Source: a virus. Taken from it: 35,788 bases of DNA. The notes below the pieces were generated by a model, which was given only the letters and a program-made list of their open reading frames with translations, was not told the DNA's origin and ran no database searches. This document shows, piece after piece, positions 1 to 35,788 of the stretch; positions within the stretch are counted from its first letter, which is position 1; every line of letters starts with the position of its first letter. The stretch spans positions 1 to 35,788 of IMG/VR virus record IMGVR_UViG_3300031539_000144; one strand, written 5' to 3'. Both the position numbers and the translations under genes were made by a program.

Positions 1-127
1 GCAATAGGCGGATGGTTTTTGGCGTCGGCAGCCATAGCTATGCCAATCTCTGTTCGGTATTTGTTTTCGTACAATTGGTTTTTGCTAGAATCATTTGTAA
101 CCGATATAGCAAAGTCGGCGGCTAATT
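1..127. repeat. Terminal overlap, copy 1: exact 127-nt duplicate of 35662..35788 (circular-assembly overlap)
   Basis: gcaataggcggatgg...aaagtcggcggctaatt occurs at both window ends with no mismatch. The repeat lies inside a reading frame that only closes when the ends are joined. Confidence 0.95.
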
Positions 128-518
128 TATACTGAAGAACCTGCACAAAATACTGAGGGAACGCAGAGGCAGAAGGGCTAAACGTATAATCACCAACGAG
201 TTCACTTACATTTGTATATAGCTTGTCTTCAAATATCTGATAATTACAATTAGGAGTAACGCGCCATAATGTAATTAAATCGGTAGGCAGCTGAAACGCA
301 TACTTCCAGTTATTCGGAGGTGTAGCGGTTAAGCGATTGAATGATTGCTGCTTGACTGAAAAGCGCCAAGTGGTTGTACTAAGGAGGTATTCAACGGCTG
401 TAGAATAAAGAGCTGAGCCTACTGTGGCGCCTGCACCCTGATCTGGGTCTAGGCTTGAAATTGGCGGGTGACCTATCAACACCAACGCATTACTAATAAT
501 ATCTATTTGGCTTGACAT
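1..518 (-). CDS. Tail tubular protein A-like / head-tail adaptor (T7 gp11 type), 5' portion of a gene that crosses the window junction
   Basis: Minus-strand ATG at 518 and the frame is open to position 1. Continuing through the overlap into 35661..35610 gives a 190-codon ORF ending in TAA, which overlaps the next gene's ATG (TAATG). The product starts MSSQIDIISNALVLIGHPPISSLDPDQ, an N-terminal pattern I associate with podovirus gp11-type adaptors. It sits directly upstream of a gp12-sized gene. It is absent from the ORF track because it is edge-truncated. Confidence 0.7.
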   Translation of the reverse strand, partial: MSSQIDIISNALVLIGHPPISSLDPDQGAGATVGSALYSTAVEYLLSTTTWRFSVKQQSFNRLTATPPNNWKYAFQLPTDLITLWRVTPNCNYQIFEDKLYTNVSELVGDYTFSPSASAFPQYFVQVLQYKLAADFAISVTNDSSKNQLYENKYRTEIGIAMAADAKNHPPI

Positions 519-530
519 AAATACCCCGAG

Positions 531-553
531 AGATAAAAGGGGCCGAAGCCCCT
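531..553 (-). terminator. Rho-independent terminator after the capsid gene pair
   Basis: The minus strand reads AGGGGC-TTCG-GCCCCT (553..538) followed by TTTATCT, 5 nt after the stop of the 82-aa ORF. T7 has its strong terminator in the same place, just after the capsid gene. Confidence 0.6.
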
Positions 554-558
554 ATAAT

Positions 559-807
559 TTAAGCAGAAGTAAGACCTTCGCCGACAGTGTACGTCGAACC
601 AGATACGGATATTTCAGATAAACCGAAGCCATCAGAACCGATGATAATCATGATGTCACCGTCACCTAAGCCAGCATCTACCGCGTTATTAAAATAACCA
701 GAGCCGCGAATCGTGGCCAGTGTAGCAGCCTCCTTGTACTTCCATAAACGACCAGATGCGCTATTTGCACTGGCGAACATTTCTAAATTGTCAATTGAAT
801 ATGCCAT
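559..807 (-). CDS. Small protein downstream of the capsid gene (possible capsid accessory or decoration protein)
   Basis: 82-aa ORF starting 13 nt after the capsid stop, with GGGG about 10 nt upstream of the ATG, followed by a terminator. Function is inferred from position only. Confidence 0.6.
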   Translation of the reverse strand: MAYSIDNLEMFASANSASGRLWKYKEAATLATIRGSGYFNNAVDAGLGDGDIMIIIGSDGFGLSEISVSGSTYTVGEGLTSA

Positions 808-820
808 GATTTAAAACCCC

Positions 821-1678
821 TTACCGAGTGTAGTTGATACGGATAACGCCAGCATTCTCGCGAAGCACAGCACCAGAACGAAGCATACCAACTGTTAACC
901 AGCTTGTACGCGTTGGCACATAATCAACTTTAGTCATCATGTCGATGTTACCAACAGCATAACCTACGGAGGCTTTATGCCATGCAAATGCACGCTGATC
1001 AGTTGAGATAGGTAAACCACCTTCAACACGACTACCTAAGATGTGGAACTTCATCCCAACAAAGGTATCGATGTCACCAGAAACTAAAGCTTTAACTGAT
1101 GCATAATCCGTACTAGTTAAAGTTGGGTCGCCTAACAAGTCACGCAAACCTTTAGCTGTGATAGCAATGTGCTTTTCGCCGTCTTCGATTTCAAGATCAC
1201 CAAAGCGCTCATTTACCTCAAGCAACTTAGTGAGAGTCATGCCTGTCGCACCTGTGATAATATCTAACCCTGTATCAGCATCGCCAGTAGTAGGTGATGT
1301 TGAATAGGTGCCGCCATTGAATGCGTCGATAATCAATTGATCTTCACGACGACCCAATGCTTTAGCGATAGATGTTGCAAGCTCTGACATTTCATCAAAG
1401 TTAACTTCGTCTTTGTCGAATATATCTGTGTACTCAGAAGCTAACCAACGCTCAAGCGTGGCAGTCTGTAGAGCATAAGAGATATTCATAGGTGTTACTT
1501 CGGCTTGTGTAGCTTTTTGATTGGCTAAGCCTTGGCCCATACGTTGAAAACGGTAAGTATCACCGGTTACACCGGTGCGAATTGTTACTGCATTGCGGAG
1601 ACGTGCACGTGCTTGATATTGTTGTTTGACTACATCGTCAAACGCCTGGACTGCTGCGGTATCTAGATTGATTGACAT
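821..1678 (-). CDS. Major capsid protein
   Basis: The track ORF is 821..1744. I place the start at ATG 1678 (AAGAGGAA upstream; MSINLDTAAVQAF...). The 285-aa ORF has its own near-consensus promoter, lies after the scaffold gene and before a terminator, and resembles podovirus coat proteins from memory (not searched). Confidence 0.8.
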   Translation of the reverse strand: MSINLDTAAVQAFDDVVKQQYQARARLRNAVTIRTGVTGDTYRFQRMGQGLANQKATQAEVTPMNISYALQTATLERWLASEYTDIFDKDEVNFDEMSELATSIAKALGRREDQLIIDAFNGGTYSTSPTTGDADTGLDIITGATGMTLTKLLEVNERFGDLEIEDGEKHIAITAKGLRDLLGDPTLTSTDYASVKALVSGDIDTFVGMKFHILGSRVEGGLPISTDQRAFAWHKASVGYAVGNIDMMTKVDYVPTRTSWLTVGMLRSGAVLRENAGVIRINYTR

Positions 1679-1798
1679 AATGTCATTCCTCTTAACGGTT
1701 TTAGCCTTAACCGTGTTGCCTAAGATAGGGACGGTTAAAAGCAATAAATTACTTTTAGGTTGTCGCTATCAGGCTCAAAGAGGTATCTGATTTGTTAT

Positions 1799-1827
1799 AT
1801 TGTAACCCTAGTTATGAATCAATGCAA
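1799..1827 (-). promoter_or_regulatory. Sigma70-type promoter upstream of the capsid gene
   Basis: The minus strand reads TTGCAT (1827..1822), a 17-nt spacer, then TACAAT (1804..1799). It lies in the 91-nt gap between the 386-aa ORF and the capsid gene. Confidence 0.6.
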
Positions 1828-1835
1828 TTATCGCG

Positions 1836-2996
1836 CTAATCAATGGCATATATATTCAAAGATACCCTTGCTGAAACTTCGGTATTGTTAGTGGTTGTAC
1901 TAGCAGTCACCCAGAATATATCACCAGCGGTCAATTTAAGTCCGATCGGGTCAGATATTACCTGCGAATTTTCTGCATCAGTATCCATTTTAGACCTAAA
2001 TATTTCGTAAGTTGTTTCTGTTATTCGACTATAAACATGAATCTTAAATATCACCCTGGGAGAACCACCACCACCGGACAACCTTAATGCGCTAAGTAGG
2101 ATGTATTTTATTGTTGCTACTGAATTTCTAGGGATTTCTGCTAGCACCTGTTGAGTAGTACCGGAAGAAGCGGGAATGAATGCCTCGACATCAGCTGTCG
2201 ACGTAGCCGTTATCGATATGTCCCCTGCATTGGTGTTAGCTGATCCGCTCGAAAGAACCACGCACCTATTAACATTGAGCGCCGTAAAAGCGGTTATGTT
2301 AATTCCAGTCGCACCCAGCACAACGGTAGCCTCTTGTAGATCTTGATTTGCATCAATATACGTAAACAATAAAGACAGCGCGCCTGTCGTGCCGCTTCCA
2401 TCTGTGGCGTTATCAAATGCAATTGTTAAGGTTGATGCAACGGATAATATGGCCGGTGTATTTGTTGTGTTATCAGCGATAATAAGGGCGTCGCCATCAG
2501 CAACATCTAAGTCATCACGATAGCCCCACTTATTCAGTATTGATACGCCAGCCCTTAACCCTCTTAGAATATCATCTTGATTGTCCGAAGGCCGTACAGG
2601 TATCGCATCTTCATCTCTACCTATCCGCTTATTTAAAGGGGTTACTCTTGGTCCATTGTAATCAACAAACGATGCATACACCTCAAGCACAGTCTGCGTA
2701 GTATCACCATTAACAACACGAAGCCGATAATATGACGCTATCGGTGAGACTATATGGGCCTCCGTTAAGTTTCTACCGAAAGAATAACCTAGTGGTGGCT
2801 CGGTAAGAACGGTGTCACCCGTGGGCGTATTTGAATAATCAACAAAGATAGAGGTTAATTGATCACTTACGGCGTTAAACCTTAACCTAATGTCTCGCCC
2901 TATTAGCTGCCATTGACCAGTCCACGTACCACCGGCGCCTAAAGGCGTTGTTGTTGAGTTTAATTCCTCGAAAGGAGTTGAATTTGTATCTGCCAT
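1836..2996 (-). CDS. Hypothetical beta-rich protein encoded between scaffold and capsid genes (probable virion protein)
   Basis: 386-aa ORF with AGGTGA 7 nt upstream of the ATG. It is rich in Thr, Ser, Asn and Gly with short alternating hydrophobic stretches typical of beta-sandwich proteins. I recognise no motif. Confidence 0.7.
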   Translation of the reverse strand: MADTNSTPFEELNSTTTPLGAGGTWTGQWQLIGRDIRLRFNAVSDQLTSIFVDYSNTPTGDTVLTEPPLGYSFGRNLTEAHIVSPIASYYRLRVVNGDTTQTVLEVYASFVDYNGPRVTPLNKRIGRDEDAIPVRPSDNQDDILRGLRAGVSILNKWGYRDDLDVADGDALIIADNTTNTPAILSVASTLTIAFDNATDGSGTTGALSLLFTYIDANQDLQEATVVLGATGINITAFTALNVNRCVVLSSGSANTNAGDISITATSTADVEAFIPASSGTTQQVLAEIPRNSVATIKYILLSALRLSGGGGSPRVIFKIHVYSRITETTYEIFRSKMDTDAENSQVISDPIGLKLTAGDIFWVTASTTTNNTEVSARVSLNIYAID

Positions 2997-3024
2997 GAGG
3001 GCTCACCTTTGGTATGATGTGACG

Positions 3025-3067
3025 GCCTCAGGGGTTATCCGGTAGGGTGAGACTACCGGCCTGAGGC
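3025..3067 (-). promoter_or_regulatory. Nested GC-rich hairpin between the scaffold gene and the 386-aa ORF (possible RNA processing, stability or attenuation element)
   Basis: The outer 8-bp stem pairs gcctcagg (3025-3032) with cctgaggc (3060-3067). The inner 7-bp stem pairs ccggtag (3039-3045) with ctaccgg (3053-3059). No U tract follows on the transcribed strand. Confidence 0.5.
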
Positions 3068-3088
3068 ACCTTATTGTACTGTTGTTTT

Positions 3089-3880
3089 CTATCTGGCGCC
3101 AATAGTTACATTGTGAGGTTGATTGCCATACATTTGCGCATATAACCCTCGAACCTTAGCGGCATACTCTTTGTCTGTACTCATTTTTGGATTGCCGTAT
3201 TCATCCTTGGCCATTTGCATATCACTCAATTCTTGCTTAGATATTGAGGGCGCAGGTTGAACTTGATCTACTTGTCCAGCATTGCGAGTTTTGGCGATCA
3301 AAGCCTCGATTGCTCCAACAGCTCGAGCGGATGTTAACGAGTCCTCCAGGGCCTTAGCGGTTTCAGCGTCTAGATTGTTTTTGGACCAGTCGCTAATATT
3401 CTCAAGACGTCGAGCGCCATTCTTACCTAAAGCCTCAAACTCTTCTTTCCGTATCTCCTCAAAAGATTGTTGATCAGCAAGCAAGCCTTTGAAGTGCAAC
3501 GCAGCAAGCTTATTAAACGCCTCGCCGTTAATGCCTAACTCTTTCGCCATATCTTTGAATTCGCCTATCAATGGATCATCGGCGAAGTCTTCCATATTAA
3601 TACGGTCGGCCATTTCCTCTGGCAACTCGATAGTGTACTCATCAGGCGCACCAGTGAAGGCGCCAAACTTAGATTGCAGCTCCTTGTATGCTTTAGCCTG
3701 CTCTATAGCGGCCTCCTGATCCGTTCGGCCTTCCTTGCGATACTTATCAAGAACAAAGTCGAGCTTATCCTGAACGGCTTCTGGCGTTGCTTCTGGGGCT
3801 GCCTCAACTACATTGCTAATAGTTTCCGGCGTCTCTGCTTGTGCTTCTACTTCGGGCGCGTTATTTGCGGTATCCGTCAT
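3089..3880 (-). CDS. Scaffolding protein
   Basis: 263 aa, very acidic and Ala/Glu/Lys-rich with a helical character. It lies between the portal and capsid genes, and its start overlaps the upstream stop. Confidence 0.65.
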   Translation of the reverse strand: MTDTANNAPEVEAQAETPETISNVVEAAPEATPEAVQDKLDFVLDKYRKEGRTDQEAAIEQAKAYKELQSKFGAFTGAPDEYTIELPEEMADRINMEDFADDPLIGEFKDMAKELGINGEAFNKLAALHFKGLLADQQSFEEIRKEEFEALGKNGARRLENISDWSKNNLDAETAKALEDSLTSARAVGAIEALIAKTRNAGQVDQVQPAPSISKQELSDMQMAKDEYGNPKMSTDKEYAAKVRGLYAQMYGNQPHNVTIGAR

Positions 3881-4155
3881 GCTTGATCCTCATAGTATTT
3901 AACAGCTTTTAGTATTGAGCGTATAAAAGATTTGTATCCCTCATTTATGCCCATAGTAACCTGGTCGTCGCCTCTGGATACAGTCGGCGACCAGATTAAA
4001 ACCTCTTTCCATCGATCTAATAGTTTCTGCCCATGCTCTGAGCTGAACACATTATAAACCAAAGACGAATCCATTAGTGCTTGTTTGATAAACGCATCCT
4101 GTGAAGCCTTGGCATCCTCTTCCATTTTATCTAGGGGGTGTCTATCGTTATTCAA
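3877..4155 (-). CDS. Hypothetical protein between portal and scaffold genes
   Basis: 92-aa ORF that overlaps both neighbours (8 nt and 4 nt), consistent with translational coupling. Confidence 0.65.
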   Translation of the reverse strand: MNNDRHPLDKMEEDAKASQDAFIKQALMDSSLVYNVFSSEHGQKLLDRWKEVLIWSPTVSRGDDQVTMGINEGYKSFIRSILKAVKYYEDQA

Positions 4156-5689
4156 TTGGTGGTCCTCCCTGTGGTTGTTGCTGTGCTTGCTGTTGCTGCA
4201 TGATCATCTTAGTGGCCTGCTCTATCTGCTCAGGTGAACGCGCAAGCTCTTCAGGTAGATTAAGATTACGCTGTAAGAACTGCGGCACAAACTCTAGCGC
4301 AGCTCCAAGCATTTTAACTTCATCCGGTAACTGTTGCATGGCATTTAAGAACACGAACAAGTGATCGATGTTTTCTGTTTGCTCAGCACTTGCCAGCGGC
4401 GATGACATTTTGAGCGTAACCTCACGGCCATCAACCTCAATAGGCGGTATCTTGCCAGCCAATGCGAGGATTTTACTTACACGCGCCACCAATGGAAATA
4501 CAAACTCAGACTGCAATCGACCAAAGTTAGCGCCTCGTTTCTTGAGCATATCCTGCTGACGAATAAGGTTCTCTGTTGCACTGCGCACAGGATCAGACAG
4601 CTCGCCTAGCGGATCAGCAAAGAACACCTTCTTGATGTTGTTTTGCATGTCTTCCATGATGAACTGACCCACGCGCAAATCACCGCCTACTTGCATTGGC
4701 ACCAATGGAGGGTTGTTAGTATCAGCAACAGGCATGATGATGCCTGGCTGTATTCGCGCTGAATGCGGATTAAATATACCATCACTAGCGCCCAACATTG
4801 GAGGCGTCATCGTAAGGGCTGCGTTCTGTAACATGAACTCTTTAACTTTATTCAGCGTGCGGACATCAGCCATAGCCATGTCGGCAGGACCACGACCGTA
4901 TGTTTCGCCAGACACCTTGGACCATCGGTAAACAATAGCGACTGGACTATCGCCATACGATTGGTGGAATATAATCTCATCATCCCACATCACGACCTGG
5001 TGATAAGTTTTATCTTTGAAGTTGAACACCTGTGAGCCATCGATAATATCAACGTCAGACGTGGGGTTTTCTCTTACTGTTCGCTCCTGCTTAGCGTTTA
5101 GCTTAGCTTCAGGAAACTTGAGCATTATCTCTTGGGCTTTGATCGAGTGCTTACGAAATACTGTATGCACCTTGGCCATCGATGTAGGCTCAGGATATAA
5201 CTCAGGCAAAGGAATCGCGGTGAATTTAAGTAATGGCTCGTCGATGTCGTTACCTTGCTCAACAAGAAGGCAGCCCATACTAATAGCCATGTCTTGATGG
5301 GATAGGTTTATTTGGCTAGAAAAGTCCGAGTGTGACAGGTACTTGAAAAACGTACTCGTTGCGGCTTCTAACGCCTCATTAGCTGCATCTTGCTCATCGT
5401 CCTGAATATCACTACCAGCTTCATACTTCATCCACTTGGTGGACTCTGGAGTAATAGATGATGTGATCACAGATACGAACGTTTGCAATGCCTCAACGCC
5501 AGTAGAATCGTAAAGGTGTCGATTCTTACGCTGACCAGGCGAGTGAAAGTTAAACGTCTCACGATTTGGATTAAAGAACTCATACATATCTTGCAGAGTT
5601 GAGCGCCACAATTCACGCCTTTCACTAGCAGACGCGAATCGTTTCTTTATTTCTTTGGCCCCGCCAAGGCCATTAGGCAATGTAATCAT
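4148..5689 (-). CDS. Portal (head-to-tail connector) protein
   Basis: 513 aa with a Gln-rich C-terminus (QQQQAQQQPQGG). It lies downstream of terL and upstream of the scaffold and capsid genes, the canonical order. Confidence 0.8.
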   Translation of the reverse strand: MITLPNGLGGAKEIKKRFASASERRELWRSTLQDMYEFFNPNRETFNFHSPGQRKNRHLYDSTGVEALQTFVSVITSSITPESTKWMKYEAGSDIQDDEQDAANEALEAATSTFFKYLSHSDFSSQINLSHQDMAISMGCLLVEQGNDIDEPLLKFTAIPLPELYPEPTSMAKVHTVFRKHSIKAQEIMLKFPEAKLNAKQERTVRENPTSDVDIIDGSQVFNFKDKTYHQVVMWDDEIIFHQSYGDSPVAIVYRWSKVSGETYGRGPADMAMADVRTLNKVKEFMLQNAALTMTPPMLGASDGIFNPHSARIQPGIIMPVADTNNPPLVPMQVGGDLRVGQFIMEDMQNNIKKVFFADPLGELSDPVRSATENLIRQQDMLKKRGANFGRLQSEFVFPLVARVSKILALAGKIPPIEVDGREVTLKMSSPLASAEQTENIDHLFVFLNAMQQLPDEVKMLGAALEFVPQFLQRNLNLPEELARSPEQIEQATKMIMQQQQAQQQPQGGPPIE

Positions 5690-6006
5690 CGTGATGCAAT
5701 CAACGATTGGCGGCCACCGGTTTTACGTAATAACTTTCTACGCCCTGCAACATCATCAGCCTCAAGCAATGCCATTTGCTCTTTCTGAGACTGAAGCGCT
5801 ATAGACTCCTCCTGTGTTTTCTTTTCGGCGTCGGCCTTGTCTTCGTTTCTAGATAGTGTCGACTCAACAAACAGGCCCTTCTTCTCTGCCTTTTTATTGA
5901 GCTTCTCCACTTCCTTCACACTCTTCTGCGAAAGCGGCTCATAAGGCGTGCTAGCACCTAAAGCCTTTATACCTACATGCCGCACCTTCTCTGTTGCCTT
6001 AGCCAT
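5686..6006 (-). CDS. Hypothetical Lys/Glu-rich protein upstream of the portal gene
   Basis: The track ORF is 5686..6015 (GTG). I prefer ATG 6006 (MAKATEK...) because AGGTGG lies upstream and the ATG overlaps the previous stop. The 3' end overlaps the portal start by 4 nt. Confidence 0.6.
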   Translation of the reverse strand: MAKATEKVRHVGIKALGASTPYEPLSQKSVKEVEKLNKKAEKKGLFVESTLSRNEDKADAEKKTQEESIALQSQKEQMALLEADDVAGRRKLLRKTGGRQSLIASR

Positions 6007-6418
6007 ACCGTCCACCTATTAAGCCGTTATATAATTGTTTTGGGGTTAACGTGAAGAACGACTTAATGCCAAGCAACGCCTTGACTTGTTCAACACACGT
6101 AAAGAAATTAACCGTTCCTCGTGCCTTCATTGGATACTTAACTTTAACTTTTACAACCTTGGCATCCGGTCCAGCTATCATTTGAATTACTGGATACTGA
6201 CATTTTAACATGATTTTCACGTCTGTCATATTAACCCGTGGCTGTATCACTAGCCATTGAAAATCATTAAGGTCTTTAACTGCGTACACATGCCCCATTG
6301 ATCTATCAACAAAGCGGTATATCCAGTGATCGTACTTAGCCGCATCGAACACAATATAGTAATTTATATCGTCATCAACTTCAGGCGGGCGCATTGAATT
6401 CATCACTATAAGGAACAA
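5999..6418 (-). CDS. Hypothetical protein
   Basis: 139-aa track ORF. The true start may be Met 6403 or 6394, because 6381..6418 overlaps the upstream 57-aa ORF. Confidence 0.6.
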   Translation of the reverse strand: MFLIVMNSMRPPEVDDDINYYIVFDAAKYDHWIYRFVDRSMGHVYAVKDLNDFQWLVIQPRVNMTDVKIMLKCQYPVIQMIAGPDAKVVKVKVKYPMKARGTVNFFTCVEQVKALLGIKSFFTLTPKQLYNGLIGGRYG

Positions 6419-6554
6419 ATACCATAGACGGAATCTTGCCGCCTGCCACTACATCTATACGCTGATATATCCAGCCACCAGGAACGCGTATTATTGTATA
6501 AATTCCTTTTATTAGCGGCTCATGCAGCTCTAGATCGTATATTGACTTAGCCAT
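6381..6554 (-). CDS. Small hypothetical protein (57 aa), absent from the ORF track
   Basis: The ATG at 6554 shares one nucleotide with the terL stop (TAATG). Hand translation gives MAKSIYDLELHEPLIKGIYTIIRVPGGWIYQRIDVVAGGKIPSMVFVPYSDEFNAPA. It fills an otherwise empty 135-nt gap. Confidence 0.55.
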   Translation of the reverse strand: MAKSIYDLELHEPLIKGIYTIIRVPGGWIYQRIDVVAGGKIPSMVFVPYSDEFNAPA

Positions 6555-7843
6555 TAAAATACCTCAAAGCTTGAATATGCTTGAACCGGCTGACTCATTG
6601 CCGCCCTATCTGGCAAAGCTAATCTATCTTGCCAACCCATTGCAATATATCTAAATGAGTCGGCCCCATGACTTGACCAATCATGAAGCGGTGTATCACG
6701 GAACATGCCGCGCTTCTCGTCGTAATCATATCGATACTGAGATAAGCATTCTATCCCGTACTTGCATCGTGTCTCATCTATCCACACGCGAGAAAACAGC
6801 TTTCTTGCTGCTTCGATACCATCAGCCACCTTATGCTGCTTGACAACACGAAAGTTAATTCCCATTTCTCGAGCTGTATCACGTCGAGATTTGCCATTCA
6901 TTAGTTCACGCACTTCAATATCATGTGGTGCAAAGTGGTCACCGTATGAAACGCCGTTGTCGCGGGCGAAGTTTTTTAGATATTGAATGTAGTGAGCCAT
7001 GCCTTCACCTGAGTTCTGATAGTAGTTGATCAGGCGAATCTCTTTTCCTATCGCCTGAACAAACCATATCGTCATTGCATCACTAATACCCAAATCCCAA
7101 AACGTATGAACGTCGATCTTTGTTTCTATTGGCACAAACCCTATGCGCTTAGTGGCCATTGCTGCGGCCATCTCTCTTCCGTATACGGCACCCTTGATTG
7201 CAGCAGTCCATGAACATTCATATTCTTGCTCATACTCTTCGGGTGTCATTATCTCTTGAGCGTCGATCAATTCCTCTTCTTTCACTATCTTTGTTTCTGA
7301 GGCTTTGTAGGTCTGAGTGAACCACTTATCGGATGAGTCGGCCTTACTGTATAGCTCGTAGAATGAGTTCTTCCCCTTTGGTGTACCTATGAATATTGCC
7401 CAACCTTCACGATCGGACAATGCAGGCCTCAATACTTCACCAAATAAACTAGATGGCATTTGTGCATACTCATCAAGAACAGCACCATCCAAATATAATC
7501 CACGTAGCGCATCAGGTGAATCACAACCAAATAATTGAATGCGCCCATCGTTAGGGTAATCAATACGTAATTCAGACTCATTGATCTTTATGTCGGGTAT
7601 GCCGCGAGAGTAATGCTTTAGATAATCCCATGCGATAGTTTTAGCTTGCTTATACGTTGGGGCTAGGTAGGCGTAGCGTGGACGCTCTTTAGTAGATGTG
7701 AGGCACTGCTTTAACAGCTCATTGATAGCGAAAACCGTCTTGCCAAAGCGCCTATGACACACAATTACATTCCAACGCATTAGGTCAGAATGTATTTTCT
7801 TTTGCAGCTCACGCGGCTTGTACGGGATTACTATTGTTGCCAT
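6554..7843 (-). CDS. terL: Terminase large subunit
   Basis: 429 aa with a Walker A-like HRRFGKT, a Walker B-like LDGAVLDEYAQM, and a C-terminal nuclease-like half with conserved acidic residues. It is preceded by an overlapping small basic ORF. Confidence 0.85.
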   Translation of the reverse strand: MATIVIPYKPRELQKKIHSDLMRWNVIVCHRRFGKTVFAINELLKQCLTSTKERPRYAYLAPTYKQAKTIAWDYLKHYSRGIPDIKINESELRIDYPNDGRIQLFGCDSPDALRGLYLDGAVLDEYAQMPSSLFGEVLRPALSDREGWAIFIGTPKGKNSFYELYSKADSSDKWFTQTYKASETKIVKEEELIDAQEIMTPEEYEQEYECSWTAAIKGAVYGREMAAAMATKRIGFVPIETKIDVHTFWDLGISDAMTIWFVQAIGKEIRLINYYQNSGEGMAHYIQYLKNFARDNGVSYGDHFAPHDIEVRELMNGKSRRDTAREMGINFRVVKQHKVADGIEAARKLFSRVWIDETRCKYGIECLSQYRYDYDEKRGMFRDTPLHDWSSHGADSFRYIAMGWQDRLALPDRAAMSQPVQAYSSFEVF

Positions 7844-8118
7844 GTGATAGTCAGCCCGCCTTTATGCTCGACCTCACCCTGAAGCTCTACGGCCTTTAAA
7901 TCTGGTAGTGTTTTCTTGAGTAATCCTAGCGCCGCAGCAACTTGACTTGGCGATAATAAATCCTCATCCGCATGTATATGATTATCAAGGCGTTTTATTA
8001 GGTGGGTTGTCCGTATTTTATTGCGTGTATTTTCGTCGCAAGTTATGCGCCTTACGCGTGCGCTGGACTTCTTTTTTACCGCCGGAGTATTACTATCTGC
8101 TACTTTTTTTGTTGTCAT
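7831..8118 (-). CDS. terS: Terminase small subunit (by position)
   Basis: 95 aa with a basic N-terminus (KKKSSARVRR). It overlaps the terL start by 13 nt. Confidence 0.55.
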   Translation of the reverse strand: MTTKKVADSNTPAVKKKSSARVRRITCDENTRNKIRTTHLIKRLDNHIHADEDLLSPSQVAAALGLLKKTLPDLKAVELQGEVEHKGGLTITWQQ

Positions 8119-8145
8119 TACTCAGTATCCTATATGGGTGAGTTG

Positions 8146-8439
8146 TTACGAATTTTCGCTTTTAATTAATTTGGATAACGCGCTTCTCATTTCTAGAATT
8201 AACTTATCTTCAAGCTTCTCATCATCGCTATACATCATCGAATGATATGTTTGATTACCGTCGCTATACGATACTGAGTGTATCCAGCATAGCTTAGGGC
8301 CGCAATATTCAGACTCCCATTTTACCGCTTCTATTGACGCACCAATCAGCTCTTGATGCTCAATAAGGCTTATAGGTATTAGTGTGGTCGCATAAGCTGT
8401 GGCGGCAAACTTAAAAAACCCTCTCCTTGACATACTCAT
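8146..8439 (-). CDS. Small protein with a twin-arginine (Tat) signal peptide
   Basis: The N-terminus MSMSRRGFFKFAATAYATTLIPISL matches the Tat consensus S-R-R-x-F-x-K plus a hydrophobic region and an AxA-like site. GAGGA lies 7 nt upstream of the ATG. Confidence 0.65.
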   Translation of the reverse strand: MSMSRRGFFKFAATAYATTLIPISLIEHQELIGASIEAVKWESEYCGPKLCWIHSVSYSDGNQTYHSMMYSDDEKLEDKLILEMRSALSKLIKSENS

Positions 8440-8476
8440 CGCGGTATCCTCTCGGGCGCATTGTTATAATGTAACG

Positions 8477-8671
8477 TTACTTACGGAATTTGCTCATATG
8501 CTTAGGTGATGGGTCCCACGGCTTTAGGTTGTATTCTGTAGCCATGTTTCGATTACCTGTTAACGCACATAGATTGCTGATCATTAGCTCCAAGTTCTCA
8601 ATTCGCTCCAACGCACTTAAAAGCAAGTCATCATTGCTTGATTCCACTTCTTTCTTCTTTGCTTCTGCCAT
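8477..8671 (-). CDS. Hypothetical protein
   Basis: 64-aa track ORF on the same strand as its neighbours and non-overlapping. Confidence 0.55.
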   Translation of the reverse strand: MAEAKKKEVESSNDDLLLSALERIENLELMISNLCALTGNRNMATEYNLKPWDPSPKHMSKFRK

Positions 8672-8749
8672 GCCAATTCCTCGGTTTTGATTGTTTGTTA
8701 TTCTACCATGTATTATGTGTTTGTGTTTATACGCTTATCCAGTTACTCA

Positions 8750-8980
8750 TCATATAACCTCATCATAATTCACTACACTGGGATCGTGCAGCGCTAACCA
8801 CATAATCATTAGCCGGCTAAGATGTTTAGGTGGAATCCTATCGCAATTTACAGATATAGCTCCATCTAGGTCAATCTGCACAATATCATCCTCTGGCGAC
8901 TTCCAATAAACACCGCAAAAATTACCGTCCGCATCAAGACAATAATTGAAAAGCCCCGGAAACTTAACGACATTACTCAT
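8750..8980 (-). CDS. Hypothetical protein
   Basis: 76-aa track ORF whose start overlaps the upstream stop (ATGA-type coupling). Confidence 0.6.
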   Translation of the reverse strand: MSNVVKFPGLFNYCLDADGNFCGVYWKSPEDDIVQIDLDGAISVNCDRIPPKHLSRLMIMWLALHDPSVVNYDEVI

Positions 8981-9231
8981 TTCAAATACGCCTCATACTT
9001 AGAATAATGATTACAGTAATACATTATGTTCGTTAGCCTGTGCGGGCTTGGCTCGAGTCTTGCCTTCTTCTCGTCCAGCGTTCGCACTGTCATTGTTATG
9101 CCTGTACTGTAAACGTAGCTTCGTAATCTGCTTACGTTTACATTGTGCTTGCTTAGATCAATCTGAATGTCAGGGTATACGTGTTTGATGTAGCTCGACT
9201 GGTCTTTGTTCTTTCCGCTTTGCTTGCTCAT
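8977..9231 (-). CDS. Hypothetical protein
   Basis: 84-aa track ORF with 4-nt overlaps on both neighbours. Confidence 0.6.
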   Translation of the reverse strand: MSKQSGKNKDQSSYIKHVYPDIQIDLSKHNVNVSRLRSYVYSTGITMTVRTLDEKKARLEPSPHRLTNIMYYCNHYSKYEAYLK

Positions 9232-9719
9232 AACGCAACCTCCTCGGTTCCAGATACTTTTACATAACGCTCATCAGCACCGAGAACACGATTATCCCAA
9301 TTCTCATCAGTGCTTTCGATCTTAACAAAAGAATGCCTTCTGTGTTCGTACTCTCTTATAGCTTGACGCGTATACTGAATCAGCCACTCGGCTACTTCCT
9401 TATCTTTGTCATGACTAATTAGTTCGATTAAATCGACATAATTATTGATCATGTGCTGAGCAGACAGGCACACTATATGCTCAATCATGATATGTGGGCT
9501 TCCTGATATATCAATCTTCTCGGCATCGCTAAGTACCTTTTCTTCTACGCGACCAAGATCATCAAGCATCTTTTTGACTTCCGCCGGAATATAACAGGTA
9601 TAGTATTCATAGGCGAACTTGCCTGCTTGATACAAGAAAGAAAAAAACGCAATCGACAAAACCAAGCAGCTAAACCTCAATATAAATAAATCTAAATTAC
9701 CGAATACTGCCTCAATCAT
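9228..9719 (-). CDS. Hypothetical membrane-anchored protein
   Basis: 163 aa with an N-terminal hydrophobic segment (LFILRFSCLVLSIAFFSFLY). It is coupled to both neighbours. Confidence 0.65.
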   Translation of the reverse strand: MIEAVFGNLDLFILRFSCLVLSIAFFSFLYQAGKFAYEYYTCYIPAEVKKMLDDLGRVEEKVLSDAEKIDISGSPHIMIEHIVCLSAQHMINNYVDLIELISHDKDKEVAEWLIQYTRQAIREYEHRRHSFVKIESTDENWDNRVLGADERYVKVSGTEEVAL

Positions 9720-9919
9720 GATTTCGCTCTCGCACGGTTAAGCTTACGAATAAAACGCTCAGTTATCTTCCAGCTATCTTTATTCTCAAACGATCTGCCA
9801 AAAAAAACAAATGTCCGACCGTATGTGCTTAGAGCGATATGCGGTTTCAGTAATAATCTCGATCCCTCTATCACACCATTGTTAAATTCAGACCTGCTTT
9901 GTGAATCATGTATCATCAT
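9716..9919 (-). CDS. Hypothetical protein
   Basis: 67-aa track ORF coupled to its neighbours. Confidence 0.55.
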   Translation of the reverse strand: MMIHDSQSRSEFNNGVIEGSRLLLKPHIALSTYGRTFVFFGRSFENKDSWKITERFIRKLNRARAKS

Positions 9920-10226
9920 CTACCCCAATATTTTTATCTCTTATCTTGCGCCTAATATTATCCATACCAACATTAAACTTACTCCTATCTTCGAGACTCA
10001 ACTTATCAAGTCTAGACACAAAACCATCATCGCCTTCAGCAGAAATACGCTTTGCGAATGAAATAAATCTATCTCTGTTCTGCGGATAACAAAGAAAGCC
10101 TTTCTCATCACTGTCACCTAATATTCGTTTAATTCCGTAGTACGCCAGAGCAGCGCAAAAAAAGGCAAGCATCGACGCGGCAAAAACTGTTACTACTATT
10201 GCGAATACTGCTGTGTAATCAATCAT
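9906..10226 (-). CDS. Hypothetical membrane-anchored protein
   Basis: 106 aa with an N-terminal TM segment (AVFAIVVTVFAASMLAFFCAALAYYGI). Confidence 0.6.
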   Translation of the reverse strand: MIDYTAVFAIVVTVFAASMLAFFCAALAYYGIKRILGDSDEKGFLCYPQNRDRFISFAKRISAEGDDGFVSRLDKLSLEDRSKFNVGMDNIRRKIRDKNIGVDDDT

Positions 10227-10428
10227 TGCCGATATTACTAATCACGTGATCAATAAACTGCATTTTCAGCTCTGCCATTTGCCATTTAGCTTCCGCCATA
10301 GCATCCATAAGCTTGGTTTTTTGCTCAACCTTACCGTAATTAAACTGCATAGTTATGTTCTCTAGGCGCCTATCGATTATATCCATAACATCGCCGACAC
10401 TTACCTTTTCATCCCTTATAATCATCAC
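10219..10428 (-). CDS. Hypothetical protein
   Basis: 69-aa track ORF with overlaps on both sides. Confidence 0.6.
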   Translation of the reverse strand: MMIIRDEKVSVGDVMDIIDRRLENITMQFNYGKVEQKTKLMDAMAEAKWQMAELKMQFIDHVISNIGND

Positions 10429-10706
10429 TCACCACCTACTACGTCGTCATTGGGTTTACGTATAAAGCGCGCTATCTCTCGAACGTCGGCCTTAATCTCT
10501 TTTATGCTGTCAGTCTGCCAGCTATCGACCACACCTTTTGATTGAAAGCTGGATTGAATCTCCGCGATTATTTCTTGATTCTTTTCAGCCTGAGCGTTAG
10601 TTCTTGTCAGCTCACTATCACGAATAGCTATATAGCTAATCGATCCAGTGAATGACAGCGCTACAACAATCCACTTGAGCGGTTCGAGCTTATGCCAATC
10701 AAACAT
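10425..10706 (-). CDS. Hypothetical membrane-anchored protein
   Basis: 93 aa with an N-terminal TM segment (LKWIVVALSFTGSISYIAI). Confidence 0.6.
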   Translation of the reverse strand: MFDWHKLEPLKWIVVALSFTGSISYIAIRDSELTRTNAQAEKNQEIIAEIQSSFQSKGVVDSWQTDSIKEIKADVREIARFIRKPNDDVVGGE

Positions 10707-10809
10707 TCATTATCACTCTAATAAAGTGGTCAGCAAAAGCCACGCCAAAAGGCATACTTGCTATGAAAATAATAATTCCTAACTTATAAGCTTTGGTTCG
10801 TAACGTCAT
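10699..10809 (-). CDS. Mini membrane protein (36 aa), absent from the ORF track
   Basis: GGGGGTGA lies 3 nt upstream of the ATG at 10809. Hand translation gives MTLRTKAYKLGIIIFIASMPFGVAFADHFIRVIMNV. Its stop overlaps the next gene's start. Confidence 0.5.
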   Translation of the reverse strand: MTLRTKAYKLGIIIFIASMPFGVAFADHFIRVIMNV

Positions 10810-10832
10810 AAATCACCCCCTATTTTGTTTGT

Positions 10833-11063
10833 TTATTGTACCAAATTACGAAAGTTTTCGCACCAATCTTCCCATGACGATTGTATTTTTCTGTCGTGAC
10901 AAATATCTGTAAACTCAGCACTCCACCAGAAAGCTTTTTGCTCGATACGCTTCAGCTTTTCATTCTCAGCCTTTAGGAGCTCATTCTCAGCTATCAGCTC
11001 ACGAATATTTGAATCATCTAAGCATGTGCTTGAGCCGTTTATTTCTAAGTTTAGCTTATCCAT
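10833..11063 (-). CDS. Hypothetical coiled-coil protein
   Basis: 76-aa track ORF with a heptad-like segment (IRELIAENELLKAENEKLKRIEQ). Confidence 0.55.
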   Translation of the reverse strand: MDKLNLEINGSSTCLDDSNIRELIAENELLKAENEKLKRIEQKAFWWSAEFTDICHDRKIQSSWEDWCENFRNLVQ

Positions 11064-11078
11064 CTATCTACTCCTCAA

Positions 11079-11273
11079 TTAATCCCAATCGGAAACGCGA
11101 ACAATAGACTCTACATGAGCCTTATTTAACAGCTTAATAATCTCTACCAATGGCTGGTAAATATCGGCAGATATAGATAGCGCTTGATCTTCGCTAAATC
11201 CATCCTCTTCTAGTGACTGACTCAACTCTAACGGTGTTAGCAATAAATCTATCTTCTCTTGTATATCACTCAC
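11079..11273 (-). CDS. Hypothetical acidic protein
   Basis: 64 aa with a GTG start and GGAGG 8 nt upstream. It is rich in Asp and Glu. Confidence 0.55.
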   Translation of the reverse strand: MSDIQEKIDLLLTPLELSQSLEEDGFSEDQALSISADIYQPLVEIIKLLNKAHVESIVRVSDWD

Positions 11274-11354
11274 TTAACTATCCTCCACTTGAAATATTCA
11301 CGCTCTACTCTACCGCCGTTTTTGTCTATGATTATGATTATCATTTGCATTCCC

Positions 11355-11498
11355 TCAGTAAGTTACTGTTATCGTTAAGCCGGCAGCAAACAGCCAGTAC
11401 AGCGCCTTTCGCCAATCTCCCTGCATTGCGTAAGGTACTGCCGCCATTACATCAATTATAATCAACAGCGTTGGCAGTGCCTTTGTGTACTTTTCCAT
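11355..11498 (-). CDS. Mini membrane protein (47 aa), absent from the ORF track
   Basis: GGGGAAGAG lies upstream of the ATG at 11498. Hand translation gives MEKYTKALPTLLIIIDVMAAVPYAMQGDWRKALYWLFAAGLTITVTY, with two hydrophobic segments. Confidence 0.5.
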   Translation of the reverse strand: MEKYTKALPTLLIIIDVMAAVPYAMQGDWRKALYWLFAAGLTITVTY

Positions 11499-11510
11499 CA
11501 CTCTTCCCCT

Positions 11511-11873
11511 TTAGTTTGCCCATGACTTATCGTCAAGCATCTGCTGCGTTGGAATATCTCGCGTACTCTCACCCTGAATGAGCCGCCCCTCTATTCGTGC
11601 CGCATTCTTTAGCGCCTCAAATTCTCCCGCAAGCGCATTTTTTGTATAGGCGATATTAATTCCCTTCCAGCCCTTTGTTGTAACAGTCCAATCTATTAGC
11701 TCTGTCGGCGTCATACCAACCTCAAAAGCTCTTAATGATTCATTCATAGCTTGATAAAAAGCCCTTGGTGTAAGCGGGCACTTCATGTTTATTCGATGAT
11801 CAATAAAACCCTTAGCCGCCTCAATGTCGATTTCTATATCTAATCCGTCTAGCTCGATGTTTTTATATTTCAC
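11511..11873 (-). CDS. Hypothetical protein
   Basis: 120-aa track ORF. The segment HRINMKCPLTPRAF...GWKGI vaguely recalls C-terminal domains of phage replication-associated proteins, but I cannot support a call. Confidence 0.6.
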   Translation of the reverse strand: MKYKNIELDGLDIEIDIEAAKGFIDHRINMKCPLTPRAFYQAMNESLRAFEVGMTPTELIDWTVTTKGWKGINIAYTKNALAGEFEALKNAARIEGRLIQGESTRDIPTQQMLDDKSWAN

Positions 11874-11889
11874 TTGTCGTACCTCTTAG

Positions 11890-12099
11890 CTATTTCATAT
11901 TACGCTTAATCGCTTTCGCCTTAGCTTCACGCTTTGCCTTCTTCGCATCGTGAGATTCATTCATTTCAAATTTACCGATAAAAGCATCCATTCGACGATT
12001 TAGCTCTTTGTTTGCCTGCTGCCCTAACACCTTCAACTCTTCCTCGTTACAGAAGTCTAGAAGCGCCCTAGAGCGCCCCCAGTATTCAGGCCTAAGCAT
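11890..12099 (-). CDS. Hypothetical Lys-rich protein
   Basis: The track ORF is 11890..12141. I prefer ATG 12099 (MLRPEYWG...), which overlaps the upstream stop region by 8 nt rather than 50 nt. Confidence 0.55.
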   Translation of the reverse strand: MLRPEYWGRSRALLDFCNEEELKVLGQQANKELNRRMDAFIGKFEMNESHDAKKAKREAKAKAIKRNMK

Positions 12100-12667
12100 T
12101 AAGCTTTTCCAGTTGATTATTTGCCTTAGCTGTAGCAACAACCATTTCGGCGAACTTATTCGCTACATTCTCGCGAATACCGGAATTAACCGCTTTTGTT
12201 ATCTGGTCATCAATATCCTTACTGAATCCTTTCATCTTCTCAGAAACTATCTCTTCTACCCGCTGACCTGTAAGATAGTTGATTAGTGTCATTTTCGCAT
12301 TATAGTTGTTGCTAAATGCCCCTCTCTCATCGACCATCTTTTCTAATGTATTATCAAATGTTCGCTTGATTAAATCCCTTATGTTCAGCGATTCTTTAGG
12401 GTCTCCCCACTTGTCAGTAACTGTGACCTCGTTCTCCAGCCAGTCATCAGCAAACGCTATTGCTTTTGATTCAATTGATGATCTTGCTTTAGATATAGCC
12501 TCATCAATTGCCGCATCTATTTTCTTTGATGCCTCTTTTTCAACCTTATCTAAGCACTGCTTGCTAATTGACGACCTTACGCCATTTATAATTTGATGCT
12601 TAACTTCTTCATCAATAGAGCCATCTTCTTCAATCCAATCGATATCTACAGTTATATTCAATTTCAT
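12092..12667 (-). CDS. Hypothetical protein (191 aa), first gene after the non-coding island
   Basis: Track ORF with AAGAGAG upstream of the ATG at 12667. It looks helical and charged, with no recognised motif. Confidence 0.7.
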   Translation of the reverse strand: MKLNITVDIDWIEEDGSIDEEVKHQIINGVRSSISKQCLDKVEKEASKKIDAAIDEAISKARSSIESKAIAFADDWLENEVTVTDKWGDPKESLNIRDLIKRTFDNTLEKMVDERGAFSNNYNAKMTLINYLTGQRVEEIVSEKMKGFSKDIDDQITKAVNSGIRENVANKFAEMVVATAKANNQLEKLNA

Positions 12668-13008
12668 AATATTTACTCTCTTAGTTAAATTAATAAGTTT
12701 TAGACAATAGGTTCCCCCTTTCTCCCTACTGGTAAGAATACAAGGCTTACTTATAATGCCTGCTTGTATACCATCAGCTTTATGGGAGTAGCACTCTCCA
12801 GTTAGTCGTCGGCAGTCAAAGGGAGACTGTATTCCATTTTTCCGAAAGCGCCGTATGAATTCAATCCGTGAATTACTTTGGTTGGCTGTAAATTTAAGGT
12901 TGCTGCTCAGTTAATGTCAGGCTGACCGGTTCGGTTTAGTTTTAAGTCGTGACCGTACGCGCATCTAATGGACTGCGTAGGAAGGGAATAGTGGATTATT
13001 AGAAAGGG

Positions 13009-13106
13009 CGCCTAGCAAGGGAATCGAACCCTTATAGCTTATCTTCTTGAACCATCGTTAATTGGAATCGAACCAAAAAGAATTACACTTTTACCAAAAT
13101 CTAGGC
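13009..13106 (-). other. tRNA-like element with two T-arm signatures (not a canonical tRNA)
   Basis: The minus strand carries GGTTCGATTCC twice (plus-strand ggaatcgaacc at 13020-13030 and 13064-13074). The 3' copy has a 5-bp T stem (AAGGG/CCCTT) followed by GCTAGGC, which pairs with GCCTAG at 13101-13106. The enclosed 98 nt cannot be folded into D and anticodon arms by hand. Confidence 0.4.
13063..13090 (+). promoter_or_regulatory. Candidate plus-strand promoter inside the non-coding island
   Basis: TTGGAA (13063-13068), a 16-nt spacer, then TACACT (13085-13090). It pairs with the plus-strand terminator at 13279-13312 to define a possible transcript of about 210 nt. Confidence 0.3.
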
Positions 13107-13108
13107 AC

Positions 13109-13196
13109 AAAAAAAGGCTATTTAATAACAAGCCAGTTGGTAAAGGCTGATCAGGAGTACGGTGAATCCGCGCCTCTGACCTGTTATTAAATAACC
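13109..13196 (-). terminator. Long structured hairpin plus U7 (terminator of a candidate small RNA)
   Basis: 12 perfect base pairs join 13119-13130 (tatttaataaca) and 13182-13193 (tgttattaaata). The stem extends to about 16 bp only in the minus-strand RNA, through G:U pairs. The interior forms two short helices, giving a three-way junction. Seven U residues follow on the minus strand (plus-strand A run 13109-13115). Confidence 0.5.
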
Positions 13197-13252
13197 CTTA
13201 CCGCACTTAAATCATTTCTAAAGACGTTACCACACGCCTTACTACATTTACT

Positions 13253-13280
13253 ATTTTACTATAACTGTATTACATTGCAA
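13253..13280 (-). promoter_or_regulatory. Candidate minus-strand promoter driving the structured RNA region
   Basis: TTGCAA (13280..13275), a 16-nt spacer, then TAAAAT (13258..13253). No ORF follows for about 590 nt. Confidence 0.45.
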
Positions 13281-13312
13281 GCCCTCTATTCGTTCGCAAG
13301 GGCTTTTTATTT
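13279..13312 (+). terminator. Plus-strand rho-independent terminator with no plus-strand gene upstream
   Basis: aagccct (13279-13285) pairs with agggctt (13299-13305) around a 13-nt loop, followed by TTTTTATTT on the plus strand only. It overlaps the stop codon of the 62-aa minus-strand ORF. Confidence 0.45.
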
Positions 13313-13495
13313 GGTTGAGACTCTATCAATCTCTTCGATAATTATTATCACTAGCCCGCACATGATAGCAATCAAAAGCCCCGTGCATAAAACTATAACT
13401 TTTCCCATCGCCATACCCATGATCGTTAAAATAATACCGCCGAAAGATTGCGCGCATATAAGTTTTAAGTTCTGTTTTTTTGTCCACTTTCTCAT
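13307..13495 (-). CDS. Small two-TM membrane protein
   Basis: 62 aa with two hydrophobic segments (FGGIILTIMGMAMGKVIVL and LLIAIMCGLVIIII). It lies downstream of the HTH gene in a two-gene unit. Confidence 0.6.
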   Translation of the reverse strand: MRKWTKKQNLKLICAQSFGGIILTIMGMAMGKVIVLCTGLLIAIMCGLVIIIIEEIDRVSTK

Positions 13496-13534
13496 AAATA
13501 CCTCTTCGTTGGTTAACCCTGTTAGCGCAGGGTT

Positions 13535-13750
13535 TTACTTTATCTCTTCGGTTTCACCAAGCTTTATAAACTCGCTCACCTTCATGTCAAGCTCTCCGCA
13601 AACAACCCTCAGCCTATCAAAGCTAATATTCTTTGTGTTGTTGCTGACAGCAGAAAGATAAGCGCTAGTAACACCAACTCGGCCAGATAGATCTCTTAGT
13701 GACATATCTTTATGTATCAACGCTATCTTTAGTGATTTTCCTATATTCAT
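13535..13750 (-). CDS. XRE/Cro-CI family helix-turn-helix regulator
   Basis: 71 aa. LKIALIHKDMSLRDLSGRVGVTSAYLSAVSNN is a textbook HTH_3 pattern. GAGGTG lies upstream of the ATG. It is the first gene after a terminator-promoter pair. Confidence 0.8.
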   Translation of the reverse strand: MNIGKSLKIALIHKDMSLRDLSGRVGVTSAYLSAVSNNTKNISFDRLRVVCGELDMKVSEFIKLGETEEIK

Positions 13751-13774
13751 CTTTCACACCTCAAGTTAGATTTA

Positions 13775-13803
13775 AATATATACCTATATTGGTTAATAAT
13801 CAA
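13775..13803 (-). promoter_or_regulatory. Sigma70-type promoter of the HTH / membrane-protein unit
   Basis: The minus strand reads TTGATT (13803..13798), a 17-nt spacer, then TATATT (13780..13775). The 12-mer ATAAATAGTATT abuts the -35 box, and the same 12-mer abuts the -35 box of the promoter at 15215-15242. Confidence 0.55.
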
Positions 13804-13824
13804 TACTATTTATTATATTTAGGC

Positions 13825-13849
13825 AAATAAAAGCCCAAGTTAATGGGCT
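13825..13849 (-). terminator. Rho-independent terminator
   Basis: The minus strand reads AGCCCA-TTAACT-TGGGCT (13849..13832) followed by TTTATTTG. Confidence 0.65.
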
Positions 13850-14020
13850 ATTACCTTGGCTCGGAAAAATGCGCGTAACCGTCGAAAGTGCTCGCATGAA
13901 TCCGATATCTTTAACTATAAGCCCTTGCAGCGTTTATCAATGTTTTTACACTTAGCTACTACTGTTCGGGCCAGAGCTCATTATACTAAATATGCCGGTC
14001 TTTCACCAGCGCGCTATCAC

Positions 14021-14200
14021 TTAAATCTTTCTTCTATACTGTCTGTGTGACGGCAGAAGAGGATCAGGTGCCGGCTTCCCAATGCATGTTGCGGGAACCC
14101 ATCTCGATTTATCCTTCCATCCGTCTCGGCAAGAATCAACCTCATCACCTTCACGTATGATTTCGCCGTGCTTTAATCCTCTATAAACCTCTTCTTTCAT
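14021..14200 (-). CDS. Hypothetical protein (59 aa)
   Basis: The track ORF is 14021..14248. I place the start at ATG 14200 (MKEEVYRG...) because AAGAGG lies 6 nt upstream. Confidence 0.6.
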   Translation of the reverse strand: MKEEVYRGLKHGEIIREGDEVDSCRDGWKDKSRWVPATCIGKPAPDPLLPSHRQYRRKI

Positions 14201-14285
14201 AAATACCTCTTTAGTTAATATTAATACTCTTACACCCAAAAACCCCACTTAAGGGGCGTTTAGATTGGTATGCTCCATAATGGAA

Positions 14286-14507
14286 CTAGGCACCTTCAGC
14301 GTTTTGAAAGCTATTCTTCATTTCTGCCCACTGTATCGCGTCGTCAACATGGATAAATCTAGCTTGGTTGTGCTTTTCGTTCGGGTTTTCTTTGTTGTAT
14401 GTTGTAAAAACAGGGTAGCCAAACAGCGGTTCGGTTTGGTTGGCTGCTATATCTTCGTGCCCTCGCTCGCCGAAATTACCTACAAAATAAAAAGGCTTGT
14501 TGCTCAC
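14286..14507 (-). CDS. Hypothetical protein (73 aa)
   Basis: The track ORF is 14286..14549. I prefer GTG 14507 because GGAGG lies 6 nt upstream (VSNKPFYFVGNFG...). Confidence 0.55.
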   Translation of the reverse strand: MSNKPFYFVGNFGERGHEDIAANQTEPLFGYPVFTTYNKENPNEKHNQARFIHVDDAIQWAEMKNSFQNAEGA

Positions 14508-14509
14508 TT

Positions 14510-14629
14510 CTAACCTCCACACTGATGATAAATTGATATTCCCGCACACATCACACTACAGCGCTCTATCAGTAGTACCGCGGCTATAGCGTAGAATGCG
14601 ATTAGTGAGTATTTAATTGTTTTGCTCAT
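14510..14629 (-). CDS. Mini membrane protein (39 aa), absent from the ORF track
   Basis: GAGGTG lies upstream of the ATG at 14629. Hand translation gives MSKTIKYSLIAFYAIAAVLLIERCSVMCAGISIYHQCGG. Confidence 0.5.
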   Translation of the reverse strand: MSKTIKYSLIAFYAIAAVLLIERCSVMCAGISIYHQCGG

Positions 14630-14637
14630 GCTTCACC

Positions 14638-14838
14638 TCAGAACGGAACAATGTTTAATTGCGTCGATACTCTACAGAACTCACCATCTTCGTCGTTATA
14701 ATATTTGACTAACTGGAGCGTCCCGTCTTCACCATGCTCAATCGAAAGATTATAATCCTTGCAGAGCTTTTCAATCCTTCCGGCGTGAATCTCAACGTTT
14801 TCCTGCTCAACTTTTGCGTAGCTCATTTCAGTATTCAT
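14638..14838 (-). CDS. Hypothetical protein
   Basis: 66-aa track ORF whose start overlaps the upstream stop by 4 nt. Confidence 0.6.
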   Translation of the reverse strand: MNTEMSYAKVEQENVEIHAGRIEKLCKDYNLSIEHGEDGTLQLVKYYNDEDGEFCRVSTQLNIVPF

Positions 14839-15050
14839 AAATCCTCCGGATAGTCTTCATTAATTGCCGCGTTGTCAGCTCTCTCCGCTGCTTTGCGACG
14901 CCTTTCTGTTAGTGTTGGGTTAACGCCATAGGTTCTAGCCTTCTGTTCGTTACAGCGCGCGCATGTGCCCTTGTCGTTGATCTTGATAGTGCAGCCGCAT
15001 TTGCATGGCAGGCCGAAGTAAGTGCCGTCGTTGGATTTGAAGTGGCCCAT
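14835..15050 (-). CDS. Hypothetical zinc-ribbon-like protein
   Basis: 71 aa with the Cys pairs CKCGC and CARC. Confidence 0.6.
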   Translation of the reverse strand: MGHFKSNDGTYFGLPCKCGCTIKINDKGTCARCNEQKARTYGVNPTLTERRRKAAERADNAAINEDYPEDL

Positions 15051-15053
15051 TTG

Positions 15054-15188
15054 CTAAGCCCCGCTAGAATCAAAGAACTGGCGCAATATCATTCTAACCG
15101 CCATGGTGTAATTTCCATCACAATTAGCATCAGCGTAATCCTGTATTTTTTTATCTAAAACCGAATCGAACTTTATTAGCTTTTTCAT
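15054..15188 (-). CDS. Putative ribbon-helix-helix (Arc/CopG-like) protein, 44 aa, absent from the ORF track
   Basis: AGAGGGAAG lies upstream of the ATG at 15188. Hand translation gives MKKLIKFDSVLDKKIQDYADANCDGNYTMAVRMILRQFFDSSGA, a strand-helix-helix layout. It is the first gene after a promoter. Confidence 0.5.
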   Translation of the reverse strand: MKKLIKFDSVLDKKIQDYADANCDGNYTMAVRMILRQFFDSSGA

Positions 15189-15214
15189 ATACTTCCCTCT
15201 GTTTGCATGAGTTA

Positions 15215-15242
15215 AGTATACACTCAATATATATTATGTAAA
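15215..15242 (-). promoter_or_regulatory. Sigma70-type promoter of a six-gene mini-ORF unit
   Basis: The minus strand reads TTTACA (15242..15237), a 16-nt spacer, then TATACT (15220..15215). The 12-mer ATAAATAGTATT (plus-strand aatactatttat, 15241-15252) abuts the -35 box. Confidence 0.6.
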
Positions 15243-15274
15243 TACTATTTATATATTTATTTTATAGCAGGCAT

Positions 15275-15296
15275 AAAAAAGCCCCCATACGGAGGC
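15275..15296 (-). terminator. Rho-independent terminator after the methyltransferase locus
   Basis: The minus strand reads GCCTCC-GTAT-GGGGGC (15296..15281) followed by TTTTTT. Confidence 0.7.
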
Positions 15297-15414
15297 AGTG
15301 CTACATGGCAGGCTTTGGCAAACCTGTTTTGTGTTTCTTATTGTTCGTCTAGTGTAGCACAATCAATTATTGCGCGGCCTATGATTTCTGGTATTTGAGG
15401 CACGACGGAATTTC

Positions 15415-15930
15415 CTAGTTGCTTACAAGCGTGTGCCATGCCGGGAACCCCATCAACAATGAGCTGAACTCCGGATTGCTTTTCCCAGTCCTGCCAACTG
15501 CCATTACCGACCAATGGGCCAGCATTAATTGATGCCCACCTTTTTTCCGCTTCTCCACCATTTGAGGAGATATTTCGTAGTGCCACTTTAGGTCCATTGC
15601 CATTGGGGTAGGCAATAATCCACACCCTATCTCTGTGATGGGGGGCGCCAATGTAGCTAGCTGATATACAGTGCCATTCTGCATCGTACCCGATCTGGGC
15701 CAAGTCATAGAGAAATCTTGCGAACCATCTCCCTTTGTCTCCACTAAGCAAGCCTGTGACGTTCTCAAAAATTGCGTATCTTGGCAGACACTCGCTAATA
15801 ACCCTAAGCATCTCGGTGTATAAATTTGTTCTTTCGCCATCAACTCCGACTTTAGTTCCTGCCTGGCTAACGTCTTGACAGGGGAAACCTCCGCAAATAA
15901 CGTCAACTGTTCCTCTGTATTGCTTTCCAT
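15415..15930 (-). CDS. 171-codon ORF in the +1 frame of the methyltransferase gene (candidate overprinted gene)
   Basis: ATG 15930 has GAGGA (15941..15937) 6 nt upstream, and the frame is open for 516 nt on the same strand. The product carries the ordered motifs LFAEVSPVKT, LRTSQACL, FSMTWPRSGTMQNG, GLLPTPMAMD and NPEFSSLLMGFPAWHT, which do not look like frameshift noise. Confidence 0.45.
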   Translation of the reverse strand: MESNTEEQLTLFAEVSPVKTLARQELKSELMAKEQIYTPRCLGLLASVCQDTQFLRTSQACLVETKGDGSQDFSMTWPRSGTMQNGTVYQLATLAPPITEIGCGLLPTPMAMDLKWHYEISPQMVEKRKKGGHQLMLAHWSVMAVGRTGKSNPEFSSLLMGFPAWHTLVSN

Positions 15931-16058
15931 CCAGCGTCCTCACATCTTCGTGAATTGGCACGTCAGGCCAGTGTTTTTTTAATACTTTCTGTGCGTGTTT
16001 ATCGAATTCACAAAAAGCTACCGTCTCCATTCCTGCGCGCTCAAGACCTAAACTAAAG

Positions 16059-16095
16059 CCGCCAACTAAATGCCAGAGAACAAATCCAGCACTTT
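16059..16095 (-). repeat. Motif-I coding segment, downstream copy (contains the 5-nt insertion)
   Basis: AAAGTGCTGGATTTGTTCTCTGGCATT-TAGTT-GGCGG matches 16691-16722 at 30 of 32 positions once TAGTT is excluded. Confidence 0.9.
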
Positions 16096-16130
16096 CATGC
16101 GGTTGCTCTCTGACTTTATTTTTCCTCCCG

Positions 16131-16634
16131 TCATAGCTTTTCTCTCATGTGCTTTATGTTTAATATTTTTTTGTCATAAATCCAATGGCAGCTTCGACAC
16201 ATGGCTGCATAGTCATCCAAGTCTTGATAGTTCCCTGTAAGGTTTGCATAGTCGTAATGTTTTGATTCTTCAGTGCCGCATTGTGTGCATTTGGTCGGCT
16301 TTCCATATTTAGCATATAAACGCCTATGAAAAGCTGCGTATCCAGCCTCGCCTCCTTTCCAAGAGCTATTATTTTCCCCAAATTGATCCCGCTTTGCTGC
16401 CACTCTTGCAGGTATTCCGTGTCGCTTCATGGCTTTAAAAATAGACTTTTGAGATACCCCAAGTTTTTCTCCAATTTCAACTTGGCTCATTCCCCCGATA
16501 TACATCTCATTAATCTTATCTATATCTATCGGCGGAGCCTGATAATCTCCCTTGCATTTTAATGAGCAGAATCTCGGATTTTTGCTATAAGACTTAAAAT
16601 CCACGCCGCACTGAGTGCACTTGTATATTGTCAT
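16131..16634 (-). CDS. HNH-family homing endonuclease (Zn ribbon + HTH + HNH-like C-terminus)
   Basis: 167 aa. It has an N-terminal CTQCG...CSLKC, a central HTH (MSQVEIGEKLGVSQKSIFKAMKRHGI) and a C-terminal WKGG...GYAAFHRRL...CTQCG...NL...CRSCH, the layout of phage HNH homing nucleases. AGGA lies 8 nt upstream of the ATG. Confidence 0.65.
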   Translation of the reverse strand: MTIYKCTQCGVDFKSYSKNPRFCSLKCKGDYQAPPIDIDKINEMYIGGMSQVEIGEKLGVSQKSIFKAMKRHGIPARVAAKRDQFGENNSSWKGGEAGYAAFHRRLYAKYGKPTKCTQCGTEESKHYDYANLTGNYQDLDDYAAMCRSCHWIYDKKILNIKHMREKL

Positions 16635-16734
16635 GCATTGATCCTAGCAATAAAAACAATAATATACATCTATTTAGTGGCATTGTAAGCCCGCCAATAC
16701 CAGAGAACAAATCCAACACTTTTAAAGCGCTCAT
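16594..16734 (-). CDS. 46-codon ORF: methyltransferase motif I (MSALKVLDLFSGIGG) fused to out-of-frame cassette sequence
   Basis: ATG 16734 overlaps the stop of the 103-aa gene (ATGA), the position expected for the original methyltransferase start. After GIGG the frame runs through the cassette promoter and the 5' end of the HNH ORF to a TAA at 16594. Confidence 0.4.
   Translation of the reverse strand: MSALKVLDLFSGIGGLTMPLNRCILLFLLLGSMHDNIQVHSVRRGF
16661..16688 (-). promoter_or_regulatory. Candidate promoter of the HNH endonuclease gene
   Basis: The minus strand reads TTACAA (16688..16683), a 16-nt spacer, then TATATT (16666..16661), immediately after the upstream motif-I copy. Confidence 0.45.
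16691..16722 (-). repeat. Motif-I coding segment, upstream copy
   Basis: AAAGTGTTGGATTTGTTCTCTGGTATTGGCGG. See 16059-16095. Confidence 0.9.
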
Positions 16735-17042
16735 AACTCCGCCGCTATATTTGCTTTAATCCATTGAAACACTTCTTTGCGGGTGCCCAATCCTGAATAC
16801 GCCCCGTCGTATTTGATGTAGTAATATTTATCAGCTCGCACTTGGTCGACTTTCATAACTACAAAACCCGCCGGCGCTTTCTGCGATCCAAACTTGGCAA
16901 TAGTGTCAGGATTTCTGACGAGAAGCTTATCAAGCAATACCTGTTTTTCGTCTACTGCGCCCCAGGTAACCAACTTCAACTTAGGCTTTTTCATTTGCTC
17001 GCGCTCAAGCTCGCGATGGATGTCGCTGAATTCGTCTCTCAT
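16731..17042 (-). CDS. Hypothetical protein
   Basis: 103-aa track ORF coupled to both neighbours. Confidence 0.65.
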   Translation of the reverse strand: MRDEFSDIHRELEREQMKKPKLKLVTWGAVDEKQVLLDKLLVRNPDTIAKFGSQKAPAGFVVMKVDQVRADKYYYIKYDGAYSGLGTRKEVFQWIKANIAAEL

Positions 17043-17254
17043 GTGTTATCCACCAGCGGCTCATCGACACGCAGCGCAATATCTATGCCATTAAATATAT
17101 GCCAGACCTGATAATCTACTTGTGACAAATTGTTTCTTAGTTGTAGCTCAATATCACGAATCGATTTCAGCAAGCTTTCAGTTTCGCTTGCATCAAGATC
17201 ATATGAAAATAACTGAGCCTTTTTCTTTCTGTGTAAATTCTTTAGATCATCCAC
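17039..17254 (-). CDS. Hypothetical protein
   Basis: 71-aa track ORF with a GTG start. Confidence 0.55.
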   Translation of the reverse strand: MDDLKNLHRKKKAQLFSYDLDASETESLLKSIRDIELQLRNNLSQVDYQVWHIFNGIDIALRVDEPLVDNT

Positions 17255-17316
17255 CTGTCACCACCATTTCTGCTAAAATTATTAGAATGCACGGAATTAT
17301 TCCGAGCATGTAAAAT

Positions 17317-17505
17317 TTAATTATATTCATTTATGTATTTTTTCAATTCTGGGCACCAGTTGCATTTTTCGCATCGATGCATTTCGTTTTTACATTTGCA
17401 CAATCTCATTCGATTGCATTTTTTACACTCAGTATAGTCGCCAATAAATGACCAGCTATCCGTATGCAATCTAGAATTTTCTTGATCGTCCGCAAGATTA
17501 ATCAT
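17317..17505 (-). CDS. Hypothetical Cys-rich (zinc-finger-like) protein
   Basis: 62 aa with CKKC...CKCK...CEKCNWC. Confidence 0.6.
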   Translation of the reverse strand: MINLADDQENSRLHTDSWSFIGDYTECKKCNRMRLCKCKNEMHRCEKCNWCPELKKYINEYN

Positions 17506-17768
17506 AATTCCTCGATGTACTCATCAACAACTATCCGCGCACCCATTTCGTCAAGTATGCGCTGCGTTGGTCGTGCTTTATTTCGTGCTACTGCGTAAAC
17601 AGTTGATTCCAGCTCGCCTATTTTCTCAGCATAGATAGCGTATTTAATATGCTCTCGAGTACCTGCCACACGCCCTATATGAGCGTTAAACGACACTCCG
17701 AAATTAGCTATCGGCATTCGCTTGTTTTCGTAAGTGCTTAATATGCGCTGTAATATGTTCATACGCAC
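17502..17768 (-). CDS. Hypothetical protein, possibly DNA-binding
   Basis: 88 aa. The segment AEKIGELESTVYAVARNK looks HTH-like, but this is weak. Confidence 0.55.
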   Translation of the reverse strand: MRMNILQRILSTYENKRMPIANFGVSFNAHIGRVAGTREHIKYAIYAEKIGELESTVYAVARNKARPTQRILDEMGARIVVDEYIEEL

Positions 17769-17853
17769 ATTTTATGCCATTTGCTATGAAAAATACATGC
17801 CGCTCATCGACACGACTAAAATTAATGCAATTAAGAATAGCCCTTCTTTCGTG

Positions 17854-18045
17854 CTAAGTGTTACTTCGTAATGCTCGCTGCTCTTTGTCTCGCTGCTTTG
17901 TCGCGTTTCGTAGTTCACGTTTTATTTCTCCACATTTGATATTAAAAATATACTTTTCAGCTTCGGTGTATAGCTTGCTTCGTAGTTTTGACTGCTCGAG
18001 CGCCAGCAAAGATCGTAGGTTTTCAATGCTCACAATCACCACCAA
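17854..18045 (-). CDS. Hypothetical protein
   Basis: 63-aa track ORF, basic and helical. Confidence 0.5.
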   Translation of the reverse strand: MVVIVSIENLRSLLALEQSKLRSKLYTEAEKYIFNIKCGEIKRELRNATKQRDKEQRALRSNT

Positions 18046-18253
18046 CCATCAAATTTTTCTGCTTTATCAGAGCATCAAGATATTCAAACTCATCAAACTT
18101 ATCTGATATTTTACTTGGCACTTCAACAAATACTCCCTTTCTGTATGAGTGAAACTTAATATCGTTAAACTCGTGATCATCATAATCCGCACTAACAACG
18201 ATTGCGCTTGATCTGTACTTTATCTCTGTAATAACTTCAAAGCTCATAATCAT
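18023..18253 (-). CDS. Hypothetical protein
   Basis: 76-aa track ORF. Confidence 0.55.
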   Translation of the reverse strand: MIMSFEVITEIKYRSSAIVVSADYDDHEFNDIKFHSYRKGVFVEVPSKISDKFDEFEYLDALIKQKNLMVGGDCEH

Positions 18254-18477
18254 ATCCCCAAGTACTTGTTAACTGATTGAATGAAGTCGGCCGGCGTTAA
18301 AGTGCTAACAAACTCGCCGCCCTCGTTGTCGCGCAGATACTCAAGCGTTTCAACGATGTTCAGTGTGTCGATCTGGCTCATCTTGAATGCTAGCTCTGTG
18401 CGTGTGCTGTACTTGCCCACATAATAAAGCGTGTGGTCCGCTGCGTTGCTGTCTGCAATTGTTATTAGTTGGCTCAC
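18250..18477 (-). CDS. Hypothetical protein
   Basis: 75-aa track ORF with 4-nt overlaps on both neighbours. Confidence 0.6.
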   Translation of the reverse strand: MSQLITIADSNAADHTLYYVGKYSTRTELAFKMSQIDTLNIVETLEYLRDNEGGEFVSTLTPADFIQSVNKYLGI

Positions 18478-18680
18478 GCTACGCCCTCCTCATCGAAATA
18501 ATCGATCGTTATATCAAGTGCTGCGCATATCTCAGCAAGCTGTCTGTCACTCGGAATACGTCTGTTAGATTCAATTTCCATCAGCTGACCAAGCGACACA
18601 CTCGGCAATTTGCTACTAAGCTTGACTTGATTGAGGTGCTTTTCTTTGCGATAAAACGCGATTAATTCTGATGTGTTCAT
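18474..18680 (-). CDS. XRE-family helix-turn-helix regulator
   Basis: 68 aa. LIAFYRKEKHLNQVKLSSKLPSVSLGQLMEIESNRRIP fits the HTH_3 layout. Confidence 0.7.
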   Translation of the reverse strand: MNTSELIAFYRKEKHLNQVKLSSKLPSVSLGQLMEIESNRRIPSDRQLAEICAALDITIDYFDEEGVA

Positions 18681-19237
18681 AGTGATTCCTCAATTTTTAG
18701 CAGCTCGAAAGGGATTGTTTCTCGGCAAATATTTGCGCACTTGATTTGCGTCTCTTTTCTAGCAGCAGCATAAGCAGCATTTGATGCAGAAGAATAAGCA
18801 GCAGCAGAGTCAGCATAAGCAGCAGAAGCATAAGCATAAGCAGCAGCAGCATAAGCAGCAGCATAAGCATAAGCATCAGCAGAGGCAGCATAAGCAGAGG
18901 CAGCATAAGCAGTAGAAGCATCAGCAGAAGAGGCAGGATAAGCAGCAGCAGAGGCAGCATCTAACTCCTCTCTTGTTATTTCGCCACTAGAGAATCTTTC
19001 AGCAGCGACAAGAGCCGCTATGCTTCTGTCGTCCTTCATCAAATGCTCAACAAGTCTAGCGCATCGAACTTTAGCAAGGGTTAAGACCTTTACGTCAACA
19101 CCCTGTCTTTTTGCGATCCACAGCATCCAATCTCCACGCTCACAATTATTCCATGCGTCTAATGCTGATTGATTTCCGATGTATTCGATACAATCATCGC
19201 ACGCGCCTAATTTTTTCAAAAATTGTTGTAGCTTCAT
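18677..19237 (-). CDS. Hypothetical protein with a Cys/Trp-containing N-domain and a ~65-residue Ala/Tyr/Ser low-complexity tract
   Basis: 186 aa. Residues ~93-159 read AASAAAYPASSADASTAYAASAYAASADAYAYAAAYAAAAYAYASAAYADSAAAYSSASNAAYAAA. Confidence 0.7.
   Translation of the reverse strand: MKLQQFLKKLGACDDCIEYIGNQSALDAWNNCERGDWMLWIAKRQGVDVKVLTLAKVRCARLVEHLMKDDRSIAALVAAERFSSGEITREELDAASAAAYPASSADASTAYAASAYAASADAYAYAAAYAAAAYAYASAAYADSAAAYSSASNAAYAAARKETQIKCANICRETIPFELLKIEESL
18761..18961 (-). repeat. Imperfect GCA/GCATAA-type microsatellite-like tract (coding)
   Basis: The plus strand is a run of gcagca, gcataa and gcagaa units, for example gcataagcataagcagcagcagcataagcagcagcataagcataagc. It encodes the Ala/Tyr/Ser tract. 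Confidence 0.85.
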
Positions 19238-19449
19238 AGTGATTCCGCTTTGTCTGTTAGTCGTAGTGATCGAGCAGCGCCAGCTTTTTTAGTGATGTAT
19301 CCGTCGCGCTCTAGTCGTTTAATTTGTTCTGCAACAGCGTTAGGGTATACGCCCAACTCGCTTGCTATGTCACCCATCGATGGGCTGTATCCGTTTTCGG
19401 CTATGTACTTTTTTATAACCGCTAATGTCTTCAATTGCTGCTCTGTCAT
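19234..19449 (-). CDS. Winged-helix DNA-binding protein resembling the LexA N-terminal domain (no peptidase domain)
   Basis: 71 aa. LKTLAVIKKYIAENGYSPSMGDIASELGVYPNAVAEQIKRLERDGYITK follows the LexA/MarR-type wHTH pattern. It is the first gene after a promoter. Confidence 0.65.
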   Translation of the reverse strand: MTEQQLKTLAVIKKYIAENGYSPSMGDIASELGVYPNAVAEQIKRLERDGYITKKAGAARSLRLTDKAESL

Positions 19450-19478
19450 TTCGTTGCCTTGTTTGTGTGTACAGTGTC

Positions 19479-19506
19479 AGTATATACAATACGCTCATTC
19501 ATGCAA
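19479..19506 (-). promoter_or_regulatory. Sigma70-type promoter of the early regulatory gene run
   Basis: The minus strand reads TTGCAT (19506..19501), a 16-nt spacer, then TATACT (19484..19479). Confidence 0.55.
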
Positions 19507-19552
19507 GCTGTTTATCTATACAAGTTAGCTATAGATTCACCGATTTTTATGC

Positions 19553-19576
19553 AAAAAAAAGACCCCGCTAGGAGTC
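19553..19576 (-). terminator. Rho-independent terminator ending the lysis unit
   Basis: The minus strand reads GACTCC-TAGC-GGGGTC (19576..19561) followed by T8. Confidence 0.75.
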
Positions 19577-19604
19577 TAAAATGGTGCGTATTTCGTAAAG
19601 CTCT

Positions 19605-20027
19605 TTAAGCCACAGCCTGCGTAGGTTCTTTTGCTTGCTCTTCTTCCGTATCCTCTCCTTCCTCGACGAGTAAGCCATAACCCGCCACCTCTCTGTATTC
19701 CATAATATCGCTGTCTGTAATACTGCCGTTGATATGTTTAGCGTGCAGCGTGTTAAATGACTCCTTGATTTTGCGAAAGGCCTCTTTATGCTCCAAGTCA
19801 TAAGCAGTAATCAAGGCGATCTTTTCTTTTTGATCTTCTAGCTGAGATTCAACCTCAAGAATTTCATTATCAATGTCGTCAACGTTCTTTGTCTCCAAAG
19901 CAACATCCTTCTGATGCTGCTCAAGCCGTGATACCGCAATCTTCCTGCGGTCTTCTTTGTGATTCAAGCTTGCTTGAAGAGTGTTGATTGACTGATGAAT
20001 CTTTTCTAGCATTGTTTCTACTGACAT
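19605..20027 (-). CDS. Hypothetical coiled-coil protein with an acidic C-terminus
   Basis: 140-aa track ORF with no TM segment, so it is not a classical i-spanin. Confidence 0.65.
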   Translation of the reverse strand: MSVETMLEKIHQSINTLQASLNHKEDRRKIAVSRLEQHQKDVALETKNVDDIDNEILEVESQLEDQKEKIALITAYDLEHKEAFRKIKESFNTLHAKHINGSITDSDIMEYREVAGYGLLVEEGEDTEEEQAKEPTQAVA

Positions 20028-20039
20028 AATAATTTCTCT

Positions 20040-20183
20040 CTAATTTAGTTGTGCGAATTTTGTGTCCGCTGAAAAAGTTGGGTATTGAATTGGTTTTGAA
20101 TCAGGCTTGGTGCGCGTAGAGTGATCAACTGTGCAACAGCCCATTATGAAAATTACGTAAAATATTGGGGCGAGGTTTTTCAT
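20040..20183 (-). CDS. Lipoprotein (47 aa), an o-spanin candidate; absent from the ORF track
   Basis: ATG 20183 overlaps the holin stop (ATGA). Hand translation gives MKNLAPIFYVIFIMGCCTVDH..., a signal peptide plus the lipobox I-M-G-C. It sits right after the endolysin and holin genes. Confidence 0.6.
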   Translation of the reverse strand: MKNLAPIFYVIFIMGCCTVDHSTRTKPDSKPIQYPTFSADTKFAQLN

Positions 20184-20590
20184 TTCTTATTCACCCGTGC
20201 AGACCAGGCTTTGACGATGCCTTCGCCAGCACCGCCAAGGAAGTAAAACGCTAGAATCCATGCCACAGGATCACCGAGCGTTAAATTGTTCATGCTGGCC
20301 ACCTCTTTAAGCTGAGCAACGCGAAAATCAAACAATTCACCGTTTGAAGGAAACCAAATCATAGCCAACCATGTGCCAGCAATAAGAACATGGATAAAAA
20401 CGAATGGCGGAACAACAATCGCCACAGCTAAGCGCTGAACCTTTTTGAATGGTTCATACAGCTTCAGAAACATCATTTTAGCTTTAGATTTTTCCTCTGT
20501 CGTCTCCCACATTGCGTCGGCAGTATCCATTAAACCGCCAACAACTTTATCGGAACCGAAAATACTTCCCCAGAATCCAGCCATTACCAT
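20180..20590 (-). CDS. Holin-like membrane protein (three predicted TM segments)
   Basis: 136 aa with a charged N-terminal part followed by the hydrophobic segments LAVAIVVPPFVFIHVLIAGTWLAMIWF and VAWILAFYFLGGAG. It overlaps the endolysin stop. Confidence 0.55.
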   Translation of the reverse strand: MVMAGFWGSIFGSDKVVGGLMDTADAMWETTEEKSKAKMMFLKLYEPFKKVQRLAVAIVVPPFVFIHVLIAGTWLAMIWFPSNGELFDFRVAQLKEVASMNNLTLGDPVAWILAFYFLGGAGEGIVKAWSARVNKK

Positions 20591-20934
20591 CTACCTCTAT
20601 TAGTGCGTGTGTCGATATGCGTGAAAGTTGCGTATGCTTTCATTCCGTAATCGTCAGGGAAGCGTGTATTTAGGTATTCGTAAACCTCTGAAGCTGGCAC
20701 ATTGCGAACTACGATGTCAGCGGCACGACCGTAAAGATGCTGACTATTAGGTTTGCCGCCTTCATTTTCATTATGCTTTGCGCACCTGCACCCTGAGTTA
20801 ATTATAATCGGCTCATTGAACCATGCGCGCAATTCCTCAAGCACGTCAAGAAGCTCGGCATCGACAGTATCGAAACCGCATCCGCACTTACACTCGAATT
20901 CTTCACGCGTAAAATGTTTTGCTGGAAATGTCAT
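20584..20934 (-). CDS. Endolysin, zinc D-Ala-D-Ala carboxypeptidase-type peptidase (M15 family)
   Basis: 116 aa. FTREEFECKCGCG...INSGCRCAKHN...SQHLYGRAADI...THIDTR shows the H..D..H zinc-ligand layout of small phage M15 peptidases. Confidence 0.8.
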   Translation of the reverse strand: MTFPAKHFTREEFECKCGCGFDTVDAELLDVLEELRAWFNEPIIINSGCRCAKHNENEGGKPNSQHLYGRAADIVVRNVPASEVYEYLNTRFPDDYGMKAYATFTHIDTRTNRGRW

Positions 20935-21149
20935 ACTTCCCCCAGGTCATATAGAACAGTAACTACTTTTCGACGAGTGACGCCATCGACATCGACATCA
21001 ATAACATAAACGTCATGCTCAGCTTTCTTTGTGTACTGTGCGCTAATAATAACGCGAGTTCTCCCCACTATCTTGCTAATGCGATCGAACACATTAGTTC
21101 GTGCAATAGGCAAGAAGCTATCAATGTATTCTTTGAATGTTTGAATCAT
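20931..21149 (-). CDS. Hypothetical protein, first gene of the leftward unit
   Basis: 72-aa track ORF that overlaps the endolysin start by 4 nt. Confidence 0.6.
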   Translation of the reverse strand: MIQTFKEYIDSFLPIARTNVFDRISKIVGRTRVIISAQYTKKAEHDVYVIDVDVDGVTRRKVVTVLYDLGEV

Positions 21150-21231
21150 GTTTAATCCCTGCTTTAATTACATTCAAATTGTACGATAAATGCTAAATGA
21201 ATACAATATAAATTATTACGTAACAAATGCT

Positions 21232-21260
21232 TGCCAAGATAGTTATATTATATTACTATT
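21232..21260 (+). promoter_or_regulatory. Sigma70-type promoter of the rightward recombination operon
   Basis: TTGCCA (21232-21237), a 17-nt spacer, then TACTAT (21255-21260). It lies in the AT-rich divergent region 21150-21296, where leftward promoter candidates also exist. Confidence 0.55.
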
Positions 21261-21296
21261 ACCACATCGAAACGATTTATCAAAAGGAAGGCAGAC

Positions 21297-21449
21297 ATGA
21301 ATTCATATACTCCAATTGAAGACGCAAACATCGCAGCATGTAATCAACAGCTTGCAGAAATGGACGAGGGCGCTAAGTGGTTGATAGCTAAAGAGATTAC
21401 CCTTTCTATTCTAGTTGTGACCGCTTTTATTATTGGTGCAGCAATATGA
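21297..21449 (+). CDS. Mini protein with a C-terminal TM anchor (50 aa), absent from the ORF track
   Basis: AAGGAAGG lies upstream of the ATG at 21297. Hand translation gives MNSYTPIEDANIAACNQQLAEMDEGAKWLIAKEITLSILVVTAFIIGAAI. Confidence 0.55.
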   Translation: MNSYTPIEDANIAACNQQLAEMDEGAKWLIAKEITLSILVVTAFIIGAAI

Positions 21450-21507
21450 TCAACGCATTAACGCAGGCCGATTTGATGAAACTATTGTCGGGTGGGAAAA
21501 GCCTAAG

Positions 21508-21717
21508 ATGGGTGAGAGCATGAAAAACTTCGGCAACGCCATTACACTAATGCGATCGGTTGCTAACCTTTGGTTTGGTGGCGATATTGAAGCGGCATTC
21601 AAAGCAATATCAAGCGTGTGCGGTTACACAGCTACGTATTTACGTGCCATTGCAAATCGTTGGTTTCATGGCTCAATACGCAAGACAATCAACGCGATTA
21701 AAAGGAGGATGAAGTGA
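21508..21717 (+). CDS. Hypothetical protein with an internal ~21-aa duplication
   Basis: The track ORF is 21433..21717 with a non-ATG start. In-frame ATGs occur at 21508 and 21520, so the start is uncertain. The repeat is LMRSVANLWFGGDIEAAFKAI versus YLRAIANRWFHGSIRKTINAI. Confidence 0.5.
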   Translation: MGESMKNFGNAITLMRSVANLWFGGDIEAAFKAISSVCGYTATYLRAIANRWFHGSIRKTINAIKRRMK

Positions 21718-21989
21718 GCAAGTTTTTTACAGCAACAGCGCCATCAGATTTCGACGAGCTAATGTTTCTATTTTGGTGCGAGGATGAAAATCTAGATTCG
21801 GCATTATCGTATCGTGACGAATCTTTTTTAAATCTGAGCAAAAAAATATCTGGCTCACGAATAGATTTTAAGCATGATATCAATGCAGATAATTCGATTA
21901 ATTTTGATTATGCATTTGCATCTTGTGACGATAGTTTTTTAATACCGGTGTCGATATTAAATGACATTAAAATGATAGGGGTAGAATGA
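21714..21989 (+). CDS. Hypothetical acidic protein upstream of recT
   Basis: 91 aa with a GTG start and AGGAGG 6 nt upstream. Confidence 0.6.
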   Translation: MSKFFTATAPSDFDELMFLFWCEDENLDSALSYRDESFLNLSKKISGSRIDFKHDINADNSINFDYAFASCDDSFLIPVSILNDIKMIGVE

Positions 21990-21990
21990 A

Positions 21991-22854
21991 GTGAGTAATA
22001 TCGTAGAATTCGTTCAAAATCAAGCAGCTCTATTTAATGAGTCGCTATCTGATGAGCGCATAACGTGGGCTAAAGAATCTCAGTTTGCCATTCAAGTTTT
22101 GCAAGAAAATAAGTTTTTGCGTGAGACAGCTGAAAAGAATCAATTAAGCCTACAAAATGCGATCATAAACGTTTCGGCTATAGGTATTAGTCTAAACCCT
22201 GCTAACAAGCATGCATATCTGGTGCCAAGAGGCGGCAAAGTATGTCTTGACATTAGCTACATGGGATTGCTGCACCTTGCCATGGCAACAGGCTCTATCA
22301 TGTTTGCTGAATGCAATATCGTTTACGCGAATGATAATTTTAAGCGTGTTGGCGTTGGCATGCCCCCAGTTTTTGATGTTCAAGAATTCACAGACAGAGG
22401 TGCTATCGTCGGTGCGTACTGCACAGCAAAAACATGCGATGGTGACTATTTAACCGAAGTGATGAGTCTTGCAGAAATCAAAGAAACCGAAGCAACAAGC
22501 AAGGCGAATAACGGCCCATGGAAAACCCACTGGAAAGAAATGGCACGTAAAACAGTTGTTAAGCGCGCATCAAAGTACTGGCCAAAGGTTGATCGTCTTG
22601 ACCAGGCTATTCATCATTTAAATACTGATGCCGGTGAAGGCCTTACAGTTTTATCGCAAGAAAAAGAAGTCCCTAGCGTTATTGATAACGATCAAAAAAT
22701 GGAATTAATAGCAGCATGTAAAGATCATGGCGTGAGCATCGATGCGCTATTGAAAGCTGCCAGAGTATCAAGCATCGACGAAATAAATGCAGGACGATTT
22801 CAAGGCGCTCTAGGCTGGGTTAAAAAACAGGTGAAAGAAAATGATAATAGTTAA
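21991..22854 (+). CDS. recT: RecT-family single-strand annealing protein
   Basis: 287 aa. AISVSAIGISLNPANKHAYLVPRGGKVCLDISYMGLLHLA and WKTHWKEMARKTVVKR fit the RecT pattern. It is followed by a nuclease and SSB. Confidence 0.8.
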   Translation: MSNIVEFVQNQAALFNESLSDERITWAKESQFAIQVLQENKFLRETAEKNQLSLQNAIINVSAIGISLNPANKHAYLVPRGGKVCLDISYMGLLHLAMATGSIMFAECNIVYANDNFKRVGVGMPPVFDVQEFTDRGAIVGAYCTAKTCDGDYLTEVMSLAEIKETEATSKANNGPWKTHWKEMARKTVVKRASKYWPKVDRLDQAIHHLNTDAGEGLTVLSQEKEVPSVIDNDQKMELIAACKDHGVSIDALLKAARVSSIDEINAGRFQGALGWVKKQVKENDNS

Positions 22855-23482
22855 CTGCGAGCAAGGGACAAAAGAATGGCTCGAGGCGCGGGCAGGATGC
22901 ATTACCGCGTCAATGTTTAAAGATGTGCGCAACACTCTAAAATCAGGAAAGAACAAAGGCGGGTACAGCAAGAAGGCCGACGATTACGCTTTTCATCTTG
23001 CGTGCGAAAGAATAGCAGGCGAGCTTCTAGACGATGATCAGTTTGTAACGTGGCAGATGAAGCGCGGCAACGATCTAGAGCCTGATGCAAGACTAGCGCA
23101 TGAAACATCAATGGGAATACTTGTAGAGCAGTGCGGCTTTGTGATGACCGACGATGGCAAGTTCGGAGCTTCGCTTGATGGCCTTATCGATAAAACAGGC
23201 AGTAGCGAATACAAATGTTTTACAGCTCCAAGCTCGATAAAGCCGATTCTGCTAGACAAAGATTTAAGCTCTATTACTGACCAAATGCAAGGCGGAATGT
23301 GGATAACCGGAAAGGCTTATTGCGACTTCGTTTTGTATTGTCCGCAACTAAAAAAGATCGGGCACGAATTAACAATCATCACAGTGTATCGCGACAACGA
23401 ATACATTGAGGGACTAGAAAGCGACTTGCTTAAATTTGATAAGCACGTTGAAAATTACGTTGAATTACTGGGGAACAAATAA
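22841..23482 (+). CDS. YqaJ / lambda-exonuclease-type recombination nuclease (PD-(D/E)XK)
   Basis: 213 aa. The N-terminus QGTKEWLEARAGCITASMFKDV is the YqaJ signature, and DGLI...SEYKC fits the D...E-x-K core. It overlaps the recT end. Confidence 0.8.
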   Translation: MIIVNCEQGTKEWLEARAGCITASMFKDVRNTLKSGKNKGGYSKKADDYAFHLACERIAGELLDDDQFVTWQMKRGNDLEPDARLAHETSMGILVEQCGFVMTDDGKFGASLDGLIDKTGSSEYKCFTAPSSIKPILLDKDLSSITDQMQGGMWITGKAYCDFVLYCPQLKKIGHELTIITVYRDNEYIEGLESDLLKFDKHVENYVELLGNK

Positions 23483-23943
23483 TGTCAAACGATCTAAATC
23501 AATGCAATTTTATTGGAAGACTAGGGAAAGATCCCGAAGTCAAATACACGCAAAGTGGTGCACAGATATGCAATTTTAGCATTGCTGTTGGTAGTACATG
23601 GAAAGATAAAACGACAGGACAGAAACAAGAAAGAACGGAATGGATAAACATTGAATCGTTCGGAAAGCTTGCGGAAATTTGCGGGCAGTATTTAAAAAAA
23701 GGATCAAAGGTTTTTGCTCAGGGGGAATTTGTAACTCGTAAATGGCAAGATCAAAGTGGCAATGATCGTTATTCAACATCAATACGCTTAACGAATATGC
23801 AGATGCTTGACTCTCGTAGCGATACGCCAGCGCAAGCGCCACAGCAAATACCGCAGGCGCCGCAAGCACCGCAGGCACCACGCACGCACAGCGCGCCACC
23901 GCCTCCAGACATGGACGCATTCGATGATGCCATCCCATTTTAA
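23482..23943 (+). CDS. ssb: Single-stranded DNA-binding protein
   Basis: 153 aa. It aligns by eye with E. coli SSB (GRLGKDPEVKY, ERTEWINIESFGKLAEICGQYLKKGSKV, TRKWQDQSGNDRY) and has a Pro/Gln-rich linker and an acidic tail ending DDAIPF. Confidence 0.9.
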   Translation: MSNDLNQCNFIGRLGKDPEVKYTQSGAQICNFSIAVGSTWKDKTTGQKQERTEWINIESFGKLAEICGQYLKKGSKVFAQGEFVTRKWQDQSGNDRYSTSIRLTNMQMLDSRSDTPAQAPQQIPQAPQAPQAPRTHSAPPPPDMDAFDDAIPF

Positions 23944-23974
23944 TAACAGCCCTTCGGGGCTATAGGTGAGAACG

Positions 23975-24178
23975 ATGTTTCGTGCATCAGCATATAGGTC
24001 TAAATATTACAACGACTGGAGCAATGGAGACGCTTGCTTTCTTGATAGACCGCACATTGCAAAACTGAGAAGCACGGGAAGGTGGGGTATTATCGGCTGG
24101 AAACTTGGATCGAACTCAGATGATCAAGGTAAGGCCGAAAAGTTCGCAAAACAACTTAACGATAAAAAAGCTAATTAA
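23975..24178 (+). CDS. Hypothetical protein
   Basis: The track ORF is 23966..24178. I prefer ATG 23975 because AGGTGA lies upstream. Confidence 0.55.
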   Translation: MFRASAYRSKYYNDWSNGDACFLDRPHIAKLRSTGRWGIIGWKLGSNSDDQGKAEKFAKQLNDKKAN

Positions 24179-24189
24179 ATAGGTGATAT

Positions 24190-24342
24190 ATGAGAACTTA
24201 CGAGAGAACGCGACATATAAAAACGCACGATAAATACGGTAACCTAATTGGTTACAAGCCAACAATGTTATCGCCGACAACTAAGGCGGCACGATTAAAA
24301 TGTACGCTATACAAAACGGAACGCTTTAAAAATGGAGCATAA
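24190..24342 (+). CDS. Small basic protein (50 aa), absent from the ORF track
   Basis: AGGTGA lies upstream of the ATG at 24190. Hand translation gives MRTYERTRHIKTHDKYGNLIGYKPTMLSPTTKAARLKCTLYKTERFKNGA. It overlaps the next start by 11 nt. Confidence 0.45.
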   Translation: MRTYERTRHIKTHDKYGNLIGYKPTMLSPTTKAARLKCTLYKTERFKNGA

Positions 24343-24595
24343 GATTTGCAGAAATGAAACTTGTCACAAAGCCGGTAAGTCTCAACCGCTGACAGCGTTC
24401 TATGTCAGTGTGGCAAATAATGACGGCCGACAATCTCGATGCATTGAGTGCGAGAAAGAAGCAAAGCGCATCAGGTATAAAGACGATTTGAAGCGATTCA
24501 CCGGGCACAATATCAATAACGATTCTGCGCTACCGAGTCATGTGGTCGGGATACTAAATAAAGCAACGAGGGCGATTCATGAGCATAACACTTGA
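24332..24595 (+). CDS. Hypothetical zinc-ribbon protein
   Basis: 87 aa with C-x4-C ... C-x2-C (CRNETC...CIEC). Confidence 0.6.
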   Translation: MEHKICRNETCHKAGKSQPLTAFYVSVANNDGRQSRCIECEKEAKRIRYKDDLKRFTGHNINNDSALPSHVVGILNKATRAIHEHNT

Positions 24596-24752
24596 AAATA
24601 AAGCAGTAATGAAAATAAAGTTAGAAAGCGGCAACTACTTGGAGTATCAATTTCCAAAAGGTGCCGACTTTAACCGTGTTGTTGATACGCTTATTGAACA
24701 GCGAGACATACTTAACGAGCCATTAAGGTTTAGCAATGATACAGAAGCGTAA
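24579..24752 (+). CDS. Small hypothetical protein (57 aa), absent from the ORF track
   Basis: ATG 24579. Hand translation gives MSITLENKAVMKIKLESGNYLEYQFPKGADFNRVVDTLIEQRDILNEPLRFSNDTEA. It bridges the two flanking genes with 17-nt overlaps. Confidence 0.45.
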   Translation: MSITLENKAVMKIKLESGNYLEYQFPKGADFNRVVDTLIEQRDILNEPLRFSNDTEA

Positions 24753-25380
24753 ATGCTCGATATGTAAGAATTCATACGATAAGAGCAAGTTGTTTTTTGT
24801 TGGCTTAAAGTGCTATTGCTCTGCCGAATGTGGCGCGGTCCTTGGGCTTGAGATTCTAAACAAAAAGGATCAGGCACGACTAAAGGAGTCAAAGAAAAAG
24901 GAGAAAGCCAAAAAGGTAGCGTTTTACAAGAAAGATTTGCCATGGCAGTTTAAAACAACGAAGGATGTTTTTAATCGAGTTAGAAAACTTCAAGAATACT
25001 TGTGGTTCGCGGTTCGCGGTATCGAGCCATATTGTATTTCATGCTTAAAAGAAAAAATGGATTGGGCGTGCGGTCATTATAAAACCGTTGGAAGTCAAGG
25101 TAACCTAAGATTTGATGAGGTCAACACATACCTACAATGTAACCGATATTGCAACAAGGGGTTGTCCGGTAATATCTCGGGCAACAAAAACACGATAGGA
25201 TACACTAAAGGATTGATTCATCGCTTCGGAGAAGAGCGCGGAGCGGAAATAATCGAATACTGCGAGACCAATACACAAATAAAAATATGGACGTGTGAGG
25301 AAGTCGAAGCGCTTAGAATGGATTATTTGGCAAAAGAGAAATTACTCAAAGTAGAGCTTGCAGGATATACGGAGCCATGA
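24736..25380 (+). CDS. ninG: NinG (Rap)-family recombination endonuclease
   Basis: 214 aa. It aligns by eye with lambda NinG: an N-terminal CxxC...C...C zinc cluster, then CISC...W.CGHYKTVGSQGNLRFDEVN...QCNRYCNKGLSGN...GYTKGLIHRFGEERGAEIIE. Confidence 0.8.
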   Translation: MIQKRKCSICKNSYDKSKLFFVGLKCYCSAECGAVLGLEILNKKDQARLKESKKKEKAKKVAFYKKDLPWQFKTTKDVFNRVRKLQEYLWFAVRGIEPYCISCLKEKMDWACGHYKTVGSQGNLRFDEVNTYLQCNRYCNKGLSGNISGNKNTIGYTKGLIHRFGEERGAEIIEYCETNTQIKIWTCEEVEALRMDYLAKEKLLKVELAGYTEP

Positions 25381-25508
25381 ACCCACTCGAGCAGTTACGC
25401 GCATTCTATCAAAGAAACCTACACTGGATTGAGCCGCTTGTGTCTGGCTTGATTCTTGGCGGGTTACTAGTCATGGTTTACTACAAATTAACGGCATGGT
25501 CATCATGA
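25377..25508 (+). CDS. Mini membrane protein (43 aa), absent from the ORF track
   Basis: ATG 25377 overlaps the ninG stop (ATGA), and its own stop overlaps the ninB ATG. The TM segment is LVSGLILGGLLVMVYY. Confidence 0.45.
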   Translation: MNPLEQLRAFYQRNLHWIEPLVSGLILGGLLVMVYYKLTAWSS

Positions 25509-25933
25509 GTAGCGTAATAGTAAAAGAACACAGGGAAATAAACGAGCTGCTGAATCGTGTCGATCATGCGTGCACACAGGCTTTATATAACGGGCCAGTG
25601 GAGGTGATAATCAAGCGTCCTGACAATCCGCGCAACTTAGATCAAAACGCTAAATTATGGGCAATGCTAAAAGATTTTGAGCCAATAGAGTTCAATGGTC
25701 GAAAGTGGAAAGCGGACCAGTGGAAGTGCTTTGTAACGTCTGCGCTCAATCAAGAAATGCCGGCTGTTGGGCTTCTCGGTGAACCTGTAACAATGACGAC
25801 TAGCACAAGCAAGCTAAGCAAAAAGAGATTTGCCGAACTGATAGAATTTATCTATTCAGTCGGCAGCGATAAGGGCGTTGTTTGGTCTGAGAAAGCTTTG
25901 GGTATTTACGATGAATACAATGCGGCGAAATGA
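25505..25933 (+). CDS. ninB: NinB (Orf)-family recombination mediator
   Basis: The track ORF is 25496..25933. I prefer ATG 25505 (ATGA coupling). LDQNAKLWAMLKDF, GRKWKADQWKCFVTSAL, STSKLSKKRFAELIEFIYSVGSDKGVVWSEKA aligns by eye with lambda NinB. Confidence 0.8.
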   Translation: MSSVIVKEHREINELLNRVDHACTQALYNGPVEVIIKRPDNPRNLDQNAKLWAMLKDFEPIEFNGRKWKADQWKCFVTSALNQEMPAVGLLGEPVTMTTSTSKLSKKRFAELIEFIYSVGSDKGVVWSEKALGIYDEYNAAK

Positions 25934-25954
25934 TCGAGCAAATGCTACTCGATC
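25932..25954. terminator. Hairpin between the convergent ninB and tailspike genes
   Basis: gatcgag (25932-25938) pairs with ctcgatc (25948-25954) around a 9-nt loop. There is no clear U tract on either strand, so terminator function is uncertain. Confidence 0.35.
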
Positions 25955-25979
25955 ACTCTTATATTGTGATTAAATAAGC

Positions 25980-28010
25980 CTAGTCAGATCCGCCCACGCG
26001 CGCACTCCAGTCAAATATAAAACCACTTGCGCCTGGATTCTGTCTACTCGATACCGTAAATGTCGTTGCTCCAATGCCAGTTATGTAAATGTTACCTGGG
26101 TCATTGGAAGAGTTGGAAGTCTGGACAATATTTATGCTTGAAGAATCAGGGGTAAGGGAAAGCCCGTGTGTAACAGCTATGGTCGTCGTACCGCTTAATA
26201 TAGTCGCCGACCCCTTTTTATTAGCAACGAAACCATTATTGCTTTTGTATCTGTATTTATCGCGAGACGATCCCGTAATAAAATTAGTAACATTTTGGGT
26301 AGCCGTGTTTTGCTCAATAACTCCGCCAAATGAGCTAGACGACACAATAAACGTCGTTACCTGAGCAGCCTGATTACCTTTGATTGATATTGGTGATGCT
26401 GCCGCTGTTCTTATTGCTGTGGCTACAGAGCCAACACGCCCAACGAACGTATTACCTTCAACTCTAGGACTAGTAACACCCGCTGCTATATCGACATAAT
26501 AAAGTAGCGTGCTAATTGCTGGGGTATCAGACTCAAAATAGTTATTTAAAATTTGAGGACACCCGATATCATCTATTGTCGCATCTAAAAATATAGAGTA
26601 ATCGCCACGCTGCTGCTGAAATACTGAATTAATAACGCGTGGATTCGTTCCCGATCTTATAATTATATCTGCCGTCTCAGATAGTAGCGAGAATACCCGC
26701 TCAACATGATTATCATGCGCACCAGAGCCGCCATCACCCGCTAAATCAATACTGATGCCGCATCCCTGTATCCAAGCTCGTCCAATTGAATTAGAAAAGT
26801 TAGTCGATAATATGCCCGTACTAGCGTCATTTATGCGTATATGACTAACTGACCACCCCCAGTCCCTCAACCATATCCCACCAATCCCGTTTGAAACGGC
26901 GCCACAATTAATAATGCCACCTTTTATAAACTCATCATCACCAAACGTGTTAACCGTTTCCCAAACATAATCGCCGGATGTCATGTTTGCTATGTCTGCC
27001 GTAATTATACAGCCGTTGTTGGCTAGTACTGAGCAGCGCTTGAGAGTGTTCTTACCCTTCAGATACGTGCCGTCTGGTATTATTATTGTTCCCGCTCGAT
27101 TGGTTGTGGTTTCCTCCGCTAGCCAGTCTGCACACGCTTGAACAATCGTAGTGCACGGCGTTACTCCTTTTCTATCTGCCCCGCATTGCAGTATGTTTAA
27201 CTCCCCAGGCTGATGCTGAAGAACTGCAACATTACCGTTAGCTAAAGTATGATGAATGATGTTATCTACAGGTCGAGAAAACATAACAGCAAATTGTGCG
27301 GCGGTTACAATCGTATATAAAGCGCCGCCAACGGGACCAGCCGTAGTTGCCGCCCACCCGCCGTGGTAGCTTGTAGTGTAAGATGTTCGCCCTGAAACCA
27401 AAGCCGCCGCCACCATCGACGCAACAGAGTCAAACTTTTCGCTATTCAAATACGCACTAACGTTAGTCGTAGTGGCGTCTATTGTGAGCGATACCACGCT
27501 TGCGTCTGTTGGGTTTCCTGATGCAGCTATATCGATATTCTCGAGGCCACTTAAATCTGATTTCCACCGAACATAGTTTTGCGCAACCGGGGCAGGAAGA
27601 GTTAAAGACGAGACGCCTTGCTGACATTCGGAAAACGTTAATGATCTTTGCGCTAGATCAATGGCCTGCTTTGTGATCGATATACTTCTATCCAAATCAT
27701 CGTTAATCGTATCCGGCCTAAAATCTCCGTTGTTTTGGTAGTCGGTAGTGCGGTTGGCCGGTATAGCTGAAACAATCGTTACGAGGTCACCCGAGCCTGT
27801 AGGCGTGGATAACGTGATTGATCCGCCACCCTCAACACCAACACCGGCAACTGTATAAGCTGTGGTTAAGTCGGCAGCAGAACAAGCTTGACCGGCGGGA
27901 GTTACGTACACATTAAGATCGGTACTAGCGTAAATCTTGTAGGTATAATTAAACACCGTCTGGCTTGCACTTGCTGTGTATTCGTTGCGTACATCACTTG
28001 AAGTTATCAT
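25980..28010 (-). CDS. Tailspike / tail fibre with a probable right-handed beta-helix (depolymerase-like) body
   Basis: 676 aa. The ~120-aa N-terminus (YTASASQTVFNYTYKIY...DLVTIVSAIP...DFRPDTINDDLDRSISITKQAIDLAQ) matches the anchor domain seen on many podovirus fibres. The central Gly/Asn/Ile/Ser-rich repeats resemble pectate-lyase-type coils. It is the last gene of the virion module. Confidence 0.7.
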   Translation of the reverse strand: MITSSDVRNEYTASASQTVFNYTYKIYASTDLNVYVTPAGQACSAADLTTAYTVAGVGVEGGGSITLSTPTGSGDLVTIVSAIPANRTTDYQNNGDFRPDTINDDLDRSISITKQAIDLAQRSLTFSECQQGVSSLTLPAPVAQNYVRWKSDLSGLENIDIAASGNPTDASVVSLTIDATTTNVSAYLNSEKFDSVASMVAAALVSGRTSYTTSYHGGWAATTAGPVGGALYTIVTAAQFAVMFSRPVDNIIHHTLANGNVAVLQHQPGELNILQCGADRKGVTPCTTIVQACADWLAEETTTNRAGTIIIPDGTYLKGKNTLKRCSVLANNGCIITADIANMTSGDYVWETVNTFGDDEFIKGGIINCGAVSNGIGGIWLRDWGWSVSHIRINDASTGILSTNFSNSIGRAWIQGCGISIDLAGDGGSGAHDNHVERVFSLLSETADIIIRSGTNPRVINSVFQQQRGDYSIFLDATIDDIGCPQILNNYFESDTPAISTLLYYVDIAAGVTSPRVEGNTFVGRVGSVATAIRTAAASPISIKGNQAAQVTTFIVSSSSFGGVIEQNTATQNVTNFITGSSRDKYRYKSNNGFVANKKGSATILSGTTTIAVTHGLSLTPDSSSINIVQTSNSSNDPGNIYITGIGATTFTVSSRQNPGASGFIFDWSARVGGSD

Positions 28011-31000
28011 TCTGGCAAGCCCTCTCCGGCCTTGGTTACTAGTTCGTTTAATAGTCGGCGTATGTAAAATAGGTTTTGAGCAGGTAGTAATCTGATCAAT
28101 CTAGCAATATCGCTTTGCGAGAACTCGCCGGATGTTGCGGCGCCTAGCGTTTGAATCATATCCTCGACAGTTCCAAGCGATGGACCCAAAAGGGCGCCAG
28201 TTATGTTTCTGCTAGCGTATCGCGACATAGGAGGGTTGCCCATCATTGGATTCACGCCCATGCTACCGCGAGAAACCTTTTCAATAATATTGTTAACATC
28301 CCACATATAACCAAAGGCGCCAGACTTATCTAATGACTCAACTATAATTTTGCTAGGGTCACTAGATATTTCTTTGCCTGCCACATATTGTTTTGCACCA
28401 TAAGCAACACCACCAAGGGCAACCGATATAAGGAAACCATTAAGCGCTTGGAGGTCTGCGTTCTGAAGATCAGCAACAGCTATCTTGTGATGAGCGACAG
28501 CAGCAAACGTCTTAAACTGGAAAATCATTTTCCCAGTTTCGCCACTTGTCCATAACGGCTTTTCTCCAACGCCAGGCGTTAATATAGTCCGATCAACATC
28601 CTTCAACACTGATGACCTAAATGTTTCTAGCGCTCCTCTGTCATCCCATTTGTGGCCGTTGGATAAATTTAAGCTACCACCATCGCCATGCTTTTTAAAT
28701 TGTGCGGCTATGCGTGTAGCCATGTCTTTATCTATGCCAGCGGATGCCATGCGGCGCATATTGTTCTTGCTGATTGTCCCGTCTGCAAACTTAACAGCTT
28801 GAGTCAAAAGCCGGTCTTGAGTAACAACACCGGAGAACTGTTTTAATGCAGTATTCCACTGTGACATTAACGTGATTTTGCCAAAACCATCAGACATTGA
28901 TCTAAGGCCGCGCTCAAATTTAGTGCCTCTCGCATAGATGTCGCCAATCTCAGCCATTGAAGCCATACGACTATTAAGAACCATATCTAAGCCTACCGCA
29001 GCTTTTCGTGCCTCGTCTTTTGACATCTTAAATACTTGAGGCGAAAACGCTAACGCTTTTAATGCCCTACCTACGGGAGCCAATCCGTTCATAGCGATTG
29101 GCCTAGCTAAATCTGGTATTGCTGATATCGTCATACCGCCAAGCATCCGCAGAAAATTAACGTCGCGAATAACACGGCCAGACCTAACGAAAAAACTATT
29201 CGGGTCCTGAGGTGTTCTATATGTGCCGCGCAACCTATCCCAAATGGCTTGCAGGTCTCTCGCGTCCGCAGCTTGTCTCTTATTTAGATTCTCCCTTTGC
29301 TTCTCCGTTGTAGCTGCCTTGCGCAAATTCTCATAGCCAGCATTGATACGCTTAACAACTTCAGTACCGGTAACCTCGCCATAAACTTTGGCTAGCTCAA
29401 CGTCTGGCGCCATGGTCATTTTGTATTGACGTGCGACCATATCAATATCTGATTCTAGAAAGTCTTCGATCAACCTATCAGGGATAGTGAAAGACCGCTC
29501 TTTCATTGGTCCACGCTCAGACAGCTTTACGTCATAAGGGAGTCGACCAGAGGCAACGCCTGTTACATTCTCGCGAACAGAAACAACAATCTCATCAATC
29601 TCGAGATCTGTTATCTTGGCTTCGCCTCTTAGTGAATCGCTTATATTTTTACCGCTAGCCTCGGCGTCATCAAATTTCCGCAAAGCCGATGCTCTAATTC
29701 CGTTTAGCCATCCGCGTGTAATGTTATCGAATTCATCACTTTTAGCTATTATCTTTTTGGTTTGATATACGCGCGTAAGATAGCTTGTGGCAGTGGAGAC
29801 GGATACATCCTTTGGTAATAATCCGGCGTCAATTGCTGCATCCTTTAGCGGGTCAAATAGCTTTCCCCTAAACACCTTGGCAGTTTCTGCAACTTCTGGT
29901 ATTTCGTGACTATCTCCTCGGCGCATTGCCTTGCCAACTTCGATCCTAAAATCTTCAGGTGTTAGCTTTCCTTGTCGATTCCTAAGAACGTAATCATTAA
30001 TAGTGGTTTTTGTTGATTTAGCTAAGCCGCTAGTCATTCCCGTTGGGGCTGAACCTGTTCTATATTTTAGATAACCGCTATCTATTGACTGAAGCCCTTC
30101 AGCTAGACCAGCATCCCAAAGCTTAATTCTAGTCTCAATTGATCCACCCTCTAGCGTAGTAGATATGCCCTCGACATTACCCTTGGTCACCAATGATGAC
30201 TCCATCAGCTCAGAAGCGATACGCCGCGTTTCTATTTCTGGGCTGGTCATTGTTCTTACTTGGGGAGATACTCCAATTTTCTCAAGCCCTAAAGCGCCTT
30301 TAAGATCAAGCTCATCCATTGTTAGCTGGTTAACTTGAGCTGCACCCATTGATTTTTCAGAAATAGGAGCGTCGTTGAATACCTGTTCAGCTTTTAAAGA
30401 AAGATTATCAACCTCTTTTGCTGACAGCTTAGCAAATCCCGCGCCAAGTAAGCCAGACAACAAAGCGGCACCGCCAATATTTAAAGCGGATTCCGTCATT
30501 GTTCTGGTTTCTTGCGTCATTTGTTTGGCTGCTTCTGCTGGCAACTCAGACAAAGCACCAAGCGCAGCGGTAGTCCTAAAAGCCTGGCCTGCTGTGGCGC
30601 CAAGTCTAACTTCGCCAAGACCGGCTGCCATTGTTACTAGAGTAATAGGGTCAGTTATACCGGCTGCCATCTGCGCTATAAATCCAGTGGCACCAGAAGC
30701 GGCTAAAGTCTTGCGGTCGTCAAGCTCTTGATCAAGCTCCATTTTTATGCGAGCGGTATGTGCGGGACTCTTGGAATCAATAAAGCTTTCTGCAAATGTC
30801 TCATAGCCTTGTATGTCGTCACCATCAAATGGATCATAGCCATCCACCGGCTCCGGCAATTCCATCAAGCCAAAGCCTTTAGCGGCCGCAGATACAAAGC
30901 TATTCTCTTGCCTAAAGCCAGCCATGAAGGTTTCACCAACGCTAGGCGCCTCAACCTCCACAAACTTGGAAACATCCGCTTCAGGTATGCTTTGGAAAGC

Positions 31001-31030
31001 TCCAATTTCTCTATCTTCAATAAGCGGCAT
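28007..31030 (-). CDS. Large internal virion / ejection protein (T7 gp16 position)
   Basis: 1007 aa, assigned by size and by gene order after the nozzle and two other internal-protein genes. It overlaps both neighbours. No lytic transglycosylase motif was recognised. Confidence 0.6.
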   Translation of the reverse strand: MPLIEDREIGAFQSIPEADVSKFVEVEAPSVGETFMAGFRQENSFVSAAAKGFGLMELPEPVDGYDPFDGDDIQGYETFAESFIDSKSPAHTARIKMELDQELDDRKTLAASGATGFIAQMAAGITDPITLVTMAAGLGEVRLGATAGQAFRTTAALGALSELPAEAAKQMTQETRTMTESALNIGGAALLSGLLGAGFAKLSAKEVDNLSLKAEQVFNDAPISEKSMGAAQVNQLTMDELDLKGALGLEKIGVSPQVRTMTSPEIETRRIASELMESSLVTKGNVEGISTTLEGGSIETRIKLWDAGLAEGLQSIDSGYLKYRTGSAPTGMTSGLAKSTKTTINDYVLRNRQGKLTPEDFRIEVGKAMRRGDSHEIPEVAETAKVFRGKLFDPLKDAAIDAGLLPKDVSVSTATSYLTRVYQTKKIIAKSDEFDNITRGWLNGIRASALRKFDDAEASGKNISDSLRGEAKITDLEIDEIVVSVRENVTGVASGRLPYDVKLSERGPMKERSFTIPDRLIEDFLESDIDMVARQYKMTMAPDVELAKVYGEVTGTEVVKRINAGYENLRKAATTEKQRENLNKRQAADARDLQAIWDRLRGTYRTPQDPNSFFVRSGRVIRDVNFLRMLGGMTISAIPDLARPIAMNGLAPVGRALKALAFSPQVFKMSKDEARKAAVGLDMVLNSRMASMAEIGDIYARGTKFERGLRSMSDGFGKITLMSQWNTALKQFSGVVTQDRLLTQAVKFADGTISKNNMRRMASAGIDKDMATRIAAQFKKHGDGGSLNLSNGHKWDDRGALETFRSSVLKDVDRTILTPGVGEKPLWTSGETGKMIFQFKTFAAVAHHKIAVADLQNADLQALNGFLISVALGGVAYGAKQYVAGKEISSDPSKIIVESLDKSGAFGYMWDVNNIIEKVSRGSMGVNPMMGNPPMSRYASRNITGALLGPSLGTVEDMIQTLGAATSGEFSQSDIARLIRLLPAQNLFYIRRLLNELVTKAGEGLPE

Positions 31031-33156
31031 TACTCGACCTCAAAGGCATTTCGTAATTCATCAGCCTCTAGTTTATCAATTTTCTTAGTTGCTAGCATGT
31101 TGTTTATCGTGCGAGACACTAAAGGTTTTGATTCTGGCGACGCTAAGAACTCGGCTTTTTCTGCCGATGTCATGCCGATCATTTCATTACTTCGTGACAT
31201 ACCTTGATCAACTTGGAACGCTAATACATTCGCACGGCGAGCCATTTTAATAGCACGCTTTTCTTTGGCGCTAATGATGGCATTTTCAGGCGCCGATATG
31301 GCTTCGGAGTATTCTTGTGTTTTTGTAAAATCGGGCTGCCAGCGCAATACATTGCCAGTTTCAGGATTGCGGGCAACATCAACGAAGCCTTGAGCATTCG
31401 TTACCATCACTGGGTATGAAGGTTTATTGCTGCGGCCAGTATTGAAGTCTGATGATATTTCAGCGCCAACTATACCCGATGCCATCATATCTTCTGCGAA
31501 CTGCTCACCCATCCATTTATCATCAATGCCATCGATAGAATAGAAAGCCTCCGGTGCTGACTTCATAAAGCGATCTTTACCATCCACACCAGTAACAGCC
31601 CAAGTCTTTCTAAGGCTGCCGAATGCTAGCTTCTTGGCTTGATCTGGATTGCCATCCGTTAGCGTCATAAAGTTTGAGAATGCAACGTTAAAATCAGCTT
31701 GCATGGTAACTGGTATTTCTGGCTCTTCGTCGAATGGGTTTCTTGGACTGGGGTCAAACACGCGATCGACTTCGGTTTTAAGAAATGGCGCCAAGTTCTT
31801 GCTTTCGGCTTGCGCCTGAATCTTAACAGCTTCTTTTTGCTGCGCCGTCATTCCGTAAGTATTTTTTCGCGCTATCTCAATGGCTTGTTCTGGATCAACA
31901 CCGGAACGTGTAGCGTCTGCAACTTGCAAGCTAAACGCTCTAGACTCGTCAGGTAGATCACGTAAAGCGTTAGCTGCTGTAGGAAGCTCTTGAACGCGAG
32001 ATACAACATCAACCATCATCATAACTTGATCAGGATTGCCGGAGCGTGAAGTGGCGTTTACGGTTGATATTACGCGCTCAGGAACAAGGCCAGTGTTTTT
32101 AATGAAGCCGACAATGTTATCTACTTGCTGTTGTGCCGGCAAACCTTCCCATGCTGCTGACTCTTGATCGTAGAAAGCATTTACGTCTTTGCGGTCTTGG
32201 CTGTTTTTTGCGGGATCGGCGGGAATATCTGGATTAGAAAACATGCGCCCACGCTCAACACTTAGGCCATGATCAATAGCTTTCAGGTTGGCTTTCTCTT
32301 CTTTTTGCTGTCTTGCCAGTTTTCTATTTAAGTCGGTTTGAGTGTTTGCGACAAAGCTATCCCACTCCTCAGGCGCAAAACCTTTAGGGCGCTTCATGTC
32401 GTCTAGCTTATCAAATGCGGCACCTGCGCCAGCGCTATCGAATGTGCGGAACAAGTCACCCTTGAACCCCTCTTCGATTAATCCTTTTTCAATATCTCGT
32501 TTTTGCTCTGCACCTTGGGCGCTATTAATGAAGCCAGACTCAACGCGTGCATCAATAGTAGCGAATGCAGCTAACGCGCTCTCGGCTGCCGTAGTCGCAT
32601 CACCATCACGAGCAAATCCCAAGGCGTCAGTAGTCGCCGCTTCAATCTGGCGCGATGTCTGCATGTCGCTTTCTTTATGCTGTGCAGCTATCTCGTTGTT
32701 TTGCACTTTAATTCGATTGGCATTAATCAATGAATCCATTGAATCCGCAACAACATTTCTAGCACTTGGATCAACGTTGGTTAGCGTGGCCTTTCGGTAG
32801 GATTCAATATTGTCATTAAATGCCGAAATACTCTGCGGATTCTCTGCTGCAATTCGGGCTATTTCAAGACGGTTATCAGCATCAATAGATGATACATAGG
32901 ATGCCATCAAACCCTTATTGTAGGCAGACGAAGCAACGCCACCAAAGAACCGCTCTTCTTTAAACTCTGGATCTTCACCTTTGATGAATGCAGTTTGGCC
33001 AGAAGCAAAAGCACGCTGCGCCGTCTTCTGTGCGTGAACCTGAGTTTGTTGATTTGCAAATGCATCAAGCTTATTAGTTAAAGATGACGAATCATAGTTA
33101 ATGGTTCCCGCTTGCTGGATGTTTACAGTCTCGTTAAATCTAGGCACCTGTTCCAC
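31030..33156 (-). CDS. Internal virion / ejection protein (T7 gp15 position)
   Basis: 708 aa, assigned by position and size. It has a GTG start inside the end of the 139-aa gene, so the exact start is uncertain. Confidence 0.6.
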   Translation of the reverse strand: MEQVPRFNETVNIQQAGTINYDSSSLTNKLDAFANQQTQVHAQKTAQRAFASGQTAFIKGEDPEFKEERFFGGVASSAYNKGLMASYVSSIDADNRLEIARIAAENPQSISAFNDNIESYRKATLTNVDPSARNVVADSMDSLINANRIKVQNNEIAAQHKESDMQTSRQIEAATTDALGFARDGDATTAAESALAAFATIDARVESGFINSAQGAEQKRDIEKGLIEEGFKGDLFRTFDSAGAGAAFDKLDDMKRPKGFAPEEWDSFVANTQTDLNRKLARQQKEEKANLKAIDHGLSVERGRMFSNPDIPADPAKNSQDRKDVNAFYDQESAAWEGLPAQQQVDNIVGFIKNTGLVPERVISTVNATSRSGNPDQVMMMVDVVSRVQELPTAANALRDLPDESRAFSLQVADATRSGVDPEQAIEIARKNTYGMTAQQKEAVKIQAQAESKNLAPFLKTEVDRVFDPSPRNPFDEEPEIPVTMQADFNVAFSNFMTLTDGNPDQAKKLAFGSLRKTWAVTGVDGKDRFMKSAPEAFYSIDGIDDKWMGEQFAEDMMASGIVGAEISSDFNTGRSNKPSYPVMVTNAQGFVDVARNPETGNVLRWQPDFTKTQEYSEAISAPENAIISAKEKRAIKMARRANVLAFQVDQGMSRSNEMIGMTSAEKAEFLASPESKPLVSRTINNMLATKKIDKLEADELRNAFEVE

Positions 33157-33559
33157 CCCCTGAGCTGGCTAAACTTGATGCTGATTGGAGCAAGCTAAGA
33201 TTGGCGCCAATGTTTGAGAACACTTGTCGGTTTCTTGCTGATCCACGCATGGCCAAGGTGTTTAGTGAGGTAGAAAACTGATCCCTACCTGTTGCCGTAG
33301 CTTCTCGAGTCATTGAGTCATTAAGTATGGTTAGCGGCGAACCCTCAAAAGCGGATATGCCTTTAGCGCCAGCCAGTGCGTTTTGCGATGAAATAGACGT
33401 TGCAAGGCGGTCTTTGCGATCAGCCTCGCGCTGTAAAACCTGAAGCTCTTGTTGCTTAGCTGCAACCTCAGCTTGCCCACGCTCTATTTTTGCTTGTGAT
33501 CTTTTAGTGGCAAAGCTGGCTAAGCTTGATGCCCCCGCTACAATCGCTGCGACTGCCAT
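33140..33559 (-). CDS. Small internal virion protein (T7 gp13/14 position)
   Basis: 139 aa, rich in Ala, Ser and Gln, with a hydrophobic N-terminus. Its start shares one nucleotide with the nozzle gene's stop. Confidence 0.55.
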   Translation of the reverse strand: MAVAAIVAGASSLASFATKRSQAKIERGQAEVAAKQQELQVLQREADRKDRLATSISSQNALAGAKGISAFEGSPLTILNDSMTREATATGRDQFSTSLNTLAMRGSARNRQVFSNIGANLSLLQSASSLASSGGGTGA

Positions 33560-35610
33560 TATTGCACCCCAACTTCTACGGCTATAGTTAATATTGTCAT
33601 TGGCACCGGCTCTTCTTGAGTAATCGTAACGGTTGCTATGTTATCCCAACCCATAAGCCATATGTCTTTACGACCTGTTTGCGGGGTAGGGTTGTCAAAC
33701 TCGTTAACGCCCATTGTCTTATCGGCTATTCTAACAGTATAGCCAAGCGAATTCTTGATAATCATTCCCAAGCTTTCATAGAAATCAACGGTTACCCGGT
33801 TAACCTTTTTTGGTTCAGCAAAGTTTGGCCCGTTTTGGAGTGCTTGATTTAATGGCATCGTTTCAATCACTGGTGTAAACAATAAGCCAACCTCAGTCGT
33901 GGTGTGATCATCATCTACCGTAACCTGGCCGCCAGAAACAACCGCCGTACCCTCGTAGGCACCGTCACCGACAATTACCACCGTCTCACCATCCAAGTGA
34001 TCCAGACCTGTAAATACTCCACCAACAGGCGTTGCCTTTTTAACCCCAAGGTCGGTAACCCTATCTGAATTCATTCTTGCGATATGCGTCGATGATCCAT
34101 TAGCCACCAGCCCAAACAGCTCATCGTTAACCACCGCGGCGTCAGTAAATAAATAATCTCCCATATCCCAAAGCGTAAACCCCACAATTCCCTCTGCACC
34201 GAGGACGTTATAAACAAGAATCGTACCATCAGAGTTTACAAAATAGGCGTAGTTGGCATCGATATTCTCACTGCCTCGCGTAGCCGTCATTCTGATTGGA
34301 TTTACCACAATATGTGACGATAGAATGGTTATCGAGTTGGACTTATATTGATTGCTTACATCTGCCGATTCGGAAAACTCTCTGATAGCTTTACCTGTTC
34401 GCTGAAAATAAATAGTGCGACCATCTATCGTAATCGGACGCACGCGCTTAGATCCAAAGTTTGACTGCGATACAATGGCGACATTTTCAGGCGTAATAGG
34501 TGACGAAGGGACAAAGAATTCCTGGCCAGTTGTAAATACCTGCAATGACCTGTTTGAGATCATGCCTTGAATGGCGTTCACTTGATCAGTGTCGAGAGTT
34601 ACATCTATGCCCTCGTCATCACGCGCACGACCTGCATCAAAGTTAAAGAAGTCATTAACAACAGATCCCCACAAAGTCTGCGGCCTGCTAGCTGATCCGC
34701 CGAACCATAATCTCCCCTCGTGAAATGTTGTTGTTCTAGGCCAACCACGACCAGCAGACCAGACATCCTCATCACGAGGTACGCCGGCCTGAGTTTCTAC
34801 GGCAGACACAGAAAAAGAAGCCGACTGTGTAAGTACCGCGGCGCCTGAAATTAGCGGCCAGTCAGCGGCAGAAGAGCCGGAGAATGTAACAACGTAGACG
34901 CCACCACCCGAAGACAACACTGAAACGCCACTGTTGGCCGTGTTTGGCAACGCATACAAAGCAGACTCTATGTTTTCCGCTGTTGTGGGCAAGTCGTTAG
35001 AATAGATAATCTCTTCAGAAAGTATGCCATCTAGAGAAAGCTTGAATCGATCGGATGTATTCTGATTGGCAAATGTTAGCGTTTGAATATTAGACGTTGG
35101 TGCAGGGCTATCGCCATCGTCATAATCAAACTGAGGAACATTTGTCAAAGGTATGGTTGTAATTGTCCAGAATGTATCACTGGTTCTTATTATTTGAACA
35201 GGCGGATTTTCTGGATGCGTTCCTATAATATAATCTGCTGTTTGCACAAAGTCATAATCTACAAGCTGTGCAGCTGTTATTGATGTGGTCAGATAGTCGT
35301 TACCTGTTCCCGCTATATTGGTCTGAAGTGTTGTTCCATCCTTGTATATGTAGCAACGGCTATCAGCAAAGGCTAAAAGGTATTGCTCTTCCGTAGAGAA
35401 CTGGAACGACAATAAGCGTATACATTCTGTCGCTGTCGTATCAATGAACTCTGATCCATCCCTGCGGCTCATGCCGCCTTGAATCAATGGCGTTACATTT
35501 CGAGCTTGTCGGCACGCATTATAGTAAACGGCAAGATCAACGCGCCCAATCAATCGCGGGTCAATCTCACCAGACGTGAAGTTACTCTGAATATTCCAAA
35601 CCTTTGGCAT
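33559..35610 (-). CDS. Tail tubular protein B-like (nozzle, T7 gp12 type)
   Basis: 683 aa. The N-terminus NFTSGEIDPRLIGRVDLAVYYNACRQARNVTPLIQGGMSRRDGSEF matches a pattern I recall from podovirus gp12-type proteins. It immediately follows the gp11-like gene. Confidence 0.65.
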   Translation of the reverse strand: MPKVWNIQSNFTSGEIDPRLIGRVDLAVYYNACRQARNVTPLIQGGMSRRDGSEFIDTTATECIRLLSFQFSTEEQYLLAFADSRCYIYKDGTTLQTNIAGTGNDYLTTSITAAQLVDYDFVQTADYIIGTHPENPPVQIIRTSDTFWTITTIPLTNVPQFDYDDGDSPAPTSNIQTLTFANQNTSDRFKLSLDGILSEEIIYSNDLPTTAENIESALYALPNTANSGVSVLSSGGGVYVVTFSGSSAADWPLISGAAVLTQSASFSVSAVETQAGVPRDEDVWSAGRGWPRTTTFHEGRLWFGGSASRPQTLWGSVVNDFFNFDAGRARDDEGIDVTLDTDQVNAIQGMISNRSLQVFTTGQEFFVPSSPITPENVAIVSQSNFGSKRVRPITIDGRTIYFQRTGKAIREFSESADVSNQYKSNSITILSSHIVVNPIRMTATRGSENIDANYAYFVNSDGTILVYNVLGAEGIVGFTLWDMGDYLFTDAAVVNDELFGLVANGSSTHIARMNSDRVTDLGVKKATPVGGVFTGLDHLDGETVVIVGDGAYEGTAVVSGGQVTVDDDHTTTEVGLLFTPVIETMPLNQALQNGPNFAEPKKVNRVTVDFYESLGMIIKNSLGYTVRIADKTMGVNEFDNPTPQTGRKDIWLMGWDNIATVTITQEEPVPMTILTIAVEVGVQ

Positions 35611-35788
35611 TAAAATATACCCGAAGTATAACGAACGTCCGTAAAGGGCCTATCTTGAATGGCAATAGGCGGATGGTTTTTGGCGTCGGCAGCCATAGCT
35701 ATGCCAATCTCTGTTCGGTATTTGTTTTCGTACAATTGGTTTTTGCTAGAATCATTTGTAACCGATATAGCAAAGTCGGCGGCTAATT
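35610..35788 (-). CDS. Tail tubular protein A-like adaptor, 3' portion (same gene as 1..518)
   Basis: The frame continues from the junction and ends ...DRPFTDVRYTSGIF, then TAA at 35612..35610. Positions 35662-35788 duplicate 1-127. Confidence 0.7.
   Translation of the reverse strand, partial: LAADFAISVTNDSSKNQLYENKYRTEIGIAMAADAKNHPPIAIQDRPFTDVRYTSGIF
35662..35788. repeat. Terminal overlap, copy 2 (identical to 1..127)
   Basis: See the feature at 1..127. Confidence 0.95.

What the first reader, a model, noticed from the sequence alone, without database searches (positions are those of the whole stretch)
12668..13312. A ~640-nt protein-free island with opposed promoter and terminator signals, a long three-way-junction hairpin and two tRNA T-arm signatures
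Genes elsewhere in this genome overlap or are separated by a few nt, yet no ORF longer than about 15 codons exists here on either strand. The island holds five elements. (a) A minus-strand TTGCAA-16-TAAAAT promoter (13253-13280). (b) About 50 nt downstream, a hairpin with 12 perfect base pairs (13119-13130 with 13182-13193). The stem lengthens to about 16 bp only in the minus-strand RNA through G:U pairs, closes two inner helices and is followed by U7. (c) An opposing plus-strand signal set: TTGGAA-16-TACACT (13063-13090), then a 7-bp hairpin plus TTTTTATTT (13279-13312). No plus-strand gene lies between 559 and 21296. (d) Two copies of GGTTCGATTCC on the minus strand, 44 nt apart (13020-13030 and 13064-13074). 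The 3' copy forms a 5-bp T stem followed by GCTAGGC, which pairs with GCCTAG at 13101-13106 in an acceptor-like closure of a 98-nt element. (e) A further ~340-nt hairpin-rich leader (for example 12741-12770 and 12861-12877) before the ATG at 12667. Possible readings are one or two phage small RNAs forming an antisense pair, or a tRNA-mimic or decoy RNA. Long stem plus tRNA-like module is also the architecture of bacterial and phage Y-RNA-like molecules. A third reading is a relic attP-type tRNA 3' half left after loss of an integrase.
Basis: partly seen in the sequence, partly recalled or inferred. Interest (0 to 1): 0.65.

Follow-up and report, generated by a model that had tools for sequence, protein, structure and literature searches.

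The report
Phage noncoding RNA with tRNA mimic
The 640-base gene-free stretch of this phage genome encodes a conserved, folded non-coding RNA, with its own promoter, a long hairpin and a tRNA look-alike that has no anticodon; it belongs to a family seen in about twenty related metagenomic phages that matches nothing in Rfam, and its function is unknown.

Summary
The island is real: 639 nt (13306-12668) with no credible ORF. It is not junk. Its minus strand carries a sigma-70 promoter (13280-13253) that is conserved in relatives. Downstream lie a leader hairpin and a roughly 87-nt rod-like hairpin ending in U7 (13199-13109). Next comes a 98-nt tRNA-shaped element (13106-13009) with an acceptor stem and two identical T-loop hairpins but no anticodon arm. 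About 340 nt of conserved hairpins then run to the next gene's ribosome-binding site.

I found 19 distinct homologous 5' domains in metagenomic phage contigs. Their helices keep pairing through compensatory changes: 94% of cells are paired, and 11 pairs changed on both sides against 5.2 in shuffles. The stem that carries the tRNA-like element holds interchangeable inserts. One relative has a genuine tRNA-Trp there, others have unrelated hairpins, and two have almost nothing. One marine contig carries the same double-T-loop element with five compensatory pairs.

ARAGORN and Rfam find nothing. No match to Y RNA, tmRNA, GOLLD or ROOL was obtained, and the attP reading found no support. The plus-strand promoter is a by-product of the T-loop sequence. 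I read the island as a modular structured leader or ncRNA of the replication-gene module, and a new variant of phage tRNA-associated RNAs. The mechanism is inferred, not shown.

The parts
13279..13305 (-). GC hairpin (AAGCCC...GGGCUU) directly after the stop of the 62-aa ORF, overlapping the -35. It is preceded by an A-run, so on the + strand it reads as hairpin plus TTTTTATTT (to 13312). Probably a boundary or bidirectional terminator.
   Evidence: Read from the sequence. Similar hairpins (A-run, GC stem, U-rich tail) lie inside the islands of L023 and L055. Not listed by the terminator scan because the loop is 13 nt.
13253..13280 (-). Sigma-70-type promoter TTGCAA-16-TAAAAT. The inferred transcription start is about 13247-13245.
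   Evidence: Found by the scan. The hexamers are kept (TTGCAA or TTGAAA; TAAAAT or TATAAT) while the spacer sequence varies across relatives.
13221..13240 (-). Leader hairpin P0 (AAGGCGU-GUGGUA-ACGUCUU).
   Evidence: Helix 1: 88% of cells paired, and 2 of 6 pairs changed on both sides (G:C to A:U or C:G).
13215..13221 (-). P1 5' strand (UUAGAAA). It pairs with 13005-12999.
   Evidence: Predicted by RNAalifold. In 17 of 19 family members this duplex beats every other window in the next 400 nt. L039 has a matching A insertion and U insertion. In the window itself P1 is only 7 A/U-rich pairs, -5.0 kcal/mol, and is not distinctive.
13109..13199 (-). Long rod-like hairpin P2, followed by U7. It has a 20-bp AU-rich stem (13199-13180 with 13132-13113), then UCAG:CUGG, a conserved internal loop UUUACCAA (13143-13137), AGGC:GCCU and a variable apex. 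The U7 is at 13115-13109.
   Evidence: z = -4.4. Helices 3 and 4 are 96-100% paired, and 3 pairs changed on both sides. The G:U pairs fit only this strand. The hairpin is conserved at 76-93% identity in L021, L024, L027 and L028, and with a compensated 1-bp insertion in L079.
13009..13108 (-). Stem Pc carrying the tRNA-shaped insert. Acceptor stem: 13106-13100 with 13016-13010. D-like hairpin: 13100-13087, loop GGUA. Long arm: 13079-13041, tipped by a T-loop hairpin (13076-13062). T arm: 13033-13017. Discriminator G13009, then CCC.
   Evidence: Cloverleaf-like fold. Compared with L059 there are 3 compensatory pairs in the acceptor stem and 2 in the inner T hairpin, the loops are identical, and overall identity is 70%. 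Pc is present in all 19 members with 4-16 bp, and 5 of 8 pairs covary. ARAGORN and the Rfam tRNA model do not call it.
12999..13005 (-). P1 3' strand (UUUCUAA), part of the family-wide CCUUUCUAAAG motif.
12960..12977 (-). Hairpin CGC(A)GUC-CAUUA-GAUGCG, part of a module (to about 12927) shared with L019, L048 and L079.
   Evidence: BLAST matches at 83-97% identity and the alignment. G:U in the window is G:C in L048 and L079.
12858..12874 (-). Hairpin AAUUC-ACGGAUU-GAAUU.
   Evidence: L023 keeps the loop and changes 3 of 5 pairs on both sides.
12736..12771 (-). Hairpin GUAUACAAG...CUUGUAUUC with an inner AGGC:GCCU.
   Evidence: A:U becomes U:A in L023, and a U.U mismatch in the window is U:A in L019 and L023.
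12701..12733 (-). Purine-rich tract GUAGGGAGAAAGGGGGAACCUAUUGUCUAA. It is SD-like, is predicted to pair with UCUCCCUUU (about 12834-12826), and is followed by AUU where relatives have AUG.
   Evidence: RNAalifold. In L046 the homologous AAAGGGGGAAGCUAUG is the SD and start of a long ORF, and in L023 it starts an 8-codon mini-ORF.
12668..12680 (-). SD (GAGAG, 12680-12676) and spacer of the 191-aa gene, whose ATG is at 12667-12665.
   Evidence: RNAalifold pairs GAGAG with CUUUC; the support is weak.

Best explanation
The island is one non-coding transcription unit on the minus strand. It is a modular, structured RNA that serves as the long leader of the genes downstream, the phage's replication module.

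A sigma-70 promoter starts the transcript at about 13246. The 5' domain folds into three parts: a small hairpin (P0); a long rod-like hairpin with a sequence-conserved internal loop, ending in U7 (P2); and a stem (Pc) that acts as a slot for interchangeable inserts. In most relatives the leader and the sequence after the insert pair (P1), which clamps P2 and Pc into a junction.

In this phage the insert is a 98-nt tRNA look-alike. It has a normal acceptor/T-arm half, but the anticodon arm is replaced by a long arm tipped with a second T-loop hairpin, so it cannot decode. The remaining 340 nt fold into conserved hairpins. They end in an SD-like purine tract that is predicted to be sequestered, just before the next gene's own ribosome-binding site.

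Inferred mechanism (not shown). P2 with its U7 works as a leaky terminator or attenuator, so part of the transcripts end as an RNA of about 135 nt. Read-through transcripts carry the tRNA-shaped module, which recruits tRNA-processing enzymes (RNase P, 3' trimming). These release a stable 5' RNA and the tRNA mimic, and leave the mRNA with a structured 5' end. What the released mimic does is open; it might, for example, occupy tRNA-binding host factors.
For: Shown:
- The promoter is present and its hexamers are conserved while the spacer varies.
- There are 19 distinct homologous 5' domains. One of them (L079) was reached through a protein look-up rather than the DNA pattern.
- For the proposed structure, 94.3% of cells are paired against 91.1 +/- 0.3 in shuffles. 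Eleven pairs changed on both sides against 5.2 +/- 1.4 (0 of 500 shuffles reach this). Slid controls give 32-57% paired.
- Many invariant G:U pairs would be A.C on the other strand.
- The Pc slot holds a canonical tRNA-Trp(CCA) in L021, starting 12 nt after the U-run (ARAGORN; Rfam tRNA 61 bits). It holds odd 'tRNA-???' elements or plain hairpins in other members, and only 13-22 nt in L033 and L047.
- The window's insert recurs in L059 with 5 compensatory pairs and identical loops.
- The 3' domain has 6 compensatory pairs among the window, L019 and L023.
- A homolog of the O-like/Phg_2220_C replication gene lies 0.4-2.8 kb downstream in 9 distinct loci.

Inferred:
- Read-through of P2-U7, because a real tRNA with no room for a promoter of its own follows it in L021.
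- Processing by RNase P, because the acceptor/T minihelix is what that enzyme is known to recognise (established knowledge, not tested here).
Against: - There are no transcript data of any kind.
- In the window P1 is only 7 A/U pairs (-5.0 kcal/mol), and 21 of 134 control windows pair as well. The junction may therefore not form here.
- L060/L072 have the promoter, P0, P2 and U9 but no P1 partner and no insert. The 5' module can stand alone, as expected of a separate small RNA or a plain terminator.
- The invariant U6-9 tract after a strong stem is just what an efficient terminator looks like.
- The whole island folds no better than shuffled sequence. The tRNA-like element alone has only z = -1.8.
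- Evidence for the insert rests on two sequences. Evidence for the 3' domain rests on effectively two lineages.
- Alignment A3 was partly fitted to the structure: I chose the Pc register and cut out the insert interior. Members were also collected with an exact 19-mer from the 3' arm of P2, so the invariance of that arm is by construction.
Confidence: 0.5

Rival explanations
1. This is a separate trans-acting small RNA. The promoter, P0 and P2-U7 make a roughly 135-nt RNA that ends at its own terminator. A stem followed by a U-tail is the usual 3' end of Hfq-type sRNAs. The conserved internal loop UUYACCAACU or the leader would be the seed. The tRNA-like element and the 340-nt leader would be unrelated neighbours.
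For: - The U6-9 tract directly after the stem is invariant in all members.
- L060/L072 carry only this module.
- The internal loop and the leader are sequence-conserved beyond what pairing requires.
- P1 is weak in the window.
Against: - P1 pairing across the terminator is specific in 17 of 19 members, and L039 has a matched insertion on both strands.
- A real tRNA starts 12 nt after the U-run in L021 with no room for a promoter.
- No target for the loop was found in the phage beyond chance: 3 matches against 2.5 expected.
- The host is unknown, so host targets could not be tested.
Confidence: 0.2
2. This is ordinary punctuation plus debris: a promoter, an intrinsic terminator and decayed tRNA pseudogenes left in a recombination hotspot. 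The RNA would have no function beyond stopping and starting transcription.
For: - The slot content is highly variable and mosaic, and L067/L071 keep only half of P2.
- The cassettes fail the tRNA detectors.
- The island is absent from more distant phages that share the 191-aa gene.
Against: - Differences between the window's insert and L059's are concentrated in stems and are compensated, while the loops and junctions are identical. That is the signature of selection on an RNA fold, not of decay.
- Compensatory changes also occur in P0 and in hairpins of the 3' domain that have nothing to do with termination.
- The sequence of the P2 internal loop is conserved even in the most diverged member, L079.
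Confidence: 0.13
3. This is a GOLLD/ROOL-type large ornate phage RNA: the whole 450-950-nt unit folds into one elaborate architecture, possibly a multimer, that displays tRNA modules.
For: - It has the same habitat: phages, next to or containing tRNAs. GOLLD has a variable half that sometimes holds tRNAs (PMC12286853, PMC5737381).
- Relatives reach roughly 850-1000 nt and have several long stems, each capped by a tRNA-like cassette.
- The 5' and 3' end motifs co-occur across subtypes.
Against: - No Rfam GOLLD or ROOL match was found at gathering score or at E <= 5-10, in the window or in relatives.
- The interior is not conserved between subtypes.
- The window version is the shortest and lacks the family's most conserved core, ACACCGAACAAAACGAAACC.
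- The unit ends in an SD and a start codon, like a leader.
Confidence: 0.1
4. This is an antisense or primer-control pair in the ColE1 style: a plus-strand RNA starting near 13095 and ending at the 13279-13312 terminator would regulate the minus-strand RNA.
For: A canonical plus-strand hairpin plus T-run lies at 13279-13312. The island sits upstream of replication genes.
Against: - The plus-strand promoter scores 8/12, below the scan threshold. It is the reverse complement of the T-loop, and its -35 is lost in L059.
- The G:U pairs make the hairpins weaker on the plus strand.
- The hairpin directly follows the upstream ORF, and similar A-run/hairpin/U-rich elements occur inside other islands. 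This fits a bidirectional terminator.
Confidence: 0.04
5. This is a relic attP, that is, the 3' half of a tRNA left after loss of an integrase, or alternatively a Y-RNA-like (Ro-binding) RNA.
For: - The T arm plus acceptor 3' strand is tRNA-like.
- There is a 13-of-15 direct repeat of AUUCCCUUGCUAGGC 35 nt downstream.
- Long stem plus tRNA-like module is superficially the Y-RNA layout.
Against: - The 21-mer GGTTCGATTCCCTTGCTAGGC is absent from 185,579 species genomes.
- No integrase and no TROVE/Ro protein was found among the ORFs scanned.
- The element has both acceptor strands, and they covary.
- There is no Rfam Y_RNA hit.
- The tRNA-like part closes on its own acceptor stem and is not joined through a Ro-binding helix.
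Confidence: 0.03

Closest known systems
GOLLD and ROOL RNAs (large ornate RNAs of phages and prophages)
   Same: They are encoded by phages and lie next to tRNA islands. GOLLD has a conserved half and a variable half that sometimes contains tRNAs. Their function is unknown (PMC12286853, PMC5737381). Relatives of this island are of similar length (about 850-1000 nt) and carry tRNA or tRNA-like modules on stems.
   Different: There is no covariance-model match. Here the conserved part is the 5' domain. The unit ends in an SD and a start codon, so it looks like a leader. The window copy is short (about 580 nt). No pseudoknotted core has been demonstrated.
Phage tRNA gene clusters with co-transcribed stable RNAs (for example T4 species 1 and 2 RNAs; from memory, not checked here)
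   Same: Non-decoding stable RNAs are embedded among phage tRNAs, made from a common precursor and cut out by tRNA-processing enzymes.
   Different: Most slots here hold non-canonical tRNA look-alikes, and only one canonical tRNA was seen (L021). They sit on conserved extended stems in a conserved scaffold, in small phage-sized genomes and contigs (the window is 35.8 kb; relatives' contigs reach about 33-38 kb) rather than large myoviruses.
Bacterial and phage Y-RNA-like RNAs (YrlA)
   Same: They combine a helical stem with a tRNA-like domain that has a T-loop and D-loop mimic.
   Different: There is no Ro (TROVE) gene, no Ro-binding helix and no Rfam hit. From memory, the tRNA-like domain of YrlA is joined to the Ro-binding stem through the position of the anticodon stem, whereas this element closes on a normal 5'/3' acceptor stem.
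Lambdoid PR'-6S RNA-tR' arrangement, with tRNA genes just downstream in Stx phages such as 933W (from memory)
   Same: A constitutive promoter is followed by a short leader RNA ending in a terminator, then tRNA genes, then the operon that needs read-through. This phage has lambdoid genes: NinB, NinG, RecT and a Cro-like HTH.
   Different: No Q-like antiterminator was found. The genes downstream are replication and early-type genes, not late genes. The leader here has extra conserved helices (P0, P1, Pc) that a terminator does not need.
tRNA-like processing signals (MALAT1 mascRNA, mitochondrial tRNA punctuation) and viral 3' tRNA-like structures (from memory)
   Same: An acceptor/T-arm mimic is used as a handle for RNase P and other tRNA enzymes rather than for decoding.
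   Different: Those are eukaryotic or belong to RNA viruses. Here the mimic is internal to a bacterial phage leader and carries a second T-loop hairpin.
Candidate structured RNAs catalogued from IMG/VR (PMC10690425)
   Same: That screen reports thousands of short phage RNA motifs, including tRNA-like structures and terminators. Pieces of this family may be among them.
   Different: The catalogued motifs average 67 nt and are unnamed. I could not check whether any corresponds to P2 or to the insert. No description of the modular unit was found.

Membership tests
Canonical tRNA | Called by tRNA detectors (ARAGORN; Rfam RF00005 covariance model). | tested here: not met
   ARAGORN finds 0 genes in the window. 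No RF00005 hit at gathering score or at E <= 10 over 12500-13500.
Canonical tRNA | A 7-bp acceptor stem directly followed by a 5-bp T stem with a GTTCRANYC-type loop. | tested here: met
   GCCUAGA/GCUAGGC gives 6 bp plus an A.G mismatch in the window and 7 bp in L059, with 3 compensatory pairs. The T arm is AAGGG-UUCGAUU-CCCUU.
Canonical tRNA | A 5-bp anticodon stem with a 7-nt loop. | tested here: not met
   It is replaced by a 9-bp arm with an internal T-loop hairpin (13079-13041).
Canonical tRNA | A D arm with U8 and a 4-bp stem, and G18-G19 in the loop. | tested here: inconclusive
   The hairpin AUUUU-GGUA-AAAGU has GG in a 4-nt loop. It has no 8-9 linker and a non-standard stem.
tmRNA | A tRNA-like domain plus a tag-peptide reading frame; detected by ARAGORN or Rfam. 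| tested here: not met
   The element is only 98 nt.
Y RNA / YrlA | Match to the family model. | tested here: not met
   No Rfam hit at E <= 10.
Y RNA / YrlA | A Ro60/Rsr (TROVE) gene in the genome or next to the RNA. | tested here: not met
   The ORFs of 230 aa or more that I scanned with Pfam gave portal, TerL, MTase and RecT matches or no hit, and none gave TROVE. Smaller ORFs were not exhaustively scanned.
GOLLD / ROOL | Match to the Rfam covariance model (conserved core). | tested here: not met
   window; relatives L019-L024, L028.
GOLLD / ROOL | Phage or prophage location, next to or containing tRNAs. | tested here: met
   The genome is a phage genome (portal, TerL, major head). tRNA-Trp sits in the slot of L021.
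GOLLD / ROOL | A large multi-junction, pseudoknotted architecture supported by covariation over the whole length. | tested here: inconclusive
   Several covarying helices are seen, but no global model was built. The interior differs between subtypes.
Intrinsic (Rho-independent) terminator | A stable stem-loop followed immediately by a U-tract. | tested here: met
   P2 with G/C pairs at the stem base, then U7. The U6-9 tract is invariant in 19 members.
Intrinsic (Rho-independent) terminator | Transcripts actually end there. | not testable with these tools
   This needs 3'-end mapping. The tRNA 12 nt downstream in L021 argues for at least partial read-through.
Sigma-70 promoter | -35 and -10 hexamers at 16-18 nt spacing, conserved in relatives. 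| tested here: met
attP / tRNA 3'-half integration site | Identity to the 3' end of a host tRNA gene. | tested here: not met
   0 exact matches to the 21-mer in genome contigs and 0 matches to a 23-mer in viral contigs.
attP / tRNA 3'-half integration site | An adjacent integrase gene. | tested here: not met
   None among the 40 ORFs scanned.

The most novel reading that the evidence does not exclude
This island and its roughly 20 relatives define a new class of large modular phage RNAs of 450-1000 nt. A conserved scaffold (5' junction domain, long stems, conserved 3' end) displays interchangeable tRNA-shaped modules. Most of these cannot decode; in the window the module has two T-loops. The RNA would act as an assembly or as a decoy that engages the host's tRNA-handling machinery or tRNA-targeting defences. 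That would make it functionally parallel to, but unrelated in sequence to, GOLLD and ROOL.
Probability: 0.25. Interest if true: 0.8.

Novelty: new variant of a known kind. Interest (0 to 1): 0.6.

Why it matters
Phages are already known to carry tRNAs, and in a few cases giant RNAs of unknown function sit beside them. This locus offers a compact and tractable example of about 580 nt. It has a clear promoter, a defined slot that evolution fills with tRNAs, tRNA look-alikes or nothing, and an anticodon-less mimic with two T-loops whose fold is under selection.

If the mimic is excised and stable, it would be a natural case of a phage using tRNA shape for something other than decoding. That could be a processing handle, a way to stabilise RNA, or a decoy for tRNA-binding host factors or anti-phage tRNA nucleases.

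The swappable-slot architecture also gives a direct experimental handle: swap or delete the insert and see what changes. Finally, the family adds a candidate entry for RNA family databases and a marker for an uncultured group of metagenomic phages (contigs up to about 38 kb; the window has a podovirus-type head-tail connector).

Tried and rejected
1. tRNA or tmRNA gene: ARAGORN finds none.
2. Any Rfam family: none at gathering score, and only noise at E <= 10.
3. Homology in cultured phages: no blastn match in 50,697 GenBank phage records.
4. Conservation upstream of the 191-aa gene in prophage relatives (L001-L013) and in L080-L082: they have ORFs there instead, and none of those proteins matches the island in translation. 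The island is therefore neither a degraded copy of those genes nor tied to that gene.
5. Exact-protein look-ups returned only near-identical copies of the same phage (L014-L018), which are useless for covariation.
6. Three-way-junction model of the long hairpin: less supported than the rod model. The variable apex aligns poorly, so it is not excluded.
7. attP idea: no match in bacterial genomes.
8. More copies of the double-T-loop insert: the viral scan with the D-arm motif gave only a chance hit, L078.
9. Isolate genomes carrying the family, to name a host: none found.
10. A trans target of the conserved loop within the phage: at chance level.
11. A Q-like antiterminator or other informative neighbour: PHROGs and Pfam scans of 40 ORFs gave none.
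12. I considered a boxA/nut-like reading of the leader CGUCUUUAGAAA and a ColE1-like primer reading. Both rest on resemblance only and were not pursued.
Full report
WHAT THE WINDOW IS. The window is a phage genome or most of one. It carries a T7-type head-to-tail connector (4148-5689), a large terminase (6554-7843), a major head protein (821-1744), an endolysin (20584-20934), a C5 DNA methylase and a Cro-like HTH (13535-13750), all on the minus strand. On the plus strand it carries RecT, a YqaJ exonuclease, SSB, NinG and NinB. A metagenomic contig of 35,802 nt carries the same sequence.

THE GAP. The finding concerns the stretch between the stop of a 62-aa ORF (13309-13307) and the ATG of a 191-aa ORF (12667). 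This is 639 nt. It contains only mechanical TTG-start ORFs of 20-42 codons.

FIRST-PASS TESTS OF THE OBVIOUS READINGS.
- ARAGORN finds no tRNA or tmRNA in the window.
- Rfam release 15 finds nothing at gathering score and only noise at E <= 10 in 12500-13500.
- The region has no blastn match among 50,697 GenBank phage records.
- Folding shows that the long hairpin stands out (13105-13250: -48.3 kcal/mol, z = -4.4, 0 of 200 shuffles as good).
- The 98-nt tRNA-like element gives a cloverleaf-like minimum-energy fold but only z = -1.8.
- The whole island is no more stable than shuffles on either strand.
- The scan finds the minus-strand promoter TTGCAA-16-TAAAAT. It does not find the proposed plus-strand TTGGAA-16-TACACT.
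- GGTTCGATTCC occurs exactly twice in the window, 44 nt apart.

FINDING RELATIVES. Homologs of the downstream 191-aa protein in IMG/VR prophage-like contigs (63-68% identity) have protein-coding ORFs directly upstream. None of those proteins matches the island in translation. The named homologs are in Providencia, Proteus, Yersinia, Serratia and other Enterobacterales, often next to ERF and SSB genes. The island is therefore not a general companion of that gene.

Closer metagenomic homologs were decisive.
- L019 is 97.6% identical over 12977-12600.
- L023 is 82% identical over 12899-12600.
- L021 is 76% identical over 13290-13103, which covers the promoter, the leader and the long hairpin.
- Right after the U-run, L021 has a canonical tRNA-Trp(CCA) (ARAGORN; Rfam tRNA 61 bits). 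This is exactly the place where the window has its tRNA-like element.
- Both are followed by CCCUUUCUAA.

Pattern scans with short conserved strings then brought many more loci. After chance hits and duplicates were removed, there are 18 distinct pattern-derived 5' domains including the window's. A 19th, L079, is more diverged and was reached through a protein look-up. Some contig names point to marine samples (TARA) and one to a sediment metagenome. No representative genome of 185,579 species carries the element, so the host remains unknown.

ANATOMY OF THE 5' DOMAIN. All members share the following order:
1. A sigma-70-type promoter whose hexamers are kept (TTGCAA or TTGAAA; TAAAAT or TATAAT) while the spacer sequence varies.
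2. A leader, GUAGUAAGGCGUGUGG...GUCUUUAGAAA.
3. A long AU-rich hairpin.
4. U6-9.
5. GUGCC...[variable insert]...GGCAC.
6. CCUUUCUAAAG.

RNAalifold predicted that the leader's UUAGAAA pairs with UUUCUAA downstream of the insert (P1). It also predicted that the hairpin continues as UCAG:CUGG and AGGC:GCCU around an internal loop UUYACCAA.

I built alignment A3 from the 19 members. The insert interior was replaced by GAAA and the register of stem Pc was chosen by best pairing, so that part is fitted. On this alignment the structure P0 + P1 + P2 (rod) + Pc gives these results:
- 94.3% of cells are paired, against 91.1 +/- 0.3 in shuffles.
- 11 pairs changed on both sides, against 5.2 +/- 1.4.
- 34 cells changed on both sides, against 8.3.
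- None of these values is reached by any of 500 shuffles.
- Slid controls give 32-57% paired.

Covariation is strongest in Pc (5 of 8 pairs) and is also present in P0 (2 of 6) and P2 (3 of 24). However, the apex aligns poorly, and the one A-to-G change in L024, L062 and L069 is matched by U-to-C changes in both candidate partners. Alternative pairings are therefore possible.

Numerous invariant G:U pairs would be A.C on the other strand, so the RNA is read from the promoter's strand. One caveat applies: the 3' arm of P2 was the search pattern, so its invariance in the pattern-derived members is by construction. L079, found independently, keeps the stem through a compensated 1-bp insertion and keeps the internal loop sequence.

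P1. P1 itself hardly varies, but three observations support it:
- L039 has an extra A in the leader and a matching extra U in the partner.
- L063 has U:A changed to U:G.
- L048 and L079 shift register.

In 17 of 19 members the P1 duplex is stronger than the leader's duplex with any other window in the next 400 nt. In the window itself P1 is only 7 A/U pairs (-5.0 kcal/mol) and is not distinctive. L060/L072 have the promoter, P0, P2 and U9 with no P1 partner or insert, and L067/L071 keep only the 3' half of P2. The unit is thus modular and recombines.

THE SLOT AND THE WINDOW'S INSERT. Stem Pc is present in all 19 members with 4-16 bp. The stem plus its insert spans 21-101 nt in these members. 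In L033, which is outside this set, only 13 nt separate the U-run from the P1 partner. Contents of the slot include the following:
- A canonical tRNA (L021).
- Plain hairpins (L024 and others).
- Almost nothing (L033, L047).

Further cassettes elsewhere in these islands also look like tRNAs. ARAGORN calls some only as 'tRNA-???' with 2- or 4-nt anticodons (L028, L043, L055), and L021 has two with enlarged anticodon arms.

The window's insert (13106-13009) has these parts:
- An acceptor stem, GCCUAGA/GCUAGGC.
- A D-like hairpin with GG in its loop.
- A long arm tipped by UUGG-UUCGAUU-CCAA.
- The junction AUAAGC.
- A T arm, AAGGG-UUCGAUU-CCCUU.
- Then G and CCC.

One other sequence, L059 (a 38-kb TARA contig), has the same design at 70% identity. 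The differences lie mostly in stems, with three compensatory pairs in the acceptor stem and two in the inner T hairpin. The loops, the D-like hairpin and the junctions are identical. This argues for selection on the fold, not decay, although it rests on two sequences.

The plus-strand 'promoter' is the reverse complement of the inner T-loop (-35) and of the conserved AGUGUA (-10). In L059 the -35 becomes GCGGAA.

THE 3' DOMAIN. Window 12977-12927 holds a hairpin module shared with L019, L048 and L079. Window 12899-12668 is shared with L023 at 82% identity. RNAalifold on the window, L019 and L023 predicts 59 pairs, of which 6 changed on both sides. By my own reading of the window/L023 alignment, the hairpin 12874-12858 changes three of its five pairs on both sides around an invariant loop, and the hairpin 12771-12736 shows a further compensatory change.

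A purine tract GGGAGAAAGGGGGAA (12727-12713) is predicted to pair with UCUCCCUUU. In L046 the homologous tract is the SD of a long ORF whose AUG aligns with the window's AUU. In L023 it precedes an 8-codon mini-ORF. So the unit's 3' end is an SD/start region, which fits a leader. In the window that start has been lost, and the 191-aa gene follows with its own SD.

The 3'-terminal motif (CUUACCA...GGGGG..CCUAU) is shared with other subtypes. The most conserved core of the other subtypes (ACACCGAACAAAACGAAACC) and their extra cassette-bearing stems are absent from the window.

GENOMIC POSITION. In 9 distinct loci a homolog of the window's 120-aa O-like replication protein (Phg_2220_C in L021) lies 0.4-2.8 kb downstream of the element. 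The other neighbours vary. The island thus marks the start of the replication-gene module. No integrase or Q-like antiterminator, and no TROVE/Ro protein, was detected among the ORFs scanned. No bacterial genome holds the 3' half of the tRNA-like element.

INTERPRETATION. Shown: there is a promoter-driven, strand-specific, structured non-coding unit with a conserved 5' domain, a slot for tRNA-shaped or other inserts, and a structured 3' part ending at a ribosome-binding region. It belongs to a family that Rfam does not contain.

Inferred: P2-U7 is a leaky terminator, because a real tRNA with no room for its own promoter follows it in L021. The acceptor/T-arm mimic is a handle for RNase P and other tRNA enzymes that cut the leader. 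I put about 0.85 on 'functional structured RNA family' and about 0.5 on the full leader-plus-processing account.

The main rival is a self-contained sRNA of about 135 nt ending at U7. A 'promoter, terminator and debris' reading is disfavoured by the pattern of compensated changes. GOLLD/ROOL kinship is one of habitat and style only. The Y-RNA, tmRNA, attP and antisense-pair readings fail their tests.

Literature searches found the GOLLD/ROOL descriptions and a catalogue of 10,006 short viral RNA motifs (PMC10690425). They found no description of this modular unit. The search was limited to open-access text.

Noticed in passing
window 13279-13312: A GC hairpin preceded by an A-run and overlapping the -35 of the island's promoter. 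On the + strand it is a textbook terminator (hairpin plus TTTTTATTT), although no + strand gene lies nearby. Similar elements (A-run, hairpin, U-rich tail) sit inside the islands of L023 (about 2385-2425) and L055. These may be bidirectional terminators or insulators.
   Followed up: partly
window 12975-12989 and 13010-13024 (minus strand): A direct repeat matching at 13 of 15 positions: AUUCCCUUGCUAGGC (T-stem 3' half plus acceptor 3' strand) recurs 35 nt downstream as AUUCCCUUCCUACGC. It could be an alternative pairing partner for the purine tract at 12733-12713, or a scar of cassette insertion.
   Followed up: no
window 12701-12727; L046; L023 about 2950-2985: The SD-like tract AAAGGGGGAAC plus CUAUUGUCUAA is homologous to a functional SD and AUG of a long ORF in L046, and to an 8-codon mini-ORF (MENYIQIN) in L023. 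In the window the start is AUU and is followed by a stop two codons on. This is either a lost start codon or a tiny upstream ORF.
   Followed up: partly
L021 2150-2275 and 2290-2420; L028 2184-2283; L043; L055 761-856: Relatives carry further tRNA look-alikes on long extended stems. They have canonical acceptor, D and T arms, but the anticodon arms are enlarged or the loops are odd. ARAGORN either misses them or calls 'tRNA-???' with 2- or 4-nt anticodons.
   Followed up: partly
A2/A3 alignments: L024, L062, L069: A single A-to-G change in UUCAGAGG is accompanied by U-to-C changes in both possible partners (CUGG to CCGG and CUUUGAAC to CUUCGAAC). This hints that the hairpin may switch between two pairings.
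   Followed up: partly
L060/L072 and L067/L071: L060/L072 keep only the promoter, the leader hairpin, the long hairpin and U9. L067/L071 keep only the 3' half of the long hairpin, fused to an ORF. These look like recombination breakpoints inside the element.
   Followed up: no
window 11511-11873 and homologs in 9 loci: The O-like/Phg_2220_C replication protein is the only gene that recurs with the RNA element, always downstream. The 191-aa gene next to the island is found beside ERF recombinase genes (and in one case SSB) in two metagenomic contigs, and its named homologs are in Enterobacterales.
   Followed up: partly
window 21991-25933 (+): A lambdoid gene set (RecT, YqaJ exonuclease, SSB, NinG, NinB) sits in a genome with a T7-type head-tail connector, which makes the genome a mosaic.
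   Followed up: no
L037 (MWWI01000201.1) 425, 5318, 9561; L031: An unrelated sequence that happens to share the 19-mer search pattern occurs three times at roughly 4.2-4.9-kb spacing in one 13-kb contig. It may be a tandemly repeated unit or a concatemer assembly.
   Followed up: no
window 12647-12661 and 13255-13269: A 15-nt inverted repeat (87% complementary) links the promoter spacer/-10 region to the first codons of the 191-aa gene. It is probably chance.
   Followed up: no

Follow-up and report, generated by a model that had tools for sequence, protein, structure and literature searches.

The analysed stretch of viral DNA (IMG/VR record IMGVR_UViG_3300031539_000144, positions 1..35788, hereafter the window) codes for a major head protein, a head-tail adaptor (connector), TerL, an internal virion protein with an endolysin domain, tail proteins and RecT, and looks like a segment or the genome of a podovirus-type phage. 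Among its genes is an ORF for a C5-cytosine methyltransferase, here called alpha, which matches PF00145 (5e-42, the match ending at profile position 169) and is covered from end to end (residues 1-226) by phrog_363 (1e-62). One and the same frame holds motif IV with the catalytic cysteine (PCQ), motif VI (ENV), motif VIII (RxR) and motif X (GNxV), with a short stretch of about 60 aa between motifs VIII and X. Motif I (FxGxG, AdoMet binding) is absent from the alpha polypeptide of the window but present in relatives such as the locus L004, whose intact 251-aa alpha is 74% identical to that of the window. Megablast of the window against 50,697 phage records (INPHARED) gave no match, and E. coli genomes gave no DNA-level match to the window gene; since nucleotide relatives were lacking, relatives were gathered by protein-guided searches.

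A second ORF, beta, is open within alpha in another frame (Table 1). The coordinates, the ATG and the spacing of the GAGGA in front of it, the motifs of alpha and all +1-frame motifs listed in an earlier note on this DNA were confirmed in the sequence. The TAG of beta overlaps the alpha Leu-Gly codons directly before motif X, and a stop one codon before motif X represents the plurality among 82 homologous loci, in which the stop ranges from -1 to +30 codons around this motif. The beta product is matched by phrog_1008, which is labelled 'DNA methyltransferase' (7.6e-17), and is 72% identical to the beta product of L004 (P0001). A Shine-Dalgarno-like core precedes the first beta ATG in 33 of 53 loci, compared with 18.6 expected (z 5.3). 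The TAT codon that creates an ATG at the IY|DD column was not significantly enriched (21 vs 17, P 0.06), because lineages use different starts. Sequence searches of Pfam and PDB returned no match for the beta product, and phmmer of its mycobacteriophage Corndog counterpart gp6 against PDB gave no usable match. AlphaFold models of beta alone reached a pLDDT of 49 with 26 sequences and of 60 with 109 sequences, and Foldseek found no match to them in PDB. Poor models of this kind would be compatible with a subunit that folds on its partner, but they carry no structural conclusion.

Table 1. Features of the methylase locus in the window, in the order of reading on the minus strand
Feature	Position	Strand	Remarks
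Upstream copy of the alpha start (MSALKVLDLFSGIGG, motif I)	16691..16734	minus	ORF 16594..16734 (46 aa); PF00145 positions 1-20; alignment
HNH homing-endonuclease-like ORF, 167 aa, inserted in the alpha 5' end	16131..16634	minus	phrog_8446 HNH endonuclease, 1e-19; Pfam: HTH matches only
Degenerate original alpha 5' end	16031..16098	minus	Sequence; three-way alignment with the intact L004 gene
5-nt insertion TAGTT	16068..16064	minus	In-frame stop and frameshift before GGFSLGLERAG
alpha (large-subunit) ORF	16030..15338	minus	230 aa; translation; starts at an internal Met (METVAF...)
GAGGA, Shine-Dalgarno-like	15941..15937	minus	6-nt spacer to the beta ATG (15930..15928)
beta (small-subunit) ORF	15930..15415	minus	171 codons / 516 nt; +1 frame of alpha; wholly inside 16030..15338
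Motif IV GGFPCQDVSQAG	15892..15875	minus	alpha frame
Motif VI ENV	15766..15758	minus	alpha frame
Conserved beta core TWPRSGTMQNG...LLPTP	15604..15705	minus	Overprinted on alpha motifs VII-VIII (GYDAEW...RDRVWIIAYP); nearly invariant beta columns
Motif VIII PHHRDRVW	15643..15620	minus	alpha frame
beta NPEFSSLLMGFPAWHT, motif IX read in the +1 frame	15430..15477	minus	Overlaps alpha QSGVQLIVDGVPGMAH
beta stop codon TAG	15417..15415	minus	
Motif X (GNSVVPQ; LGNSVVPQ with the preceding Leu)	15415..15395	minus	alpha frame

The +1 ORF of the window is not a product of chance. Openness was assessed in 82 genes (80 homologous IMG/VR loci picked by the methylase frame only, the window and other fetched loci with a complete methylase ORF) with a G+C content of 0.42 to 0.68, and synonymous-codon shuffles that kept the methylase protein and the codon usage of each gene served as null. 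Between motifs IV and X, the +1 frame of the window contains a single stop, the terminator of beta, compared with a mean of 4.05 in the shuffles, none out of 100 of which was as low, while its +2 frame contains 15. At most one +1-frame stop was present in 74 of the 82 genes over the same span, and 32 had none. Averaged over all 82 genes, the +1 frame had 0.89 stops as compared with 4.16 in the shuffles, and the +2 frame had 9.9 as compared with 9.0. In E. coli dcm, the corresponding span carries nine +1-frame stops.

Conservation of the +1 product was measured in 67 non-redundant genes as the mean pairwise identity of the +1 translation in an alignment of the methylase proteins, again in comparison to synonymous shuffles. 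Upstream of the beta ORF, this identity was 0.193 and not different from the shuffles (0.187, z 1.2), but it rose to 0.385 (vs 0.255, z 75) over the overlap with motifs IV-VIII and to 0.492 (vs 0.192, z 65) in the C-terminal block, before falling to 0.276 (vs 0.249, z 6.5) past the usual beta stop. In the columns of the beta core TWPRSGTMQNG...LLPTP, identities of 0.57-0.94 were observed, compared with 0.16-0.29 in the shuffles. The +2 frame is no independent control for conservation, because it shares the wobble positions of alpha, and the flanks of the beta ORF were used instead; with these as internal control, neither shared ancestry nor codon bias can explain the excess of +1 identity.

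The wobble positions of alpha gave a matching picture. Outside the overlap, their diversity was 0.60-0.70, and for the most part it stayed at 0.25-0.57 inside, with the exception of the hypervariable columns of the linker between motifs VIII and X (about 0.7) and of two early blocks (0.67-0.69). In the block GRVADGVP, which reads EWLMGFP in the +1 frame, diversity at the alpha wobble position (0.25) was even lower than at codon position 1 (0.45), indicating that the +1 frame dominates there. Between the window and L004, differences at alpha positions 1/2/3 amounted to 0.09/0.03/0.36 before the beta start, 0.21/0.10/0.26 over motifs IV-VIII, 0.29/0.20/0.145 over the linker and the part with motif IX, and 0.23/0.09/0.64 past the beta stop. 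In 159 pairs of genes, wobble differences were 0.577 in the N-terminus, 0.390 in the overlap and 0.556 in the tail. In phages, bacteria and archaea alike, purifying selection acts on beta. The proposal of the earlier note that both frames read like real proteins was thus borne out as genuine same-strand dual coding, by stop depletion as well as by conservation relative to shuffles. Comparisons that it had suggested agree with this: L004, a close relative, keeps the +1 frame, the beta ATG and the GAGGA, and the wobble positions of the methylase frame are suppressed in their variation over the overlap in the diversity values, in the pair with L004 and in the 159 pairs.

These data also bear on the possibility that the +1 ORF is nothing but a shadow of the methylase frame, in which conserved alpha codons happen to avoid +1 stops and to give similar +1 peptides, and no beta protein is made. 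Part of the +1 conservation does follow from the constraint on alpha, since for example FPCQD forces S/F-P-V/A-K/R-T in the +1 frame, and the shuffle null itself gives only about four stops. However, stop depletion and +1 conservation lie far above the nulls and are confined to the beta ORF, and at motif IX the wobble position of alpha is more conserved than its position 1. In addition, the +1 frame is closed in those relatives whose motif IX lies in frame 0 (see below), and a characterized homologous architecture requires beta for function (PMC2836561). We therefore regard a mere shadow as extremely improbable.

The C-terminal block of beta is, judged by sequence comparison, motif IX of the methylase. 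Its family consensus is LNPTWVEWLMGFPxGWT, and the window reads NPxFxxLLMGFPxW, departing from the consensus by SS for VE and by AWH for GWT. Two IMG/VR loci with alpha ORFs of 351 and 342 aa (L084 and L086) code for single-chain enzymes that contain RLNPDWVEWLMGYPISWTDGGSRMQRLMALGNSVVP in frame 0 immediately before motif X; their +1 frames are closed by nine and seven stops, respectively, and the in-frame motif IX shares 60-83% identity with the +1 products of other loci and with the family consensus. In both loci, about 130 aa of unrelated, Cys-rich variable sequence precede the LNPDWVEWLMGYP motif. A further line of evidence is Corndog gp6, in which the beta homologue is followed in frame by motif X. 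When the beta profile was compared with E. coli Dcm by hhalign, the best segment was RLTPRECARLMGF, which is motif IX, although the match was weak (E 0.22) and serves as a pointer beside the stronger evidence from L084 and L086. The likeness between LMGFP..W.T in the +1 frame and the element preceding motif X in canonical enzymes, which the earlier note had treated as mimicry, accordingly reflects relatedness, the +1 element being motif IX itself. In the window, alpha lacks motif IX (and also motif I), and beta has it.

Such a division of motifs is known. In the literature, M.EcoHK31I from E. coli HK31, which recognizes YGGCCR (Lee, Kam and Shaw, 1995), is described as a C5-methyltransferase of two polypeptides, of which alpha contains motifs I-VIII and X, while beta contains motif IX and is encoded entirely inside alpha in another frame, with its own start plus alternative internal starts (PMC2836561; PMC3404938). 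Silent removal of the beta starts abolished methylation in vivo, which was restored by beta supplied from a second plasmid, and when alpha and beta were encoded as separate genes, both were required for methylation (PMC2836561). In solved structures of C5-methylases, motifs I-VIII and X build the large domain, and the target-recognition domain (TRD) and motif IX the small domain (PMC3404938). We consider it very likely that the locus codes for a heterodimeric C5-cytosine DNA methyltransferase of the M.EcoHK31I type. According to this model, alpha would provide the large catalytic domain with the AdoMet-binding and catalytic motifs I-VIII, followed by a short spacer and motif X. Beta would be translated in the +1 frame of the same mRNA from its own Shine-Dalgarno sequence and ATG. 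The resulting separate polypeptide would bring in motif IX and probably also target recognition, through its TWPRSGMMxNG / LLPTPxAxD core and its variable WPTP modules, and both chains would have to associate for DNA methylation. Points that weigh against the model are the poor AlphaFold models of beta alone, the lack of structural or Pfam matches to it, the published placement of the TRD in the M.EcoHK31I alpha, the departures of the window motif IX from the consensus and the broken alpha.

The nested layout of alpha and beta is the same in M.EcoHK31I and in the window; the likeness was drawn from the published description of M.EcoHK31I, and by analogy the alpha and beta chains of the window may be expected to behave like those of M.EcoHK31I. 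The two loci differ in that M.EcoHK31I is part of a restriction-modification system, while the gene in the window lies among small phage ORFs, with no restriction enzyme gene identified adjoining it, and in that alpha of the window, unlike that of M.EcoHK31I, is broken. The overlapping gene is genuine but not new, as its alpha/beta architecture was first described in 1995 for M.EcoHK31I. A reading of the overlap as a new phenomenon is not supported in view of the published design (PMC2836561; PMC3404938).

A related layout is found in M.AquI (alpha/beta, CYCGRG), in which the small subunit contains motifs IX-X (PMC3404938). In the mycobacteriophage Corndog (locus L087, 1041..1986), gp7 and gp6 are both annotated as 'DNA methyltransferase' and overlap by 209 nt, with gp6 in the +1 frame. 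Corndog gp7 comprises motifs I-VIII and stops after motif VIII, and gp6 reads TWPTSGSMRNG...LLPTPVAAD...NPAFAEWMMGWPDGWV...IGNGVCPQQA, so that motifs IX and X follow in one frame. By sequence, gp6 is a clear homologue of the window beta, and Corndog has the M.AquI-like variant of the same beta family. About 30 Corndog-like phages share the gp7/gp6 overlap. In contrast to M.AquI and Corndog, where alpha ends after motif VIII and the small subunit carries motifs IX and X, motif X of the window is back in the alpha frame, and beta, which stops just before motif X, is therefore wholly nested; the window does not have the M.AquI-type layout. Single-chain enzymes (E. coli Dcm, L084 and L086) have the same catalytic motifs, and those of L084 and L086 share the motif IX sequence of beta, but their motif IX, flanked by the TRD and motif X, is read in frame 0, with the +1 frame closed (the stops given above), and the N-terminal two thirds of beta have no counterpart in them.

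In principle, the two frames could also yield one chain, if ribosomes left the alpha frame by a +1 shift past motif VIII, read the TRD and motif IX, and returned by a -1 shift for motif X. The pieces in this order would recreate the canonical succession of motifs I-VIII, TRD, IX and X, and a few database proteins are indeed alpha/beta chimeras (P0022, P0024 and P0065). Such recoding is nevertheless very unlikely: selection on beta begins far ahead of motif VIII, some 10 codons before PCQ, beta has its own ATG with an enriched Shine-Dalgarno sequence, and the scatter of its stop from -1 to +30 codons around motif X leaves no fixed shift site. The one chimera for which the contig was read, P0024 (locus L006, 2835..3768), comes from a contig with 2x coverage and a 1-nt indel, and the M.EcoHK31I subunits were both needed when made from two separate genes (PMC2836561). 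The three chimeras should not be taken as evidence for recoding. Of the alternatives raised in the earlier note, an overprinted gene or a relic of frame switching or recoding, the former is supported and the latter is not.

In M.EcoHK31I, the TRD has been assigned to alpha (PMC2836561; PMC3404938). Contrary to this assignment, we suggest that beta may supply specificity in the present family. The stretch between motifs VIII and X of the window alpha is short (about 60 aa) and poorly conserved (residue identity about 0.2) and resembles a spacer, whereas beta is conserved and modular; this stretch grows only when beta gains WPTPxAxD modules (L005, P0030); and in the clade of the window its substitution pattern fits the codon phase of beta. 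In the beta proteins P0030, P0117, P0173 and P0043 (370-460 aa), up to about ten tandem (L/M)WPTPxAxD modules lie between the core and motif IX, and the alpha 'linker' lengthens in step with these modules, for instance in L005 with its 361-aa alpha. A TRD-bearing beta may consist of a conserved core (SPAKTS, SWRTSQ, TWPRSGMMRNG, LLPTP) that shares its nucleotides with the catalytic motifs, together with motif IX and between one and about ten WPTPxAxD modules that can be swapped. The wider proposal that beta is the target-recognition subunit, that the 'variable region' of alpha is only a spacer that has to stay open and that, among long overlapping genes on one strand, the pair is one of the largest families known from prokaryotes and their viruses is tentative, and we rate its chances slightly below even.

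The beta family is very large and poorly annotated. At E <= 1e-3, a profile of the +1 products matched at least 28,870 representative clusters, with 15,242 remaining at E <= 1e-10, and the family clusters (50% identity) originate from many bacterial phyla, some archaeal MAGs and phages. Most database entries are unnamed or labelled 'hypothetical protein', which is also what the named beta entries are mostly called. In a Pfam scan of ten long beta members, nothing was detected except PF00145 in the alpha/beta chimera P0065. The small phage proteins travelling with methylases that the earlier note had likened to the product turn out to be gene calls of the same +1 frame at the same kind of locus. 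When 80 loci from bacterial and archaeal genomes were picked by the +1 profile alone and screened by HMM searches of stop-to-stop ORFs, all 80 contained a full-length methylase ORF and 79 had beta in its +1 frame, the sole exception being a frameshifted assembly. Nesting of beta in a different frame of alpha was found at 79 of 80 genome loci and at about 74 of 82 viral loci. In a tblastn search of phage genomes, the 171-aa product likewise hit annotated cytosine methylase genes, and in Sulfitobacter phiGT1, Che9d and Bacteroides BF1-TP2, for which the frames were checked, the match lies in the +1 frame of the methylase CDS. No homologue away from a methylase frame was thus encountered, all 80 loci being embedded; the earlier note would have counted this against a real gene, an interpretation that did not stand, and an obligate overlapping subunit predicts exactly this outcome.

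For the beta frame there is no Pfam model, and GenBank records annotate alpha only or, in one Vibrio phage that was checked, beta only, while gene callers applied to metagenomes often choose beta over alpha. Due to this patchy annotation, predictions of methylation in phages and prophages that start from annotations will overlook a subunit that is required. For the study of two proteins sharing one stretch of DNA, the family provides independent cases by the thousands, among which single-chain forms, nested forms as in EcoHK31I and staggered forms as in AquI and Corndog make up a natural series. In the Vibrio phage mentioned, 1.291.O (L003, 1823..2530), GenBank lists only beta (NVP1291O_11, 'hypothetical protein', 1827..2525), and the 235-aa methylase frame is absent from the annotation. 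The whole gene is dual-coding. The beta ATG follows 4 nt after the alpha ATG in this phage, and one ribosome-binding site could therefore serve both.

In the window, the 5' end of alpha is broken, as had been noticed in the earlier note, and the cause is an HNH insertion together with the TAGTT, with loss of motif I. Alpha is interrupted near codon 15, and about 30 nt of the gene start are duplicated on both sides of the HNH element. The upstream copy of the start is translationally coupled to the preceding gene (ATGA) and runs into the inserted element. The downstream copy (ATG at 16098) reads ATG AAA GTG CTG GAT TTG TTC TCT GGC ATT, followed by TAGTT and then by GGCGGCTTTAGT... (GGFSLGLERAG). 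From its sequence, the region 16031..16734 looks like the scar of a homing-endonuclease invasion that destroyed motif I. A group I intron was considered for the HNH insertion and rejected, since no Rfam match was obtained in 15000..17500 (E up to 1) and no splice-site logic would restore motif I. A hop or a -1 shift across the TAGTT was likewise rejected, as from reading of the sequence it would not restore FxGxG.

Lacking motif I in alpha, the methylase is probably inactive in this phage. The locus may therefore be a recently inactivated copy, in which beta is intact without a working alpha partner and nothing is methylated, a reading that we give an even chance and that is compatible with the M.EcoHK31I-type explanation for the family. 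The start of alpha at METVAF without motif I, the TAGTT stop, the HNH ORF separating the start copies and the lack of a matching intron model are in line with inactivation, whereas about 690 nt in which both frames are free of stops and frameshifts, the retention of PCQ, ENV, RDR and GNSVV in alpha and the preservation of the invariant family residues in beta argue against it. Both frames being intact downstream of the break, either the damage is recent or expression is rescued in some way that we did not see. The 516-nt dual-coding stretch would thus be explained as part of a two-subunit methylase, probably dead here after a homing endonuclease landed in the gene.

Mobile elements seem to target the methylase gene repeatedly, with L083 and L074 as further cases. 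In L083, the beta ORF runs beyond motif IX into a Cys/His-rich, HNH-like tail (ERHHPDY...CPPCH; weak Pfam matches), through which the alpha frame is open as well and repeats its EPxVGRVAHGVP block. In L074, motifs IX and X are separated by an insertion of about 150 codons. Another beta protein, P0137 (395 aa), carries an insert of about 130 aa with a LAGLIDADG-like motif (Pfam LAGLIDADG_1, at an E of 0.045 only), located between SWKTS and a second TSQ-like site (RWQTNQ), upstream of FSETWPRSG, a site that corresponds to the position of the alpha ENV motif.

Follow-up and report, generated by a model that had tools for sequence, protein, structure and literature searches.

The 5' end of a C5-cytosine methyltransferase (MTase) gene in the window, the whole 35,788-nt stretch of viral DNA analysed here, is interrupted in its AdoMet motif I by a homing-endonuclease-type gene, which is followed by a new MTase start and a 5-nt insert, TAGTT, that takes the remainder of the enzyme out of frame. 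We are confident that this is a mobile cassette of which the insert is an inherited part. For the complete reading we hold a cautious preference, namely that it is a homing cassette in motif I similar to MobA and gene 60 of phage T4, that the insert is a likely immunity element and that the MTase is made by a +5 hop.

Organisation of the interrupted methyltransferase gene

All features are located on the minus strand. The cassette is preceded by a phage gene of 103 aa (16731..17042), whose stop overlaps the original MTase start, as the terminal ATGA of the ORF 17042..16731 shares bases with ATG 16734. A homolog of this gene, 90% identical, is present in the close relative L164, where it is joined to the last six MTase codons. 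The ATG at 16734 encodes MSALKVLDLFSGIGG and the sequence then departs from that of the MTase within a 46-aa ORF (16734..16594). The first 15 codons (MSALKVLDLFSGIGGL, 16687..16734) correspond to positions 1-20 of PF00145 and represent a 5' remnant of the recipient's own MTase. Equivalent remnants with other synonymous codons are found in five related lineages (L087, L154, L156, L158 and L100), and the upstream remnants still encode a perfect MTase peptide. The remnant probably doubled as the left homology arm during homing. A promoter-like site for the nuclease gene, CTTACA-17-TATATT (16661..16689), is identified solely as a consensus match at 9 of 12 positions; its -35 element straddles the junction between remnant and cassette, and the homologous junctions in L154 and L100 contain TTGACA.

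The nuclease gene (16131..16634) is free-standing, has an AGGA upstream of its ATG at 16634 and encodes 167 aa with a Zn-ribbon, an HTH and a putative Cys4 beta-beta-alpha nuclease domain. It matches phrog_8446 “HNH endonuclease” (E 1e-19), and its AF2 model (pLDDT 82) has a beta-beta-alpha fold with the invariant residues C116, C119, C146, C149, H150 and N159. The best folds in BFVD are annotated as “Homing endonuclease” and “HNH endonuclease” (E 3.5e-6 to 1e-4). The Pfam search gave no HNH match, and Pfam, the PDB sequence search and PDB Foldseek returned HTH or non-significant matches only; the nuclease part itself had no PDB sequence match and no significant match in the PDB fold search. 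We collected 236 homologs, for which dN/dS is 0.06-0.2 with saturated dS. The phrog and BFVD matches agree with the earlier note, which had recognised a homing-endonuclease gene inside the 5' end of the MTase from the sequence alone.

The replacement 5' end of the MTase, here called ORF1 (16066..16134), is carried by the cassette. The earlier note had placed a second start downstream of the nuclease gene, and the overall layout that it described is confirmed; this ATG is located at 16098-16096, and the note's position 16095 is the first A of AAAGTG. It had also missed an additional ATG at 16134, which overlaps the nuclease stop (CTATGA) and is in frame with ATG 16098, resulting in an ORF1 of 22 codons, MTGGKIKSESNRMKVLDLFSGI*. 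From the second ATG, ORF1 reads MKVLDLFSGI and ends with ...CTG GAT TTG TTC TCT GGC ATT, the ATT being located at 16071-16069, followed directly by TAG at 16068-16066. The duplication of motif I is also borne out: the two segments (16722-16691 and 16095-16059) differ by 2 mismatches over 32 positions once TAGTT is taken out. The insert (16064..16068) is located between the Ile (ATT) and the Gly-Gly (GGC GGC) of motif I, where it puts UAG in the A site and GUU beside GGC, and thereby breaks standard decoding, as the earlier note had stated. Motifs I, IV and X of the enzyme are consequently not in one frame, motif I (FSGI|GG) being divided by TAGTT.

The MTase body (15338..16063) consists of 241 codons and a stop, and it matches PF00145 (E 1e-47) and phrog_363 (E 1e-69). 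From GGC 16063 it reads GGFSLGLERAGMETVAF... and it is intact, spanning GGFSLGLERAG..., motif IV (PCQ) and GNSVVPQ to the stop TAA at 15340-15338, in a frame that is -1/+2 relative to ORF1. An ORF listing of this frame contained no ATG, GTG or TTG ahead of Met 16030. Downstream of the MTase is a terminator-like hairpin with a T-run (15275..15296), which is conserved in L164.

Spread of the cassette and inheritance of the insert

To place the insert, we compared the window with related MTases that lack the cassette. A GenBank nucleotide search for close phage relatives of the window gave no match, and every match to the MTase protein was below 60% identity. The cassette-free relatives L001 and L006 read ...GGCATTGGTGGCTTTAGTTTAGGT without the 5 nt, and LDLF[SA]GIGGF is uninterrupted in 78 of the 79 cassette-free relatives. 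In this MTase clade, TTTAGTTTAGG is the ordinary coding sequence, and by comparison with these sequences TAGTT is a true insertion.

The cassette belongs to a family of about 45 related lineages with a shared design, in which a 5' remnant of the recipient is followed by a nuclease gene, a new MTase start with a short insert in motif I, and the MTase body. The insert is out of frame or contains a stop in 38 of the 45 cassette lineages, consists of in-frame sense codons in three and is missing from four. Non-standard decoding is thus required in 38 of about 45 cassette lineages versus 1 of 79 cassette-free relatives, in counts of interrelated lineages that are not independent events. The earlier note had reasoned that relatives with the same arrangement and an intact frame would speak against a disruption, which is not the situation in most of the family.

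Inserts of 4-7 nt related to TAGTT occupy this position in 27 lineages. TAGTT itself follows GGCATT also in L087, L161 and L165, that is, in three other MTase backgrounds and in four if the window is included. This recurrence contradicts the suggestion in the earlier note that the 5 nt are a scar of imprecise repair in this particular genome. The note had also taken the direct repeat TTTAGTT-GGCGGC-TTTAGTT (16070-16051) as the signature of a templated insertion. However, the sequence downstream of TAGTT in the three other lineages is TTCAGTC, TTCTCTC or TTTTCTC, and since the repeat has not been kept in them, it is not part of the element and we reject a templated insertion. The nucleotides of GGATTTGTTCTCTGGCATT are conserved, whereas synonymous sites vary in the DNA 3' of the insert. 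As judged from these alignments, a short insert at this exact site is a constant, inherited part of a widespread cassette.

The mobility proposed in the earlier note finds support in nuclease genes that are identical although their backgrounds have diverged. The nuclease genes of L109 and L110 are 100% identical, while their MTase bodies are 81% identical and their upstream DNA is unrelated, and the same pattern is seen for L156/L157 and L154/L155, which indicates active homing. Consistent with presence/absence polymorphism and horizontal spread, 78 of the 79 related MTases are without the cassette. The module consisting of hairpin and insert (see below) is paired with other nucleases in L165, L167 and L168, and L126 has a second cassette, at motif IV, with the junction CCA UAA CCA. 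The cassettes of group B and of Gordonia have the same layout with an upstream remnant that is very short or absent. No alleles without the nuclease were found in IMG/VR with the strict TAGTT DNA pattern, while a looser insert pattern retrieved cassettes with other nucleases; a scan of a genome collection yielded two weak loci and no more. The search for a relative with an empty site led instead to L164, in which remnant, nuclease and MTase are all deleted, and L165 carries a truncated MTase. The phage lineage of the window can do without the MTase module.

Proposed translation across the insert

Several features of the family suggest that the full-length MTase is synthesised by translational recoding, which on the sequence evidence we consider somewhat more probable than its absence. 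An in-frame start and VLDLFSGI are present in every cassette, and the start codon, the SD and perfect VLDLFSGI codons have been retained although synonymous sites in the nuclease are saturated. Moreover, a conserved RNA hairpin (16067..16118), formed by pairing of UAAAGUCAGAGAGCAA (5' arm, 16118-16103) with UUGUUCUCUGGCAUUUA (3' arm, 16083-16067), has the AUU take-off codon as its 3' base, directly 5' of the insert. In the window the hairpin has a folding energy of -23.7 kcal/mol (z -6.1; 0 of 200 shuffles). Across 18 cassettes, 91.7% of the cells are paired, as compared with 37-46% when the alignment is slid, and six pairs show double changes (0 of 500 shuffles). Of the 15 nt immediately preceding the insert, 12 or more are base-paired in 15 of 18 group-A cassettes and in 10 of 13 group-B +1 cassettes, but in none of the four insertion-free cassettes and in only 6 of 79 cassette-free genes. 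Next to the take-off codon there is thus a conserved mRNA structure, which insertion-free cassettes and controls lack. Instead of recoding, its role could be the coupling of ORF1 initiation to translation of the nuclease.

The codons that flank the insert point in the same direction. Among the 24 group-A lineages that require non-standard decoding, 15 have a stop immediately after the take-off codon; counted by distinct insert sequences, this is 10 of 20, compared with a chance expectation of 3/64. The triplet ahead of GGN is AUU in L162 and L163, AUC in L091 and L158 and GUY in eight insert types, and L159 has the junction GGC UGA A GGC. Take-off and landing codons match perfectly in L162, L163, L091, L158, L159 and L126. 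In the window, take-off at AUU and landing at GUU would be near-cognate for tRNA-Ile, with a G.U pair at the first position. Other inserts end in triplets that are poorly re-pairable (ACC/ACU, GCC, CUY, AAC), and codon matches are poor in the insert types TGACC, TAGCC and TAGCTY. Group B invariably contains UUU-C, where tRNA-Phe is able to slip +1 onto UUC. Two further explanations were considered. Reading AGG, AGA, AUA and CUA as “hungry codons” finds no support, as none of the four is a rare codon in the phage contigs, and we do not build on it. Reassignment of TAG or a suppressor tRNA is rejected, as TAG terminates ordinary ORFs in the window and no tRNA genes were found.

We propose the following scenario. 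An HNH-type cassette has most probably invaded AdoMet motif I of a phage C5-cytosine MTase gene, bringing with it a promoter-like site and the nuclease gene, ORF1 with its start, short N-terminal extension and VLDLFSGI, and TAGTT, and leaving the first 15 codons of the recipient upstream as the remnant. By analogy with the gap in gene 60, which protects against MobA, the insert would split the nuclease target in the regenerated motif I and spare the cassette DNA from its own enzyme. In this model, only the uninterrupted ...TTCTCTGGYATTGGCGGCTTT... would be cut, and the site with TAGTT would be spared, which makes TAGTT a likely self-immunity element. During translation, the slow UAG would occupy the A site while AUU is in the P site; peptidyl-tRNA-Ile, with its anticodon GAU, would detach from AUU and re-pair 5 nt downstream on GUU, with G.U at the first position. 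GGC would be read next, so that the wild-type ...DLFSGIGGFSLG... is restored, and the product of the +5 hop would contain the junction peptide VLDLFSGIGGFSLGLER. The upstream hairpin may favour the forward movement as it refolds behind the ribosome, and the efficiency of the hop may be low.

The main rival to recoding is simple inactivation of the gene. The selfish cassette and its immunity insert would then inactivate the MTase on arrival, without recoding; ORF1 would be merely a peptide of 10 or 22 residues, and the body an un-decayed pseudogene of a recent invasion. We regard this as possible but doubtful. It accounts well for the fact that standard decoding ends at the UAG at 16068-16066 and that the body frame lacks a start before Met 16030, and the deletion of the whole module in L164, the truncated MTase in L165 and the poor landing triplets in several inserts are as expected for a dead gene. 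Furthermore, the 5-nt forms resemble 1-nt deletions of 6-nt forms (ATT-TAGTT versus ATT-CTAGTT). The invasions appear to be recent in many cases, and recency alone could explain why the MTase ORFs are intact.

However, a dead gene would not be expected to have its lesions at a single 5-7-nt spot in about 38 lineages and no second lesion in 27 of the 28 complete bodies. Where the contig reaches the end of the gene, 27 of 28 lineages have an intact MTase ORF (16 of 17 in group A, 11 of 11 in group B), including lineages in which the nuclease gene itself has decayed by frameshift (L107/108/135) or 5' truncation (L117). The conservation of the start codon, SD and VLDLFSGI codons next to saturated nuclease sites, a covarying hairpin that stops at the insert and is missing from insertion-free cassettes, and stops and cognate triplets that flank the insert far above chance are likewise difficult to reconcile with inactivation. 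An internal start such as Met 16030 is no general explanation, as there is no Met close to the shift in many of the related bodies (ERTGGFETVAF, ERSGGFKTVAF). The dN/dS of the MTase body is 0.15-0.4, a value that may reflect selection before the invasion; because dS is saturated and close pairs represent recent homing, dN/dS and co-divergence do not decide on selection after the invasion. With intact ORFs, hairpin, stop and re-pairable codons in place, the decaying dcm gene that the earlier note had put forward is not favoured; its alternative of a recoded enzyme is favoured by the comparison, albeit unproven.

A different type of recoding, by a +2 shift that gives ...SGI-V-GGF... or a -1 shift that gives ...SGI-LV-GGF..., would yield an enzyme with one or two extra residues in the motif-I loop. 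This we consider improbable. The in-frame cassettes of L097, L104 and L081 do encode I-LV-GG or I-QV-GG, the -1 reading of the window likewise gives I-L-V-GG, and GGN is preceded by triplets for V, I, T, A or L. However, tRNA-Ile pairs badly at CAU (-1) or UUA (+2), an extra residue in motif I is present in 0 of 79 cassette-free relatives, and the matched codons (GGC UGA A GGC, CCA UAA CCA, AUU..AUU) favour hopping.

Splicing at the RNA level, in which an intervening sequence such as a group I intron with a nuclease ORF is removed and the MSALKVLDLFSGIGG exon is joined to the body, is very improbable. Phage group I introns frequently carry HNH genes, and duplicated exon-like sequence lies on both sides of the nuclease ORF. 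Nevertheless, there was no Rfam match, with E values up to 10, over 14800-17300, and thus no group I core; the non-coding DNA amounts to just about 130 nt, the nuclease gene has a promoter-like site of its own, and the cassettes of group B and Gordonia have the same layout with a very short remnant or none. The second start, the hairpin and the insert would also be left unexplained. Least probable of all, to a negligible degree, is the assembly or sequencing artefact (a collapsed repeat or indel error) that the earlier note had named as a possible refutation: nothing beyond the general risk of metagenome assembly speaks for it, the same insert occurs in three unrelated backgrounds, and six independent assemblies agree base for base over both junctions, the five others being ENA ERZ27256834 and ERZ27256828, Logan SRR8554643 and SRR8554511, and JGI 3300031566, while L086 shows four differences, all at its contig end.

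Significance and comparison with known systems

It is an even question whether these cassettes represent a large undescribed family of natural short recoding sites in phage DNA-MTase genes, with 5-7-nt hops over a stop, +1 shifts at UUU-C in sister cassettes, an upstream hairpin spanning the ORF as the driver, and both immunity and a wild-type enzyme as the outcome. To our knowledge, efficient translational bypassing has for decades been represented by one natural bacterial system, gene 60 of T4 and its MobA-linked homologs. If hopping or shifting takes place, the family would provide an independent second counterpart of much simpler design, with dozens of minimal, diverse natural test cases with gaps of 1-7 nt and one upstream hairpin, and it would bear on how peptidyl-tRNA is released and re-paired and on mRNA refolding at the ribosome exit as a driving force. 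A selfish nuclease would then have entered the most conserved codons of a gene with neither intron nor intein, by means of a replacement start and a protective insert that the ribosome ignores. Current gene calls start the MTase of the window at Met 16030, whereas in the cultured Gordonia phages Gudmit (gene 58) and Lton (gene 60) the annotation uses a start further upstream in the frame of the body. In Gudmit (MN813685.1) the region at about 34535-34620 reads ATG TCC ... GGC TAT TGA AC GGC GGA, and the corresponding region of Lton (OP297548.1) is at about 35512-35600; the annotated N-terminus contains PVFGLLNGGLD, and recoding would give SLFSGYGGLD. If recoding is true, such genes are called truncated or mis-started and the methylation capacity of phages is therefore mis-predicted. 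If there is no recoding, the cassette is a widespread, actively homing element that knocks out anti-restriction methylases of phages.

The closest parallel is the MobA element of T4. It has matching codons for take-off and landing, together with a stop or hungry codon and a 5' stem-loop, its gap prevents cleavage by its own nuclease, and in its relatives MobA has been replaced by other nucleases. As in gene 39-gene 60, a free-standing HNH-type nuclease is located within a conserved phage gene, the downstream part has been given a new start with an N-terminal extension, and a non-coding insert is placed in the coding sequence by the target, which in T4 blocks self-cleavage. A stop directly 3' of the take-off codon (AUU UAG in the window), a stem-loop just 5' of take-off, and mostly recent, repeated insertions of a module that also occurs with other nucleases are further shared features. 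The systems differ in that the target is motif I of a C5-MTase rather than the Toprim domain of a topoisomerase, and in that the gap is 5 nt in the window (1-7 nt in the family) versus 50 nt in gene 60, has no take-off stem-loop or internal SD, and ends in a near-cognate landing codon. Furthermore, the host gene has not been made into two functional proteins; instead, its first 15 codons are duplicated. Bypassing is proven by experiment for gene 60, while for the window cassette it is inferred. Because target gene and gap length differ, we liken the cassette to gene 60 by its layout, as one that works like it and not as a member of the same group.

Intronless homing by free-standing phage endonucleases is known from the Seg and Mob proteins of T4 and from the nrdA gene of Aeh1, which is split by MobE. 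The cassette resembles these elements in that a nuclease gene located next to or within its target is propagated through the repair of a break, in which flanking DNA is co-converted, and the phage in the window carries RecT and exonuclease genes. However, Seg, Mob and MobE elements are located between genes or cut a gene into two working halves, whereas the window contains a duplicated 5' end and an insert.

For the group-B relatives, and not for the window itself, there is a likeness to +1 frameshifting of the prfB type. Their GGGGGC-UUU-C site would allow a slip from UUU to UUC, with a G-rich, SD-like run just upstream; Schwartz and Curran reportedly described shift-prone UUU-pyrimidine sites in 1997. 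Unlike prfB, group B places neither a stop nor a rare codon in the A site, and its SD-like run is spaced by 1 nt as compared with 3.

Finally, synthetic “stop-hops” by tRNA hopping have been observed in E. coli (Weiss et al. 1987, as cited in PMC5009743). According to this review, no natural in-frame stop-hop is known, and hops of 5-7 nt have been shown only in synthetic constructs, at low efficiency (PMC5009743). The proposed event is similar, a short forward hop of peptidyl-tRNA past a stop to a matching codon a few nucleotides on, and the junctions CCA UAA CCA in L126 and GGC UGA A GGC in L159 have the exact layout of a stop-hop. Unlike the synthetic constructs, the sites in the cassettes are natural, conserved and accompanied by an upstream hairpin.

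Anatomy of the interrupted methyltransferase locus

On the minus strand of the window, the 103-aa ORF (17042-16731) ends in an ATGA that overlaps ATG 16734, the start of a methyltransferase (MTase) 5' remnant, MSALKVLDLFSGIGG, which holds the AdoMet motif I of a C5-MTase and corresponds to PF00145 positions 1-20. The MTase sequence of this frame stops at about 16687, and a promoter-like CTTACA-17-TATATT (16689-16661, minus strand) and an AGGA lie upstream of a 167-aa nuclease ORF (16634-16131, minus strand). The -35 element is built across the junction between the remnant and the cassette (16684-16692) from MTase GGN-TTG or CTT and cassette ACA, and at the equivalent junctions of two related loci, L154 and L100, it is the consensus TTGACA. 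The nuclease stop overlaps ATG 16134 (CTATGA), which is in frame with ATG 16098, where MKVLDLFSGI begins; this replacement MTase 5' end, here called ORF1, runs to ATT 16071-16069 and TAG 16068-16066 (minus strand). The TAG belongs to a 5-nt insert, TAGTT (16068-16064, minus strand), after which the MTase body (GGFSLGLERAGMETVAF...) continues in the -1/+2 frame for 241 codons to TAA 15338 (minus strand), matching PF00145 (E 1e-47) and phrog_363 (E 1e-69). The motif-I copies agree at 30 of 32 positions. The earlier note had described the locus correctly in every detail except for an ATG coordinate that was three off.

The insert is genuine, as the cassette-free genes of L001 and L006 read GGCATTGGTGGCTTTAGTTTAGGT, without TAGTT, and an assembly artefact is ruled out by five further assemblies (ENA, Logan, JGI), none of which differs from the window at either junction. 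The proposal that a TTTAGTT repeat is the signature of templated repair did not hold: TAGTT is followed by TTTAGTT in the window only, and by TTCAGTC, TTCTCTC and TTTTCTC in L087, L161 and L165, so the repeat is a coincidence of the native MTase codons in the window.

The phage in the window is podovirus-like, with genes for a RecT-like annealase and an exonuclease, a large terminase, a head-tail adaptor, tail proteins and an internal virion protein that contains an endolysin domain (in blocks at 21991-23482 on the plus strand, and 25980-35610 and 4148-7843 on the minus strand). The annealase and the exonuclease are suitable repair machinery. No tRNA genes were found in the window, and no close nucleotide relative among the GenBank phages.

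The gene for the 167-aa ORF is of the homing-endonuclease type. A phrog_8446 match (E 1e-19) carries the name 'HNH endonuclease', and the viral models that fit it best are annotated 'Homing endonuclease' or 'HNH endonuclease' (E 3.5e-6 to 1e-4). The AlphaFold model (pLDDT 82) combines a Zn-ribbon with an HTH and, at the C-terminus, a beta-beta-alpha unit that has four invariant cysteines. The HNH label is well supported if not airtight, because Pfam and PDB searches recognised the HTH alone. The family includes 236 homologs (E up to 1e-5), with a dN/dS of 0.06-0.2, which indicates purifying selection. The nuclease genes of a few loci look degenerate: those of L107 (about 1985-2435), L108 and L135 are frameshifted, in L107 after MPRGAKPKTYDPEMVQSVSQLYAAGKT, and that of L117 (309-581) lacks about 85 N-terminal residues together with the upstream remnant. 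The MTase ORFs beside them, +1-shifted and of 280 and 281 codons, are intact.

Recurrence and mobility of the cassette

Nuclease homologs and their flanks were gathered from metagenomes, IMG/VR, exact-protein look-ups and GenBank phages. The arrangement of MTase 5' remnant, nuclease, new start with VLDLFSGI..., short insert and MTase body is common to about 45 distinct lineages. A full-length MTase is impossible by standard decoding in 38 of the 45 cassette lineages, as compared to 1 of 79 cassette-free genes. Of the 79 cassette-free relatives, 78 contain an uninterrupted in-frame LDLF[SA]GIGGF[ST]LGLE. One cassette-free MTase (L077, about 3960-4030) has an extra G in a seven-G run within motif I (ATCGGGGGGGTTTTCC), which places the body out of frame; a homopolymer error or a site prone to slippage may explain it.

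The cassettes fall into two groups. In the window-like group A, the insert is placed between GGC-ATT and GGN-GGN. It is TAGTT in the window, L087, L161 and L165, while the other 5-nt inserts are TAGTC, TAGCC, TGACC, TGACT, CTGTT, CCGTT, ATATC, AGGTT, AGATT and CTATT, and TGAAC after TAT in the Gordonia phages Gudmit and Lton. There are also inserts of 6 nt with an in-frame TAG (TAGGTT, TAGCTC, TAGCTT) or with sense codons (CAAGTC, read as QV; CTAGTC and CTAGTT, read as LV), one of 7 nt in L159 (GGC-TGAA-GGC) and one of 4 nt in L126 (CAAC). The nuclease of group B is shorter; in 14 lineages a single C is added behind the Phe codon (GGGGGC-TTT-C-TCN, -AGY, -ACC or -GAA), and four have no insert.

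The same MTase in L126 contains a second nuclease cassette in motif IV (about 290-800), with an HTH and HNH-like ORF and the new start AAGGAGGUGAUG... It reads GGA UUC CCA UAA CCA UGC CAG, a 6-nt insert inside GGFP|CQ with the stop between matched Pro codons. The design is also present in cultured Gudmit (MN813685.1; positions 2031-2110 of locus L173) and Lton (OP297548.1; positions 1893-1960 of locus L175), as ATG TCC GAA ... TCG GGC TAT TGA AC GGC GGN. In GenBank the methylase of these phages is started in the body frame, at a GTG or ATG further upstream, and motif I becomes PVFGLLNGG rather than SLFSGYGG. The hairpin described below is weak in these phages (z -0.4 to -1.4).

The locus is very probably a mobile nuclease cassette with an inherited insert. 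The nuclease genes are 100% identical in L109 and L110, in L156 and L157, and in L154 and L155, while the MTase bodies are 81%, 97.9% and 95.4% identical. The first pair has unrelated upstream DNA, and in the second this DNA is 83% identical. Differences between genomes in the upstream remnants are almost all synonymous, as expected if each remnant derives from a different recipient gene. In group A, GGATTTGTTCTCTGGCATT directly 5' of the insert is near-invariant and the 3' side varies synonymously, which places the right-hand cassette boundary at the insert. The reading of TAGTT as a scar in a decaying gene is not favoured, and it is better seen as an inherited part of the cassette. L164 (IMGVR_UViG_3300031565_000941, 2501-2900), from a close relative of the phage in the window, does not provide an empty site. 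Compared with 15338-17042 of the window, the whole module of remnant, nuclease and MTase is absent through a deletion of roughly 1.4 kb. The homolog of the 103-aa gene ends ...KANMAATLDEQ*, fused to the six terminal MTase codons, and the terminator downstream is that of the window.

Hairpin and proposed decoding of the insert

A hairpin spans ORF1, with a 5' arm that opens close to, or right at, the beginning of ORF1 (A-AUG-CC...GAGA) and a 3' arm formed by the MTase codons ...UUC-UCN-GGC-AUU, ending exactly at the codon preceding the insert. In the window it folds at -23.7 kcal/mol (z -6.1), and none of 200 shuffles folded equally well. Across 18 cassettes, 91.7% of the cells are paired, compared to 37-46% with the partner slid, and double changes occur at six pairs, a level reached by 0 of 500 shuffles. 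L159 uses other synonymous codons (TTC-AGC-GGA-ATC), fully compensated in the 5' arm. Of the 15 nt that directly precede the insert, at least 12 are paired in 15 of 18 cassettes of group A and in 10 of 13 +1 cassettes of group B; the same holds for 0 of the 4 cassettes lacking an insert and for 6 of the 79 cassette-free genes. In the sub-clade of the window the start codon is now in the apical part of the hairpin, which is still kept, so the hairpin probably does more than sequester the start codon.

We lean towards the insert being recoded in translation, which is plausible and testable. The Shine-Dalgarno sequence, the start codon and perfect VLDLFSGI codons are retained in the cassettes, although the synonymous sites of the nuclease are saturated between lineages. 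Non-standard decoding is required in 24 group-A lineages, and 15 of them have a stop directly after the last in-frame codon (10 of 20 by distinct insert sequence, versus 3 of 64 by chance). In many cassettes the triplet that adjoins GGN could pair again with the tRNA that has left the take-off codon: AUU in L162 and L163, AUC in L091 and L158, and GUY in eight insert types, that of the window included. L159 (GGC UGA A GGC) belongs here too, as does the motif-IV cassette of L126 with its matched Pro codons. All group-B inserts read UUU-C, where a +1 slip of tRNA-Phe to the better-paired UUC is possible.

The main rival, that the MTase is inactivated and nothing is recoded, seems to us somewhat less likely. 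In its favour, the pairing of tRNA-Ile with GUU would be near-cognate and not cognate, ACC, GCC or CUY closes some of the inserts, and AGG, AGA, AUA and CUA are not rare codons in the phage contigs. The module is dispensable, since L164 lacks the remnant, the nuclease and the MTase. The MTase of L165 breaks off after about 45 codons, with another HNH/AP2 ORF behind it. Against inactivation, where the gene end is on the contig the body is intact in 16 of 17 lineages of group A and 11 of 11 of group B, including lineages in which the nuclease is frameshifted or lacks its 5' half. On the other side, homing is often recent, so that these could be young pseudogenes, the dN/dS of the body (0.15-0.4) may predate the invasion, and because the lineages are related, fewer of the cases are independent than the counts suggest. 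Also against inactivation, the hairpin and 5-nt insert recur behind different nucleases: a canonical HNH in L165 (8784-10237), a Zn-ribbon/HTH of the window type joined to a canonical HNH domain in L167 (76-639) and a Cys-rich HNH-like protein in L168 (8575-9162, minus strand). Among the forms of recoding, a +2 or -1 shift that adds one or two residues to the product is less likely than the hop set out below.

We infer from the anatomy and the comparative pattern that the nuclease would target uninterrupted motif-I DNA, and that TAGTT, by splitting this target in the regenerated gene, would protect the cassette DNA. If the insert is recoded, the ribosome on ORF1 may stall when AUU occupies the P site and UAG the A site, while the 3' arm of the hairpin would be inside the ribosome; as zipping needs mRNA that leaves on the exit side, forward movement would be favoured. 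The peptidyl-tRNA-Ile could then re-pair on GUU (16066-16064), with GGC 16063 as the next codon, and the product would be the wild-type ...DLFSGIGGFSLG...

Comparison with known elements

Full-text searches on homing endonucleases with methyltransferase frameshifts, on intronless homing and on short hops turned up no description of this element, and no natural in-frame stop-hop is known according to a review (PMC5009743). The MTase cassette would work like MobA/gene 60 of T4, a homing nuclease with a translational bypass cassette, but differs from it in target, gap length and architecture.
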